From an uncultured Oscillospiraceae bacterium (GTDB lineage: Bacteria; Bacillota; Clostridia; Saccharofermentanales; UBA5734): 64,000 bases of DNA. A program made the translations under genes and the position numbers. The stretch spans positions 4,682 to 68,681 of the forward strand of contig CAZOHH010000002.1 in NCBI GenBank assembly GCA_964579735.1. The letters run 5' to 3'. The notes under the pieces are model-generated. The model was not told the origin of the DNA, searched no databases, and worked only from the letters and a program-made list of their open reading frames with translations. Shown piece after piece: positions 1 to 64,000 of the stretch (positions within the stretch are counted from its first letter, which is position 1; each line of letters opens with the position of its first letter).

Positions 1-311
1 TTCAGGATGTTGATCCGGTCGATCTCTTCGGAGTCGATCTCGGCGATGCTGTAATCGAGGCATTCCAGAATCAGGATCTCAAAAAGCGCTTCTCTTCTGG
101 CTGGCGTCAATTTCTTCGAATCGTCGATGCCGAGGATTCGTTTCGAAGGGTCGAGCATGCAGCACGCGGCCACGACAGGGCCAGCCAGCGGACCTCTACC
201 TGCTTCGTCGATGCCACCGATGCGCACGAATCCATCCAAGCGGTACAAAAGCTCGAATTCGAGCATCCGGTCGTAACGCTCGTCGAGTGTGTGGGCGTCC
301 TTCCGCGGCAT
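1..311 (-). CDS. rnhB: Ribonuclease HII, N-terminal part (3' end runs off window)
   Basis: Hand translation of the minus strand from ATG 311 (alternative ATG 266): MPRKDAHTLDERYDRMLEFELLYRLDGFVRIGGIDEAGRGPLAGPVVAACCMLD..GIDDSKKLTPARRE. It carries the DEAGRGPLAGPV and DDSKKL RNase HII motifs. Start overlaps the rbgA stop; rbgA-rnhB synteny. Open-ended, so not in the ORF track. Confidence 0.85.
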   Translation of the reverse strand, partial: MPRKDAHTLDERYDRMLEFELLYRLDGFVRIGGIDEAGRGPLAGPVVAACCMLDPSKRILGIDDSKKLTPARREALFEILILECLDYSIAEIDSEEIDRINIL

Positions 312-312
312 G

Positions 313-1188
313 TTAGACAGGTTCCTGGAGGACATCGCCTGGAGATTCAAGTGTCAGGCGACCGAGAACCCCTCCTCGGACCTCATCGAGAAAGAGAGTG
401 GAAAACCGCACGAGGTCTACCCTGCCTCCAGAGAGAAGGCAACCACGACGCCGCGCAGCGGCTTCCATGAGGTCCTCGGCGGAAAGCGTGAGATCAGCGA
501 GTGAATACCGCTTGGCCAGGAGTCCTGGGTAGAGCGAAGAAAGAAGAGCCATCGTCGCAGTTGCCAGTTCCTGAGTCTCCATCACTTCATCGCGGATCGC
601 TCCGGTCGCCGCAAGTCGGAGGCGGCGATGGTCGCTTCCCAATTGAGGCCAAAGGACACCGGGCATGTCCATGAGTTCCAGGATTCCTTCGCCTCGAATC
701 CATTGGGCTCCCCGGGTGATGCCTGGACGATCCTCCACTTTCGCGGCCTTCTTGCCTGAAAGTGCATTGATCAGGGTCGATTTGCCCGTATTCGGAATGC
801 CGACGACCATCACGCGCACCGGACGGAAAATCCGTCCGCGTTCAGCGGCACGTTCCAGTCTTGCGGAGCATAGATCCACCGCAGCGTCCTTCACGCGGTC
901 GAGGCCTTTGCGGTGCAGGCTGTCGCACGGTATCGCGCCCCAGTTCTCCTTCTTGAAGTGTCCGATCCATTCCGTCGTCTTCTTCTCATCCGCAAGATCG
1001 GCTTTGTTGAGTACGACCAGGCGCGGCTTCATTCCAATGATGCGATCCAGTTCGGGGTTTCGACTGGAATCTGGAATCCTCGCATCGCAGGTCTCGATGA
1101 CGAGGTCCACCTGCGGAAGTCGCTCGGCGATGCTGCGCAGAGTCTTGGCCATGTGGCCGGGGAACCAGCTCAGGTCCTTCATATCCAT
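313..1188 (-). CDS. rbgA: Ribosome biogenesis GTPase A (YlqF/RbgA)
   Basis: Track ORF 313..1197: WFPGHMAKT, circularly permuted GTPase motifs NKADL and GIPNTGKSTLIN. I prefer ATG 1188 (MDMKDLSWFPGHM), which is preceded by GAGGTG with 6-nt spacing, over the GTG at 1197. Confidence 0.9.
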   Translation of the reverse strand: MDMKDLSWFPGHMAKTLRSIAERLPQVDLVIETCDARIPDSSRNPELDRIIGMKPRLVVLNKADLADEKKTTEWIGHFKKENWGAIPCDSLHRKGLDRVKDAAVDLCSARLERAAERGRIFRPVRVMVVGIPNTGKSTLINALSGKKAAKVEDRPGITRGAQWIRGEGILELMDMPGVLWPQLGSDHRRLRLAATGAIRDEVMETQELATATMALLSSLYPGLLAKRYSLADLTLSAEDLMEAAARRRGCLLSGGRVDLVRFSTLFLDEVRGGVLGRLTLESPGDVLQEPV

Positions 1189-1207
1189 GTCGGGCACCTC
1201 GAAAGGA

Positions 1208-1231
1208 AAAGAGGACCTTGCGGTCCTCTTT
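1208..1231 (-). terminator. Intrinsic terminator after rplS
   Basis: Minus strand AAAGAGGACC-GCAA-GGTCCTCTTT followed by TCCTTTCG. Lies 13 nt after the rplS stop and directly before the rbgA SD. Confidence 0.6.
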
Positions 1232-1243
1232 CATGTGCGGGCC

Positions 1244-1597
1244 TTACGTAGGCTTCACCAGTTTTTCCTTGACCTTTGCCGACTTGCCGACTCTGTCTCG
1301 CAGATAGTAGAGCTTTGCTCTACGCACCTTGCCCTTGCGGACGGTCTCGACGTGGTCGATGCGCGGCGAATGGACGGGCAGAATCCTTTCCACGCCGACT
1401 CCGTAGGAGATCCTACGAACGGTGAAGGTTTCGCTTAGGCCGTGTCCCTTGCGGGCAATCACGGTGCCTTCGAAAATCTGGATTCTTTCGCGGTTGCCTT
1501 CCTTGACCTTGAGGTGGACCTTGACGTAATCGCCGATGTCCAGGGCGGGAAGATCGCTCTTGAGCTGTTCTTGCTCGAGTGCCTTGATCATGTCCAT
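1244..1597 (-). CDS. rplS: 50S ribosomal protein L19
   Basis: [51 protein letters not shown] is typical L19. GGAGGA SD lies before ATG 1597. The track ORF start (1678) is an upstream extension into the leader. Confidence 0.95.
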
Positions 1598-1668
1598 TAT
1601 GCGTTCCTCCTTCCCTTCCAGGATGTTCATGCACGCAATCGGCAGCGGACCATCCGTAATCGCTCCAT

Positions 1669-1698
1669 ATGATACCATAAAGGTTCTGCTGCGTTCAA
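1669..1698 (-). promoter_or_regulatory. Putative rplS promoter (-35 TTGAAC, 18 bp, TGgTATCAT extended -10), followed by a ~70-nt leader
   Basis: Read on the minus strand: TTGAAC(1698..1693)-18 nt-TATCAT(1674..1669) with TG at -15/-14. The -35 overlaps the trmD stop codon. Confidence 0.45.
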
Positions 1699-2432
1699 TC
1701 CATTTGAGAAAGAAATTCCGCTAAAGCCTCTCCTTCGCCTTTTTCAAGACGAAGACGTCCGAAAAGATCCGGGCGCTTCCGCAGTGTGGTCGCCAACGAC
1801 ATGAGTCGGCGCCAACGAACTATGTTGGCGTGATGTCCTGACAGGAGCACGTCAGGAACTTTCTTGCCATCCCATTCGATGGGTCTGGTGTAGTGTGGGT
1901 GCTCGAGGGTCCCATCACTGTGGGATTCATCCTGAACCACCCGTTCATCTGGCAGAACACCGGGAACCAATCGGGAGACGGCATCGATGATGGCCAGTGC
2001 CGGAATCTCTCCTCCCGTCATGACGAAGTCTCCTAGGGAGATCTCTTCGTCGACGATCTCATCGATCACTCGCTGGTCGATTCCCTCGTAATGTCCACAA
2101 AGGAGGACCAGGGCAGGTTCTGTGGCCAGTTCAGAGGCTCGCCTCTGATTGAAGGGTTTACCCTGAGGAGAAAGGAACACGGTATGTGGGCGAACGCCGG
2201 AGCGCTCACATGCCGCCTTCCATGCGGAATGGACCGGTGGGCACATCAAGAGCATGCCGCGGCCGCCTCCATAGGGCGAGTCGTCGACCTTGCCGTAGGA
2301 ATTCCCTGCGAACTCGCGGATGTCGATCGCATCCACCTCGATCAATCCCGCCGAAATGGCGCGCCCCGTGATGCTGGTGCCTACGACCGATCGAATCAGA
2401 TCCGGAAACAGGGTGAGGACCGCGAAGTACAT
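1695..2432 (-). CDS. trmD: tRNA (guanine37-N1)-methyltransferase
   Basis: [38 protein letters not shown] are TrmD signatures. GGGAGGGGG SD. rimM-trmD-rplS synteny. Confidence 0.95.
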
Positions 2433-2457
2433 GCCTTACCCCCTCCCTATCGAATGT

Positions 2458-2976
2458 CTAGTCGCGGAGGCCGTCCGGAAGGACGACCTTCACGAGGCGA
2501 GCGGTGATATCGACCGCTCGCACGACCGTCTTCAGCGCAGGGATGAGAAGATCCTTGGTTTCAGCCTTCTTGACCAGGTATACGTCGTTGCTTCCCGTGA
2601 CCAGAACTTCCTCGATGGTACCGAGATCCTCTCCGTCGAGGGATTCGACACGACATCCGATGATGTCGCATACGAAGTAGGAGTCAGCCGGGAGTTTCAC
2701 CGCATCCTTGCGTTCGACCAGAAAGTGTCTGCCTTTCAGCTTCTCCGCGGCATCGCGGTCCTCGATGCCTTCTATGCGAAGAAGGACATTCGCCTGTTGG
2801 TGACGGACTCCGACGATGCGGCAGGGAGCTGCGGGCGCCCCCCCCGCTCCCTCGAGAAGACAGGATTTCATCCTGTCGAAGCGAGTCGGGTCATCCGTAA
2901 GGAGCTGTACGCTGAGTTCCCCTCGGATCCCGTGAGGACCCAGAATACGTCCGATCTGCAGTTGTTCCGCGAGCAT
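2458..2976 (-). CDS. rimM: 16S rRNA processing protein RimM
   Basis: LQIGRILGPHGIRGEL N-terminus (RimM PRC-barrel family), 172 aa, located between the KH-protein gene and trmD. Confidence 0.9.
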   Translation of the reverse strand: MLAEQLQIGRILGPHGIRGELSVQLLTDDPTRFDRMKSCLLEGAGGAPAAPCRIVGVRHQQANVLLRIEGIEDRDAAEKLKGRHFLVERKDAVKLPADSYFVCDIIGCRVESLDGEDLGTIEEVLVTGSNDVYLVKKAETKDLLIPALKTVVRAVDITARLVKVVLPDGLRD

Positions 2977-2990
2977 GCCGCCGTCGCCGA

Positions 2991-3218
2991 TCAGATGATC
3001 TTCACGTCGACCCGACGCCCATCGCGGGCGGCACGGGCCTTCATGATGGAACGGATGGCCTGGGCGATCCTTCCCTGCTTGCCGATCACCTTGCCCATGT
3101 CCTCGGGAGCTACGCGCAGTTCGAGGACCACGAGGTCCCCCTGGTCGTAGCGCTCGATGGATACGGCATCAGGATCGTTGACAAGGGAGCGGACGATCGA
3201 TTCCAGAAGATCCTTCAT
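2991..3218 (-). CDS. KH-domain RNA-binding protein (YlqC/UPF0109 family)
   Basis: 75 aa with GKVIGKQGRIAQAIRSI (a GXXG KH motif). Sits in the conserved slot between rpsP and rimM. Confidence 0.85.
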   Translation of the reverse strand: MKDLLESIVRSLVNDPDAVSIERYDQGDLVVLELRVAPEDMGKVIGKQGRIAQAIRSIMKARAARDGRRVDVKII

Positions 3219-3234
3219 GTACGGACCTCCCTTC

Positions 3235-3480
3235 TCACTCGAAGACGCCAGCCTTCTTCAGCAGCGCACGCACGGTATCGGTAGGCTGTGCGCCGTTCGC
3301 AATCCACTTCTTCGCCTTCTCGACGTCGACCTTCACACTGGAAGGGTCGGTCCTGGGGTCATAGCTGCCGATCTCCTCGATGAAGCGACCATCTCGCGGG
3401 TAGCGCGAGTCGGCCACGACCACACGATAGAACGCCATCTTCTTCGCACCGATTCTCTTGAGTCTGATTTTCACTGCCAT
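3235..3480 (-). CDS. rpsP: 30S ribosomal protein S16
   Basis: [42 protein letters not shown] is canonical S16. Confidence 0.95.
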
Positions 3481-3522
3481 GTGTCTGTGCCTCCTTTGTG
3501 ATTCACGTCTATATGCAAGGGA

Positions 3523-4866
3523 TCAGAATGGCATGCCCGGAAATCCGGCTCGCCGATTCCTTCCCTTCGACATCGATGAGAATTGTTTCATCATCTTCTC
3601 GGTCTCCTCGAACTGCCGTACAACGCGGTTCACGTCCTGTACCTGGGTTCCGGAGCCGGTCGCGATGCGCTTTCTGCGGCTCGCGTTGAGAAGCGAGGGG
3701 TTCAATCGTTCACGAATCGTCATCGAACGCAGGATCGCGACGGTTCTCACGACCATCTTGTCGTCTACATCCGATGCGTTGAACTTCTTCTTGTCGATTC
3801 CGGGTATCATTTCCAGGACGTTTCCTACGGAACCCATCTTGAGGACTTCTTCCATCTGGGAGAGCATGTCCACGAGCGTGAAGCGGTTTCGGCGAAGGTT
3901 CTCGATGGTTTCACGGGCCTTCTTTTCATCGACGGCCACGGTGGCGAGTTCGATGAGACCCAGGACATCCCCCATGCCGAGAATGCGGGAAGCCATGCGA
4001 TCCGGGTGGAACTCCTCGATATCGGCGATCTTTTCACCGATACAGGCGAACTTGACGGGTAAGCCGGTCATTTTCCGAATGGAAAGCGCGGCACCCCCTC
4101 GGGCGTCACCGTCGAGTTTGGTCATCACGAATCCGTCGACGCCGATTTCCTTGTCGAAGGATTGGGCGATGGCAACGGCTTCCTGCCCGGTCATCGCATC
4201 CACGACGAGTAGCGTCTCGGTCGGCAAGACGGCCTTGCGTATCTGGCGGAGTTCTTCCATCAGCGCCGGGTCGACGGTCATTCGTCCAGCGGTATCGACG
4301 ATCAGCGTGTCATTGAACAGATACCTGGCCCGCTCGACGGCTCTCTTCGCGATCGCCACCGCGTCCTTTTCCTCTGGTTGGATGAAGGAAGGGAGTCCTG
4401 CCTGATTCGCAAGAACCTCCAACTGGAGGGCTGCTGCGGGGCGGTGCACGTCGCAGGAGGCCAGCATGGGCTTCTTGCCCTTCTTCTTGAGATAGAGCCC
4501 CAACTTCGCGGCGGTCGTCGTCTTGCCAGAACCCTGAAGCCCGCAAAGCAGGATCACGGTGAATCCCGAAGGGGACACGGCCAGCTTGCCCTGCGTCGTA
4601 CCGAGCATGTCGACGAGGGACTCGTGGACGATCTTGACGACCTGCTGTCCAGGCGTGAGACTCTCGAGGACATCCGAGCCGCGGCACTTCAGAGAGACCT
4701 CATCGACGAATTGCTTCACGACCTGGAAATTGACGTCCGCTTCGAGAAGCGCAAGACGAATCTCGCGCATCATGTCCTTGATGTCCTGTTCGCCGACCCG
4801 GGCCTTGCCCTTCATGCGGGCAGCGATGCCCTGCAACTTGTCGGACAGGCTTTCGAAGAACGCCAT
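3523..4866 (-). CDS. ffh: Signal recognition particle protein Ffh
   Basis: 447 aa with GLQGSGKTTTAAKL, DTAGR and TKLDGDARGG SRP-GTPase motifs, plus a Met-rich M domain at the C-terminus. Confidence 0.95.
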   Translation of the reverse strand: MAFFESLSDKLQGIAARMKGKARVGEQDIKDMMREIRLALLEADVNFQVVKQFVDEVSLKCRGSDVLESLTPGQQVVKIVHESLVDMLGTTQGKLAVSPSGFTVILLCGLQGSGKTTTAAKLGLYLKKKGKKPMLASCDVHRPAAALQLEVLANQAGLPSFIQPEEKDAVAIAKRAVERARYLFNDTLIVDTAGRMTVDPALMEELRQIRKAVLPTETLLVVDAMTGQEAVAIAQSFDKEIGVDGFVMTKLDGDARGGAALSIRKMTGLPVKFACIGEKIADIEEFHPDRMASRILGMGDVLGLIELATVAVDEKKARETIENLRRNRFTLVDMLSQMEEVLKMGSVGNVLEMIPGIDKKKFNASDVDDKMVVRTVAILRSMTIRERLNPSLLNASRRKRIATGSGTQVQDVNRVVRQFEETEKMMKQFSSMSKGRNRRAGFPGMPF

Positions 4867-4867
4867 T

Positions 4868-5212
4868 CTAGAGATCCTCCAGCATCCGCTTCAATTCCGC
4901 GGAGGCTTCCTCTTCCCGTCCATCCTGAATCAGGCAGACGACCTTCTCGATGCTTTCCCTCTGGATTCGGAAACGTCGGATCATTCCGAGTCTTGCTTCA
5001 TATTCGGTCAACTGGGCCAACCCTTTGCTCACGCCGTCATGGACGGCCTGCCGCGTCACTCCGGACAATTCGGCGATTTCGCCGTAGGATAGATCCTCGT
5101 TGAAGTGCTGGTCCATGAGCCGAAGGCTTCGTTCGCTCAGCAGACTTCCGTAGAAATCCAGCAAAAGACTTGCCTCGACGCTTTTCCCAATCGGACTCGA
5201 CACTTCATCCAT
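4868..5212 (-). CDS. ylxM: YlxM/UPF0122 helix-turn-helix protein (SRP operon)
   Basis: MDEVSSPIGKSVEASLLLDFYGSLLSERSLRLMDQHFNEDLSYGEIAELSGVTRQAVHD matches the YlxM pattern. The track ORF start (5407) overlaps ftsY and is rejected. Stop is 1 nt before the ffh ATG. Confidence 0.8.
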   Translation of the reverse strand: MDEVSSPIGKSVEASLLLDFYGSLLSERSLRLMDQHFNEDLSYGEIAELSGVTRQAVHDGVSKGLAQLTEYEARLGMIRRFRIQRESIEKVVCLIQDGREEEASAELKRMLEDL

Positions 5213-5218
5213 GGATAG

Positions 5219-5247
5219 AGAATACGGGTTGGAGGGCAGTCTGTCAA
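5219..5247 (-). promoter_or_regulatory. Putative ylxM-ffh promoter (-35 TTGACA, 17 bp, -10 TATTCT)
   Basis: Minus strand TTGACA(5247..5242)-GACTGCCCTCCAACCCG-TATTCT(5224..5219)-CTATCC-ATG(5212). No SD lies between the -10 and the ATG. Confidence 0.5.
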
Positions 5248-5264
5248 GCGTTTGTGCTTGACAC

Positions 5265-6176
5265 CTAGGAAGGAAGCAATGAGTCCGAAAAAGCTGCGGA
5301 ATCGAAGTCGACCAGGTCATCCACCTTCTCCCCGAGTCCTGCCAGTAGAATCGGTACATGGGTTTCGAAGGCGACCGCGATGGCGACGCCCCCTTTGGCG
5401 TTCCCATCGAGTTTCGTGATCACGACCCCGTCCACCGAAGCGGCTTCCCGGAACAGTTTGGCTTGGACGACGGCATTCTGTCCGGTCGTGGCATCGATGA
5501 CGAGCAGGGTGGTGCATTTCGCATCGGGTGCCTCTCGCGCGATGACACGTCGGATCTTGTTGAGCTCGTCCATGAGATTCTGCTTGTTGTGGAGCCGACC
5601 GGCCGTATCCACGACCAGAACGCCGGAGTGTCGCGCCTTGGCCGATGACACCGCGTCAAAGACGACCGCTGCAGGATCGGAACCTTCGGAATGACGGATC
5701 AGTGGAGTCCCAGTCGAATTCGCCCAATGCTCCAGCTGTTCGATGGCAGCTGCGCGGAAAGTATCGGCAGCCGCCAGGATGGGTTTGCGTCCTTCTTGAC
5801 TGAATCGTGCACAGAGCTTGCCTGCCGTGGTGGTCTTGCCGGTGCCATTGACTCCGACGAGAAGAAGCACATTCAAACGGTCTTCAGCCAACACAAGACG
5901 AGAATCGCTTCCTAGGATCAGGAGGAGTTCTTCCTTCAGCATTCGAAGGACGGAAGGCCGGTCGACGGCGCCCGTATCCTTCATGCGGCGTCTGAGAGCC
6001 CCCATGACGTGCGTAGCCGCGGGTACACCGGTATCGGCAGACACGAGAAGCATTTCGAGGTCGTCGAGCATCGTCTCGTCGAAGATCCCGAAGGAGGAAG
6101 CCAGGCGGTTGAATCCATCTGAAAAGGCCGTGCGTGTCTTTTCCAAACCTGTGCGGAACCGCTCGAAAAGCGCCAT
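5265..6176 (-). CDS. ftsY: Signal recognition particle receptor FtsY
   Basis: 303 aa with GVNGTGKTTTAGKL, DTAGR and TKLDGNAKGG motifs. Confidence 0.95.
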   Translation of the reverse strand: MALFERFRTGLEKTRTAFSDGFNRLASSFGIFDETMLDDLEMLLVSADTGVPAATHVMGALRRRMKDTGAVDRPSVLRMLKEELLLILGSDSRLVLAEDRLNVLLLVGVNGTGKTTTAGKLCARFSQEGRKPILAAADTFRAAAIEQLEHWANSTGTPLIRHSEGSDPAAVVFDAVSSAKARHSGVLVVDTAGRLHNKQNLMDELNKIRRVIAREAPDAKCTTLLVIDATTGQNAVVQAKLFREAASVDGVVITKLDGNAKGGVAIAVAFETHVPILLAGLGEKVDDLVDFDSAAFSDSLLPS

Positions 6177-6207
6177 GGATATCTCCTTCGCCGATCATTC
6201 AAGGAAT

Positions 6208-9200
6208 CTAGTCGCCGAGGTGCATCGACAGGACCCGGGAGACGCCGCGCTCCTGCATGGTCACTCCATACAACCTGTCGGATGCCTCCATCGTGCCCTT
6301 GCGGTGGGTCACGAGGATGAACTGGGAGTCGTTGGAATATCGATGGATATACTCTGTGAAGCGGAAGACGTTGCTGTCATCGAGTGCCGCCTCGATTTCG
6401 TCGAGAACGCAGAATGGTGTCGGACGGAGCTTCAGAATGGCGAACAGAAGGGCAATGGCGGTCAAGCAGCGTTCCCCTCCCGACAACAGCATCATGTTCT
6501 GCAGTTTCTTTCCAGGAGGCTGCGCCTTGATCTCGATGCCGCATTCAAGAACGTTGTTCTCGTCTTCCAATGCGATTTCCGCCATGCCTCCGCCGAAGAG
6601 TTCGGAGAAGACGAGATTGAAGTTGGTGTTGATGGTCCGGAAATGTTCGACGAAGAGGGTTTTCATCTCTTCGGTGATTTCACCGATGACCTTTCGAAGC
6701 TTTCCACGGGACTCCTCGATGTCGTCGCGCTGGGTCTTCATGAAAATGAGCCGTTCGTTGACCTGGTCATATTCCTCGATCGCAGCGACATTGACCGTGC
6801 CGAGATCGCGCATCTTCTGCCGCAGCTCCGTGGAAAGTCGTTGCGCCGATGCGACGCTCGGGATCTCACGACGCCAGGGTGCCGCCGTTTCACCGGTCAA
6901 CTCATATTCCTCCCAGAGACGGTTGCGGACATCGTCGAGAGAGGTCTCGAAGCGGAGACGTTTCATTTCAATGCGACCGAGATCGTTCTGAAGAAGCGAG
7001 ATCCGACCGGTCGCAGCTTCGAGCCGATCCGTGTAGTCCGCCTCCGCGAGATCCTGGGTTTCCTTCTCTGCTAGGAGAGCACGAATCCTGTCGGCGACTG
7101 TCGCCATCGTTTCCTTCAACCCAAGCAGTTCTTCCTCGAGAGCTCGTACGACTTCCGCGAGTCTCTTCGCTTCGACGAGTCCCGTGGATCTTTCTTCAAA
7201 ACGCTTCTGGATGGTGGTCTCGTAGGCGTTCTTCTCTCCCTCGATGCGGGTGGACATCTCCCGCGCCGACAGCAAGCTCTCCTCGAGGGATCCGACTGAA
7301 ATCCGCAGGGCGGATACCGTCTCGCGCAGTTCGTCTCGCTTTTCCTGTTCCTGGCGGTTCTCGATCTCGGTTGCTCCGAGGGTCTCCCGGATGGAGACGA
7401 TTTCCTTCGACAGGTTTTCCGACTCGATATCGAGACCGTCCGCTTCCTGAAGGATCGAATCGCGAGTCCCGGCCAGTTGCTCCTCTTCGGCCTTGAGCAT
7501 GGACATTCGAAGTGCATCTCGCTCGATGTCATAATCGATGCGGGCGACACGGGACTCCTCGCGTATCCTTTCATGGGAAAGATCCGTAGCTTCGTGCTCC
7601 ATCGCCGCGATGCGTCTGGCCGACTCGGCGAGTGCACTCTCCTTTTCCGGCAATTTCATGGACAAAAGAGAGATTTCTTCTTCGATAGCGACGACTTCGG
7701 CCTTGAGCGATTCGATTTCCCGTGTGCGACCCAGTAGACCGGTGACCGCCTGACGCGAGAAACCACCCGTGATCGGGCCGCCCGTGCCGACGACGTCCCC
7801 TTCGAGCGTGACGATTCGGAATGCGTATCCGCAGGATCGTGCGAAAGAGACCGCCGTATCGAAATCGGTCGCAACGACGGTGCGGCCAAGGAGATTCTCT
7901 ACGATCGGCCGGACGTCGGCGGGAGCTTCCACCAATTCCGAAGCGATTCCGACGTAGCCTTTCCTTCCCTTCAGTTTCTGGACATGATCCCGTTCGAGCG
8001 AGCGCGAGGAAATGGAGGATATCGGAAGGAAGGTGGCACGACCCGTTCTCCCTTCCTTCAGGTATGCGATCAAACGGCCGGCCGTTCCCTCGGTATCGGT
8101 CACGATATGCTGAACTGCGGGACCCAGCGCGATTTCAATTGCCGTCTCGAATTCCTGGGGAACCCGAAGAAGGTCTCCAAGCGTGCCACGGATTCCTTCG
8201 CCGAATCCATGGTCCTGTTCTGTGTTGCGCAGTATCGACTTGACGGCCTCGCTATAACCTTCGTGCGTCTTCTCGAGTTCCTGCAGGGTCCGGATTCGGT
8301 AGGAGCGGTTGGCGGCGTCCAGTTTTCGCGTTTCCAGATTCATGGCGGTCTGGGTGCAATCCTTCTTCAGGTTCTCCAACGATGTGCGTTCCTGAACGAG
8401 AATGGCATTGCGCTTGTTCAGCGTGGTATTCGCGGAATCGACGAGTGCCTGGGCTTCTTCCCGTTGAAGCGACAGCCTGTCCGAATCGCTGATCAAGGAG
8501 GTGATCTCCGCAGCGATGCTTTTGCGACGCTGATCGACGAGAGAGGTCTGATTGCGCGTCTGCTGCGCTTGGGAGCGCTTCTCGAAGTGATTCTCCTGAA
8601 GAGTCTCGACCCGTTGACGGAGTTCCTCCTGATAACGATCGGAAGCATCCAGGTTTGCCAGAATCGACGCCATCTCGGATTCGTAGGTGGTCAGCCGCCC
8701 GTTGTATACCTGCAATTGAGCGAGCAGCTGCGACTCCTTGACCTTCTTTGCGGAAAGTTCCACCTTGAGTCGCTCTATGGCGGCGGCGGTGTCCTTTTCC
8801 TCATCCTCGCCCCGACGCGCTCGGTCCTCGATCTGCCGAATCCTCTCCCCATCGAGGACGATTCGGCCCTCCATCTCCGACAAGGACGCCTGTACGGAAG
8901 CCTGGTGGATTCTCTCTCCATCGAGAAGTCCCTCGAGCTCGCGTTGCCTTTCCGAAGATTCCTTGTGCCTGGCCTTCATCTCCTCAAGCCCACCGATTTC
9001 ATCGTCGAGGTCGTGCTTTACGGTAGATGCCTCCTCATTGGTCTCGTCGATCCGCTTGAGGAATCCGTCGATGTTCTCCAGAAAGAGCCCTACTTCAGTG
9101 CCTTTCAAGTCATCCCGCAACTGGAGATAGCGCTTGGCGGTTTCCGCAGCGTTGGCAAGTGGGACGATCCGTCCATCGAGTTCAAGAAGGATGTCGTTGA

Positions 9201-9771
9201 TGCGAAGAAGATTCGCCTCGGTCGACTGGAGCTTCCTCTCCGCTTCGTCCTTGCGGGTCTTGAACTTCATGATGCCGGAAGCCTCTTCGAAGACACGGCG
9301 CCGATCCTCGGACTTGCTGCTCAGGATTTCATCCACTCGTCCCTGACCGACGATGGAATATCCATCCCGGCCAAGACCCGTGTCCATGAAGAGCATGATG
9401 ATGTCCTTGAGGCGGCATGTGACCTTGTTGATCAGATACTCGCTCTCACCGGAGCGATAGAGTCGCCGAGTGACTTGAAGCTCCGTGTAATCCACGGGCA
9501 ATCGCGCATCGGAGTTGTCGATGACGATCGTGACTTCGGCGAAGCCCATGGCACGGCGAGTCTGCGTGCCAGTGAAGATGACATCCTCCATCTTGGCGCC
9601 GCGAAGAGAGCGTACGCTCGTCTCCCCGAGTACCCAACGGATGGCGTCGGTGATGTTCGACTTGCCGCTCCCATTCGGACCTACGATGGAGGTGATGCCG
9701 CTGTGAAACTCGATGACGGTCTTTTCAGGGAAAGATTTGAATCCCTGGATTTCCAGTGACTTCAGATACAT
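6208..9771 (-). CDS. smc: Chromosome partition protein Smc
   Basis: MYLKSLEIQGFKSF..GPNGSGKSN Walker A, long coiled coils, a hinge, and C-terminal LSGGE..LDEIEAALD. Start placed at ATG 9771 (canonical MYLK N-terminus) rather than 9798. Confidence 0.95.
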   Translation of the reverse strand: MYLKSLEIQGFKSFPEKTVIEFHSGITSIVGPNGSGKSNITDAIRWVLGETSVRSLRGAKMEDVIFTGTQTRRAMGFAEVTIVIDNSDARLPVDYTELQVTRRLYRSGESEYLINKVTCRLKDIIMLFMDTGLGRDGYSIVGQGRVDEILSSKSEDRRRVFEEASGIMKFKTRKDEAERKLQSTEANLLRINDILLELDGRIVPLANAAETAKRYLQLRDDLKGTEVGLFLENIDGFLKRIDETNEEASTVKHDLDDEIGGLEEMKARHKESSERQRELEGLLDGERIHQASVQASLSEMEGRIVLDGERIRQIEDRARRGEDEEKDTAAAIERLKVELSAKKVKESQLLAQLQVYNGRLTTYESEMASILANLDASDRYQEELRQRVETLQENHFEKRSQAQQTRNQTSLVDQRRKSIAAEITSLISDSDRLSLQREEAQALVDSANTTLNKRNAILVQERTSLENLKKDCTQTAMNLETRKLDAANRSYRIRTLQELEKTHEGYSEAVKSILRNTEQDHGFGEGIRGTLGDLLRVPQEFETAIEIALGPAVQHIVTDTEGTAGRLIAYLKEGRTGRATFLPISSISSRSLERDHVQKLKGRKGYVGIASELVEAPADVRPIVENLLGRTVVATDFDTAVSFARSCGYAFRIVTLEGDVVGTGGPITGGFSRQAVTGLLGRTREIESLKAEVVAIEEEISLLSMKLPEKESALAESARRIAAMEHEATDLSHERIREESRVARIDYDIERDALRMSMLKAEEEQLAGTRDSILQEADGLDIESENLSKEIVSIRETLGATEIENRQEQEKRDELRETVSALRISVGSLEESLLSAREMSTRIEGEKNAYETTIQKRFEERSTGLVEAKRLAEVVRALEEELLGLKETMATVADRIRALLAEKETQDLAEADYTDRLEAATGRISLLQNDLGRIEMKRLRFETSLDDVRNRLWEEYELTGETAAPWRREIPSVASAQRLSTELRQKMRDLGTVNVAAIEEYDQVNERLIFMKTQRDDIEESRGKLRKVIGEITEEMKTLFVEHFRTINTNFNLVFSELFGGGMAEIALEDENNVLECGIEIKAQPPGKKLQNMMLLSGGERCLTAIALLFAILKLRPTPFCVLDEIEAALDDSNVFRFTEYIHRYSNDSQFILVTHRKGTMEASDRLYGVTMQERGVSRVLSMHLGD

Positions 9772-9800
9772 ATTGGCCCCCCGAGGCGGTATTCCCAAGT

Positions 9801-9809
9801 ATTATAGCA
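9801..9809 (-). promoter_or_regulatory. Possible extended -10 (TGcTATAAT) upstream of smc
   Basis: Minus strand TGCTATAAT lies 30 nt upstream of the smc ATG. No good -35. It is flanked by the GGGAAT/ATTCCC inverted repeat. Confidence 0.35.
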
Positions 9810-9843
9810 TACCGGGAATCCCCGGGCGCCCCATGGACGGACC

Positions 9844-10539
9844 CTACTGGACAATGCCGAGTGTCTCGAGTGCTGAGGCAGAAGCGGACTGCTCCGCTTC
9901 CTTTTTGCTTCCTCCATTACCGGTACCGCACAAGGAACCGTCTACGAATACTTCAACGGTAAAGGTGCGCTCGTGGACTGGACCTTCCTCGGCAGCGACT
10001 CGATAGGTGATCTTCTTCTGTGGAGTAAAGGACTGGGCGACTTCGATGAGCCGGCTCTTGGCATCGAATCCCAGTCGACCCGCCATGGCTCGCCCGATTC
10101 GGTCCCCATACAGGTGAAGAACGACTGCCTCAGCGGATTCCCAGCCTCCATCGAGGAATACGGCTCCGACAAGAGCTTCCAGTGCATTGGAAAGGTTGGA
10201 CGGCTTCTCGCGTCCACCGGTCGCATCCTCTCCTCGCCCAAGAAGCAGACTGGACCCAAGATCGATTTCGTTGGCCAACCGTGCCTGCATGGCTTCGCAA
10301 ACGAGAAATGCACGAATACGCGTCATGATGCCTTCAGGAAGGCCTTCGCCATGAGCGATCAGGGCATGGGCCACCGTCAAGGAAAACACGGCGTCACCGA
10401 GAAATTCGAGTCTCTCGTTGTCTACCGGTTCCAGATCGGCGTTCTCGTAGGAGAAGGTCTTGTGGACAGAGGCAAGCTTCAGAAGCCCCCTGTCGCGGAA
10501 TCGGTATCCCAGCTTGGTTTCCAGATCGGATCCGCTCAC
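9844..10539 (-). CDS. rnc: Ribonuclease III
   Basis: NERLEFLGDAV RNase III signature plus a C-terminal dsRBD (GSGGSKKEAEQSAS..). Confidence 0.95.
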   Translation of the reverse strand: MSGSDLETKLGYRFRDRGLLKLASVHKTFSYENADLEPVDNERLEFLGDAVFSLTVAHALIAHGEGLPEGIMTRIRAFLVCEAMQARLANEIDLGSSLLLGRGEDATGGREKPSNLSNALEALVGAVFLDGGWESAEAVVLHLYGDRIGRAMAGRLGFDAKSRLIEVAQSFTPQKKITYRVAAEEGPVHERTFTVEVFVDGSLCGTGNGGSKKEAEQSASASALETLGIVQ

Positions 10540-10574
10540 GGCACGCCGCCTCCCCTGTCGTCTAGATGAATCAA

Positions 10575-10599
10575 GAAGCCCCTCGCAAGGAGGGGCTTC
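10575..10599 (-). terminator. Hairpin/terminator after acpP
   Basis: Minus strand GAAGCCCCTC-CTTGC-GAGGGGCTTC followed by TTGATT. Lies between the acpP stop and the rnc start. Confidence 0.5.
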
Positions 10600-10622
10600 C
10601 TGAAAGTCGGCGTCCGAATGGA

Positions 10623-10862
10623 TCAGGTGTTGGCGCGAATGAAGTCGACCGCGTCTCCGACGGTCTTGATCTTTTCGGCATCCTCATCGGGAATCGAGAT
10701 GCTGAACTCCTGCTCCATGGCCATGACCAACTCGACGATGTCGAGGGAGTCGGCGTTGAGGTCATCGATGAAGCTGGACTCCATATTGACGGCGTCTGCT
10801 TCGACACCCAGCTGTTCGACGAGGATGTTCTTGACGGAATCGAAGATTGCATCGCTTGACAT
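10623..10862 (-). CDS. acpP: Acyl carrier protein
   Basis: 79 aa with the [20 protein letters not shown] phosphopantetheine-attachment motif (DSL). Confidence 0.95.
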
Positions 10863-10946
10863 GTATTCTACCTCCTTATTGGTGCGTCAAGTAGTTTGTA
10901 TCCGATACGAGGAAAATTGTCAAGCCTATCAAAGTATTTCGTGCAA

Positions 10947-11564
10947 CTATGTCTCCCGAAGTGCGGCGGCGTGCTTCACGAGGTAGTCGACTCCAGAGTA
11001 GAGCGTGATGAGAACGGCAAGGAGCATTGCGACGCTCGAGAGCGGAACAAGGAACGCGTAGAGATCCTGGACCATCACGAGGAGAATGGCGACGATCTGC
11101 GTGACGGTCTTCACTTTTCCAAGGATGCTGGCCGAAATCACGATTCCCTTGTCGGAGGCCACCATGCGCAATGCGGAAACGACGAATTCACGGAGAAGGA
11201 TCACGATCACCGCTATGGCGCCCACACGTGTGAGCTGTACTAGGGCGACAAGAATCGAGGCGACAAGGATCTTGTCGGCGACAGGGTCGAGAAACTTCCC
11301 GAGGTTGGTGACGATTCCCCGCTTGCGGGCGATCGCACCGTCGAAGGAATCCGTCAGTGCGGCAACCAGGAAGAGGAACGCGGCGACGTAGATCCCGTAG
11401 TCCATCACGAAAATAGTCCAAGTCCCAAGGGGATAGGCAAGAAAAGCAAGTCCGACTGTTCCACCCAGCCAGTTCAGGAAGGTCGGAGAAATCGGCAGCA
11501 TGAAGAGGAGAATGAAAGGGACGAGAAGAATACGGGATATGGTCAGACGATTCGGTAGATTCAC
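10947..11564 (-). CDS. pgsA: CDP-diacylglycerol--glycerol-3-phosphate 3-phosphatidyltransferase
   Basis: MNLPNRLTISRILLVP..DSFDGAIARKRGIVTNLGKFLDPVADK is the CDP-alcohol phosphatidyltransferase motif. Confidence 0.9.
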   Translation of the reverse strand: MNLPNRLTISRILLVPFILLFMLPISPTFLNWLGGTVGLAFLAYPLGTWTIFVMDYGIYVAAFLFLVAALTDSFDGAIARKRGIVTNLGKFLDPVADKILVASILVALVQLTRVGAIAVIVILLREFVVSALRMVASDKGIVISASILGKVKTVTQIVAILLVMVQDLYAFLVPLSSVAMLLAVLITLYSGVDYLVKHAAALRET

Positions 11565-12907
11565 GTGAGGGTTACTCCTGTAAGGTCATACTCCGATGCG
11601 TCGACGATCTTCACTGAAACGATTTCGCCGATGACGAGGGGCCGCGAAGTTCCGGCGATGTGGATCGAGGGGTCGATTTCCGGCGCTTCGCCATGACTTC
11701 GACCTAAGTAGAATACACCATCGGAGTCGACGGATTCAACCAGAACCTGCCGAGTGCTTCCGATGGAAGCCTGACCGATTTCAAGGGATATCCTCTGCTG
11801 CCTCTCCATGACCAGCCGATAACGTCGGGCGGCCGTGCGTGGGTGGACCTTCGGTGTCATCCCGGCTGCCGGAGTGCCCTCTTCCGGCGAGAATATGAAC
11901 GTACCGAGACGGTCGAATCGTACCTCTTCCAGGAATGAGATCAACTCTTCGAACTGAGCCTCCGTTTCGCCGGGAAATCCGACCAGAACCGTGGAACGCA
12001 GAACGATTCCCGGGATTCTCCTCCTCAGGGCGCTGAAAACCTCCAGGAGCTCTTCACGGGAGCCGCGGCGGTTCATGCGCGACAACACTTCGTTCGAAGC
12101 ATGTTGAATAGGCACATCGAGGTAGTGAGCGATCTTGGGATTCGTCGCCATTTCGGATAGGAGGTCTTCATCCAATCCGTCGGGGTATGCGTAGAGGATG
12201 CGCAATTGCCTGATATCATCGAGTCCCGATAGTGCATGAAGGAGCTCGGGCAATCTGCGTCGACCGTATAGATCGAGGCCATATCGCGTCGTATCCTGTG
12301 CGATCAGGACAATCTCGGACGCCCCTTCTGCGGAGAGCCGTCGAGCTTCTTCGAGGATGTCCTCGAAGGGCCGGGACAGGAAGGGTCCTCTGATATCGGG
12401 TATCGCGCAGTAGGCACAGCGGTTCGAGCAACCTTCGGCGATCTTGAGATAGGCATATCCATGGGTCGATGTCCTTCGTCTCGGCCCCAGGTGACCCATC
12501 GGATCTCCTCTGCCGCAATCCGAAAAGCGGGTCGGGTCATCCTGCAGACGTTTCACTGCATCAGCGACGCGGCTATATGCGGACGTGCCGAGGACCGCAT
12601 CGACTTCGGGCATGGTCCTTAGGATTTCCTCAGGGTATCGTTGAGCGAGACAACCCGTCACGATAAGGAAACGACACCGGCCGGCTGGAACTTTCAGTTC
12701 TGCCATGGCGAGAATCGTATCGATCGCTTCCTTCTTTGCGCTTTCAATGAACCCACAGGTGTTGACGACGATCACGTCCGCTTTTTCAGGTTCGGTCACC
12801 AACCGGTATCCGTCTGTCTCCAGGATGCCGGTCATGCACTCCGAATCGACGAGATTCTTCGGGCATCCCAAGGAAACAAGGGCGATATCGGGCCTATTCA
12901 TGTCCAT
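11561..12907 (-). CDS. rimO: Ribosomal protein S12 methylthiotransferase RimO
   Basis: UPF0004 N-domain (LGCPKNLVDSE..VNTCGFI), radical SAM CSNRCAYC, and a C-terminal TRAM domain. Start at ATG 12907 or 12901 preferred to 12958, which has no SD. Confidence 0.85.
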   Translation of the reverse strand: MDMNRPDIALVSLGCPKNLVDSECMTGILETDGYRLVTEPEKADVIVVNTCGFIESAKKEAIDTILAMAELKVPAGRCRFLIVTGCLAQRYPEEILRTMPEVDAVLGTSAYSRVADAVKRLQDDPTRFSDCGRGDPMGHLGPRRRTSTHGYAYLKIAEGCSNRCAYCAIPDIRGPFLSRPFEDILEEARRLSAEGASEIVLIAQDTTRYGLDLYGRRRLPELLHALSGLDDIRQLRILYAYPDGLDEDLLSEMATNPKIAHYLDVPIQHASNEVLSRMNRRGSREELLEVFSALRRRIPGIVLRSTVLVGFPGETEAQFEELISFLEEVRFDRLGTFIFSPEEGTPAAGMTPKVHPRTAARRYRLVMERQQRISLEIGQASIGSTRQVLVESVDSDGVFYLGRSHGEAPEIDPSIHIAGTSRPLVIGEIVSVKIVDASEYDLTGVTLT

Positions 12908-13418
12908 CGAATGGTTCCAGCACCTTCCTGACCTCTTCTTCTGCCGTGTCTGCGTCATAGCCGCGTGCGGCGAGGAAACGGGTCATGCGAGCAGCGAGAG
13001 GGTTCAGCTCTCTCGTGGGCGTCTTGTCGGCGAGCTCGGCGCGGAATTTCACGAGCAGGAGCGTGCTGGCCGATTCGGAATCGCTTGAATACTCTTTCAG
13101 TATATCCTCGGCAACCGACAAGGGAATCCCTCGACGCAACATACGGCCTTTCAAGGCAAAGCGCGACTCTGCGGATCTGCCAGCGGCACCTTTGAAGAGA
13201 CCCATGGCGACGACTCTGTTCTTGATGTAGCCTTCCTCGTCCAATGCAATCACCGTCTCTTTGATGATTGCATTCGGGAACCCTTCTCGAAGAAGTTTCG
13301 CATAGACGGCGCCGGAAGTCTTCGCGGCGATTCCGATATAGGAGATGGCGCGAAAACGAGCCCTTCTCAGCAACGTTTCGTTGGATTCCTGCTCAGGATT
13401 CTCCGAGTCCGAGGACAT
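12894..13418 (-). CDS. recX: Recombination regulator RecX
   Basis: Three-repeat RecX-like helical protein directly after recA. Start ATG 13418 ([10 protein letters not shown]) has a GGAGGAAGAGGAAG SD lying within the recA acidic-tail codons. The track start 13469 is less likely. Confidence 0.8.
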
Positions 13419-14526
13419 CGTCTTCCTCTTCCTCCGCATCTCCTGCATCCACGGTCTTGACTGCGCCAACGGGGGCTTTCTTGAACGTCTCTCGAATCCT
13501 CGACTCGATTTCGTCCGTCATTTCCTTGTTGGCTTTCAGGAACAGACGCACGTTGTCCTTGCCCTGACCGATTCGTTGACTCTTGTAAGAGAACCAGGCA
13601 CCGCTCTTGTTGATGATATCGAGGGAGACGGCCAGATCGATCAGACAGCCCTCCTTCGAGATACCTTCCCCGTAGATGATGTCGAACTCGGCCTCCTTGA
13701 ACGGCGGGGCGACTTTGTTCTTGACCACCTTGACGCGCGTGCGGCTTCCGATCACATCGGTCCCGTTGCGCAGGGTCTCCGTCTTGCGGACATCCAATCG
13801 AACGGAGGCGTAGAATTTGAGTGCACGCCCACCAGGCGTGGTCTCCGGGTTTCCGAACATCACGCCGACCTTTTCCCGAAGCTGGTTGATGAAGATCGCG
13901 ACCGTGTTGGACTTGCTGATGATGCCTGCAAGCTTTCGAAGAGCCTGGGACATCAGCCTCGCCTGCAGGCCGACGTGGGAATCGCCCATCTCGCCATCGA
14001 TTTCTGCTTTTGGAACCAGCGCCGCGACGGAGTCGATGACGATCACGTCGATTGCACCGCTTCGGACGAGCGCTTCCGTGATTTCAAGCGCCTGCTCCCC
14101 GGTGTCGGGTTGGGAAATGATCAGGTTGTCGATGTCGACGCCGAGTTTCGCGGCATAGGCAGGATCGAGGGCGTGTTCGGCATCGATGAAGGCGGCGGTG
14201 CCGCCGGCCTTCTGCGCTTCTGCAACGATATGCAGGGCCACGGTGGTCTTGCCCGAGGATTCAGGCCCGAAGATCTCGACGACGCGGCCGCGCGGGACGC
14301 CGCCGACCCCAAGGGCGATATCGAGGGTGATCGCACCGGTCCGGATCGCCTCGATGGTGGTATCGGGTCGATCGCCCATCTTCATCGCGGCACCCTTGCC
14401 GAATTGCTTCTCGATCTGGCCGAGAGCGATGTCGAGAGCCCGTGCACGATCCGCTGCGACGCGGCTGAGTTCGGGACCGGCCTTGCCTGGGTTCTTCTCG
14501 GACTGGGACCTGTTGTTGAATGCCAT
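13393..14526 (-). CDS. recA: Recombinase RecA
   Basis: GPESSGKTT Walker [10 protein letters not shown], and an acidic C-terminal tail ([11 protein letters not shown]). Confidence 0.97.
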
Positions 14527-14541
14527 GGAAGAATCCTCCTA

Positions 14542-14556
14542 CCGAACATTTGTTCT
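14542..14556 (-). promoter_or_regulatory. LexA (Cheo/SOS) box
   Basis: Minus strand AGAACAAATGTTCGG contains GAAC-N4-GTTC (Gram-positive LexA consensus CGAACnnnnGTTCG). It lies between the -10 and the SD of recA. Confidence 0.6.
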
Positions 14557-14562
14557 TATTTG

Positions 14563-14591
14563 ATTATAAGGAAAGGCATCGACATCGTCAA
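14563..14591 (-). promoter_or_regulatory. recA promoter (-35 TTGACG, 17 bp, -10 TATAAT)
   Basis: Minus strand TTGACG(14591..14586)-ATGTCGATGCCTTTCCT-TATAAT(14568..14563), 36 nt upstream of the ATG. Confidence 0.6.
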
Positions 14592-14607
14592 CCACCGATG
14601 CGACGAT

Positions 14608-16263
14608 TCATCCGTCAAGTGGGGGTGTTTTCGACGATTTGCCGACGAATCGGCGGTTCAGACGTTCCAACGTCCCACGGACCTCGGGAAGACCCAACAG
14701 GAACGCGATGCCGAGATATGCGACCGCACCGATGCTCACGCGGATTCCGATCCATAGGAACTGCGCGACCTTGGATGCAGGTTCGATCGGAACGAGTCCG
14801 GCTAGAAAGATGGCGGCTCCAGCGGCGATCGTGGACAGGGACGATTTCACGAGGAAGGGGGTCAGTGGCTTGGGAGCATGTTGGGAATGCCGCGTGCGTA
14901 GACGGACATATAGGAATACTGCGGAAAGCACACTGGATATGGAGTATGCGAGGGACATCCCTGCGACTCCCAGATTCGTGGACGCGGTGAAAGCGAGGCA
15001 AAGGAGGACGTTGGAAGCAAGCGACAGGATGCCGGCAGCCAGAGGGATCCTGGTCTTTCCCATCGAATAGTAGGTCATGTTCATCAGGAAGACGAAAGTG
15101 TGGCTGATGATGGCGACGGAGTAGAATGCGAGGACCTCGGCGGTCAGAAGGACCGAGGCCTGCGACATCCCGTCGTTCCATTGGAAAAGCGCACGGATGA
15201 TGTCCTGTCGGAGCAGCAGGACCAACATGGCAGAGGGTACGGTCAGGAAGAGGGCGCCACGAAGACTACCGGTAAGCATTCGACGGAAGTCGGGTGCGTC
15301 CCCGGCTGCATATCGAGCGGAAAGGGATGGCAGCATGGCGGTTCCGACCGCGACGGCGAAGATTCCGTATGGGAGCTGCCAGATGGTGATGGCCAGATTC
15401 ATGGCACTGACCGAGCCTGCATCGAACCGGTTGGCGAAAGCGGAGAGGACGATCAGGTTGACCTGGATGATGGAGGCGGAGAAGATCGTGGGGATCGCCG
15501 TTCGGACGATACGGCGGAATCCTTCGTCGCGATGATCGAGCGAGGGGAGGTAATGCGAGAATTCCTTTCGCGCGAGGATGAACTGGAATGTGAAATATCC
15601 CGCGGCACTCAGCAGGATGCCGCCCGCAGTGCGGACGACTGCCGAGGCGTCGGGAGCACCGAGAAGGATGAGGCTGACCATGCAACCGATGTTGTAGATC
15701 GCTGGCCCCCATGCGGAGGCGCCGAATCGACGGTAGGCGTTCAGGATGCCGATGCTGAGTCCGGCGAGCATGATATAGACGACGGAGGGGAAAAGGACAC
15801 GCGAAACCTCGGTCGACAGGGAGACGACAAGGGCGGACCGTGGGCCGGCGAGGAGAGGGAGCAACCATCCGATGGTCAATTCGCCGAGAATGACGGTCAC
15901 GGCCATGAGAATCAGTGTGTAGTTCATGAAGATGCTGACACTGCGCCAGCCCGACTTCTCTTCACCGCGCTCCAGACTCCCTGCGAGGAAAGGCGTGAGG
16001 GCCGCCTGGATGGAGCCTCCGACCAGAAGCTGGAACATCAGGTCGGGGATCTGGAACCCCAGGAAATAGGCATCCGACAGGTCCCCCATTCCGAACTGCG
16101 CTGGGATGAGCATCTGCCGGAAGTATCCGGTGAGTCGGCTCAGGATCAGGGAAGTCATCAATATCGCGGCCGCACCCGCGATATTGTGTCGGCGCGCTGG
16201 CTCTTGCCGAGCGGAATCAGGCGCTGGAGGTGCCGCGTCCGGAACCACGGGGTTCCGGCTCAC
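14608..16263 (-). CDS. murJ: Lipid II flippase MurJ (MviN family)
   Basis: 551 aa polytopic membrane protein; N-terminus LILSRLTGYFRQMLIPAQFGMGDLSDAYFLGFQIPDL is typical of MurJ/MviN. Confidence 0.85.
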   Translation of the reverse strand: MSRNPVVPDAAPPAPDSARQEPARRHNIAGAAAILMTSLILSRLTGYFRQMLIPAQFGMGDLSDAYFLGFQIPDLMFQLLVGGSIQAALTPFLAGSLERGEEKSGWRSVSIFMNYTLILMAVTVILGELTIGWLLPLLAGPRSALVVSLSTEVSRVLFPSVVYIMLAGLSIGILNAYRRFGASAWGPAIYNIGCMVSLILLGAPDASAVVRTAGGILLSAAGYFTFQFILARKEFSHYLPSLDHRDEGFRRIVRTAIPTIFSASIIQVNLIVLSAFANRFDAGSVSAMNLAITIWQLPYGIFAVAVGTAMLPSLSARYAAGDAPDFRRMLTGSLRGALFLTVPSAMLVLLLRQDIIRALFQWNDGMSQASVLLTAEVLAFYSVAIISHTFVFLMNMTYYSMGKTRIPLAAGILSLASNVLLCLAFTASTNLGVAGMSLAYSISSVLSAVFLYVRLRTRHSQHAPKPLTPFLVKSSLSTIAAGAAIFLAGLVPIEPASKVAQFLWIGIRVSIGAVAYLGIAFLLGLPEVRGTLERLNRRFVGKSSKTPPLDG

Positions 16264-17540
16264 CGAAGGAGCCTCCGACGAATCATGTCAAGGGCGTTGA
16301 GTGCCGAGACATAGCGGATCCGCTCACGGCTGCCGAAGTTGTGCAAGGTCCGGACCTCGACGCCATCGGCATCCGCGAGAGCCAGATGGACGAGCCCGAC
16401 GGGCTTCGTATCGGTTGCCCCCCCGGGTCCGGCGATGCCGGTCACCGCGACAGCGAGGTCGGATCCGAAGCGTACCCTGCATCCCTTTGCCATGGCGATC
16501 GCACATTCTTCGCTCACGGCACCCTGTTCGAGGAGGATTCCGGCCGGGACGTCCAGCATCGCGCGCTTGACGTCGTCCGAGTAGGCGATGATGCCGCCGA
16601 GAAGAGAACGACTCGCGCCGGGAACGGAAGCGAACATCGAAGCGGCCATGCCGGCCGTGCAGGACTCGGCGAACGACACCGTCCTTCCCTTCGAGACGGC
16701 AAGGTCGACGGCGACTTCGGGCATCGTGCGCGAACCCGTTTCGTAGATATACTCGCCGAGGCGGCGGCGGACCTCGTCGACCAACGGGGGGCGCAAGTCG
16801 GGTTCCGTGTCGTTTTCCACTCGCTGGGTGATGCGGAACATGACTTCACCATCCGAGCAGTAGGGGGCTATGGTCGGGTTGGTCTGGGCGGTGATGAGGT
16901 CCGATAGGAGATGCTCCGCCCTGGATTCGCCGATTCCGATCATTCGCAGATAGGTCGAACGGAAGTGGAAGGGGGATCTCTCCGTCAGATAGGATGCGGC
17001 CTGCGCTTCGAACATGGCCTGCAGCTCCCCTGGCGGACCAGGGAACAGGAGAAGCGCGGAAGGTCCCGCTGCGTCGTCCGGCAATTCGATCAGGCACCCA
17101 GGAGCGGTACCCCGGCCGTTCGGGAATACGATGCAGCCTTCGGGCAACATCGCCTGCTTCCGGTTGTTGTCCGTCAGCGGTCGGTTCAGGCGTGCGGCGA
17201 TGGATTCGATGGCTTGGAGGCTAGGTGCATGCAGCTGAAGAGCGCGACCGGAGAACCGAGCCGCGCAGGCCATGGTGATGTCATCGGCGGTCGGACCCAG
17301 CCCACCCGTCAGGAGCACGCAGCCCGAGCGGGCGACCGCGATGCGGATCGCCTCCACGAGACGGTCGGGGTTGTCGCCGACGACCGACTGATGGTAGGAA
17401 GGAATTCCGATTTCCGAGAGTCTTCGGGCGAGAAAGGCCGCATCGGTGTTGACGACCTGCCCCATGAGCAGTTCGGTCCCTACGGACAGGATCTCGCACG
17501 AGCGGAACGGCTTGTTCGTCCGAATACCGGATTCGGTCAT
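16260..17540 (-). CDS. cinA: Competence/damage-inducible protein CinA (MoCF-binding + PncC deamidase domains)
   Basis: CEILSVGTELLMGQVVNTDAAFLARRL N-terminus and a C-terminal CinA/PncC domain (ESCTAGM..GIAGPGG). Confidence 0.9.
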   Translation of the reverse strand: MTESGIRTNKPFRSCEILSVGTELLMGQVVNTDAAFLARRLSEIGIPSYHQSVVGDNPDRLVEAIRIAVARSGCVLLTGGLGPTADDITMACAARFSGRALQLHAPSLQAIESIAARLNRPLTDNNRKQAMLPEGCIVFPNGRGTAPGCLIELPDDAAGPSALLLFPGPPGELQAMFEAQAASYLTERSPFHFRSTYLRMIGIGESRAEHLLSDLITAQTNPTIAPYCSDGEVMFRITQRVENDTEPDLRPPLVDEVRRRLGEYIYETGSRTMPEVAVDLAVSKGRTVSFAESCTAGMAASMFASVPGASRSLLGGIIAYSDDVKRAMLDVPAGILLEQGAVSEECAIAMAKGCRVRFGSDLAVAVTGIAGPGGATDTKPVGLVHLALADADGVEVRTLHNFGSRERIRYVSALNALDMIRRRLLR

Positions 17541-17549
17541 GTTCTTCCC

Positions 17550-18407
17550 TCAGCTGGCCTTCATGGCCCGGCGATAGGCATCCAGCGTGTTCTTGAGCAG
17601 CATGGCGATGGTCATCGGTCCTACTCCGTTCGGGACCGGCGTGACGGCGCCCGCGACTTCGACGACGCTTTCGAAGTCGACATCACCGACGACTTTCCCC
17701 TCCTCGTTGCGGTTGATGCCGACATCGACGACGACGGCACCCGGCTTGATCCAATCCCCCTTGACGAACTTCGGTCTGCCGATGGCTACGATGACGATAT
17801 CGGCTCTACGCACGACCCCCGGAAGGTCCTTCGTGCGGGAATGGCAGATCGTGACCGTGCCGTGGGCCTTCAGCAGGAGTTGGGCGATCGGCTTTCCAAC
17901 GATGTTGCTGCGTCCGATGACGACGCATTCCTTCCCTGCGACTTCGATGCCGGCGCGACGAAGCATTTCCATGCAGCCAGCCGGTGTGCAGGACACAAGT
18001 GCATCCCGCCCGAGGGACAGAAGTCCGACGTTCACGGGGTGCAGCCCATCGACATCCTTATTGGGGTCGATGGCGCAGGTGATCCTGAATTCATCGAGAT
18101 GCTTCGGGAGCGGAAGCTGGCATAGGATGCCGTCGACATTCGGGTCCTGGTTGAGCGTGTCGACGAGATCGAGCAGTTCCTTTTCGGAAACGTCCGCTGG
18201 CAGTTCGTATCCGAACGACTTCATCCCGCACTCGACCGTAGCCTTCTTCTTGTTCCGCACGTAGATCGAGGAACCGGGGTCCTCTCCGACGAGTATGACG
18301 GCAAGTCCTGGAACCCGCGTGCCTTCACCGAGCTGTGCGACCTGCTGCTGGATCTCCATTCGAATCGTTTCTGCTGTTTCCTTGCCACGAATCACCAATG
18401 CGCTCAT
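17550..18407 (-). CDS. folD: Bifunctional methylenetetrahydrofolate dehydrogenase/cyclohydrolase
   Basis: [43 protein letters not shown] are FolD signatures. Confidence 0.95.
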
Positions 18408-20368
18408 CTTCTTCGATTCCTCCTATTGTCGTTCATCTTGCCGTTTCCATCTTCTGGTCTATCCGTATGGGATGGAGGAGCGTTTCCTCCGGGTCTCAGC
18501 AGGCATTCGGGACCGAATCCGATCAGATCCTCGCGTCCAGCCCTGCGCAAAGCCTCCTCGACCAGAGGACGGTTGGCTGGCTTGGTGTATTGAAGCAGGG
18601 CGCGTTGCAGCACCTTCTCCCGTTCATCGGGGATGTGGACCTCCTCCAGGGTAAAAGGATCGAGGCCGGTCCAGTACATGCTGGTCGAAGCCGTACCGGG
18701 AGTCGGGTAGAAATCCTGGACCTGTTCGGGGACCACGCCTTGTTCGCGAAGCGCCTCCGCGAGAAGAATGGCGTCCGCCAGCGCGCTGCCGGGATGACCC
18801 GACATCAAGTATGGCACGAGGTACTGCTCCTTGCCGATCCTGCGGTTCATGTCGTAGAAGTCCCTGCGGAACTTCTCGTATGCTTCGGGACCGGGCTTCC
18901 CCATCAAGGCGAGGACACCGGGAGAGACATGCTCCGGAGCGACCTTGAGCTGGCCGCTCACGTGGTGTTCGCAGAGTTCCTCGAGGAAAGACGGATCCTT
19001 GTCCATCTGCAGGTAGTCGTAGCGGATTCCCGACCGGATGAAGACCTTCTTGACGCCCGGGAGGCATCGCACCTTGCGCAGGAGTTCGATGTATTCGGCG
19101 TGATCGGCGCGAAGGGATGGGCATGGCGTCGGAGCGAGGCAGCGCCGGGTCCTGCAGACGCCCCCCCTCCCCTGCATCTCGCAGGGCGTGGCGCGGAAAT
19201 TGGCCGTCGGGCCTCCTACATCGTGGATGTAGCCCTTGAAGTCGGGGTCATGCGTCATGGCTTCCGCTTCTCGTACGACGGAATCGGCGCTTCTGCGCTG
19301 GACCAGACGCCCCTGATGCAGGGTGATGGCGCAGAAGGAGCAACCGCCGAAGCAGCCTCTATGGCTCGTGATGCTGAAACGAACCTCCTCGAGCGACGGC
19401 ACGCCCCGCGGACCATACATGGGGTGGGCACGACGCTCATAGGGGAGCGCATGGACCTCATCCAGCTCCTTCATCCCCATTGGTTTCTGAGGTGGGTTCT
19501 GCACCAGGTAGCGTGCTCCGTGCGCCTGAACGAGCGTGCGGCCTTCCAAAGGGTCCTGCTCGTAGAACTGGTACCGGAAGGCGACGGAATAGGCAAGCGA
19601 ATCTCCGGCGGTCTCTTCGAAAGATGGAAGAAGCGTGTGACTTCCATCGTCGGGCAGGATACGGCCGAGAAGCTGCCTGCGCGTCTTCGAGGAGGCGTTG
19701 AGGCGGAAGTCCGCATTGGATTCGACGAATTCGGCAAGAGCTCTGGGCATCGACTCCGTCTTCACGAGGACACAGGTCCCGCGGAGGTTCACGATACGCT
19801 GGACCGATACTCCCTTTCGAAGAAGCTCTGCGATTTCAACGACGGGCTTCTCCCCCATTCCATAAACGAGGATGTCGGCTCTCGTGTCTTGTAGGATGCT
19901 GCGTCGGACTTCGCCCGCCCAGTAGTCATAATGGGCGAATCGGCGCAGGCTTCCCTCGACGCCGCCGAGAATGAGCGGCATCTTCTCTCCGAACTGGGTC
20001 CGGACCAGGTTGCAATAGCGGGTCAGGGCGCGATCGGGACGCCGGCCGGAAGCACCGCCCGGGGAGTAACGGTCGTCGCTGCGACGTCGCTTCGCCGCCG
20101 TGTAGTTGTCGACCATCGAATCGACCACGCCGGACGTGACCATGACGCCGAGTTTCGGCACGCCGAAGATCTTGAGACAATCCTTGACTTGAACATCGGG
20201 TTGGGCGAGAACGCCGACCCGGAAGCCGCGCGACTCCAGAACGCGCGTGATGACCGCGGTCCCGAAGGACGGATGGTCCACATAGGCATCGCCGGTGATG
20301 AACAGGAAATCGAGGGCATCCCAGCCTCTCGATTCCATCTCCTCTCGATTGACCGGGAGAAAAGGCAT
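18404..20368 (-). CDS. ygiQ: YgiQ-family radical SAM protein (UPF0313)
   Basis: [36 protein letters not shown] is the characteristic YgiQ N-terminus. Radical SAM cluster motif CFGGCSFC. Confidence 0.85.
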
Positions 20369-20369
20369 G

Positions 20370-22772
20370 TCAGATTCCTTCCTTGGCTTTGTACTCCAGC
20401 CATTGGGACAGCGAGATCAAAACCTTGCGCGGCTTGCTGCCCTCGAATGGCCCGACGAAGCCCTTTTCCTGCATATGGTCGATCAGGCGCGCGGCACGGG
20501 GGTATCCGACGTTCATCCTGCGCTGGATGAGGGAGACGGAAGCGTATCCGGCCTCGACGACGATCGTGACGGCCTGCGGCAGGAGTTCGTCCTCGTCGGA
20601 GTTGTCATCATTCGAACCGATGGACGAAGTGACGGCGCCTATGGCCTCGGCGGTGTCCTTGTCATATCCAAGCGCGTTCTGGGCCTTGAGGAAGGCCGTG
20701 ACGCGGCCGACTTCCTTGTCGGAGACATAGGCGCCCTGGACGCGGACCGGTTTGGATGCTCCCGTCGGAAAATAGAGCATGTCGCCTTTTCCGAGAAGCT
20801 TCTCCGCGCCGCCCATGTCGAGGATGGTGCGGGAATCGATCTGAGAGGAAACGGCAAACGAGAGGCGTGAAGGGATGTTGGCCTTGATGATGCCGGTGAT
20901 GACGTCAACGGACGGTCGCTGCGTGGCGACGATGAGGTGGATTCCCGCGGCACGGGCCATGGCGGTCAGACGGGCGATCGCATCCTCGACTTCGTTCGGC
21001 GAGGTGGCCATCAGGTCGGACAGTTCATCGATGACCACGAGGATCAACGGAAGGTGTTCGAATCCATCGGCCGCGGCCGCGGCGTTATGGGCCGTGATAT
21101 CGCGCACGCCCTTCTCGGCGAACAGACCATAGCGGCGGGTCATCTCGTTGACGGCCCAGAGAAGGGCTCCAGCGGCCTTCTTGGGATCCGTGACGACGGG
21201 AGCGAGCAGATGCGGGATGCCGTTGTACACGCTGAGCTCAACGACCTTGGGGTCGATCATCAGCATGCGGACGTCCTCGGGCCGCGCTTTGTAGAGGATG
21301 CCGATGATCATGGAATTGATGCAGACCGACTTGCCGGAACCGGTCGCGCCGGAAATCAGCAAGTGGGGCATGCGCGCGAGGTCGGCGACGACCGGTGCGC
21401 CGGGGATGTCGCGACCGAGGGCGAAGGTCACGGGGGAAGCGGCGTTGCGGAAATCCGGAGTCTCGAGAATCCGGCGAAGCAGGACAGGCGACGTCTCGCG
21501 ATTCGGTACCTCGATGCCGATCGCGGCTTTCCCGGGTATCGGCGCTTCGATGCGGACGCCCATGGCGGCGAGGTTGAGGGCGATATCGTTCGCAAGCGCT
21601 ACGATGCGGCTGATCTTGACTCCGGAGCCCGGTGCAAGTTCGAAACGGGTGATGGCGGGGCCGGTCGTGATGTTGACGACCTTCGCCTCCAGACCGAAAC
21701 TCGCAAGCGTGTCGACGAGCGTCCTGGCCATGGCTTCAACGGAAGCCTGGTCGACGCGGACGGGCCGAGGGGGATCCTGAGATAGGAGCTCGATCGGCGG
21801 GAATACATAGGGCCTCAGGATGGGTTCTGCGGGTGAAGACACCTGGTTTCCGTCGGCATCGAGGGTCGGAGCAGGTCTTCGAGCCAGTCGCGACGAGGTG
21901 GCGAGAACAGGCGCGGGGGATTCGACCGCCGCATCGTCGTCGTCATCCTCTTCGAACAACTCGGGAGCAGGTCCGGCCGAGGATTTCCGCGGGTCCTGGG
22001 AACCAGAAAGGAATGCCGGGACATCGAAAGGGCCATGGCCGGGAGTGGACGTCGATGAAGTCGCTCCTGTCGATGATGAAGCGGGAACAGGTTCTTTCCC
22101 GGCCGAGGAAGCCGACCCTACGACCATGTCATACGATGTTCTCCGGGCATTGGTCTCGCGAATGGCGGCCACGCCGGATGTGATGGCGGTTCCGACGGTC
22201 TTTCGTGTCGCGACGAATGCGCGGGAGAGCGAGATGTTGAAGAGGATCACGATTTCGGCGAGGACCGCGCCGACCAGAAGCACCCCTGCGCCCGTTCGAC
22301 CCACGACGGACTGAAGACCTTCTGCAATCACCCCACCTGCGAGACCGCCGGCGAGTGCGCCCTGAGGCAAACCGGAAAGGTTCGAGCCGTTCCCCATGCC
22401 CCAGAGGCGCAGAAGACTATCGAATGCATTGGCCGAGAGATTCCTGACGGTCCCTTCGGCGATGGTCATGAGGTGGATCAGTGCGGAAGATGAGGTCAGG
22501 AGGATCGTGACATGGACGAACCGGAGGCGGGTGCGGTTGGCTTCCCGCTCGAGGAAGTAGTCGAAGGCCATGTATAGCAGGATGGCGGGAAGCGCCAATG
22601 CCACGATGCCGAGAAAACCCTTGCCGACGGAAAGAAGGGCGGTGCCGAAAGGCCCGGTCATGCCGGGAAGATAGAAGGAAATCGCCATGAGGACCGCGGC
22701 AGCCAGATAGAAGACACCGAAGACTTCGCGCGCCTTGTCGAATTTCGCCTTCTCGCCCTTCATGCCGGCCAC
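20370..22772 (-). CDS. ftsK: DNA translocase FtsK/SpoIIIE
   Basis: N-terminal TM segments, a Pro/Ser/Asp-rich linker, motor domain GATGSGKSV, and a C-terminal gamma/winged-helix domain (VSLIQRRMNVGYPRAARLID). Confidence 0.95.
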   Translation of the reverse strand: MAGMKGEKAKFDKAREVFGVFYLAAAVLMAISFYLPGMTGPFGTALLSVGKGFLGIVALALPAILLYMAFDYFLEREANRTRLRFVHVTILLTSSSALIHLMTIAEGTVRNLSANAFDSLLRLWGMGNGSNLSGLPQGALAGGLAGGVIAEGLQSVVGRTGAGVLLVGAVLAEIVILFNISLSRAFVATRKTVGTAITSGVAAIRETNARRTSYDMVVGSASSAGKEPVPASSSTGATSSTSTPGHGPFDVPAFLSGSQDPRKSSAGPAPELFEEDDDDDAAVESPAPVLATSSRLARRPAPTLDADGNQVSSPAEPILRPYVFPPIELLSQDPPRPVRVDQASVEAMARTLVDTLASFGLEAKVVNITTGPAITRFELAPGSGVKISRIVALANDIALNLAAMGVRIEAPIPGKAAIGIEVPNRETSPVLLRRILETPDFRNAASPVTFALGRDIPGAPVVADLARMPHLLISGATGSGKSVCINSMIIGILYKARPEDVRMLMIDPKVVELSVYNGIPHLLAPVVTDPKKAAGALLWAVNEMTRRYGLFAEKGVRDITAHNAAAAADGFEHLPLILVVIDELSDLMATSPNEVEDAIARLTAMARAAGIHLIVATQRPSVDVITGIIKANIPSRLSFAVSSQIDSRTILDMGGAEKLLGKGDMLYFPTGASKPVRVQGAYVSDKEVGRVTAFLKAQNALGYDKDTAEAIGAVTSSIGSNDDNSDEDELLPQAVTIVVEAGYASVSLIQRRMNVGYPRAARLIDHMQEKGFVGPFEGSKPRKVLISLSQWLEYKAKEGI

Positions 22773-22776
22773 CTCC

Positions 22777-23322
22777 CTATCCGCCCCTGAGACTTCTGGC
22801 AGTCGCGAGGATTCCGACCACCGTCTTCGAATCCGTGATCGTTCCGTCCTCCACCATCTGCAGGCAGGCTTCCATGGAATGGGTCTCGGAGGTCAGGAAT
22901 TCATCCTCGTCCGTGCAGGAATCGCCTTCCTGAAGCTCGGTCGCGAGGAAGATATGCAATAACTCGTCGCTATAACCTGGCGTCGTATGGATCCGGATCA
23001 GCGGTTCGATCCTGCCCGCGGTCAACCCGGTCTCCTCTCGGAGTTCCCGAATGGCGCAACTCATCGGGTCCTCGTTCGGTTCGAGCTTCCCAGCCGGGAT
23101 CTCGAGGGTCTCCCTCGCGATCGCGATGCGGTACTGTCGGACCAGATGGAGGTTTCCCGAAGCATCGAGAGGAACGATGCAGGCTCCCCCGTTGTGACGA
23201 AGTACGTCGCGGCCGGCCGTTCGCCCGTCGGGCAATCGCACCGTCATGCTGTCGATGTGGAAGACCCTTCCGTCATAGACCGTTTCGGAAACGAGCCGGT
23301 CCTCCCTATGTCGTTCCGTCAT
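22777..23322 (-). CDS. NUDIX hydrolase (ADP-ribose pyrophosphatase-like)
   Basis: Nudix box GKLEPNEDPMSCAIRELREETG in a 181-aa protein. Confidence 0.8.
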   Translation of the reverse strand: MTERHREDRLVSETVYDGRVFHIDSMTVRLPDGRTAGRDVLRHNGGACIVPLDASGNLHLVRQYRIAIARETLEIPAGKLEPNEDPMSCAIRELREETGLTAGRIEPLIRIHTTPGYSDELLHIFLATELQEGDSCTDEDEFLTSETHSMEACLQMVEDGTITDSKTVVGILATARSLRGG

Positions 23323-23818
23323 CTTCCGCTTTTCCTTCCCGGTCCGTCGCAGCGCTCTTGAAGCGCTTCATCTCCTCGACCGCGAGCTTGTCGCAGCGGT
23401 TGTTCCCTTCATTGTCGGCGTGCCCCTTGACCTTGATCCATTCGACGCGGTGCATGGAGGCGAGGCGGTCCAGCTCCATCCAGAGATCGATGTTGCTGAC
23501 AGGGTCTCCGCCCGAGTTCCGCCAACCGTTGCCCTTCCACTTTTCCAGCCACTTCAAACGGAAGGCGGAGACGAGATAGGCGCTGTCGCTGTATAGTCGG
23601 ACGGTACAGGGTCTTTTCAGCGCCTTCAGCGCCTCGAGTGCGGCAGTCAGTTCCATTCGGTTGTTCGTCGTTGCGGAAGTTCCTCCCACCAACGACTTCT
23701 CCACGTCACCGAACTTCAGCAAGGTAGCCCAGCCACCGGGGCCGGGATTGCCTGAGCAGGCACCGTCCGTATGGATTTCGATGGTCTGTTCCGATATGCG
23801 ATCGACCGGCTCCGTCAT
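23306..23818 (-). CDS. rnhA: Ribonuclease HI
   Basis: IHTDGACSGNPGPGGWA..NNRMEL..YSDSAY..KVKGHADNEGNNRCDKLA contains the DEDD catalytic residues. Overlaps the NUDIX gene by 17 nt and proC by 4 nt. Confidence 0.9.
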   Translation of the reverse strand: MTEPVDRISEQTIEIHTDGACSGNPGPGGWATLLKFGDVEKSLVGGTSATTNNRMELTAALEALKALKRPCTVRLYSDSAYLVSAFRLKWLEKWKGNGWRNSGGDPVSNIDLWMELDRLASMHRVEWIKVKGHADNEGNNRCDKLAVEEMKRFKSAATDREGKAEDDGTT

Positions 23819-24630
23819 GCTTCAGGTCCGGTACGGCCGGAGAGCTCGGCGGAGCGGCGGGCCGAGGCGGATACCGCTTCGATCGTGGCGGAACGGAACC
23901 CGCTTTTCTCCAGAACGCGGATTCCCTCGATTGTGGTTCCTCCAGGCGAGCAGACCTGGTCCTTGAGGACGGCGGGATGCGTGCCGGTTTCCAGTACCAT
24001 CGCGGCGGAACCCTTGACCATCGCGGCCGCCAGCCGCAGGGCGACGTCCCTGGCCAGGCCAAGGCGCACGCCGGCATCCGAAAGAGCCTCGATGAAGAGC
24101 ATCACATAGGCGGGGCCGCTGCCGGAAAGACCGGTCACGGCATCCATCAGCTTCTCTTCGACACGCAGGGCTATCCCGACGCTCTCGAAAAAGGAAAGGA
24201 CTTCCGATATATCGGCTTCGGCGGCTCCATCGAAGGAGATCGCAGTGGCCCCGCTGCCGACAAGGGCCGGGGTGTTGGGCATGGCCCGCGCGACCACGGG
24301 GGCGGAACCAGCCAGGTCACGCAGCTTCTGGAGAGAAACGCCCGCTGCGATCGAGACGAGCAGGGTTTCCGCTGTAAGGTTGGGGCGCAAGGCGACGAGG
24401 ACTTCGGGCAGGATCTGCGGTTTGACGGCGAGGACGACCATGCGGACCCCATCCACGGCTTCCGCCGCGCTATGGCACCGGGTGCAGCCGGTATCGTTGC
24501 AGAACGCCGCCGCTGTGGCGTCATTCGCATCGTAGACGAATAGAGAAGGAGCCGATCCGGAATGAACGGCAAGATACCCACGGGCCAGAGCCGACCCCAT
24601 GTTTCCGATTCCGATGAATGCGATGGACAT
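23815..24630 (-). CDS. proC: Pyrroline-5-carboxylate reductase
   Basis: MSIAFIGIGNMGSALARGY Rossmann N-terminus and the ..SPGGTTIEG motif. AGGAGGA SD before ATG 24630. The track ORF extension to 24831 reads through the antisense strand of tRNA-Trp and is rejected. Confidence 0.9.
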   Translation of the reverse strand: MSIAFIGIGNMGSALARGYLAVHSGSAPSLFVYDANDATAAAFCNDTGCTRCHSAAEAVDGVRMVVLAVKPQILPEVLVALRPNLTAETLLVSIAAGVSLQKLRDLAGSAPVVARAMPNTPALVGSGATAISFDGAAEADISEVLSFFESVGIALRVEEKLMDAVTGLSGSGPAYVMLFIEALSDAGVRLGLARDVALRLAAAMVKGSAAMVLETGTHPAVLKDQVCSPGGTTIEGIRVLEKSGFRSATIEAVSASARRSAELSGRTGPEA

Positions 24631-24706
24631 CGTTTCCTCCTGCTGGCCGAAAGTCTTGAAATGCAATGCCGTGGCGAGTCTGGACAAGGAAAATATAGCA
24701 TTGATG

Positions 24707-24736
24707 TTGACACAGCGCAAACCGACACGGTATACT
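24707..24736 (+). promoter_or_regulatory. tRNA-Trp promoter (-35 TTGACA, 18 bp, -10 TATACT)
   Basis: TTGACA 24707..24712 and TATACT 24731..24736, with 12 nt to the mature tRNA 5' end. Confidence 0.5.
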
Positions 24737-24748
24737 TCCACTGTTCTT

Positions 24749-24824
24749 AGGGGAGTAGCGCAATTGGTAGAGTAGCGGTCTCCAAAACCGTCGGTTGCAG
24801 GTTCGATCCCTGTCTCCCCTGCCA
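24749..24824 (+). tRNA. trnW: tRNA-Trp (anticodon CCA), CCA-encoded
   Basis: Hand-folded. Acceptor AGGGGAG/CTCCCCT, anticodon stem GCGGT/ACCGT with loop CTCCAAA, T-arm GCAGG-TTCGATC-CCTGT, discriminator G plus CCA. Confidence 0.9.
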
Positions 24825-24829
24825 GTACC

Positions 24830-24869
24830 AAGAAGGGACGTCCACCTGAAAGGGTGGACGTCCCTTCTT
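24830..24869. terminator. 17-bp perfect hairpin between tRNA-Trp (+) and lacZ (-)
   Basis: AAGAAGGGACGTCCACC-loop-GGTGGACGTCCCTTCTT. The A/T-rich stem ends could serve both directions, but there is no separate U-tract. Confidence 0.55.
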
Positions 24870-24891
24870 CATGGTGCCTCGGCGCATCGTT

Positions 24892-28142
<3,251 letters not shown>

Positions 28143-28155
28143 ACGGGCGGGTATG

Positions 28156-28184
28156 AGAATAACATACCCGCGGAAACGTGTAAA
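28156..28184 (-). promoter_or_regulatory. Putative tRNA-Pro promoter (-35 TTTACA, 17 bp, -10 TATTCT)
   Basis: Lies in the 50-nt gap after the pnp stop. The -10 forms the loop of a 9-bp hairpin GCGGGTATG/CATACCCGC (28147..28171). Confidence 0.45.
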
Positions 28185-28192
28185 CCCTATCT

Positions 28193-30496
28193 TTACTGGT
28201 CGGAACGGGGACGGTCCTGGGGCGGACGATCCCCCTGAGGACGATCGCCATGTGGACGGTCTCCATAGTTGGGACGGTCGCCATGCGGACGGTCGCCGCG
28301 CGGGCGGTCGCCATAGGGTCGGTCGCCGTGGGGACGGTCGCCGAACGGGCGGTCGCTGCGGGGACGCTCACCGCGGGGCTCTTCAGGACGGTCGACGTAG
28401 CCTTCGGGCTTCGGCAGGCAATCCCTGCGGGAGAGGTTGATGCGGCCCTGGCTGTCGAGCTCCATGACCTTGACGTCGAAGACGTCTCCGACGGCGCAGA
28501 AGTCCTCGACCTTCTCGACGCGCTTCCAGTCGAGCTTGGACACGTGGACCAGACCTTCCTTGCCGGGCAGGAATTCGACGAAGCAGCCGAAGGGCATCAG
28601 GCGAGTCACCTTGCCGTGGAACACCTGCCCGACCTGCGGGTCGTTGGCGATGCCCTGGATGATGGCGATGGCCCTCTTGGAGGCTTCGATGTCGGGCGTC
28701 GCGACGAACACGCGGCCGTCCTCCTCGATGTCGATCTGCACGCCGGTGTCGGCGATGATGCGGTTGATGACCTTTCCGCCGGGGCCGATGACTTCGCGGA
28801 TCTTGTCGACCGGAATCTGGATCTGGACGATCTTGGGAGCGTACTGCGAAAGCTCCTCGCGGGGTGCGGGGATGCAGGGCAGGATGACTTCCTCGATGAT
28901 CTGCATGCGGCCCTTGCGGGTCATTTCGAAGGCCTGACGGATGATCTCGTAGGAAAGTCCATCGACCTTGATGTCCATCTGGATGGCGGTGATGCCCTTC
29001 TCCGTGCCGGCGACCTTGAAGTCCATGTCGCCGAAGAAATCCTCGATGCCCTGGATATCCATGAACACCAGGAAGTCATCGGAGTTCTCTTCGTTCACGA
29101 TCAATCCGGAAGAGATTCCTGCGACCGGTCTCTTGATTGGAACTCCAGCATCCATCAACGATAACGTGCTGGCGCAGACGGAGCCCTGGGAAGTCGAACC
29201 GTTGGACATCAGAATCTCGGAGACCAGGCGGATCGCATAGGGGAACTCGTCTTCGGTAGGGATGACGGGAAGCAGCGAGCGCTCGGCGAGGGCGCCGTGG
29301 CCGATCTCGCGACGGCCGGGGCTGCGCGGGGCCTTGGCTTCTCCGACGCTGTATCCGGGGAAGTTGTAGTGGTGCATGTAGCGCTTCTCATCGATGGAGT
29401 CGAGACCGTCGAGACGCTGCACGTTGGAAAGAGGACCCAGAGTGGTGGACGTGAGGACCTGGGTCTGGCCGCGCTCGAAGAGCCCGGAGCCGTGGACCCG
29501 AGGCAACAGGCCTACCGCCGCCGTCAGCGGACGGATCTGGTCGATGCCGCGTCCGTCGACGCGCTTGTGCTCCTTGAGGAGGTATTGACGGACGACCTTC
29601 TTCTCGAGCTTGTAGATCGCATCGCCGACGCGGGAAACCCACTCTGCGTTGAGCGTCTTGATGTGCTCGGTCGTGTCGGTGGTGAGCTTGGCGACGTTGC
29701 CATCGCGGATGCTCTTGTCGTCGGAAAGCACGGCTTCGCGCATGCGGTCATATGCGAAGGTCTTGACGGCGGCGAACATCTCCTCGGGCACGTCGGACGA
29801 GGTATAGGCGAACTTGGGCTTGCCGATTTCCTTGACGATGCCATCGATGAAGGCGCAAAGGTCCTTTATGGCGGCATGTCCTTCGACGATGGCGTCCAGC
29901 ATGGTCTTCTCGTCGACTTCATTGGCGCCCGCCTCGATCATGACGACCTTTTTCGCCGATGCGGCCAGAGTCACGTACATGTCGCTGGTCTCGCGCTCGG
30001 CTTCAGTCGGGTTGATGACGACCTTCCCGTCGACGAGTCCGATGATCACGCCCGCGATGGGGCCGTTCCAAGGAATGTCGGACGTGGAGAGGGCGATGGA
30101 TGTGCCGATCATCGCGACGGTTTCGGGAGAACAGTCCTGATCGACCGAAAGCACCAGGTTCACGACGACGACGTCATTGCGGAGGTCCTTCGGGAAGAGA
30201 GGCCTGATGGGACGGTCGATGTTGCGGGAAGTGAGGACCGCATTCTCGGAGGGACGGCTTTCACGCTTGATGAAGCCTCCGGGAATCTTTCCGACGGAGT
30301 AGAGCTTCTCTTCATACTCGACGCTCAACGGGAAGAAATCGATGTTTTCGCGGGGTTTGGTAGAAGCGGTGGCGGTCGAAAGGACCACGGTGTCGCCATA
30401 GCGCACGAGGCACGAGCCGTTCGCGAACTGTGCGAGTTTGCCCGTCTCGACGACAAGCGGACGCCCAGCGAGGGTATAGGTAAAGGTCTTGTTCAT
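28193..30496 (-). CDS. pnp: Polyribonucleotide nucleotidyltransferase (PNPase) with a repeat-rich C-terminal tail
   Basis: 767 aa with two RNase PH domains, KH (GPGGKVINRI) and S1 (GKVTRLMPFGCFVEF), followed by a ~70-aa DRP-repeat tail. Confidence 0.95.
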   Translation of the reverse strand: MNKTFTYTLAGRPLVVETGKLAQFANGSCLVRYGDTVVLSTATASTKPRENIDFFPLSVEYEEKLYSVGKIPGGFIKRESRPSENAVLTSRNIDRPIRPLFPKDLRNDVVVVNLVLSVDQDCSPETVAMIGTSIALSTSDIPWNGPIAGVIIGLVDGKVVINPTEAERETSDMYVTLAASAKKVVMIEAGANEVDEKTMLDAIVEGHAAIKDLCAFIDGIVKEIGKPKFAYTSSDVPEEMFAAVKTFAYDRMREAVLSDDKSIRDGNVAKLTTDTTEHIKTLNAEWVSRVGDAIYKLEKKVVRQYLLKEHKRVDGRGIDQIRPLTAAVGLLPRVHGSGLFERGQTQVLTSTTLGPLSNVQRLDGLDSIDEKRYMHHYNFPGYSVGEAKAPRSPGRREIGHGALAERSLLPVIPTEDEFPYAIRLVSEILMSNGSTSQGSVCASTLSLMDAGVPIKRPVAGISSGLIVNEENSDDFLVFMDIQGIEDFFGDMDFKVAGTEKGITAIQMDIKVDGLSYEIIRQAFEMTRKGRMQIIEEVILPCIPAPREELSQYAPKIVQIQIPVDKIREVIGPGGKVINRIIADTGVQIDIEEDGRVFVATPDIEASKRAIAIIQGIANDPQVGQVFHGKVTRLMPFGCFVEFLPGKEGLVHVSKLDWKRVEKVEDFCAVGDVFDVKVMELDSQGRINLSRRDCLPKPEGYVDRPEEPRGERPRSDRPFGDRPHGDRPYGDRPRGDRPHGDRPNYGDRPHGDRPQGDRPPQDRPRSDQ
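28196..28400 (-). repeat. Coding tandem repeat, ~15-bp unit (pentapeptide G-D-R-P-x)
   Basis: Plus strand repeats of gggacggtcgccatg / cggacggtcgccgcg / cgggcggtcgccata and similar. They encode ERPRSDRPFGDRPHGDRPYGDRPRGDRPHGDRPNYGDRPHGDRPQGDRPPQDRPRSDQ. Confidence 0.85.
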
Positions 30497-30660
30497 GGGT
30501 TTTCCTCCAAAGGAAACATTTTGGGGTTCCGACTTTCCCCTCCGGAGAGAGTAGCTTGTAGATTCCGCGCCCGGACGGCCCTCGCTGCAGGCCGGACGTG
30601 CAATCTACGATCTACTGACCGGCGGAGGCCGGAATGGCGGCGGTTCTAGGAATTCCTTAC

Positions 30661-30695
30661 GAAGGCGGCGGTTCCCGAGAGAGCCGCCGCCTTCG
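30661..30695 (-). promoter_or_regulatory. GC-rich hairpin just after rpsO (processing/terminator-like; no U-tract)
   Basis: Minus strand GAAGGCGGCGG-loop-CCGCCGCCTTC (11 bp), 9 nt after the rpsO stop. Followed by GTAAGGAATTCC, not by Us. Confidence 0.5.
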
Positions 30696-30704
30696 ATCAG
30701 GTCA

Positions 30705-30968
30705 TCACTTGCGGATTTCGAGTCTTTCGATGATGGAACGGTACCGGTTCATATCGATGCTCTGAAGGTAACCTAGAAGGCCTCTCCTCTGCCCGACCAG
30801 CATCAGCAGGCCTCGGCGGGAGTGATGGTCCTTTTTGTGGACTTTCAGATGCTCGGTCAGATGGTTGATCCTCTGGGTGAAGATCGCGATCTGGACTTCA
30901 GGGGAACCGGTGTCGCCCTCATGGAGAGCGAAGTTCTTGATGGTATCCGACTTTGTTACAATGTCCAT
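30705..30968 (-). CDS. rpsO: 30S ribosomal protein S15
   Basis: [45 protein letters not shown] is canonical S15. Confidence 0.95.
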
Positions 30969-31049
30969 TCATCCTCCTGTTTTCTGTTTCCATCGACTAC
31001 GTGGGTGGTTGGACGCTCCACGGACCTGGTCGACGGCATTCGTCCAATC

Positions 31050-31078
31050 AATCTATCACAAGGTCTGCGTGTTTGCAA
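31050..31078 (-). promoter_or_regulatory. rpsO promoter (-35 TTGCAA, 17 bp, TGaTAGATT extended -10)
   Basis: TTGCAA 31078..31073 and TAGATT 31055..31050 with TG at 31058..31057. Leaves a ~75-nt leader containing the stem TTGGACG/CGTCCAA (31047..31009). Confidence 0.5.
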
Positions 31079-31108
31079 ACCAGCGGACCGCATGGACGGA
31101 ACGGTCAT

Positions 31109-32281
31109 TCATTCGTAGAGATGTTCCTCTCCCCGATCGCGGATCACGACTCTGGTGCGGCCATCGATCGCGGCTTCTACCCGGCCGATGACCTTCGCCG
31201 CGACGCCATGCCGTGAAGCGGCGGAAACGACCGTCGAAGCATCGGACGGGTCGCAGTAGACCTCGAGACGATGCCCCATGTTGAACACCTTGTACATTTC
31301 GCTCGAGGCGATTCCACCAGACGATAGGATGGCTGCGAAAAGCGGTGGCGTTTCGAATAGGGAATCCTTGATGTAGAGAAGCGCATCCCCGAAGTCGCGG
31401 CACTTCGCAAGTCCCCCACCCGTGCAGTGGATCATTCCGTGAACGAGCCCCGGGCTCTGAACGAGCAGGTCGCGGACGATCGGCAGGTATGTTCGGGTCG
31501 GGGATAGAATCGCCTCGCCGACCGACATCTTCGAGCCGGGCAACCTGTCATGGATAAGGAATCGCCCGCAATAGGCATCGACTTCAGGAATCGTATTCGA
31601 AACCGTCTCAGGGTAGCGCAGAAGATAATCGTGACGAAGAAGCAGGTGCCGGGCCGCCGTGAGGCCGTTCGATCCCATGCCGGAATTCTCGCGGGTCTCG
31701 TAGGATGCCATACCCGTGGAGGATAGCCCGACGATGGCGTCTCCTGGGCGAATATCCGATGTGGTGATGACGTCTTTCCGTCTTATTCTCACAATCACCG
31801 TGGAATCCACGATCAGCGTCTGCACGAGGTCGCCGACATCAGCCGTCTCTCCGCCTGTCATTTCCACGTCGATTCCGAGTTCCGATAGACGAGCGATACA
31901 TTCGACATATCCGTCGATCACGGCAGCGATGCACGCCCCGTCGATCCGATGCGCGTTTCGACCGATCGTGTTCGAAAGATGGAATCCACCGACCGCGCCG
32001 ATGCAGGCGAGATCGTCGGTGTTCATCACGAGGGAATCCTGCGAGATGCCCTTGAACCATTCCCTGGAACCGGTCTCGCGGTACATCAGATAGGCGGCCG
32101 AGGCCTTGGTGCCGGCTCCATCGGCGTGGACGGCCGTGCAATACTCCTCGTCACCCGCCATATCCGGCAGCAGTTTGCAGAACGCTCCGGGGAAGAGCCC
32201 TCTGGACTGTCCCGCGACGGCCTTCTTCACGTCATCCTTGGTCGGGGAGACACCGCGACTGAGATAGGCTTCCGCCGCCAT
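31109..32281 (-). CDS. AIR synthase-related (PurM-like) protein, non-canonical
   Basis: 390 aa with a PurM-fold pattern (DGAGTK.., ..GGETA.., ..HCTGGG..) but an atypical N-terminus (YLSRGVSPTKDDVKKAV). No other pur genes nearby. Confidence 0.6.
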   Translation of the reverse strand: MAAEAYLSRGVSPTKDDVKKAVAGQSRGLFPGAFCKLLPDMAGDEEYCTAVHADGAGTKASAAYLMYRETGSREWFKGISQDSLVMNTDDLACIGAVGGFHLSNTIGRNAHRIDGACIAAVIDGYVECIARLSELGIDVEMTGGETADVGDLVQTLIVDSTVIVRIRRKDVITTSDIRPGDAIVGLSSTGMASYETRENSGMGSNGLTAARHLLLRHDYLLRYPETVSNTIPEVDAYCGRFLIHDRLPGSKMSVGEAILSPTRTYLPIVRDLLVQSPGLVHGMIHCTGGGLAKCRDFGDALLYIKDSLFETPPLFAAILSSGGIASSEMYKVFNMGHRLEVYCDPSDASTVVSAASRHGVAAKVIGRVEAAIDGRTRVVIRDRGEEHLYE

Positions 32282-32328
32282 TCATCCTCCTAGGGAACTC
32301 CTCGAATCGTTGACCCGGCCATAAATGT

Positions 32329-32684
32329 CGCTTTCCGAGCGGACCTATAAGCCGGGTTCTGTCTTGAACAGCCATCTGTCTACGCCTGCTGTTTCCAGCA
32401 GGCTCCAGCCACCTCCCCGGGACCGGCGGGCAACCGATCGTCCCTCCACGGTGTTGCTCCAGGTGGGGTTTGCATAGCCGACGCGTCGCCGCGCCGCTGG
32501 TGAGCTCTTACCTCGCCTTTCCATCCTTACCGGCCCGAAGACCGGCGGTATCTCTCTGTTGCACTGTCCTTGAAGTCGCCTTCACCGGGAACTACCCGGC
32601 ACCTCTGCCCTATGGAGCCCGGACTTTCCTCGTTCGGGGCCTTTCGGCACACCGCCCGCGGCTGTCCAGTCCGCTCGGAAAGCC
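32329..32684 (-). ncRNA. rnpB: RNase P RNA, bacterial type A
   Basis: Minus strand holds the universal blocks GAGGAAAGTCCGGGCTCCATAGGGCAG, CAGTGCAACAGAGAG, GGTAAGAGCTCACC, ACCTGGAGCAA and ACAGAACCCGGCTTATAGG. P1 pairs CTTTCCGAGCGGAC (32682..32669) with GTCCGCTCGGAAAG (32344..32331). Ends are +/- a few nt. Confidence 0.9.
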
Positions 32685-32689
32685 TCTAC

Positions 32690-32719
32690 ATTATATGTCA
32701 ATCGTGTCGATCCGGGCAA
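32690..32719 (-). promoter_or_regulatory. rnpB promoter (-35 TTGCCC, 18 bp, -10 TATAAT) inside the trmK 3' end
   Basis: TTGCCC 32719..32714 and TATAAT 32695..32690. The trmK TAA stop (32693..32691) lies inside the -10. The predicted start is 7 nt downstream, at the base of P1. Confidence 0.5.
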
Positions 32720-33410
32720 TCCATTTCGCGCGATGCCTTACGGCAACCTGATCGACCGGTTCCGTGGAAGCCGACAGTCCACGGATCTCCTTCTCCAATC
32801 GACGCCGAAGGCTCGCGAGATAGGGCACCAGGGACTCCGGCCGTCGGTCGATGAGGTCGCGTCCGACCAGGAGTTCGAAGTCGTCGTAAGGTTTTGTCGG
32901 AGGGTCTCCCTCCCTGCCCGCTCGGCAGCGCAGGCAGGTATAGAAGCGCCCCGCGTCGAAGGCGACCTCTTCCCTTTCGATGAGGAAGGAGCGGTCGAGC
33001 AGGTAGGCCCGCAGATCAGGAAGGGACTTCATGGGCTGCAGCACGATCGCCGCCACCGTGCGGGCTGCGGCGAGATTCCGCTCGAGGATGTCCGCGGTCT
33101 CGAGCCCTCCTAGACCGGCGACCACGACGACGTCGTCGGAAAGGCAGTCCATTCCATCGAGACCGTCGGCTACCTCCGCGAAGACCCTGTCCGCGGTCCG
33201 GCTTTTGGCGATGTTGCGGCGTGCTACGGCCACGGGACCCTCACGGACATCACGGGCAATGGCGGTGATGCACCTTCCCACCTTGACGAGGTGAATGGGA
33301 AGGTAGGCGTGGTCCGACCCGACGTCAATGACCCGTCGGCATGTCGGAATCAAGCCGGCCACACCACTCAACCGCACGGAGAGCACGGGACCGGACCGAA
33401 CTGGATCCAT
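32691..33410 (-). CDS. trmK: tRNA (adenine22-N1)-methyltransferase TrmK-like SAM-dependent methyltransferase
   Basis: LSGVAGLIPTCRRVIDVGSDHAYLPIHL..VVAGLGG matches the TrmK/YqfN pattern. Sits downstream of sigA, as in Bacillus. Confidence 0.75.
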   Translation of the reverse strand: MDPVRSGPVLSVRLSGVAGLIPTCRRVIDVGSDHAYLPIHLVKVGRCITAIARDVREGPVAVARRNIAKSRTADRVFAEVADGLDGMDCLSDDVVVVAGLGGLETADILERNLAAARTVAAIVLQPMKSLPDLRAYLLDRSFLIEREEVAFDAGRFYTCLRCRAGREGDPPTKPYDDFELLVGRDLIDRRPESLVPYLASLRRRLEKEIRGLSASTEPVDQVAVRHRAKWIARIDTIDI

Positions 33411-33415
33411 CGGGA

Positions 33416-34513
<1,098 letters not shown>

Positions 34514-34525
34514 CCGGATTCCCTC

Positions 34526-36394
34526 CTATTTCGGGTCCTTCATTTCAGACAGTCTTCGTGTGATCGAGAGCAGTTCCTTCTTGAGCTCAGGTAGATCCGG
34601 AGGTGCCGGATCCGATATGATGCGCGATGCAATCTCCTCCCGTCGAGCGCGAAGGCGAAGCCGGCGTGTCCGGAGGAGATGTTGTTCGGCTGTCTGCGCG
34701 GCGTTTTCAAGGTCGGTCGGATCCCCTAGGGACATACAGGCCTTCGCGACCAGGGAGGGCATGGGATGACCAAGCAAGGTCAGGCCTTCGGAGAGGGAGA
34801 CGAGGTCGGAGACGCTGCATCTTCTCTGTAACGCGCGCTCGATCACCGTGGCGGCGAAGCCGCGCATGACGCCTTCCGTGAAGTCGTCGACGACCGGAGG
34901 AGCCTTCATCACGGCAAGCAGACCCGGGACGGTTCCGATCATGCAGACGAGAAGGAATTCCTCCTTGGATGCCTGAGCGGAAATGTTCGTTCCCTCGCTT
35001 GAGTCCTCGTCGGGCTCGAACGCGTCCTGCCGAGGCGTCACGGTCCTTGAAGCCAAGGTCGGTTGGCGGTCGGAAGCACGACCGCTCCTGCGACGATCCA
35101 CCTCCTGCATCACGCTGTCCGGAGAAATGCGGACGATGTCGGCTACCTTTGCGGCGTAGAGTTCGCGGACGATCGCATTGGGTTCGGCGGCGAGCACCTG
35201 ACAGGCATCGTCCTGATAGGAGAGGATGTCCAGGTTTCCATCCCGCGTGTTCTTCCGTTCGGTGACGAGAAGCCGGAAATCCATCAGCGGCAATGCCTTT
35301 TCGATCAGCGCCCGGAACAACTCTGCACCGTTCCGTCGGATGAACTCGTCCGGGTCCTTGCCTTCCGGAACCTGAAGGACGCTGACGCGGCACCCCTTCG
35401 CGGAGAGGATGTCGAGACCTCGGAGCGCTGCGGCCTGACCGGCCGCGTCGGAATCATAGGCTATGACGATGTCCTCCGCGAACTTGCGCAGGGTCGTGGC
35501 CTGGGCGTCGGTCATGGCGGTCCCGAGGGAGGCGACGGCATTGTCGACGCCGGCCTGGTGCATGGAAATGGCATCCATGTATCCTTCCACGATGATCAGA
35601 CGTTTCTGCCGGCTCATCTTGGCGATGTTGAGCGCGAAGAGATGTCGGCCTTTGGTGTAGATCGACGTTTCGGGAGAGTTGATGTATTTCGGATTGGAAT
35701 CATCGAGGACGCGGCCGCCGAATGCGACGATCCGACCCATGACATCGAGGATCGGAAACATGAGGCGTCCGCGGAAGAGGTCGATGAGGCCCCCCGTTCC
35801 GCGCTTCGTGAAGAGGCCGGATCTCGAGAGGAATTCGTCTTCGTAGCCCTTTGAACGGAGATGCTTCAGGAGTCCTTCCCATTCGTCCGGCGCGTATCCG
35901 AGACCAAACCGGCGAGCCGTAGAGGGCTGGATTTCACGCTTCTGCAGGTAATCACGCGCTCGTCCTCCCGCATCGCCCTGGAGCCCGTGGTAGAAATAGC
36001 GGGCAGCCTCGACGGACACCGCGTGGAGGGACTTGTTCAACTCCGAACGCCTGCGGTATTCGTCATCCTCGGGCTCGGGCAGCTTGATTCCAGCTCGGTC
36101 GGCGAGGATGCGGAGGGCATCGAGGTATCCCACTTTCTCGATGTCCTTGACGAAGCCGATCACGTCTCCGCCCTTGTTGCATCCGAAGCAGTAATAGATC
36201 TGCTTCGAGGGGGATACGCTGAAGGAGGACGTGTTCTCGCTGTGGAAAGGACAGAGTCCGAAGAAATTCTGCCCACTCTTCTTCTCGAGGTGGACATGCT
36301 GCTCCACCACGGCGACGATGTCGTTCCGCGCCTTTATCTCCTCGACGAGGCTTTCGGGAATCAAATGGCCCTGTGTCATCGGTTCCTGCCGCAT
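34526..36394 (-). CDS. dnaG: DNA primase
   Basis: Zinc ribbon CPFHSENTSSFSVSPSKQIYYCFGC and TOPRIM (IIVEGYMDAIS..). A second ATG at 36379 is also a possible start. Confidence 0.95.
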   Translation of the reverse strand: MRQEPMTQGHLIPESLVEEIKARNDIVAVVEQHVHLEKKSGQNFFGLCPFHSENTSSFSVSPSKQIYYCFGCNKGGDVIGFVKDIEKVGYLDALRILADRAGIKLPEPEDDEYRRRSELNKSLHAVSVEAARYFYHGLQGDAGGRARDYLQKREIQPSTARRFGLGYAPDEWEGLLKHLRSKGYEDEFLSRSGLFTKRGTGGLIDLFRGRLMFPILDVMGRIVAFGGRVLDDSNPKYINSPETSIYTKGRHLFALNIAKMSRQKRLIIVEGYMDAISMHQAGVDNAVASLGTAMTDAQATTLRKFAEDIVIAYDSDAAGQAAALRGLDILSAKGCRVSVLQVPEGKDPDEFIRRNGAELFRALIEKALPLMDFRLLVTERKNTRDGNLDILSYQDDACQVLAAEPNAIVRELYAAKVADIVRISPDSVMQEVDRRRSGRASDRQPTLASRTVTPRQDAFEPDEDSSEGTNISAQASKEEFLLVCMIGTVPGLLAVMKAPPVVDDFTEGVMRGFAATVIERALQRRCSVSDLVSLSEGLTLLGHPMPSLVAKACMSLGDPTDLENAAQTAEQHLLRTRRLRLRARREEIASRIISDPAPPDLPELKKELLSITRRLSEMKDPK

Positions 36395-36487
36395 CTCTTC
36401 ATATGGTAGATTTCGATGGCAGTGGAACGGATTCCTGCCTGCGTTCGAAAATATTCTCGATGATTCATCAAGGGAATGTCCATGAAC

Positions 36488-37867
36488 CTAGGAGTCCGTC
36501 GAGGTCTCCGCCTTGGCGGCCTTGAGCCAAAGAGCGCATTCGAGGCGTTTCTTCTGCAGCTCGCAACCGATGTCGTATAGACCGTCGATTCGCCCACTCG
36601 CATGGTATGCGTTCGCGGCACAACCGCCGCTGCAGAAGTAGCGGGCCCAGCAGGTCCGGCATTCGTCCTTGTCCGGGACGAGCAGCTTGCGGAAGCGTGC
36701 GCGCAGTTCCGGGTCCAGATGGTATTCCGTATCTCCCGATGCTTCATGGACGTTGCCCATCCGGAACTCAGGCATGCCGACGAACTGGTGGCATGGATAG
36801 ATGTCGCCTTCGGGCGTGACCGCGATGTACTCGGCACCTGCACCGCATCCCTTCAGGCGTTTGTACGCGCATGGACCACCTTCGAGGTCGATCTCGAAGT
36901 GGAAGAAGCGGAGGTTGCTCCCCTTTTGGAACGAATCGAGGCAATGGAGCGCGAGTCGCTCGTACTCCTCGAGGATCGCAGGCAGGTCTTCGTTGCGAAT
37001 AGCGTAATCGGCTTCCGGTGGGGCGACCACCGGCTCGAGGGAGACGGGTCCGATTCCGAGCGATTCGATGTGAGCGACGTCCGCTGCGAAATCGAGGTTG
37101 TGACGCGTGAAGGTCCCGCGGACGTAGTAGGACCGGTCTCCGCGCTTTTCCGCGAACTCCAGGATCCGTTTCGCCACCAGGTCATAGGATCCGCGCCCTC
37201 CCGCGAAGGGGCGCATGCGGTCGTGGGCTTCGGGTCGTCCATCGAGACTGAGCACGAGGTTGTCCATGTGGGCATCGAGGAAAGCGATGCGGGTCTCGTC
37301 GAGCAGCAGCGCGTTGGTCGTGAGGGTCAAGCGGATATGGAGGCCTGTCTCCTTCGACCGCAGCTCGCAATAGGCCGTCAGGTCCTCGACCACTCCGAAA
37401 TTGAGCAGGGGTTCCCCGCCAAAGAAGTCGATGTCGAGGTTGCGGCGGCCCTTCGATTCGCGGATCAGGAACTCGACGGCGTCCTTTCCCGTCTGGAGGT
37501 CCAGGTGGATGCGGCGGCCCGTGCCGAAGTCGCCCGTTCCGGCGAAGCAGTAGGTGCAGCGGAGATTGCAGTCGTGGCTGACATGGAGGCACATCGCCTT
37601 GATGGGGGAATCCTCGGGGTAGAGGTCCTCGACCACGGGTACCGCGGTTTCGGCAAAGAGGGTCCCGTCGGCGATCAGGCGGTCGATCGCGTCGGCCGTC
37701 GACTCCGCATCGGGGTGGTCTGGAAGTGCAGCCGGTTCAGGGCGGAGACCACCGTTCGAAAGGTATACGGCCAGAACCTCCGCGCCGAAATCGTCGAATT
37801 CATGGAGCGAGCCGCTTTCCACATCAAAAGCGAGGTGACGGCCATGCAGACTGAATGAGTGGACCAC
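36488..37867 (-). CDS. scfB: SCIFF peptide maturase, radical SAM/SPASM (thioether cross-link-forming)
   Basis: CNLRCTYC radical-SAM motif and a C-terminal SPASM Cys cluster (..YPCHQF..CRTCWARYFCSGGCAANA). N-terminus VVHSFSLHGRHLAFDVESGSLHEFD resembles ScfB. GTG 37867 is preceded by AGGAGG with 4-nt spacing. Directly follows scfA. Confidence 0.85.
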   Translation of the reverse strand: MVHSFSLHGRHLAFDVESGSLHEFDDFGAEVLAVYLSNGGLRPEPAALPDHPDAESTADAIDRLIADGTLFAETAVPVVEDLYPEDSPIKAMCLHVSHDCNLRCTYCFAGTGDFGTGRRIHLDLQTGKDAVEFLIRESKGRRNLDIDFFGGEPLLNFGVVEDLTAYCELRSKETGLHIRLTLTTNALLLDETRIAFLDAHMDNLVLSLDGRPEAHDRMRPFAGGRGSYDLVAKRILEFAEKRGDRSYYVRGTFTRHNLDFAADVAHIESLGIGPVSLEPVVAPPEADYAIRNEDLPAILEEYERLALHCLDSFQKGSNLRFFHFEIDLEGGPCAYKRLKGCGAGAEYIAVTPEGDIYPCHQFVGMPEFRMGNVHEASGDTEYHLDPELRARFRKLLVPDKDECRTCWARYFCSGGCAANAYHASGRIDGLYDIGCELQKKRLECALWLKAAKAETSTDS

Positions 37868-37885
37868 GGGACCTCCTATGGACCT

Positions 37886-37925
37886 AAAGATAAGGAGCGG
37901 ACGGCGCAAGACGCGCATCCGCTCC
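37886..37925 (-). terminator. Hairpin plus U-rich tract between scfA and scfB (attenuator candidate)
   Basis: Minus strand GGAGCGGA-[TGCGCGTCTTGCGCCG]-TCCGCTCC followed by TTATCTTT. Lies 54 nt after the scfA stop and 19 nt before the scfB GTG. Confidence 0.55.
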
Positions 37926-37978
37926 CCGGTTTTCCGATTCCTCCTGCCGAAGTCTGCCAGAGGGGTGACGGTAGAAAA

Positions 37979-38125
37979 CTACTTCGCTACCCTTTCGCAC
38001 TTCTGGTTGGCGACGGTGCAGCTGGTCTTGCAGGCGGACTGGCACGAGGTCTGGCATTCGCCGCAGGCCTTGCCGTCCAGAGGGACGCGGATGGAGGAAG
38101 TCGAAATGGTCTTCACGTGTTCCAT
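37979..38125 (-). CDS. scfA: SCIFF (six cysteines in forty-five residues) RiPP precursor peptide, 48 aa
   Basis: Hand translation: MEHVKTISTSSIRVPLDGKACGECQTSCQSACKTSCTVANQKCERVAK. It has six Cys, the core GECQTSCQSACKTSCTVANQKCE, and a GGGAGG SD upstream. Below the ORF-track length cutoff. Confidence 0.9.
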   Translation of the reverse strand: MEHVKTISTSSIRVPLDGKACGECQTSCQSACKTSCTVANQKCERVAK

Positions 38126-38149
38126 TGGGGCACCTCCCAGGAATTCGTT

Positions 38150-38476
38150 CTAGTCGGAGATCGGCTTGATCACGGAAGCGATCGCGCTCTTCTTGACTGT
38201 CACGAGGGTTTTCGCAGCACTGGTCGTGATCGTGATCTCATCGTCCTTGATATTGTAGACCTTGCCGAGGATGCCGCCGATGGTGACGCAGTCGTCTCCG
38301 ACGACCATGGAGGAGATCAGGGCCTTCAGGGCCTTCTCCTTCTTCCTCTGGGGCCTGATCAGAACGAGCCACATCACGCCGAACATCGCGGCGAAGGGGA
38401 GAACCATGCCGAGCAGAGCGGACGTGGGGTCTGCCGCCGGGTCGGTCGTCAGGGCGAAACGTACGAGTTCATGCAT
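38150..38476 (-). CDS. yajC: Preprotein translocase subunit YajC
   Basis: 108 aa with a single TM followed by LIRPQRKKEKALKALISSMVVGDDCVTIGGILGKV, the YajC signature. AGGAGGA SD before ATG 38476. The rest of track ORF 38150..39295 overlaps tgt out of frame and is rejected. Confidence 0.9.
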   Translation of the reverse strand: MHELVRFALTTDPAADPTSALLGMVLPFAAMFGVMWLVLIRPQRKKEKALKALISSMVVGDDCVTIGGILGKVYNIKDDEITITTSAAKTLVTVKKSAIASVIKPISD

Positions 38477-38546
38477 TGGGTCAGTTCCTCCTTGTGAAGG
38501 GTGCCGGGACAGGCACCGCGGAAACGGCATCCAAGCCGTCCAACGC

Positions 38547-38576
38547 ATAATACCATCGCAGGTCGGAGGAGTGCAA
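38547..38576 (-). promoter_or_regulatory. Putative yajC-scfA-scfB promoter (-35 TTGCAC, 18 bp, TGgTATTAT extended -10)
   Basis: TTGCAC 38576..38571 and TATTAT 38552..38547, in the 128-nt tgt-yajC gap. Confidence 0.5.
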
Positions 38577-38604
38577 GCCAAATGTATGGAGGGTGGGTCG
38601 CGGA

Positions 38605-40868
<2,264 letters not shown>

Positions 40869-40888
40869 GGCATAATATATATCATGGT

Positions 40889-40918
40889 TTGACGGTGAAG
40901 TATAGCGGATGGTATCAT
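40889..40918 (+). promoter_or_regulatory. dapA-dapB promoter (-35 TTGACG, 18 bp, TGgTATCAT extended -10)
   Basis: TTGACG 40889..40894 and TATCAT 40913..40918. Leaves a ~70-nt leader containing the CCGG-TTCG-CCGG tetraloop hairpin. Confidence 0.5.
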
Positions 40919-40994
40919 CACAAAAAGCCAAAGAGCGCTTGCAGAGAGCCTTTCCGGTTCGCCGGTGGGCAAGCACGCCGAGGAGGTCCAGACC

Positions 40995-41873
40995 ATGAAG
41001 AAAGCCGTATTCTCCGGTGCCGCCGTCGCCATCGTCACCCCGTTCTGTGAATCCGGGGTCGATTATGATCGTCTCGGCGCACTCTGTGAAATGCACGTCG
41101 CCAGCGGGACCGACGCGATCGTCGTCGCTGGCACGACGGGAGAAGCATCCACGATGCCCGACGACGAGCATCTCGCCGTCATCGCTTATGTCGTGAAGAG
41201 GATCGCCGGCCGGATTCCCGTGATCGCCGGCACTGGCAGCAACGACACCGCTCACGGCATCCAGCTCTGCAAGGAAGCCGAGCAGCTTGGAGCGGATGCT
41301 CTCCTCCTCGTCACACCCTACTACAACAAAGCCTCCCAGAAAGGTCTCTACCTGCATTTCAAGGCCATGGCCGACGCGGTCCGCATCCCCATCATCCTCT
41401 ACAACGTACCAGGCCGGACGGGCGTCAACATCTCCCCCGAAACCGTCGCGAACCTCTCGCACATCGACAACATCGTCGGCCTCAAGGAGTGCAACACCAC
41501 CCAAGCGCCCGAAGTGGCCGCACTGTGTGGAGACCGTATCTTCCTCTACTCCGGCGAGGACGGTCAGGTGCTCCCCATCCTGTCCCTCGGCGGAAGGGGC
41601 GTCATCTCCGTGATGGCCAACATCATCCCCTCCGATACGCATCGCATGGTCGCCTCCTACCTTTCCGGGGACCATGCCGAAGCCCTTCGTCTTCAGCTGA
41701 AGACCGTTCCGTTGGTCAAGGCCCTTTTCAGCGATATCAACCCGATCCCGGTCAAGGCCGCGTTGAATCTTCTCGGACACGATGTCGGGGAATGCCGCCT
41801 GCCCCTCTGTTCGATGAGCGATGCCGCGCTGTCCGCCCTACGCGAAGCCCTCGTCGCCTACGGGCTCCTTTGA
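40995..41873 (+). CDS. dapA: 4-hydroxy-tetrahydrodipicolinate synthase
   Basis: MKKAVFSGAAVAIVTPF..VVAGTTGEASTM..TPYYNK..YNVPGRTG. GAGGAGG SD before ATG 40995. Confidence 0.95.
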   Translation: MKKAVFSGAAVAIVTPFCESGVDYDRLGALCEMHVASGTDAIVVAGTTGEASTMPDDEHLAVIAYVVKRIAGRIPVIAGTGSNDTAHGIQLCKEAEQLGADALLLVTPYYNKASQKGLYLHFKAMADAVRIPIILYNVPGRTGVNISPETVANLSHIDNIVGLKECNTTQAPEVAALCGDRIFLYSGEDGQVLPILSLGGRGVISVMANIIPSDTHRMVASYLSGDHAEALRLQLKTVPLVKALFSDINPIPVKAALNLLGHDVGECRLPLCSMSDAALSALREALVAYGLL

Positions 41874-42652
41874 TGGCGACCGAGGCGGCCTCGCCCGTGA
41901 GAATCCTGCTGGTAGGATGCAACGGCCGGATGGGCAGGACCATCAGCACTTTGTCCGCTTCCGGCGATCCCATCCGTATCGTCGGTGGGGTCGATTCGAA
42001 CGTGTCCGTCCTCTTCGATTATCCAGTCTTCGCCTCCTTCGAAGCATGCGATGTCGTTCCAGATGTCATCATCGACTTCTCGAACCCCACCGCCCTCCCC
42101 TCCCTGATCGATTTCGCATTTCATCATTCCCTGCCCATGGTCGTCGCGACGACGGGTCTCGAAGCGTCGCATCGAGAAGCCTTGAAGGTCGCCTCGGATC
42201 GGATTCCGGTATTCGTATCCGCCAATATGTCGCTCGGCATCAATCTTCTTCTCGATCTTGCTGCCAAAGCCGCGTCGGTCCTCTACCCCGAATTCGACAT
42301 CGAGCTGATCGAAGCGCATCACAACCAGAAACTCGATGCACCGTCCGGAACCGCGCTGATGATCGCGGACCGTGTGAACGAAACTCTGGACGGCCGCCTT
42401 CGCTATGTATATGACCGCCATTCCACTCGAGCGAAACGGGAGGGGAACGAACTCGGCATCCATGCGATCCGAGGCGGCAGCATCGTCGGCGAACACACCC
42501 TCCTCTTCGCTGGACCGGACGAGGTGGTCGAGATCCGCCACAGCGCACAATCTCGCGACGTCTTCGCACATGGAGCCATGAAGGCGGCCCGCTTCCTGGT
42601 GGGAAAGACTCCCGGCATGTACAGCATGAAGGACCTGATCGCCGCGTTATGA
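41873..42652 (+). CDS. dapB: 4-hydroxy-tetrahydrodipicolinate reductase
   Basis: VRILLVGCNGRMGR..EAHHNQKLDAPSGTAL. ATG overlaps the dapA stop (TGATG). The track ORF start 41489 lies inside dapA and is rejected. Confidence 0.93.
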   Translation: MATEAASPVRILLVGCNGRMGRTISTLSASGDPIRIVGGVDSNVSVLFDYPVFASFEACDVVPDVIIDFSNPTALPSLIDFAFHHSLPMVVATTGLEASHREALKVASDRIPVFVSANMSLGINLLLDLAAKAASVLYPEFDIELIEAHHNQKLDAPSGTALMIADRVNETLDGRLRYVYDRHSTRAKREGNELGIHAIRGGSIVGEHTLLFAGPDEVVEIRHSAQSRDVFAHGAMKAARFLVGKTPGMYSMKDLIAAL

Positions 42653-42682
42653 CGCAAGGAATCTTCTGGACCTGAAAGAAGC

Positions 42683-42715
42683 AGAAGGACCGCCGGAATT
42701 TCCGACGGTCCTTCT
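42683..42715. terminator. Bidirectional terminator hairpin between convergent dapB and the YesL-like gene
   Basis: AGAAGGACCG(c)CGG-AATTT-CCG(a)CGGTCCTTCT, with A/T-rich stem ends in both orientations. Confidence 0.6.
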
Positions 42716-42739
42716 ACATTGTCCTGCGATTTTCATGAT

Positions 42740-43690
42740 TCAGGGGATATCGATGTTCTTCGGCGGAATGGCTTCAACTTGATGATTGTCGATCATGTAC
42801 TTCCGAAGTTGACGATAGACGAAGAAGTTGTTGAGCAGGAACACGAATCCGAAGGCGAAGAAGAGATAGTAGAAGAAGAGGAAGATGACAAAGGCCTGAG
42901 GCGCAAGGTATACGATGGCGAGAGGCAGCACCATCAGGACGAACAGGTCCAGCAGGAAGATCCCGAGGTTCGGCAGGAAGCGGGCGATGGAGAGCAGGGC
43001 TGCATTCCGTATCATCTTGCCCAGAGACAGCTTGAAGGTGACCATCATCGGATAGAGGTACATCAGCATGAAGGAGATCAGGACCGTGATGATGACGACG
43101 ACGCCGGAGACGAGTCCCTGTATGACGACGCTACCGACCAGAGGGGAATTGAAATAGCCGTAGTCGAAGGCCAGGACGACCAGCGCTACGATGGAAAGGC
43201 TGCCCAGTGCCATGGACTGCTTGAGGTTGCTTCCAGCTGCCTCCTTGAAGTCCATCCATACGAAGGCGTGCTCCTCCCTCGCGTAGTTGCGGAAGAGATA
43301 GGTGACGCCAGCGTGCACGGGTCCGACGACTATGAACGAGAGTCCTACGACCGTGACGGAGGTCAGAAGGTAGGTCAAGGTCAAGTAGAACGTCGCAGCC
43401 TGCTGGATGTCGGCGTCTGGAAGGGATTCGCCGGTGGACTTCAGCAGGATGACGAGATTTTCGTAGGTGAAGCCCGGTACAAGATACTGGAGAAGGGTAG
43501 GCGCCAGGAAGAAGGCCAGCGCGATTGCGGGAAGGCTGAAGAGGAAGTACATCGCGTTGATCGTGACGAGCTTCCAGAATTTGCGGAACAGGATCTCGAA
43601 GAACAACTTGAACGGTCCCTTGGGGGGAGCATTCGCGGGAACGCCCGGACCTTCCTTGGTGTAGTCGAAGAAGCCGAAGAAACCTGCCAT
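42740..43690 (-). CDS. Polytopic membrane protein, YesL/DUF624-like
   Basis: 316 aa with about 6 hydrophobic segments. The assignment rests on the N-terminus MAGFFGFFDYTKEG..FFEILFRKFWKLVTINAMYFLFSLP resembling DUF624; family call from memory only. Confidence 0.45.
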   Translation of the reverse strand: MAGFFGFFDYTKEGPGVPANAPPKGPFKLFFEILFRKFWKLVTINAMYFLFSLPAIALAFFLAPTLLQYLVPGFTYENLVILLKSTGESLPDADIQQAATFYLTLTYLLTSVTVVGLSFIVVGPVHAGVTYLFRNYAREEHAFVWMDFKEAAGSNLKQSMALGSLSIVALVVLAFDYGYFNSPLVGSVVIQGLVSGVVVIITVLISFMLMYLYPMMVTFKLSLGKMIRNAALLSIARFLPNLGIFLLDLFVLMVLPLAIVYLAPQAFVIFLFFYYLFFAFGFVFLLNNFFVYRQLRKYMIDNHQVEAIPPKNIDIP

Positions 43691-43736
43691 GTGAACCTCC
43701 TGGAGACACGGCGGTTACCGCCGGCACGTCTTTAGA

Positions 43737-45110
43737 TTATAGCGTACCCGGAGCCGATGGGATAGGTGGGAGTCGGGTCGCAAGTTCGGAGGCCGCGGCA
43801 AGGGAGGTTTCGATGATGGACCGGATCTTGTCCTCCTTCTTGCGGTACCGTTCCTCGGGAAGCTGAATCAGCCCGAAGTTCGCATTCATGGGTGCGAACG
43901 TACGGACGCGCTCGTCGGAGACATAGGCGGCCAGCGCTCCAATCGCGGTTGAAGGGGGTGGAAGGAAGGGGGAAAGACCGAGAAGCCTGCGAGCGAGATT
44001 GACGCCGGCCACTAGACCGGAAGAAGTCGATTCGACGTAGCCTTCGACGCCGGTCATCTGTCCAGCGAAGTAAAGCAGCGGCTTCGGAACCGGCATGCGG
44101 ACTCCGGTAGCCGAATAGTCCGAGGAAAGGAGACCTGGAGAGGAAAGGAACGTATTCCGGTGCATGGCGCCGAATCTTCGGATTTCCGCATTTTCCAGCC
44201 CTGGAATCATCCGAAGGATGCGTAGCTGCTCCTTCTGCTTCAGGCGGGTCTGGAATCCGACGAGGTTGAAGAGGCTCGCCGCGGCATCGTCCTGACGAAG
44301 CTGCACACAGGCATACGGCATCCTGCCGGTCCTCGGGTCGATCAGGCCCACGGGCTTCATGGGACCGAAACGGATGGTATCGAGGCCTCGCAGCGCCATG
44401 GACTCGATGGGCATGCATCCTTCGAAAACGGCCCCTTGTTCGAAATCCTTGATATCCGCAGTCTCGGCCGTCACCAGGGCATGGTGGAAAGCCAGATAGG
44501 TCGGTTCGTCCATCGGGCAGTTGATGTAGTCGTCTCCTCCTTTGCCATAGCGTGAGGCGCGGAAGGCGATGGAGAGATCTATGGAATCCGCAGCGACGAT
44601 CGGGGCGGCGGCGTCGAAGAAATGGAGGACCCCTGAACCGAGGACTCGTGTGATTTCTTCTGCCAGCCGACCTTCCGTCAATGGACCGGTTGCCACGATG
44701 CAAGGCTCGTCGGGAAGGTTTTCCACGAAGCATTCCCGCACTTCGATCAGTGGGTTCGAACGTACGGCGCGCGTGACTGTCTCAGAAAAGCGGTCACGGT
44801 CGACTGCCAGCGCGCCGCCTGCTGGAACGCGGCACTGATCTGCCGCTGCGATCACGAGAGAGCCAAGCATGCGCATTTCCTGCTTGAGAAGACCGACGGC
44901 GTTCTCCAAGCGGTCGGACCGAAGCGAGTTGCTGCATACGAGTTCTGCGAAATCGTCGGAGTGGTGGGCTGGGGTCTTTCGTCCCGGCTTCATCTCAAGC
45001 AGGACGACGTGGATTCCATGGCGCGAGAGCTGCCATGCGGCTTCGCAACCGGCGAGGCCTGCGCCTAAAACGGTTGCAGACGTTAAGGATTGGGAACCGG
45101 ATTCACTCAT
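43737..45110 (-). CDS. trmFO: Methylenetetrahydrofolate--tRNA-(uracil54-C5)-methyltransferase TrmFO
   Basis: VLGAGLAGCEAAWQL..AELVCSNSLRS..FAGQMTGVEGYVES. topA-trmFO synteny. Confidence 0.93.
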   Translation of the reverse strand: MSESGSQSLTSATVLGAGLAGCEAAWQLSRHGIHVVLLEMKPGRKTPAHHSDDFAELVCSNSLRSDRLENAVGLLKQEMRMLGSLVIAAADQCRVPAGGALAVDRDRFSETVTRAVRSNPLIEVRECFVENLPDEPCIVATGPLTEGRLAEEITRVLGSGVLHFFDAAAPIVAADSIDLSIAFRASRYGKGGDDYINCPMDEPTYLAFHHALVTAETADIKDFEQGAVFEGCMPIESMALRGLDTIRFGPMKPVGLIDPRTGRMPYACVQLRQDDAAASLFNLVGFQTRLKQKEQLRILRMIPGLENAEIRRFGAMHRNTFLSSPGLLSSDYSATGVRMPVPKPLLYFAGQMTGVEGYVESTSSGLVAGVNLARRLLGLSPFLPPPSTAIGALAAYVSDERVRTFAPMNANFGLIQLPEERYRKKEDKIRSIIETSLAAASELATRLPPIPSAPGTL

Positions 45111-47448
45111 CTTTCTTCGCGCGCTTGATGATCGTCGAACAGTCGCGGTTGCCGCATTGCGGCTTGCCGCCGCGTCCCTTGAAGCTGTGCCAGACCATGT
45201 AGCTCCCGCAGACTTCGCAGGTCTTCCCTTCCATCGGAAGGTCCCAGCTGATGAAGTCGCACTCGGCGTTGGTTCCTTTTCGGTCGCAGGTGAAGAACCG
45301 CTTGCCCTTGAACTTCTTCGATACCTTGACCACCAGACCTGATCCGCATTTCGGACAGTTGCCCTTGACGGACTGGTCGATGTTTCGGGTGAACTTGCAG
45401 GTCGGATAGAGGGAACAGGACAGGAACTGTCCGTATCGGCTCTCCCTCAGGAGCAAGTCGCCTTCCCCGCAGGTCGGGCATTTCTCGCCGGTGGGCTGGC
45501 CCTTCGTTTTCTCGGCCTCCGCCGGGTCGATGCTCCCATCCGCCAGGGTCTTCGGGATCTTTTCGGTATGCTTGCAGGTCGGATACTTCGAACAGCTGAT
45601 GAATCGGCCGAAACGGCCCTCCTTGAAGAGGAGGTCTCCCTCTCCGCAGGTCGGGCACTTCCTGCCGACGGGTTCGGCCTCGGGGCCCTTCGCGTCCTGT
45701 GCCTTCAGCACCAGAAGGTGGAAGGCGGGGTAGAATTCGTCGAGTACGGCCACCCAGCCGTTCTCCCCTTCTGCCACCGTATCGAGGCGGGACTCCATGC
45801 GCGCGGTGAACTTCACGTCGACGATATCGAGGAAATTCTCGATGAGATACTCGGTGACCTTGACGCCGAGATCCGTAGGCACCAGATACTTCTTGTCTTT
45901 TTCGATGTAGTTGCGGTCCAGGATCGTGGTCAAGGTCGGCGCATAGGTGGACGGCCGTCCGATGCCCTGCTCCTCCAAGGCCTTGATCAGGGTGGCTTCC
46001 GTGTATCGAGGAGGGGGCTGCGTGAACTTCTGCTCCTTGAGGAGCTCCGCCAGATCGAGTGGCTCGCCTTCTGAAAGCTCGGGAATCTTCTCCTTGCCGA
46101 TCTCCTCGTCGTCGTCCCGATCGTCTTCCTTCTCCACTTCCTTCTCGCCGAATGCGGCGAGGAATCCGTCGAAGCGAGGGGTTTCGCCAACCGCGCGGAA
46201 GACCTGTCGACCTGCGTTCACGTCTACCGTGACCACGTCGAATTCGGCATTCGGCATCTGGGAAGCCAGGAATCTCTCCCAGACCAGGCGGTAGAGCCGG
46301 AACTGGTCGTTGGTCAGCGAGGCGCGTACCGCATCCGGTGAAAGGTCGAAATGGGCGGGTCGGATGGCTTCGTGGGCGTCCTGAGACGTGTTCTTGTTGG
46401 CGTAGCGACGAGGACTCGCGGGGACATAACGGGGGCCATAGGTCGTCTCGATCAATCTCCGCGCTTCGGTGACGGCTTCCTCGGAGATTCGGACGGAGTC
46501 GGTGCGGATGTAGGTGACGAGAGCGATGGTCCCGTGTCCGGCGATGTCCACTCCCTCGTATAGCTGCTGGGCGACGCTCATCGTCTTCTTGGAGGGGAAG
46601 CTCAATCGTCGGGAAGCCTCCTGCTGGAGAGTGCTCGTCGTGAACGGCGGCTGCGGGGAGGGCTTCTTCGTTCCTTTCTTGATCTTGAGAACGGAGAAAG
46701 GCTTGCCCTGGATTTCCTCGAGGATGCGTACTGCGGTTTCCATATCCTCTACACGGGTCTTCTGGGGCACGGATGCGTTCTTATCCTTCTTATCTACAAC
46801 TGAGGACAACTCCCCCTGATATCTTGCCTTGAAGGTCCTCTTCCCGCCCTTCTTCGAAAGAACGGCCGTGAGGACCCAGTATTCCTCCTTGTTGAAGCTC
46901 GTGATCTCCTTTTCGCGGTCCACGACCATGCGGGTCGCAACGGATTGGACGCGTCCGGCACTCAAGCCCTTCCGGACCTTCTTCCAGAGGACGGGGCTGA
47001 GTTCGTAGCCGACGAGTCGGTCGAGGATGCGGCGCGCCTGCTGGGCATTCACCAGATCCATGTCGATTCTGCGGGGTGAGGCGACGGCGGCCTGGACGGC
47101 GGTCTCCGTGATTTCGTTGAAGGAGATGCGGCACGCCTTGTCGTTGGGAATCGAAAGGATTTCGGAGATGTGCCAGGCGATGGCCTCGCCTTCACGGTCG
47201 GGGTCGGTGGCGAGATAGATTTCCTGGGCTTGTTCGGCTTCTTTTCGGAGTTCGGCGACGACCTTCTCCTTGCCTTCCTTGACGACGTATTGCGGAGCAT
47301 AGCTCTTCTTGACATTCACGCCCGTCTTCTTTTCGGGCAAGTCGCGGATGTGACCCACGGACGCCGTGATCCGGTAGTCCTTGCCGAGGTATCGTCCGAT
47401 GGTCTTGGCCTTGGCGGGTGATTCCACGATCACGAGTTTCCTGGTCAT
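45103..47448 (-). CDS. topA: DNA topoisomerase I
   Basis: TOPRIM (LVIVESPAKAKTI), active-site region (TYIRTDS), and four C-terminal Cys4 zinc ribbons (two of the form CPTCGEGDLL..SCS.YPTCK). Confidence 0.95.
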   Translation of the reverse strand: MTRKLVIVESPAKAKTIGRYLGKDYRITASVGHIRDLPEKKTGVNVKKSYAPQYVVKEGKEKVVAELRKEAEQAQEIYLATDPDREGEAIAWHISEILSIPNDKACRISFNEITETAVQAAVASPRRIDMDLVNAQQARRILDRLVGYELSPVLWKKVRKGLSAGRVQSVATRMVVDREKEITSFNKEEYWVLTAVLSKKGGKRTFKARYQGELSSVVDKKDKNASVPQKTRVEDMETAVRILEEIQGKPFSVLKIKKGTKKPSPQPPFTTSTLQQEASRRLSFPSKKTMSVAQQLYEGVDIAGHGTIALVTYIRTDSVRISEEAVTEARRLIETTYGPRYVPASPRRYANKNTSQDAHEAIRPAHFDLSPDAVRASLTNDQFRLYRLVWERFLASQMPNAEFDVVTVDVNAGRQVFRAVGETPRFDGFLAAFGEKEVEKEDDRDDDEEIGKEKIPELSEGEPLDLAELLKEQKFTQPPPRYTEATLIKALEEQGIGRPSTYAPTLTTILDRNYIEKDKKYLVPTDLGVKVTEYLIENFLDIVDVKFTARMESRLDTVAEGENGWVAVLDEFYPAFHLLVLKAQDAKGPEAEPVGRKCPTCGEGDLLFKEGRFGRFISCSKYPTCKHTEKIPKTLADGSIDPAEAEKTKGQPTGEKCPTCGEGDLLLRESRYGQFLSCSLYPTCKFTRNIDQSVKGNCPKCGSGLVVKVSKKFKGKRFFTCDRKGTNAECDFISWDLPMEGKTCEVCGSYMVWHSFKGRGGKPQCGNRDCSTIIKRAKKDE

Positions 47449-47511
47449 CCATCCTCCTGCTCCGTCGTTGTCGCGACCGCTTTCGGTCGCACCTCGTCCG
47501 GCTCGCCTCCC

Positions 47512-47541
47512 TTTATATCCGAATCAAACTCGCTTTGTCAA
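47512..47541 (-). promoter_or_regulatory. Putative topA promoter (-35 TTGACA, 17-18 bp, -10 TATAAA/ATATAA)
   Basis: TTGACA 47541..47536 overlaps the dprA stop codon. -10 at 47517..47512. The leader carries the hairpin GCGACCG-AAAG-CGGTCGC. Confidence 0.45.
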
Positions 47542-48686
47542 AGAACACCCCGTCCTAGCCTATATCTCCCCTTCTCCTTCCTTATCTCTCCTGATAACTC
47601 GAGCTCGAGCAGCAGCATGACCGTTTCTCGAATCCCCAGGCCCAATCTTTCCGAAATCGCGTTGGCATCCAGAAACTCCCCGACAAGCAGGGACAGGACT
47701 CCGGATGCAAAATCCACGATCTTCTCGCAATCCGGAGTGCACGATTCCACATCGCCGAGCATCTTCAACATTCTAAGATTGGAAGGAAGACGCTCGAGAA
47801 TGTCCTCGGCGTCGGTCAAGACGTAGGCCCCTTCCTTCAGCAATTGGTTGGTACCGTCGCTTCGCTCATTGAAGATGCTTCCCGGCACAGCAAATACATC
47901 GCGGCCCTGATCGAGAGCGCAACCTGCCGTAATCATCGTTCCGCTGCGCGAGGCCGCTTCGATGACGGCGGTTGCATCGCATAGACCACTGATGATCCGG
48001 TTTCTTGCCGGGAACAGGTTTGCCTTTGGAGGTGTGCCAGGCGGTTGTTCGCTGAGAAGGACTCCATGACTCATGATACGTTCGGCCAATCCACGATTCT
48101 CTTCTGGATAGATGATGTCTATTCCGCTGGCAAGTACCGCGACCGTGGAACCTCCAGCTTCGAGAGCAGCGGCATGTGCGCAGGTATCGATTCCGCGGGC
48201 GAGACCACTGACGACCAGAATTCCTCTTTTCGTCAGATCGCGAGAAATCCTCTTCGCCGCTTCCTCACCGTAGGGAGTAGGTTGCCTCGTTCCTATGACG
48301 GCCACACTGGGGGTGTCCAGCAGGGACAGATGAGTATCGAGTGCGGTTCTATAGAAGAGCACGGGGGGTGGCGAAGGGATATGAAGAAGTCGTTCGGGAT
48401 ACCCCTCGTCCAGATACCATACCGCATACGCATTGATTGCCTGCAGTTGCTCCGCTGCATGGATGGCGGCGTCACGGCTCCTACCCCCGTCGAGGAAGCG
48501 GTTGAAGGATTCGATGGTTTCGGGAGGCCCTCCGACCGCTTCGCGAAGGCGTTTATCCGATGCATCGAAGATCGCATCCGGTCCTCCTACGAAGGATGTC
48601 ATCCGTTTGACCGCTGCGCCACCGATCTTCGCTCTGGATATCATCGTCGAAATCCAGATTCGAGCGGCGAGTCGTTGTTCGCTCAT
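47538..48686 (-). CDS. dprA: DNA processing protein DprA (Smf)
   Basis: VAVIGTRQPTPYG..VVSGLARGIDTCAH..NRIISGL. ATG 48686 overlaps the comM stop (ATGA). The track extension to 49175 overlaps comM and is rejected. Confidence 0.9.
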   Translation of the reverse strand: MSEQRLAARIWISTMISRAKIGGAAVKRMTSFVGGPDAIFDASDKRLREAVGGPPETIESFNRFLDGGRSRDAAIHAAEQLQAINAYAVWYLDEGYPERLLHIPSPPPVLFYRTALDTHLSLLDTPSVAVIGTRQPTPYGEEAAKRISRDLTKRGILVVSGLARGIDTCAHAAALEAGGSTVAVLASGIDIIYPEENRGLAERIMSHGVLLSEQPPGTPPKANLFPARNRIISGLCDATAVIEAASRSGTMITAGCALDQGRDVFAVPGSIFNERSDGTNQLLKEGAYVLTDAEDILERLPSNLRMLKMLGDVESCTPDCEKIVDFASGVLSLLVGEFLDANAISERLGLGIRETVMLLLELELSGEIRKEKGRYRLGRGVL

Positions 48687-50317
48687 GAGAAGTCTCCATC
48701 CTTCTCCATGGACCGGAAAGCGAATGCTTCGAGAATCTGATTCCGCGAGACCGCTGCCGTTCCATCCAGATCCGCTATGGTCCGTGCGGCACGCAGCATC
48801 TTGTGGAAACCTCTTACACTGAGACCCATTCGTTCCGCTTCCATTGCCGCGGCTGATAGAAGGTCGGGTCCTGCACCAAGTGTCGACTCCAATTCCGCCC
48901 CTGGGATTCGTGAATTCCACCAGGAGCCGAAACGTTCGCCCTTGTTCCGCACTTTCTGGACGGACCATGCTTTTCGGATCCTTTCCTTCATCTGGTCGAT
49001 GCGAAGGTCGCTCGAATGTCTTGCCGTCGCCGCCATTGAAGTGGCGTCCACCTTCCGGATCTCCACTTGAAGGTCCATTCGGTCCATCAGCGGCCCACCA
49101 ATGCGCGAGAGGTACGACCGAATCGCACCTTGACTGCAACGGCAGCCGCCATGCGGCTCGAAGTTCTGTCCGCATGGGCAGGGGTTGGATGCGGCGACCA
49201 GTACGAATTCAGATGGAAAGGTCATATGCACCGCGTTGCGGGACAATCGGACGACACCCTCCTCGCACGGAGTGCGCAGCGTCTCGAGGACATGAGGTTG
49301 GAACTCCGCCACCTCGTCAAGAAAGAGCACCCCCTTATGCGCCAAGGTCGCTTCGCCAGGTTTCGGTCTTCCGCCACCGCCAACGAGTGCCGCCGCCGTC
49401 GCTGTATGATGCGGTGCGCGGAAAGGTCGATCCCTCAACAGACCCACGCTGGGTGGAAGAAGCCCCGCCGCGCTGTAGATCCTGGTGACTTCCATCGCCT
49501 CGTCTTGCTCCAGCACCGGGAGAAGGAACGACAAGAGGGACGCAAGAACGGTCTTCCCCGAACCAGGACTCCCGACCATGAGCAGGTTGTGCATGCCTGC
49601 GGCGGCTATCTCCACGGACCGCAATGCGAAACCTTGCCCCTGGATCACCGGTATGCTTCGGGGCAAGCCTCGTTCCGCTGGAGGAGCCTTCGAAGAGTGC
49701 AGGACTTCACCATCGAAATGTCGACCGGACCAGACATCGATCGCCTCCTTCAAGGTTCGTACCGGGTAGACGGCGATGCCCGCGATCGCTTCCGCCTCGA
49801 GCCGGTTTCCCATTGGGACGATCAATCCCGTCACGCCATTCGATTTAGCCATGCCGGCTCTGCAGATGGCGCCATTCACCGACCTCACCTCTCCAAGAAG
49901 TGAAAGTTCTCCGAAGGACAGCACCTCGCCCTGTTCCATCATCTTCGGGATCTGACCTGATGCGGCCAGCAAGGCAAGCGCCAGGGGAAGGTCGAACCCA
50001 GTTCCTTCCTTGTGTATCCAGGCTGGAGCGAAGTTCGCCGTGATCCTGCCATTCGGGAACTCATATCCGCTGTTGCGCACGGCAGCACGGACCCTCTCCC
50101 TCGATTCCTTCACATCGGAGCCGCATAGGCCGACGATTTCGAATGCCGGAATCCCATTCTGAATCGACACTTCGATCCGGACCAGGATCCCTTCGATTCC
50201 ATAGAGCCCGCTTCCATAGGTTTCCGCGTACCGCCCAGCCAATCGGTCACCCCTTTCTTTCCTGCAAAGATAGGATAGGTCCGGAATCCTTCCTGTGGAC
50301 ACACCGGATACCGACAA
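48683..50317 (-). CDS. comM: Mg-chelatase-like AAA+ ATPase ComM/YifB
   Basis: GIEGILVRIEVSIQNGIPAFEIVGL..VKESRERVRAAV, Walker A GSPGSGKT, LFLDEVAEF. The true start may be a downstream TTG near 50220 (GAAAGGGGTGA SD); uncertain. Confidence 0.85.
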   Translation of the reverse strand: MSVSGVSTGRIPDLSYLCRKERGDRLAGRYAETYGSGLYGIEGILVRIEVSIQNGIPAFEIVGLCGSDVKESRERVRAAVRNSGYEFPNGRITANFAPAWIHKEGTGFDLPLALALLAASGQIPKMMEQGEVLSFGELSLLGEVRSVNGAICRAGMAKSNGVTGLIVPMGNRLEAEAIAGIAVYPVRTLKEAIDVWSGRHFDGEVLHSSKAPPAERGLPRSIPVIQGQGFALRSVEIAAAGMHNLLMVGSPGSGKTVLASLLSFLLPVLEQDEAMEVTRIYSAAGLLPPSVGLLRDRPFRAPHHTATAAALVGGGGRPKPGEATLAHKGVLFLDEVAEFQPHVLETLRTPCEEGVVRLSRNAVHMTFPSEFVLVAASNPCPCGQNFEPHGGCRCSQGAIRSYLSRIGGPLMDRMDLQVEIRKVDATSMAATARHSSDLRIDQMKERIRKAWSVQKVRNKGERFGSWWNSRIPGAELESTLGAGPDLLSAAAMEAERMGLSVRGFHKMLRAARTIADLDGTAAVSRNQILEAFAFRSMEKDGDFS

Positions 50318-50370
50318 TTACCGCGAACCAGGACGGATTTCCTCCCGAAACCCTCATTCATTCGCTGCGT

Positions 50371-50399
50371 TTGCCCCTCGAGGAGAGGTAGTCTATAAT
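50371..50399 (+). promoter_or_regulatory. ychF promoter (-35 TTGCCC, 17 bp, -10 TATAAT)
   Basis: TTGCCC 50371..50376 and TATAAT 50394..50399, 27 nt before the ATG, followed by an AAGGAGGG SD. Confidence 0.5.
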
Positions 50400-50426
50400 T
50401 CCAGAAGAATACAAGGAGGGCACCAC

Positions 50427-51518
50427 ATGCGTCTGGGAATCGTAGGCCTGCCGAACGTCGGCAAAAGCACCCTGTTCAACGCCATCACCCAGGCTGGAGC
50501 GGCCTGTGCGAACTACCCGTTCTGCACCATCGAGCCCAATGTCGGCGTCGTCGCGGTGCCGGACGAACGGTTGGGCCGATTGGCCTTGCTTTATAAGCCG
50601 GAAAAGATCACGCCGGCCGTCATCGAGTTCGTCGACATCGCCGGTCTCGTGCGCGGGGCCAGCAAGGGAGAAGGCCTCGGCAACAAGTTCCTGTCCCATA
50701 TCCGAGAGGTCGATGCGATCGTCCATGTCGTGAGGTGTTTCGAGGATCCTGACGTCATCCACGTCGAAGGTTCCGTCGATCCCCGCCGGGACATCGAGAC
50801 CGTCGACCTGGAACTCGTCCTCGCCGACATGGACTTCATGGAACGTCGCGTCGACCGAACGCGCAAAATGGCCAAGGCAGGGGACCACCAGCTCGCCGAA
50901 GAGCTCGCATGCTATGAACAGATCCTCCACACCCTTGAACAGGGCCATTCCGCCCGCACGATCGAATTCTCGGCGGAAGCCCTGCCGTTCGCCCGGGCGC
51001 TGCCCCTGCTCTCCATGAAGCCGCTCCTATATGCAGCCAACATCGCCGAAAACGAAATCGGGAAGCCCGAATCCGCCGCCGTGGCCATAGTGCGTGGAAT
51101 CGCCGCGTCCGAAGCCGCCGAAGTCGTTGCCATCAGCGCACGCATCGAAGAGGAGATCGCCTCTCTCCCGGAAGAAGAACGCGCTCCGTTCCTGGAGGAA
51201 CTCGGCCTGTCTGACTCCGGTCTCGACCGGATGATCAGGGCGGGATATCATCTTCTCGGCCTGATGTCCTTCCTGACAGCGGGACCGACCGAAGTGCGTG
51301 CCTGGACGATTCCCATCGGCACCAAGGCCCCACAGGCGGCCGGAAAGATCCATACCGACTTCGAGAAGGGATTCATCCGCGCGGAAATCGTCGCCTATGC
51401 AGACCTCATGGCCTGCGGAACGTACGCGGCCGCCCGCGAAAAAGGCCTGGTCCGCTCCGAAGGCCGTGAATACACCATGCAGAACGGAGACGTCGTCCTG
51501 TTCCGCTTCAACGTCTGA
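50427..51518 (+). CDS. ychF: Ribosome-binding ATPase YchF
   Basis: [42 protein letters not shown]-terminal TGS domain ([10 protein letters not shown]). Confidence 0.95.
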
Positions 51519-51563
51519 GCTATTCCGGGTCGGAGGGGGTTCCACACCTTCGAATGGTGGGGT

Positions 51564-52184
51564 CTACTTCTCCTTTGGAAGACGGATGCCCCGCGCGGAC
51601 AGCGTATCGGACAAAAGCACGTCGACGATTCCTTCCAATTCGGAAAGACTCCCGTCGTTCTCGAGTGTCTCATCCGCGAGAGCCAGGTATTCCTCCTGAG
51701 GGATCTGAACGGTGATTCGTCTCACCGCCTCGTCCTCCTTCATTCCGCGGGCTACCAGACGGGAGACGCGGACTCGTTCTGAAGTATGGACGACCCAGAC
51801 TACATCACAGACATCTACGAATCCATTCTTGACGGGAATCGGGACGTCCAGCGCGACGACTTTCACTCCCTTCTCCTTGAGAGCTTCCAATCGCTCCGCC
51901 ATGACGGACAGCACATGCCGGTGAACGATGGCCGAAAGACGATCCAGCGCGGATCGGTCCTTGAAAACAATCGAAGCCATCCCCTTTCGGTCGAGCGATC
52001 CGTCCGGGCGTAATACACGACGACCGAACGAGGCCAGGATTTCCTCCATGGCTCGGCCACCCGAAGCGGTCACCTCATGGGAAATGGCATCCGCGTCGAG
52101 GACCGTCACGCCTTTTGCAGCGACTCGAGCGGCGACCGTTGATTTTCCACTTCCGATTCCACCAGTGATTCCGATGACGAACAT
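51564..52184 (-). CDS. coaE: Dephospho-CoA kinase
   Basis: MFVIGITGGIGSGKSTVA. polA-coaE synteny. Confidence 0.9.
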   Translation of the reverse strand: MFVIGITGGIGSGKSTVAARVAAKGVTVLDADAISHEVTASGGRAMEEILASFGRRVLRPDGSLDRKGMASIVFKDRSALDRLSAIVHRHVLSVMAERLEALKEKGVKVVALDVPIPVKNGFVDVCDVVWVVHTSERVRVSRLVARGMKEDEAVRRITVQIPQEEYLALADETLENDGSLSELEGIVDVLLSDTLSARGIRLPKEK

Positions 52185-52196
52185 ACTATGCTTCTC

Positions 52197-54938
52197 CTAC
52201 TTCGTTTCATACCAGCTGGCGCCGGCATGCACGTCGACACGAAGCGGAACCGAAAGGTCCGCAGCCTTCTCCATGCAGTCCCGGAGAAGCCGGGAGGCCT
52301 CGTCGACTTCGTCGGCCGGCGATTCGAGGATCAGTTCGTCATGGACCTGCAGGACCAGGCGTGTCTTCATTCCGCGTGCATGCAATGCGTCCGACGTTCG
52401 AACCATGGCGATCTTGATGATGTCGGCCGCGGCGCCCTGAAGAGGAGTGTTCATGGCCGCACGTTCTCCAAAGGATCGAACGCTGCGGTTCGGAGATGCC
52501 AGTTCTGGAAGCGACCTGCGCCGACCGAACAGGGTCTCTACATAACCGGTGCGTTTCGCCTCCGCTATGGTTCGATCCAGATATTCGCGAATGGATGGGA
52601 ACTGCCGGTTGTAGTCTTCGATGATGTGGCGGGCTTCCTGAAGCGATGAACCGATATCCTTGGAAAGACTGTACTCTCCGATCCCATAAAGGATTCCGAA
52701 GTTGACCGCCTTGGCACGTCCGCGCATCAGCGGAGTGACCTGGGACAACGGCACATGGAACACCTTCGCGGCAGTCTCGGCGTGGATGTCGATGTTGTTC
52801 CGGAAGGCGCGGATCATGTCGTCGTCGTTGGAAAGGTGGGCCATGAGACGCAGCTCGATCTGCGAGTAATCTGCATCGATGAGAAGCATTCCGGGCTCCG
52901 GGACGAAGGCGCGACGGATTTCACGTCCCTGTTCCATCCGGACCGGGATATTCTGGAGATTCGGGTCCGAACTGCTGAGACGACCCGTGGCCGTGGCCGT
53001 CTGATGGAAGGTGGAATGGACGCGGCCATCGGTCGGCGATACGAGGCGCAGAAGGCCATCGATGAAGGTGGCCTTGAGCTTGGCGACCTGCCGGTACTCC
53101 AGAATCAGGGGAATCGCAGCATGTCGGTCCGATATCGCCTCGAGTACGTCGGAATCGGTGGAGAATCCCGTTGCGGTCTTTCGGGCCGCAGGAAGACCCA
53201 GGCGATTGAATAGGACCTCGGCGAGTTGCTTCGGTGACTGGATGTTGAAAACCGTGCCGCAGCGGTCGAATATTTCGGTTTCCAGTTCGGCTTGACGTTG
53301 ACGTAGCGATTCGGAAAGCGTGGAGAGGATTCCCTGATCGACACGGAACCCGATCCGCTCCATCGAGGAGAGGATACCTGCGAGCGGCATCTCGACTTCT
53401 TCGAAAAGGTACCGCAGATTGCGCTCATCCATCGTCTTGCGTTGGAACCCTGCAACGACCCGGGCTTCGAATGCGGTCGCAGCCAATGCAAGCGAGGTCT
53501 TGGACAACGGTCCGTCCGCCATGGCTCCTGAAATGTGGTCGGGGTCGTCCATTCCGAGCGAGAAGAGGTCGGTCTGCGGAACGGGATGTCTCGTCTTCGT
53601 CGTGGCGGTTTCGCCCCCGGTATCGAATTCCAGATGGATTCTCCCCGTCAGAGTCTCGTACAGGGATGGCAGACTCTTCCGCGTGCTTTCCGAATCGAGC
53701 AGGTAGGCAGCGATGCCCGGATCGAAGATCCTGCGGGCCAATGCACCTCCACCCGCAGAATCGGCCAGAGACGATTTGAGGAAGGCTTTGCAATCATGTA
53801 CGGCGATGTCGTTTCCGTTGGTCTCCCCCTTCTGCTGGGGTCGTTCCATCAACAACTCGGCCATTGCCATGGGGGCTTCGCTTCCCCTGAGCAAGACGAT
53901 CGAACCCGATTCCAAGGAGACGGCTAAGGTACCGTCCTCTCCCAACGCGGCACCCGCAGGTCCGCTCGAAGTCCGAAGAGCAGTGCGGAAGGATTCGAGT
54001 CCCTCGATGGGGAGGTCGACTCCATGCGGTTCCACAGCAGCCGGATCCGCCTGGACAGCGAAACGGTCCATCAAAGACCGGAAACCGAGACGCTGGAAAA
54101 CCGGAGCGACGGCGCTGGAATCGAGCGGACGAAGCCGCAGGGCATCCATGGAAGTGTCGATGGGTACATCACGATCGATGGTCGCAAGCCAGCGGGACTG
54201 GAATGCGATATCCCGACTCTGGGTCAGTTTGGCTCCGACCGCGGGCTTCTCCCTTGTGATTTCATCGAGGGAGTCATAGACGGCGGCGAGGGATCCGTAT
54301 CGCTGGATCAGGACAAGTGCCCCCTTCTCACCGATTCCGGCTACCCCCGGGATGTTGTCGGACGAGTCCCCCATGATCGCCTTCAACTCGATCAGTTGAA
54401 GCGGCGCCATGCCGTATCTCTCACGCACGGTCGAGGGGTCATAGCGGTCCGTCTCCGTTCTACCGGCTCGGGTCGTAGGAAGAAGAACGGAAACGTTGTC
54501 GTCCACGAGCTGGAGCGCATCGCGGTCACCGGTCAGGACAAGGACCGTGAACCCATCCCGGGAAGCCTGTCTGGATAGTGTTCCGATGATGTCGTCCGCC
54601 TCGTAGCCTTCCTTCTCGACTCGAGGCACTCCCATGACATCCAGGATTTCTTTCATGAGAGGCATCTGGACCGAAAGGTCATCTGGCATCGGACGGCGTT
54701 GGGCCTTGTACTGCGGGTACTCGAGGTGCCGGAAAGTCGGCGCCTTGAGGTCGAAAGCCGCGCATACATGCGTGGCTCCCGTCTCCAGAAGAAACTTCCG
54801 GTAGATGGTCAGGAAGGCGTAGAGGGCATTCGTCGGAGTGCCATCCGGAGCCCTTAGGGCGTTCCGGCCGGTGAGCCCGAAGTAGGCCCTGTTGAGAATG
54901 CTGTTGGCATCGATGAGGAGCAAGGTGCCCTGGGTCAA
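52197..54938 (-). CDS. polA: DNA polymerase I
   Basis: 5' nuclease N-terminus (LLLIDANSILNRAYF), polymerase motif A (LIDADYSQIELR) and motif B/C (RRSLPE..QVHDELILE). Confidence 0.95.
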   Translation of the reverse strand: MTQGTLLLIDANSILNRAYFGLTGRNALRAPDGTPTNALYAFLTIYRKFLLETGATHVCAAFDLKAPTFRHLEYPQYKAQRRPMPDDLSVQMPLMKEILDVMGVPRVEKEGYEADDIIGTLSRQASRDGFTVLVLTGDRDALQLVDDNVSVLLPTTRAGRTETDRYDPSTVRERYGMAPLQLIELKAIMGDSSDNIPGVAGIGEKGALVLIQRYGSLAAVYDSLDEITREKPAVGAKLTQSRDIAFQSRWLATIDRDVPIDTSMDALRLRPLDSSAVAPVFQRLGFRSLMDRFAVQADPAAVEPHGVDLPIEGLESFRTALRTSSGPAGAALGEDGTLAVSLESGSIVLLRGSEAPMAMAELLMERPQQKGETNGNDIAVHDCKAFLKSSLADSAGGGALARRIFDPGIAAYLLDSESTRKSLPSLYETLTGRIHLEFDTGGETATTKTRHPVPQTDLFSLGMDDPDHISGAMADGPLSKTSLALAATAFEARVVAGFQRKTMDERNLRYLFEEVEMPLAGILSSMERIGFRVDQGILSTLSESLRQRQAELETEIFDRCGTVFNIQSPKQLAEVLFNRLGLPAARKTATGFSTDSDVLEAISDRHAAIPLILEYRQVAKLKATFIDGLLRLVSPTDGRVHSTFHQTATATGRLSSSDPNLQNIPVRMEQGREIRRAFVPEPGMLLIDADYSQIELRLMAHLSNDDDMIRAFRNNIDIHAETAAKVFHVPLSQVTPLMRGRAKAVNFGILYGIGEYSLSKDIGSSLQEARHIIEDYNRQFPSIREYLDRTIAEAKRTGYVETLFGRRRSLPELASPNRSVRSFGERAAMNTPLQGAAADIIKIAMVRTSDALHARGMKTRLVLQVHDELILESPADEVDEASRLLRDCMEKAADLSVPLRVDVHAGASWYETK

Positions 54939-54942
54939 TCCA

Positions 54943-55839
54943 TTACCTTCCGAGGTCCAGCATGAGGAGACGGAAGCCGCCGTCCGCGGACTCGGACACG
55001 AAAGTCTCCGCGTCGACGAGTCCTAGGGTCTTGAGTCTGTCCCCGATGTCCTCCGCGTCGATTATCTCAATACGGAAGGGGGAAGCGCAAGTGGACAGCA
55101 CCTTGGAAATCCGATCCGCGCGGTCCTGGATCGTATCCGAAGGGAGAAGCAGGAAAACGGCAAGTGAACCGTCGGATTTCTGATAAACGCGGAAGACCCT
55201 ATGATCGCCCAGCTCTCCTGAATCGACGAGGGTTCTGTAAGTGGACTGGATATCGGAATCGGCCTTGAGCGAGGAAATGGTGCCGACCTCCGAAACCGTG
55301 TAGATCAGCTTGGGCGTGGTGCAGGATTCTGGTGCGAAACCTGTCGCATCCTCCATCGCATCGGATACAGCAGCTTGGCTCACCGCATTAGGATCGTTCG
55401 AAGCACCCTTGGTGTCCGTCTGGTTCGCGGTCGGAGTAAAGAACCCGGGGGTTCCCGTATTCGGTAGGATTCCCCCCGCGACCAAGGCGGCGAACAATCC
55501 GAAAGCGAGGAAGACAGCAAAGCCTGCGGCAAGCGGTGCGTATCTCCTCGTGGAGGAACGAAGGAAGAATGGAATGGGGCGAACCAGAGATGTTTCGACG
55601 GAATCCTGTTGGATGCGGGCGATGATGCGCTCGGCAAGATCGATCGAAGGCGTCGCACCAGAACGTTCCGCCAATACCGGGGTCATAGCAGCGACGAACG
55701 CCTCGTGTTTCTTCATGTAGGCTGCACAGGAAATGCAGGTACTCAAATGGAGCAAAGGAGAGTTCCCGGAATCATCTTCCGGCATTCTTCCCTTTCGTTC
55801 CATCAGCTCTTCCCTACAACGTCTGCATGCGGTCTTCAT
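54943..55839 (-). CDS. Zinc-finger (zf-HC2/ZAS-type) anti-sigma factor, single-pass membrane protein
   Basis: H-x3-C-x2-C (HLSTCISC) near the N-terminus, TM YAPLAAGFAVFLAFGLFAALVAGGIL, and a ~170-aa extracytoplasmic domain I do not recognise. Directly follows the ECF sigma gene. Confidence 0.7.
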   Translation of the reverse strand: MKTACRRCREELMERKGRMPEDDSGNSPLLHLSTCISCAAYMKKHEAFVAAMTPVLAERSGATPSIDLAERIIARIQQDSVETSLVRPIPFFLRSSTRRYAPLAAGFAVFLAFGLFAALVAGGILPNTGTPGFFTPTANQTDTKGASNDPNAVSQAAVSDAMEDATGFAPESCTTPKLIYTVSEVGTISSLKADSDIQSTYRTLVDSGELGDHRVFRVYQKSDGSLAVFLLLPSDTIQDRADRISKVLSTCASPFRIEIIDAEDIGDRLKTLGLVDAETFVSESADGGFRLLMLDLGR

Positions 55840-55879
55840 TTGTGGTTCGTCCTCCCTTGATGCCCTTTATACGAAGGGG

Positions 55880-56506
55880 TCAATACAATCGTTCCATCTT
55901 TTTCAGAATGGCCAGCAAGGCCGCTCGCGCCCGAGCGAGGCGCGACTTGACGGTGCCCTCCCGGATGTCGAGGATGATCGCCACCTCCTGATAGGAAAGA
56001 CCTTCGATATCACGCAGCTGAAGGACCGTGCGGAATCCTTCAGGCAGCTTCCCGATCGCGCTTCGCACCTTTTCGGCAGACCATTTCTCCGCAAGGCTTT
56101 CGTCCTGCAAAGGGGACTTGTCGGGAATCTGGAAGGCGACCGACCCATCTTCTTCCTCGACGTCGGCATCCATGGAGATCCAAGGTCTCCGCGAACGCTG
56201 CCGTGCAAGGTCGATGCAGGCATTGCTGGTGATCCGGTATAGCCACGTGGAGAAGGAAGCCTTGTCGTTATAGGTGGAGATGGCGCGATACGCTTTTAGA
56301 AAGGATTCCTGCGAAGCGTCCTCGGCATCGGCGTGGTTTCCGAGCATGGAAAAACATAGCCCGAAGACTTTCTGGGAATAACGGACGACAAGTTCCTCGA
56401 AAGCCTCCCTATCGCCGGAAGAAGCCTGCGAGACCAGTGTCGTATCATCGTATCCGGTCTTCGCATCCAACCTCGGAGCACCTCCGGTGGTTTCCCATGG
56501 AATCAT
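55880..56506 (-). CDS. ECF-type RNA polymerase sigma-70 family factor
   Basis: Region 2 (REAFEELVVRYSQKVFGLCFSMLGNHADAEDASQESFLKAY) and region 4 (LRDIEGLSYQEVAIILDIREGTVKSRLARAR). Alternative TTG start at 56470 with a GGAGGTG SD. Confidence 0.85.
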   Translation of the reverse strand: MIPWETTGGAPRLDAKTGYDDTTLVSQASSGDREAFEELVVRYSQKVFGLCFSMLGNHADAEDASQESFLKAYRAISTYNDKASFSTWLYRITSNACIDLARQRSRRPWISMDADVEEEDGSVAFQIPDKSPLQDESLAEKWSAEKVRSAIGKLPEGFRTVLQLRDIEGLSYQEVAIILDIREGTVKSRLARARAALLAILKKMERLY

Positions 56507-56517
56507 TCTTGAAAAGA

Positions 56518-56526
56518 ATTATACCA
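56518..56526 (-). promoter_or_regulatory. Extended -10 (TGgTATAAT) upstream of the ECF sigma gene
   Basis: Minus strand TGGTATAAT lies 11 nt before ATG 56506. No recognisable -35. Confidence 0.4.
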
Positions 56527-56532
56527 TGACCT

Positions 56533-56567
56533 CGAAAAGAGGGCGCCTGTGGAATCGCGGCGCCCTC
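56533..56567 (-). terminator. Intrinsic terminator after ispH-rpsA
   Basis: Minus strand GAGGGCGCC-GCGATTCCACA-GGCGCCCTC followed by TTTTCG. Confidence 0.65.
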
Positions 56568-56597
56568 CTCGGGTAGCTGTCTGAGAAATGTATGGAC

Positions 56598-58625
56598 TCA
56601 GCCTTCGGTGGTCGGCTCTTCGGTCTCCCTGGGAGCGTCGACCAATTCCTGGCCTTCCTCCGGGTGCGGGGGGTCGATGGGCTCGACATCCTTGATGCTG
56701 ATGCTGATGCGGCGGGCTTCCGGATTCACGTCGAGAACTCTGGCATCGACTTCGAGACCTTCCGTCAAGACATCCCCTGGCTTGGTCAGGCGATAATTGG
56801 AGATCTGGGAGATGTGGCACAAGGCATCGACGCCAGGCGCGATCTCGATGAATGCGCCGAAGGGGAACAGCCGTACGACCTTTCCGTGAACGATCGAACC
56901 GACGGGGAACCTCTCTTCGAGCCCATGATATGGGTCTTCCTCGGTGCGCTTGAAGCCGAGGGAGATCCTCTTCTTCTCGGGATCGAAGTCCTTGACGTAG
57001 ACATCGATTTCCTCGCCTACCTTGACTACTTCGGAGGGGTGGCGAATGCGCTTCCAGGAAAGTTCGGACACATGGACGAGTCCATCCACGCCGCCGATGT
57101 CGACGAAAGCGCCGAAGTCGGTCAGGCTGCGGACGACGCCGCGGTAGGTGTTGCCACGCTCGAGAGTGGACCAGACCTCGTCGGCCTTGGCCTTGCGCTC
57201 GGTGTTGAGAAGAGCACGACGGGATCCGGAAACACGAAGACGTTTCCGGTCCGGATCGTATTGGGTGACGAGGATGTCGAATTCGCGACCCTTGTATTCC
57301 TCGAGGTTGTCTACGGGACCCATCTCGAGCTGCGTGCGGTGGATATAGATATCGACGCCGCCATAGGTGGCGATGATGCCGTCCTTGACCACGTTCACGA
57401 CCTTGACCTTGATTGCGAGCTTGTCGCGGTAGGCTTCCTCGACGAGAGCCTTGTACTTGCCGAAGTCGACGCGCGCCTTGGACAGGAGGATCTCCTTGCC
57501 CATCTCCGTGTTGCGGATGCTGCGGACGTAGACATCGATTTCGAGGTGTTCCGCCGCTGCCTTCGACAAATCGAAGTCGGGGTCTCCCTCGAATTCATGG
57601 CGGGGGATCTTCCCTTCGGACTTGTCCTTGACATCCACATAGACGCTTTCATTGTCGAAGCGGATAATCATGCCTCGAATGGTAGCGCCCCTGTGGATCT
57701 CCGGAATGTTGTCGATGAAGTCCGTGAAACTGACATCTGCGTGCTCCTGCTGACCCATGGGCTCATGCTCACTCATTTTCTGGATAACCTCCCTGATCCT
57801 GCTTTCGGACGTCGATGCCCCTGCCGTGATGCCGACCGTGGCATCCTCTGGCAAGCCTGCCGCAAGAATGGGAACCACGTCTTCGGTATGTTCGATCAGG
57901 TATGTCGCGCCACAACCACTCAAGCAGACCTCATAAAGCTTCATCGTATTCGAGCTTTTCCTGCTCCCTACGACGAGCATCACGTCCACTTGGGCGGATA
58001 TGATGCGCGCTTCCTTCTGTCTATCCTCCGTGGTCACACATATTGTATCAAAGATTTGGATATTTGCAATTCGCTTCTGGAGCACATCCCGGATTCCAAG
58101 CCATTTCGAGGAGGAGAATGTCGTTTGGGAAACCAGGATGTACGGGGAGTCTTCCAGAACGATCGACTCGGCCTCCTCGACTGTGGAAACCACGTCGGCC
58201 ATGCCCCCGCACTCCCCGACGATTCCAACCACTTCAGGATGGTCGGGAGTACCGGCGATCAGAACCCTGCTTCCCTCTTCGGCGGCCTTCCTGGCGATCC
58301 TGTGGATTCGTACGACGAAAGGGCAGGTGCAATCGACGAGGACCGTCTTCTTGTCGATGAGAGCCTCTCGGGTCGACGGAGGGATTCCATGGGTTCTGAT
58401 GAGGACGCAGGCGCCTTCGGGGACATCCTCGACGCGGTCGACTCGGGTGAACCCCTTGCGGACCAGGTCATCGACGACTTCCTCGTTGTGGATCAACGGA
58501 CCGAGCATATAGCGGACGCGGGAGTCTTGCCCGACGCTTCTGTCGTCGACCATTCCGTAGGCTTTCTGCACGGCGCTCTGGACGCCGAAGCAGAATCCGG
58601 AGGTCTTCGCGACGAGGAACTTCAT
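56598..58625 (-). CDS. ispH: Bifunctional 4-hydroxy-3-methylbut-2-enyl diphosphate reductase / ribosomal protein S1 fusion
   Basis: N-terminal ~285 aa is IspH (MKFLVAKTSGFCFGVQSAV..GPLIHN..TCPFV..SNTMKL). This is followed by four S1 repeats (..FGAFVDIGGVDGLVHVSE.., ..FGAFIEIAPGVDALCHISQ..). ATG 58625 overlaps the cmk stop (ATGA). The track extension to 59429 is rejected. Confidence 0.9.
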   Translation of the reverse strand: MKFLVAKTSGFCFGVQSAVQKAYGMVDDRSVGQDSRVRYMLGPLIHNEEVVDDLVRKGFTRVDRVEDVPEGACVLIRTHGIPPSTREALIDKKTVLVDCTCPFVVRIHRIARKAAEEGSRVLIAGTPDHPEVVGIVGECGGMADVVSTVEEAESIVLEDSPYILVSQTTFSSSKWLGIRDVLQKRIANIQIFDTICVTTEDRQKEARIISAQVDVMLVVGSRKSSNTMKLYEVCLSGCGATYLIEHTEDVVPILAAGLPEDATVGITAGASTSESRIREVIQKMSEHEPMGQQEHADVSFTDFIDNIPEIHRGATIRGMIIRFDNESVYVDVKDKSEGKIPRHEFEGDPDFDLSKAAAEHLEIDVYVRSIRNTEMGKEILLSKARVDFGKYKALVEEAYRDKLAIKVKVVNVVKDGIIATYGGVDIYIHRTQLEMGPVDNLEEYKGREFDILVTQYDPDRKRLRVSGSRRALLNTERKAKADEVWSTLERGNTYRGVVRSLTDFGAFVDIGGVDGLVHVSELSWKRIRHPSEVVKVGEEIDVYVKDFDPEKKRISLGFKRTEEDPYHGLEERFPVGSIVHGKVVRLFPFGAFIEIAPGVDALCHISQISNYRLTKPGDVLTEGLEVDARVLDVNPEARRISISIKDVEPIDPPHPEEGQELVDAPRETEEPTTEG

Positions 58626-59284
58626 GTAGTGGTCCTCTTCATGATCCTTTCGACGACTTCGTCCACGGACAGCCCGGTCGTGTCGAGCTCGAAGGCGTCC
58701 TCGGCTTTCGCAAGAGGTGCGAGAGCGCGATGCGAGTCGTTGTAGTCGCGGTACTCGATGTCGCGTCTCACCGATTCCATGTCGACGGGGGCCGTGCCCC
58801 TCGCCTCCAACTCGAGACACCTTCGCCGAGTACGTTCCTCGATCGTCGCGGATAGATATATCTTGCAGTTCGCGTGCGGAAGGACGAAGGTACCGATATC
58901 GCGTCCATCCATGACGACATCGTTCTCGGCGGCAATCCGGCGTTGCAGCTCGACGAGACGCAGGCGCACGGCAGGAATCGCGCTGATGTCCGAAGCGGCG
59001 ACGGAGGCTTCGGGGGTTCGAATCAAGTCCGTCACGTCTTCGCCATCGAGCAGGACATGCTGGGCTCCTTCGACGAACGAGATGGCGATTCCGGTGCTTC
59101 CGATCATCTCGGGAATCCTGATGCCATCCTTCGGGGAGATGCCCAGGCGGAGGGCTTTCAAGCCGGCGGCGCGGTACATGGCGCCCGTATCGATATATAT
59201 GTATCCCAGGATTCGGGCCACCTTCTTCGCCACGGTGCTCTTTCCTGCTCCAGCTGGGCCGTCGATGGCGATTGCAGTCCGCAC
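58622..59284 (-). CDS. cmk: Cytidylate kinase
   Basis: IAIDGPAGAGKSTVAK..DTGAMYR. GTG start with a GGGAGA SD. Confidence 0.93.
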   Translation of the reverse strand: MRTAIAIDGPAGAGKSTVAKKVARILGYIYIDTGAMYRAAGLKALRLGISPKDGIRIPEMIGSTGIAISFVEGAQHVLLDGEDVTDLIRTPEASVAASDISAIPAVRLRLVELQRRIAAENDVVMDGRDIGTFVLPHANCKIYLSATIEERTRRRCLELEARGTAPVDMESVRRDIEYRDYNDSHRALAPLAKAEDAFELDTTGLSVDEVVERIMKRTTT

Positions 59285-60189
59285 TAGTCGGTCTCCCTGC
59301 GGCCGGTTTCGATTGCCGAGCCGTCATCCTTTTCGTAGACCTGGTAATCGTCCCAGATTCTCTCGAGTTTCTCGAAGGTCTTGCCGACATGGTCGCGTCG
59401 TCTGAGTCCGACGGCCACGATGAGGGCATTGATAAGGCTCAGTGGAGCGACGAGGGAGTCGACGAAGGAAGCCATGTCGCTGGGGGCGAGAAGGCAGCAA
59501 TCGGCGTTGCGGGAGACCGGAGTATCGGGTTTATCCGTGATGGCGACAACGGCAGCTCCGCTCGTCCGGGCATAGGTCATGGCCTTGATGGTACGCTTAG
59601 AATAGCGTGGAAAGCTGATGGCGATCACGACGTCACCAGGTCCAGCGGGCAGGATCTGTTCGAACATTTCGCTGACGCTGGTGGTATGTACTAGGCGTAT
59701 GTTCTCGAAGATCAGGTTGAAGTAGAATCCGAGGAATGCCGCCAGAGGAGCCGAACTCCGCACGCCGAGGATATAGATGCGGCGGGCTTCGAGGACCATT
59801 CCGACAGCGCGGTCGAACGCGATCCCATCGACGGTCTCGTGGAAGGTCCTCAGCTTGTCGAGATCGGACTGGATGACACTGTGGAGGACATCCCTTTCAT
59901 CCGAGACCATGACGGAGGAGTTGAGGCGCTGGACGGCGGTCAGTCGACCCTTCAGGTCTTCCTGCAGCGTTCGCTGGAAGTGCGGATACCCGTCGAATCC
60001 AAGCTCCATGGCGAAGCGCACGACCGTGGATTCGCTTACGCCTGCCTCGTCGCCGATGCGCGCGGCCGTCATATAGGCGGCATGTTCGTAGTGTTCCACG
60101 ATATATCGGGCGATCGCACGATGACCCTTGCTCATGCCGGGCATCGCGGCTCCGATCGTGCCGATCAGGTTCGTATTCGTCCTGTCCAT
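59284..60189 (-). CDS. MurR/RpiR-family transcriptional regulator (HTH + SIS domain)
   Basis: HTH (AARIGDEAGVSESTVVRFAMELGFDGY) and a SIS domain (IYILGVRSSAPLA..). GGAGGAAAG SD before ATG 60189. Stop overlaps the cmk GTG by 1 nt (TAGTG). Confidence 0.85.
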   Translation of the reverse strand: MDRTNTNLIGTIGAAMPGMSKGHRAIARYIVEHYEHAAYMTAARIGDEAGVSESTVVRFAMELGFDGYPHFQRTLQEDLKGRLTAVQRLNSSVMVSDERDVLHSVIQSDLDKLRTFHETVDGIAFDRAVGMVLEARRIYILGVRSSAPLAAFLGFYFNLIFENIRLVHTTSVSEMFEQILPAGPGDVVIAISFPRYSKRTIKAMTYARTSGAAVVAITDKPDTPVSRNADCCLLAPSDMASFVDSLVAPLSLINALIVAVGLRRRDHVGKTFEKLERIWDDYQVYEKDDGSAIETGRRETD

Positions 60190-60277
60190 CTTTCCTCCGG
60201 ATCGGAAGGGATAGCTTGCGCGAGGATGATTATATCGGAAAGCGGGATTCGAGGAAACCACCAGGGTCGCGGTTCGC

Positions 60278-61009
60278 CTATGGAACTATCGGAAGCGCGA
60301 CAGGGCTTGCGGCCATGAGCGCTTCCACTTCGCGGGGCGAGAGCGAACGGCTTCGGCCGGGCGCGAGGTCACCGAGTCGAAGGGGTCCATATCCGGTGCG
60401 GCAAAGGGACAGGGCAGGCAGTCCAACGGCATCGAGCATCCGACGGACTTGACGGTTCCTTCCTTCGTGGATGCGGAACTCGAGGACGGCGTTCGTTTCA
60501 CCCGCCATCAGGATCGTGACGACGGCAGGAGCGGTGGGACGGCCGTCGATGAGGATGCCCTCGCGGAGACGGCGAAGCGCGCCTTCGTCCGGGATTCCCT
60601 GCACACGGGCTTCGTAGGTCTTCACGACCTCACTGGACGGGTGGGTCATCCGATGTGCGAAAGCGCCGTCGTCGGTGAGCAGAAGCAGTCCGGATGTATC
60701 GAAGTCGAGGCGGCCCACGGGATAGAGCCGTCTTCCCTCGGTATCGATGAGATCCAGGACGCAGGTCCGGCCCTGGGGGTCGTGGACGGTCGACATGACG
60801 CCGATGGGTTTATGGAGGAGAATGTGGACAGGCCGTACGACGGGGTGCACGGGCTTTCCCTCGAAGCGGACATCGTCCGATTCGGTTACATCTCGAGCGG
60901 GATCCCGGACGACCTCGCCATTGACCGTGACCGCTCCGGAGGCCACGAGCTCCTCGGATGCCCTGCGGGATGCGACGCCGGCATGTGCGAGATACTTCTG
61001 GAGTCTCAT
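60278..61009 (-). CDS. rluB: Pseudouridine synthase, RsuA/RluB family
   Basis: S4 domain (MRLQKYLAHAGVASRRASEELV) and the catalytic motif VGRLDFDTSGLLLLTDDG. Confidence 0.9.
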   Translation of the reverse strand: MRLQKYLAHAGVASRRASEELVASGAVTVNGEVVRDPARDVTESDDVRFEGKPVHPVVRPVHILLHKPIGVMSTVHDPQGRTCVLDLIDTEGRRLYPVGRLDFDTSGLLLLTDDGAFAHRMTHPSSEVVKTYEARVQGIPDEGALRRLREGILIDGRPTAPAVVTILMAGETNAVLEFRIHEGRNRQVRRMLDAVGLPALSLCRTGYGPLRLGDLAPGRSRSLSPREVEALMAASPVALPIVP

Positions 61010-61881
61010 TCTTCATCCTTTCCCGAACCGAAGAAAGCTTGCGAAAGCTCGAGGATCTCCTTCGGGTCCGATGGGGTCAGGGGTTCGTCGACTTCTTCCT
61101 GGATACCGGAAGGAATCACGATCTGATCGATGGTGATCTGGTTGTCTTTCCGATTTCCTGCGGCCTCTTCCAATTGGATTTCAATCTCGCGGAGAGTTCC
61201 GTACATCATCATCTCCATGGATGGGAGGTCGTGGACGCTGCGGAGGCCGAATTCCTGGAGGAAGTCCTCCGTCGTCTCGAACAGTGTCGGACGACCCGGG
61301 GCATCCAGCGTACCCGCTTCACGGACAAGCCCCCGTTCGATCAGGCGGGAGACGATGCTGTCGCTGCCGACTCCGCGGATGCTCTCGATCTGGGAGCGGG
61401 TCGCAGGCTGATTGTATGCGATGATGGCGAGTGTTTCATAGGCCGCCTGGGTCAATGGAGGGCGACTGCGAGGCTGGTATAGTCTTCGTAGCGATTCGAT
61501 CGTGGTGGGCTTCGTGGTAAGGAACCAAGCTCCGTCGGCTTCGCGGACCATGAGTCCGCGTCGTGGGTCGGAAGCCGACTTCTCCTCCATCTCCTGAAGT
61601 GTTTTCCGCAGCCGCTCCTTTTCGATTCCGGTAGCGTCCACCAGGCGGTCTATCCCGATGGGCTCGCCAGAGGCGAAAAGCAGGGCTTCCAGGACGGCGT
61701 GAAGGTCCTCCTGAGCGACACGGAACGTATCGGAATCGAGTACCAACGGAATCTCCAGAAGAAGAGACCCGACGTCCTGGTACTCCATGCCGGCCAGCGC
61801 GACCGGGTCGACGTGCTCCTCGGACTCGATGGACACGACGGGCTCGTCCTGGTCCTGGATCATCATCGATACTCCTTCCAT
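61006..61881 (-). CDS. scpB: Segregation and condensation protein B
   Basis: LEALLFASGEPI..QAAYETLAIIAYNQPATRSQIESIRGV..GRPTLFETT, with N- and C-terminal extensions. The exact start is uncertain (ATGs at 61881, 61866, 61863). Confidence 0.85.
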   Translation of the reverse strand: MEGVSMMIQDQDEPVVSIESEEHVDPVALAGMEYQDVGSLLLEIPLVLDSDTFRVAQEDLHAVLEALLFASGEPIGIDRLVDATGIEKERLRKTLQEMEEKSASDPRRGLMVREADGAWFLTTKPTTIESLRRLYQPRSRPPLTQAAYETLAIIAYNQPATRSQIESIRGVGSDSIVSRLIERGLVREAGTLDAPGRPTLFETTEDFLQEFGLRSVHDLPSMEMMMYGTLREIEIQLEEAAGNRKDNQITIDQIVIPSGIQEEVDEPLTPSDPKEILELSQAFFGSGKDEE

Positions 61882-62690
61882 GAATCGGATTCCTTTTCTT
61901 CAGGGGCGTCGAACCAATCGTGAACGGGTCCGTCCAATGTGATCGCTTCGAGGCGTATGGGAGAGAACGGCGCATCCTGTTCAGCCTCTATGCGCCCTAG
62001 CTTGAGCAACTCCAGGACGGCGAGAAAGCCGGCGACCCGGTCGGGTCGAGGAGACGAGAGCGGGAACAACTCGGAGAACAAGGCTTTTGTCCGACCAAGA
62101 AGCGCCTTCCACAGGGCTCGCATCTTATCTCGGATGGATATCCGCTCTCTTTTCAGCAGATGAGAGACTTTCTCGCTCAAGTCGTTGAATCGGCTGCCGT
62201 TGCGTTCTGAAATGGTGGCACAGGCTTCGTAGAATGCTTCGCGTCGAATCGGTGGTCCGTTGCCTTTGTCGAGAAGCAGCCCGAGCCGCTCGGACGTCTC
62301 CGGCAGGCGACGGACACATGAGCCCCAGATTTCCTGACGACCACGGAGGTCTGCGGCCAGCGCCTTGCACCGGCGGTATTCAAGCAGTTTCATGACCAGT
62401 TCGTCGCGCGGGTCGTCCCCGTCGTCCTCGCTCGATGCATTGCGCGAAGGAAGGAGCATGCGCGACTTGATCTGAAGGAGCGTCGCCGCCATGACGAGGA
62501 ATTCACTCGCGATCTCAAGGTCCATCTTGTCGAGTCCGGCAAGGTAGGAGATATACTGGTCGGCGATGGATCCGATCGGGATGTCGTAGACGCTGACGCG
62601 GTTCTTCTCGATGAGGTGGAACAGGAGGTCCAGAGGGCCCTCGAAGTGGTCCAGATGGTAGGAAGGCGCCGCTGTCGACTCCGTCGGCAT
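61863..62690 (-). CDS. scpA: Segregation and condensation protein A
   Basis: FEGPLDLLFHLIEKNRVSVYDIPIGSIADQY is the ScpA kleisin N-terminus. scpA-scpB pair. Confidence 0.9.
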   Translation of the reverse strand: MPTESTAAPSYHLDHFEGPLDLLFHLIEKNRVSVYDIPIGSIADQYISYLAGLDKMDLEIASEFLVMAATLLQIKSRMLLPSRNASSEDDGDDPRDELVMKLLEYRRCKALAADLRGRQEIWGSCVRRLPETSERLGLLLDKGNGPPIRREAFYEACATISERNGSRFNDLSEKVSHLLKRERISIRDKMRALWKALLGRTKALFSELFPLSSPRPDRVAGFLAVLELLKLGRIEAEQDAPFSPIRLEAITLDGPVHDWFDAPEEKESDSWKEYR

Positions 62691-63676
62691 CAGAAGTCCA
62701 CTTTCATCGCACTCCGGACGAGACCCATGGTTTCACCGGCCTGCCGGGAGGCCTTTCGGGAGCCTTCCATGAGCATTTCGCGGAGCCGCGGGCGGTTCTG
62801 GAGGAGCGCCGTGCGCTTTTCGTGGATCGGGGTATGGAAGGCCGCGATCTTCGCCGCGAGGTCTTTCTTGCACTGGACGCAGCCGACGGTGCCGGCGCGG
62901 CAGGCTTCGGCGATGGGTTCGGTCTCCCCTTCGCTGAACACCTTGTGGAAGGCGAACACCGAACACACTTCAGGGTGTCCCGGGTCATCCTTTCGGATTC
63001 GGGCGGGATCGGTGACCATGGACATCGTCTTCTTGCGAACGGTCTCCGGGTCGTCGGCGAAGGCGATGGTATTCCCGTAGCTCTTGGACATCTTGCGACC
63101 GTCGATGCCGGGAAGCACCTTGGATTGGGTCAGCAGGGGCTGCGGCTCGGGCAGGACGTCCCCGTAGAAGTGATTGAAACGGCGGGCGATCTCGCGCGTC
63201 AGTTCGAGGTGGGGCAGCTGGTCCTCCCCTACGGGCACGAAGTCGGCGCGGTACATGAGGATATCCGCGGCCTGGAGATTGGGATAACCCAGGAATCCGT
63301 AGGTCGCCGAGCCTTCGTCTTCGTTCTTCGCGACGTAGTCCTTGTAGGTCGGGCAGCGCAGAAGCCAGGAGAGCGGCGTATTCATGGAAAGGAGGAGGTG
63401 CAGTTCGGCATGTTCCTTGACGGCGGACTGGAGGAACAGGACGCTGCGCTCCGGGTCGAGTCCGCAGGCCAGGTAGTCCGCGTAGATGCCGTAGATGTTG
63501 TCCTTGATGCCGGCCGTGTCGGCATAGCCCGTCGTCAGTGCGTGCCAGTCCGCGATGAAGAAATGGCAGTCGTATTCGTCCTGGAGGCGCACCCAGTTTC
63601 CGAGCGCTCCGAAATAGTTGCCGAGGTGGATGTTTCCGGTCGAACGCGTGCCGCTCAGTACGATCTTCTTCGTCAT
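62690..63676 (-). CDS. trpS: Tryptophan--tRNA ligase
   Basis: GTRSTGNIHLGNYFGA (HIGH-type) and KMSKS (GRKMSKSYGN). GGAGGA SD before ATG 63676. Confidence 0.95.
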   Translation of the reverse strand: MTKKIVLSGTRSTGNIHLGNYFGALGNWVRLQDEYDCHFFIADWHALTTGYADTAGIKDNIYGIYADYLACGLDPERSVLFLQSAVKEHAELHLLLSMNTPLSWLLRCPTYKDYVAKNEDEGSATYGFLGYPNLQAADILMYRADFVPVGEDQLPHLELTREIARRFNHFYGDVLPEPQPLLTQSKVLPGIDGRKMSKSYGNTIAFADDPETVRKKTMSMVTDPARIRKDDPGHPEVCSVFAFHKVFSEGETEPIAEACRAGTVGCVQCKKDLAAKIAAFHTPIHEKRTALLQNRPRLREMLMEGSRKASRQAGETMGLVRSAMKVDF

Positions 63677-63705
63677 GGGGTCCTCCATTGGTATCGTTGG
63701 GTGGA

Positions 63706-64000
63706 TCAGCCGAAAAAGCCGAGAAGGGTGAACAACTGGGTGGCGGGAAACATGATCACGGCCTGGATCGGTATCGCGAAAAAGGAAATGATGCCCGAGA
63801 GGATGCCGGAAGCCATGTAGGCGACTACGAGGAATCCGATTCCGATATAGCGCTCGTAATGCATCAAGGTGTAATAGATACGGTTGGGAAGGACTGCGCC
63901 AAGCACCTTGTACCCGTCGAGCGGCGGAACGGGCAGGAAGTTGAAGACGGCGAGAGAGATGTTCAGGTAGACCATGGTGCCGAAGAACGTCATCAGGAGG
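63706..64000 (-). CDS. Site-2 protease (M50) family membrane protein, C-terminal part (5' end beyond window)
   Basis: NISLAVFNFLPVPPLDGYKVL is the conserved M50 NxxPxxxLDG motif. The reading frame stays open to the window edge. Confidence 0.7.
   Translation of the reverse strand, partial: LLMTFFGTMVYLNISLAVFNFLPVPPLDGYKVLGAVLPNRIYYTLMHYERYIGIGFLVVAYMASGILSGIISFFAIPIQAVIMFPATQLFTLLGFFG

Follow-up and report, generated by a model that had tools for sequence, protein, structure and literature searches.

A SCIFF precursor peptide, probably of the ranthipeptide class, and its radical-SAM maturase in a clostridial queA-tgt-yajC housekeeping string

Within a stretch of 64,000 nucleotides from an uncultured member of the Clostridia (hereafter the window; roughly 59% G+C), we identified two neighboring minus-strand genes, scfA and scfB, encoding a six-cysteine SCIFF precursor peptide and its radical-SAM/SPASM maturase. 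Very probably, the two form a canonical SCIFF ranthipeptide system lodged in the queA-tgt-yajC housekeeping string and operating in the manner proposed below; rather than an antibiotic, a conserved peptide with a physiological or regulatory function is the most likely product. The pair is an already known system that adds one ordinary case to a curated family: both genes pass the curated SCIFF models, and the identical ScfA peptide, with a PF13165 match, is already present in gene calls on public contigs, and the finding is accordingly of no new kind. An initial reading of this DNA from its letters alone (the sequence-only reading) had likewise claimed no new class.

The precursor gene scfA

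The scfA gene occupies positions 37979..38125 on the minus strand, begins with ATG and encodes 48 amino acids plus a stop, with the translation MEHVKTISTSSIRVPLDGKACGECQTSCQSACKTSCTVANQKCERVAK. The same translation was recovered from an open reading frame (ORF) list with a minimum length of 30 aa, bearing out the sequence-only reading, which had called a 48-codon gene with six cysteines at this site. An ORF cutoff of 60 aa would leave scfA out. The Shine-Dalgarno (SD) sequence GGGAGG that had been proposed for the gene is present at 38138..38133 on the minus strand, 7 nt 5' of the ATG as read from the sequence. When the small peptide was searched with the SCIFF profiles, as had been suggested, it scored above both curated cutoffs (NCBIfam/TIGRFAM and Pfam): 73.6 bits against 50 for TIGR03973 and 76.2 against 27 for PF13165, with HMM E-values of 8.5e-21 and 1.8e-21 and a match spanning model positions 2-43.

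The six cysteines of ScfA stand at positions 21, 24, 28, 32, 36 and 43, and the C-terminal part of the 48-residue peptide carries the invariant core CGxCQxSCQSACKTSCTVxNQxCE. Among 76 peptides, the core pattern CG.CQ.SCQSACKTSCTV.NQ.CE shows conservation of 90% or more, and the ScfA core is identical to this 90% consensus, in agreement with the earlier proposal that the six-cysteine core fits the SCIFF signature. Compared with the window, the 23-codon core in 74 related loci shows 785 synonymous and 93 non-synonymous codon changes, with third positions holding 841 of the 1,064 base differences; the core is under strong purifying selection. Following the CteA/Tte1186a numbering in the literature, the leader would comprise residues 1-18 (38125..38072, minus strand) and the core residues 19-48 (38071..37982, minus strand). 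The ScfA leader is divergent, reading SSIRVPLDGKA-CGEC as opposed to ..LK.S..KGG-CGEC in most relatives. Four plus-strand ORFs that run antisense to this locus (37859..38497, 37878..38153, 36602..37858 and 38262..38669) had no Pfam match; we regard the antisense ORFs across the scfA-scfB locus as mere shadows that coding DNA rich in G+C casts on the other strand.

The maturase ScfB and the predicted cross-link

The scfB gene, encoding a radical-SAM/SPASM SCIFF maturase of 459 aa, is placed at 36488..37867 on the minus strand by its match to TIGR03974 and its alignment with CteB, and its start lies 111 nt 3' of scfA on the same strand. The long ORF from which it derives (36488..37918, minus strand) includes SHDCNLRCTYCFAG and a SPASM domain; ScfB scored 542.8 bits with the ScfB equivalog model TIGR03974 (cutoff 425) and exceeded the cutoffs of PF13186 and TIGR04085. 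With the anaerobic sulfatase maturase (anSME) model far below its cutoff (94 bits against 349), these scores support the sequence-only reading, which had named the gene after scfA a radical-SAM/SPASM protein of the ScfB type, and the grouping with anaerobic sulfatase maturases that would have spoken against it was not found.

Over its full length, ScfB is 48% identical (E = 8e-140) to CteB, the maturase of the thermocellin system CteA/CteB from Clostridium thermocellum (PDB 5WGG/5WHY), in an alignment that takes in the radical-SAM and SPASM domains and, at the N terminus, the RRE region of CteB. The CX3CX2C motif C100-N-L-R-C104-T-Y-C107 (codons 37570..37547, minus strand; 459-aa numbering) aligns to CteB C104/C108/C111. 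Likewise, the auxiliary-cluster cysteines (codons within 36847..36563, minus strand) align as C341/C359/C416 to CteB C344/C362/C413 for cluster Aux I and as C403/C406/C412/C435 to CteB C400/C403/C409/C432 for Aux II. Thus all 10 of the 10 Fe-S ligand cysteines of CteB, as listed in PMC10177961, are matched by cysteines in ScfB, which are predicted ligands on the strength of the alignment. With three cysteines, Aux I is predicted to leave an open coordination site.

The start of scfB is most likely the GTG at 37867, replacing the ATG at 37918 chosen by the ORF finder. Both alignments, to the HMM and to CteB, start only at residue 18/19 of the long ORF, that is, from the first residue past the GTG, and the N-terminal ~90 residues of ScfB are therefore probably homologous to the CteB RRE region. 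In public contigs with the identical ScfA peptide, scfB is 99-100% identical and called as 459 aa; moreover, ATG 37918 falls within the strong hairpin of the scfA-scfB spacer described below. An SD sequence AGGAGG was read from the sequence at 37872..37877 on the minus strand, 4 nt 5' of GTG 37867, a short spacing.

The CteA layout is common to ScfA, with an 18-residue leader, Cys21/24/28/32/36/43, and both Thr34 and Thr37. The same family also includes Caldanaerobacter subterraneus Tte1186a/Tte1186, which was the first SCIFF to be characterized in vitro; the likeness to it was drawn from the family models in common and from the literature. In this system one thioether joins Cys32 and Thr37, and three [4Fe-4S] clusters are bound with a ligand pattern as predicted for ScfB. 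In the characterized SCIFFs only one thioether has been demonstrated, not several, and two published studies dispute the acceptor, naming Thr37 (in vitro) or Thr34 (E. coli co-expression). In the shared CteA/Tte1186a numbering, the donor Cys32 is the fourth cysteine of ScfA (codon 38032..38030), and both candidate acceptors are present, Thr34 (codon 38026..38024) and Thr37 (codon 38017..38015), all on the minus strand.

By analogy with these systems, we infer every chemical step and cross-link position in ScfA. The leader, with its M-x-H-[IV]-K-T-[IL] motif in residues 1-18, would bind, as a beta-strand, to the putative RRE domain at the N terminus of ScfB. The CX3CX2C cluster would then cleave SAM to give a 5'-deoxyadenosyl radical, which would take hydrogen from a threonine side chain, while auxiliary cluster I would hold the Cys32 thiolate at its open iron. 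The predicted outcome is one S-C(gamma) thioether from Cys32 to Thr37, following the in vitro result, or to Thr34, following the E. coli co-expression result.

Two readings would undo this assignment, one at the level of the peptide and one at that of the enzyme. Many long spurious ORFs lie on both strands of the window, antisense ones across the scfA locus included, as would suit an untranslated chance ORF of 48 codons in G+C-rich DNA. Such an origin is vanishingly improbable for a peptide with an HMM E-value of about 1e-21, codon differences split 785 synonymous to 93 non-synonymous, a good SD sequence at the correct spacing, and a gene already called, with its PF13165 match, in independent public contigs. 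As for the enzyme, the anSME, QhpD, PapB and ScfB-like families are homologous, all with significant E-values, and the second-best PDB matches are anSME structures; a maturase of one of the first three types, or a ScfB-like orphan acting elsewhere, might therefore be proposed. Each of these models fell far below its cutoff: anSME (TIGR03942) at 94.1 bits against 349.45, QhpD at 254 against 453, PapB (NF047865) at 233.7 against 340 and not_ScfB (NF040492) at 429 against 855. Furthermore, a cognate SCIFF gene lies directly 5' of scfB in 79 of the best 80 related genome loci, ScfA is without PapA-type CX3D repeats, and the survey of window ORFs turned up neither a sulfatase nor a qhp gene. Taken together with CcpM and other assignments, which were also below cutoff, these candidates are effectively refuted, and a mistaken pairing of enzyme and peptide is extremely improbable.

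PapA/PapB of Paenibacillus polymyxa (freyrasin) is a ranthipeptide system with six Cys-X3-Asp S-C(beta) links, and PapB is a radical-SAM/SPASM maturase homologous to ScfB, for which thioether formation at a non-alpha carbon is likewise predicted, whereas in ScfA only one cross-link is expected, to a threonine C(gamma). QhpD and anSME have the same SPASM radical-SAM architecture and act on beta or gamma side-chain carbons, but their substrates are proteins (QhpC and sulfatases), unlike the small RiPP precursor of ScfB, and none of their partner genes is nearby among the window ORFs surveyed.

Transcription and gene neighborhood

The first gene of the proposed transcription unit is yajC (38150..38476, minus strand), which encodes a 108-aa Sec translocon accessory subunit (TIGR00739, 73 bits against 44.2; PF02699, 85.6 against 28.2) and whose stop is 24 nt from the scfA start. 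Ahead of it lies a putative sigma-A-type promoter at 38547..38576 on the minus strand (TTGCAC-N15-TGgTATTAT), with the -35 hexamer TTGCAC at 38576..38571, an 18-nt spacer and the extended -10 element TGgTATTAT at 38555..38547. The full pattern matches the window once, against a chance expectation of 0, and TGNTAWWAT occurs only three times in the 64 kb, always on the minus strand and just 5' of a gene. In a comparison of the window with related loci L001 and L006, the promoter forms a conserved block in an otherwise diverged spacer, and the layout of TTGnnn, about 17-18 nt and TGnTAnnAT is also seen in L008, L009, L013, L015 and L016. A generic promoter scan (33000..42000) missed the site because its -35 hexamer matches at 3/6 positions. 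The sigma-A-like promoter put before yajC by the sequence-only reading is thus backed by a motif unique in the window and conserved in position, and is predicted to be active. Transcription might also run on from queA-tgt into yajC, there being no terminator detected in the interval between tgt and yajC.

A terminator-like hairpin occupies the scfA-scfB spacer (37885..37927, minus strand), in which a stem-loop of 16 pairs with one bulge (37927..37892) is followed by the U-rich tail UUAUCUUUA. It folds with -27.4 kcal/mol (z = -3.2), and none of 200 shuffles was as good; a generic terminator scan (33000..42000) missed it because of the bulge in the stem. A similar hairpin with a U-tract was detected in 66 of 78 scfA-scfB spacers, compared to 6 of 75 upstream controls (8%) and 11 of 234 shuffles, with a detector that lets the U-tract overlap the 3' arm, a stricter version giving 34 of 78. 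The position of these hairpins is conserved, while their sequences are unrelated between loci. Because hairpin and U-tract are kept in so many more spacers than controls, we suggest that yajC-scfA-scfB is probably a single attenuated transcription unit, and we read the hairpin as an attenuator that would terminate transcripts. The earlier suggestion that the three genes may be one unit probably stands as to the sharing, and needs qualifying in that a conserved terminator-like hairpin splits scfA from scfB. Alternatively, rather than terminating transcription, the hairpin could act in RNA stability or processing. An Rfam search of 36300..38700 gave no match even at E <= 1, so neither the yajC 5' UTR nor the scfA-scfB spacer contains a known riboswitch or leader. 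Past scfB and before dnaG, a pattern scan also marked a terminator-like stem-loop at 36456..36472 (minus strand) with only 3 G-C pairs, which is weak evidence given that the scan found 6 sites with 6.1 expected from shuffles.

Under the attenuated-unit reading, the extended -10 promoter (38576..38547) would drive yajC, and scfA, 24 nt on, would be co-transcribed. Most transcripts would end at the hairpin and U-tract (37927..37885) or be stabilized by the hairpin, and scfB would be made by read-through past it, with translation from GTG 37867; the precursor would consequently be in excess of the enzyme.

When neighborhoods were compared among related Clostridia, as the sequence-only reading had proposed, yajC-scfA-scfB was found to recur. 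MAGs or isolates of Clostridia or Bacillota account for all of the best 80 genome loci, the closest among them being an uncultured Clostridiales MAG (80% identity in ScfB, 92% in RpoD), and scfA is paired with scfB in 79 of these 80. Among the nearest genome relatives, the gene order queA-tgt-yajC-scfA-scfB-dnaG-rpoD is common to L006-L009 and L011, and most of it is kept in L010 and L012-L016. Among 68 assessable loci, a same-strand yajC lies no farther than 2.5 kb upstream in 45, and a TIGR04086 small membrane-protein gene is directly 5' of scfA in 37; secD/secDF or recJ is downstream in 18 of 65 loci. It is recJ that normally follows secDF. The common clostridial locus thus reads yajC - TIGR04086 - scfA - scfB, often then secD/secDF or recJ. 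The window shares with it the upstream, same-strand yajC, the hairpin past scfA and the housekeeping setting; the window and its nearest relatives, however, lack the TIGR04086 gene and carry dnaG-rpoD downstream in place of secDF. This gene is absent from the locus in the window, L006-L013, L015, L016 and L019, and nothing credible was found in the 64-kb window with tblastn and an HMM built from 130-150-aa gap proteins. The setting also differs from that of CteA/CteB: scfA in the window lineage directly adjoins yajC, and dnaG-rpoD follow downstream.

A Pfam/NCBIfam survey of the window ORFs returned only housekeeping genes, with no exporter, protease or immunity gene. The sequence-only reading had called this the only peptide-modification system in the window; it is the only RiPP system there but not the only radical-SAM protein modifier, given RimO at 11561..12958.

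Possible roles of the SCIFF product

The role of SCIFF had been described as unknown by the sequence-only reading, a statement that is partly outdated since a quorum-sensing or regulatory role was reported in 2020, according to two reviews (PMC8102284, PMC8326336). As related there, Chen et al. 2020 found quorum-sensing and sporulation-related effects in SCIFF knock-outs: disruption of the precursor and radical-SAM genes in C. beijerinckii lowered sporulation genes and raised agr, and the reviews give the SCIFF function as "quorum sensing".

These effects favor a reading in which the same scfA-scfB system yields a quorum-sensing signal that is secreted, an idea put forward for solventogenic clostridia, and a 2026 preprint applies the idea to one conserved ranthipeptide group. 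Neither the window nor the best 80 related loci hold a linked exporter, leader peptidase, receptor kinase or regulator, and in C. ljungdahlii no link to sporulation could be made, as one of the reviews notes. The 23-residue core of the 76 peptides is also nearly invariant over several clostridial orders. Peptide pheromones of the agr and ComX type, by contrast, usually diversify between species. A secreted signal is therefore a real possibility for this product, though on balance an unlikely one. Since subtilosin, thuricin and ruminococcin C are thioether-bridged radical-SAM peptides with antimicrobial activity, a bacteriocin like the sactipeptides could also be envisaged; this is very unlikely, with immunity and ABC-transporter genes not found among the window ORFs surveyed, and with SCIFF near-universal in Clostridia at no more than one copy per species and with an invariant core, features that the literature, too, counts against an antimicrobial role.

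More speculatively, and with a lower probability than we would give a signal, SCIFF may be neither pheromone nor antibiotic and serve a housekeeping function as a cell-associated factor, linked to the membrane or to the YajC/SecDF branch of Sec; it could, for example, be a small peptide that binds a metal or a cluster or that resembles a cofactor. This reading is compatible with scfA and yajC lying, in the window lineage, behind a putative shared promoter in a unit closed by a terminator-like hairpin, and with the linkage to yajC (45/68), TIGR04086 (37/68) and secD/secDF or recJ (18/65). A 23-residue core that is near-invariant across orders fits cofactor precursors such as those of PQQ and mycofactocin, not signals. 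The housekeeping reading concerns the SCIFF family as a whole, not the window copy in particular. In the searchable open literature we found no mention of SCIFF together with yajC, or of TIGR04086 at all.

For the window copy itself little is at stake, as standard annotation pipelines already name the SCIFF family. Its value lies partly in annotation: ORFs of fewer than 60 codons should be retained in scans of Clostridia, the scfB start set at GTG 37867, and the hairpin marked between scfA and scfB. Without answering it, the yajC linkage, the TIGR04086 partner with its absence from the window lineage, and the conserved hairpin sharpen a wider question for the family, namely why a near-invariant six-cysteine peptide and its radical-SAM enzyme lie within a yajC/secDF cluster in many Clostridia.

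The SCIFF peptide gene and its maturase

The 48-aa scfA ORF at 37979..38125 (minus strand) begins with ATG and was recovered from a mechanical ORF list with a 30-aa minimum. It translates as MEHVKTISTSSIRVPLDGKACGECQTSCQSACKTSCTVANQKCERVAK, with six cysteines (positions 21, 24, 28, 32, 36, and 43), and is preceded by GGGAGG at 38138..38133 (minus), 7 nt 5′ of the ATG. The sequence-only reading, which had proposed this ORF, its translation, its cysteines, and its Shine-Dalgarno (SD) sequence, was thus correct in every checkable detail, as was the span it gave, which starts at the stop codon of scfB and ends where the −35 hexamer of its proposed promoter begins. Its recognition of a SCIFF-family core also held: the NCBIfam model TIGR03973 (“six-cysteine ranthipeptide SCIFF”; cutoff 50) matched the peptide at 73.6 bits (E = 8.5e-21), and the Pfam model PF13165 (cutoff 27) at 76.2 bits (E = 1.8e-21). 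Searches for family matches to antisense ORFs over the scfA-scfB locus and an Rfam search of 36300..38700 found nothing.

The 23-codon core was compared between the window and the small homologous ORFs of related loci, 74 of which carry the core motif. Relative to the window, their codon differences were synonymous in 785 cases and non-synonymous in 93, with 841 of 1064 base differences at third codon positions. This bias, beyond chance, marks scfA as translated and strongly constrained by purifying selection. An identical peptide, with its PF13165 match, has already been called on 6 public metagenome contigs, on each of which a 107-108-aa YajC precedes it; wherever the contig is long enough, a radical-SAM gene lies 3′ of the peptide, complete at 459 aa on 2 contigs.

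The ORF downstream of scfA, 36488..37918 (minus), includes SHDCNLRCTYCFAG. At 542.8 bits, the ScfB protein exceeded the cutoff (425) of TIGR03974 (“thioether cross-link-forming SCIFF peptide maturase”), as expected from its earlier assignment as a ScfB-type radical-SAM enzyme. Its identification as an enzyme of the not_ScfB exception model (429 bits, cutoff 855), QhpD (254, cutoff 453), the ranthipeptide maturase PapB (234, cutoff 340), or the sulfatase maturase anSME (94, cutoff 349) was effectively ruled out, each score being well under the model cutoff. Of the outcomes named beforehand as counting against the assignment, neither a sub-cutoff peptide nor an anSME-type enzyme was found when these tests were run. 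The top solved-structure match was the Clostridium thermocellum maturase CteB (5wgg/5why; E = 8e-140), the long ORF aligning from residue 18 to 468 with chain residues 6-451, and the two proteins being 48% identical by global alignment. The cluster ligands of CteB are C104/C108/C111 (radical-SAM), C344/C362/C413 (Aux I), and C400/C403/C409/C432 (Aux II) (PMC10177961). Each pairs with a cysteine in the window ScfB, i.e., C100/104/107, C341/359/416, and C403/406/412/435, respectively, in 459-aa numbering.

The start of scfB at ATG 37918 required revision. The family-model match, like the CteB alignment, starts at residue 18/19 of the 476-aa ORF, codon 18 is GTG 37867, and AGGAGG lies before it at 37877..37872 (minus); in addition, scfB calls on the public contigs with the identical peptide are 459 aa and 99-100% identical, while ATG 37918 is part of a strong hairpin's stem. 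For these reasons, we place scfB at 36488..37867 with a probable GTG start. Altogether, the original observation is confirmed, and its interpretation is supported with four corrections. As stated before, this is not a new class, both genes showing every testable family feature; scfAB is an already known system, named by standard pipelines and called in public data.

Transcription signals around scfA and scfB

The putative sigma-A-like promoter reported before yajC is present as TTGCAC-N15-TGgTATTAT at 38576..38547 (minus); the window has no second match, and 0 were expected by chance. A generic promoter scan did not list it because its −35 element fits only 3/6 positions. When aligned to the two nearest loci available, the block stands out as conserved within a spacer that has otherwise diverged, and more distant relatives keep the layout with a different sequence. 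The extended −10 pattern TGNTAWWAT occurs 3 times in 64 kb, always on the minus strand just 5′ of genes; the other two matches, directly 5′ of smc (9801..9809, minus) and of an ECF sigma factor gene (56518..56526, minus), suggest genome-wide use of this promoter type. The presumed yajC 5′ untranslated region (38477..38546, minus) contains two small hairpins between promoter and SD, GACGGC..GCCGTT followed by TTCC and GGTGCC..GGCACC, neither with an Rfam match. Both are kept in the related loci L001 and L006, with one T-A to C-G change in the second stem that looks compensatory, three sequences being too few to count as evidence of function.

Only 24 nt separate the yajC stop codon from the scfA ATG. 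Between scfA and scfB lies a hairpin of 16 pairs (37927..37892, minus; −27.4 kcal/mol, z = −3.2, with 0/200 shuffles folding as well), followed by UUAUCUUUA. With a simple detector, which asked for one hairpin at −10 kcal/mol or below together with a U-rich tract, a terminator-like element was detected in the scfA-scfB spacers of 66/78 loci, compared to 6/75 equal-length stretches 5′ of scfA and 11/234 shuffled spacers. The hairpins of different lineages are conserved in position and shape, their sequences being unrelated. From this pattern we infer an intrinsic terminator or attenuator that would end the yajC-scfA transcript and let only some read-through continue into scfB. An arrangement with precursor in excess is familiar in other RiPP operons. 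The suggestion that yajC-scfA-scfB forms one unit is qualified by the terminator-like hairpin before scfB, the three genes probably making one attenuated unit. After scfB, a pattern scan gave only a weak terminator-like site at 36472..36456 (minus).

Genomic context in the window and in related Clostridia

In the window, queA, tgt (TIGR00430, 563 bits), and yajC (TIGR00739, 73 bits) lie upstream of scfAB, and dnaG and rpoD downstream. A search with the ScfB protein gave 80 genome loci, each from Clostridia or Bacillota, the best match being an uncultured Clostridiales MAG (80% identity). The neighborhood comparison proposed earlier showed that the whole queA-tgt-yajC-scfA-scfB-dnaG-rpoD order recurs in five of these loci (L006-L009 and L011) and most of it in L010 and L012-L016. 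Among 68 loci with enough upstream sequence, yajC abuts scfA with nothing between, as in the window, in 11; a 130-150-aa TIGR04086 membrane protein lies between yajC and scfA in 31; TIGR04086 is directly 5′ of scfA with no yajC seen in 6; yajC lies within 2.5 kb with TIGR04086 not adjoining in 3; and neither is found in 17. Among 65 loci with enough downstream sequence, the partner is secD/secDF in 14 (one with recJ too), recJ only in 3, proC in 9, dnaG in 10, and another gene in 29. Based on these counts, the SCIFF pair typically sits in the ancient queA-tgt-yajC-secDF-recJ housekeeping cluster, of which the window has a lineage-specific variant.

The TIGR04086 gene is directly 5′ of scfA in 37/68 loci, between yajC and scfA in most related Clostridia (examples are L025:5154-5576, L026:5352-5753, L030:2121-2543, and L033:1862-2290). 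No homologue was found anywhere in the 64-kb window or at the loci of its closest relatives. In the lineage without TIGR04086, several of the SCIFF leaders in L007, L008, L009, L011, L013, L015, and L016 have an extra cysteine (e.g., ..ACIK.. or ..PCSGK..), which the window leader does not; the residue preceding the first core cysteine is Ala or Thr in this lineage and Gly in most other loci. The open literature covered holds no paper pairing SCIFF with yajC or mentioning TIGR04086 at all. Since key primary papers fell outside this coverage, novelty is not claimed for these context observations; the GTG start, the conserved terminator-like hairpin and yajC promoter, and the TIGR04086 loss in this lineage are annotation- or family-level points rather than discoveries on the window.

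Surveyed with Pfam and NCBIfam, the called window ORFs gave housekeeping functions only (among them ffh, ftsY, smc, recA, murJ, folD, ftsK, pnp, rpsO, trmK, dapA/dapB, topA, polA, coaE, ispH-rpsA, scpA/scpB, and a class I Trp/Tyr-type aminoacyl-tRNA synthetase) and no gene for an exporter, a peptidase, immunity, or a second RiPP. The statement that scfAB is the only peptide-modification system hence stands for RiPPs but not more widely, as RimO, the ribosomal protein S12 methylthiotransferase (11561..12958, minus; TIGR01125, 463 bits vs 357), is also a radical-SAM protein modifier. A YgiQ-family radical-SAM protein is encoded at 18404..20368 (minus; TIGR03904, 800 bits).

Long shadow ORFs are numerous in this G+C-rich window. 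The longest queA ORF (39777..41780, minus; 667 aa) has a false N-terminal extension of ~300 codons overlapping dapA (40965..41873, plus), the real start lying near ~40868. In the 943-aa ORF 56598..59429 (minus), the bifunctional IspH/ribosomal protein S1 match (NF000907, 659 bits) starts only at residue 269; the ~268 unassigned residues before it may reflect a start called too far upstream or an additional fused domain. The Pfam match of the proC ORF (23815..24831, minus) starts at residue 69, and the single tRNA (24749..24821, plus) lies inside its over-extended 5′ end. A GH2 beta-galactosidase (LacZ-like, 1072 aa; 24892..28110, minus) stands alone between proC and pnp in a core housekeeping setting. 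A class A RNase P RNA (32332..32677, minus; 266 bits) is flanked by trmK and the gene 31109..32281. Four ORFs (198-298 aa) whose third-position G+C resembles that of coding DNA, 54943..55839 (minus), 2320..3150 (plus), 9973..10569 (plus), and 48045..48740 (plus), had no Pfam match, the first three no NCBIfam match either; the first, directly 3′ of the ECF sigma factor gene 55880..56506, could encode its anti-sigma factor.

Predicted chemistry and role of the SCIFF peptide

SCIFFs are ranthipeptides, and CteB and Tte1186, the Caldanaerobacter subterraneus maturase, each install one thioether from Cys32, the fourth cysteine, to Thr37 in vitro or to Thr34, by an S-C(gamma) bond, upon co-expression in E. 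coli (PMC8326336, PMC8172795). In CteB, the leader (residues −18 to −1) docks on the RRE domain as an extra beta-strand, and the Aux I cluster has an open iron able to take a peptide cysteine (PMC6231123, PMC10177961). Because the window ScfA shares the numbering of the C. thermocellum peptide CteA (leader 1-18, first cysteine at core position 3, Cys32, Thr34, and Thr37) and ScfB keeps the full CteB ligand set, the best prediction is that the window pair would carry out the same Cys32 thioether reaction.

The description of the SCIFF role as unknown in the sequence-only reading is partly outdated, as a quorum-sensing role was reported in 2020 (Chen et al., as related in the reviews PMC8102284 and PMC8326336). 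Such signaling is possible, but it fits poorly with the invariant core and the absence of a linked receptor or exporter. That the product is instead a housekeeping peptide, Sec- or membrane-linked or cofactor-like rather than a secreted signal, seems to us rather unlikely. An antibiotic is disfavored: the family is nearly universal in Clostridia with at most one copy per species according to the literature, no immunity or export genes lie alongside, and the core is almost invariant among related peptides. On these same grounds, we take SCIFF to be, in all probability, a conserved regulatory or physiological peptide of the Clostridia rather than an antibiotic.
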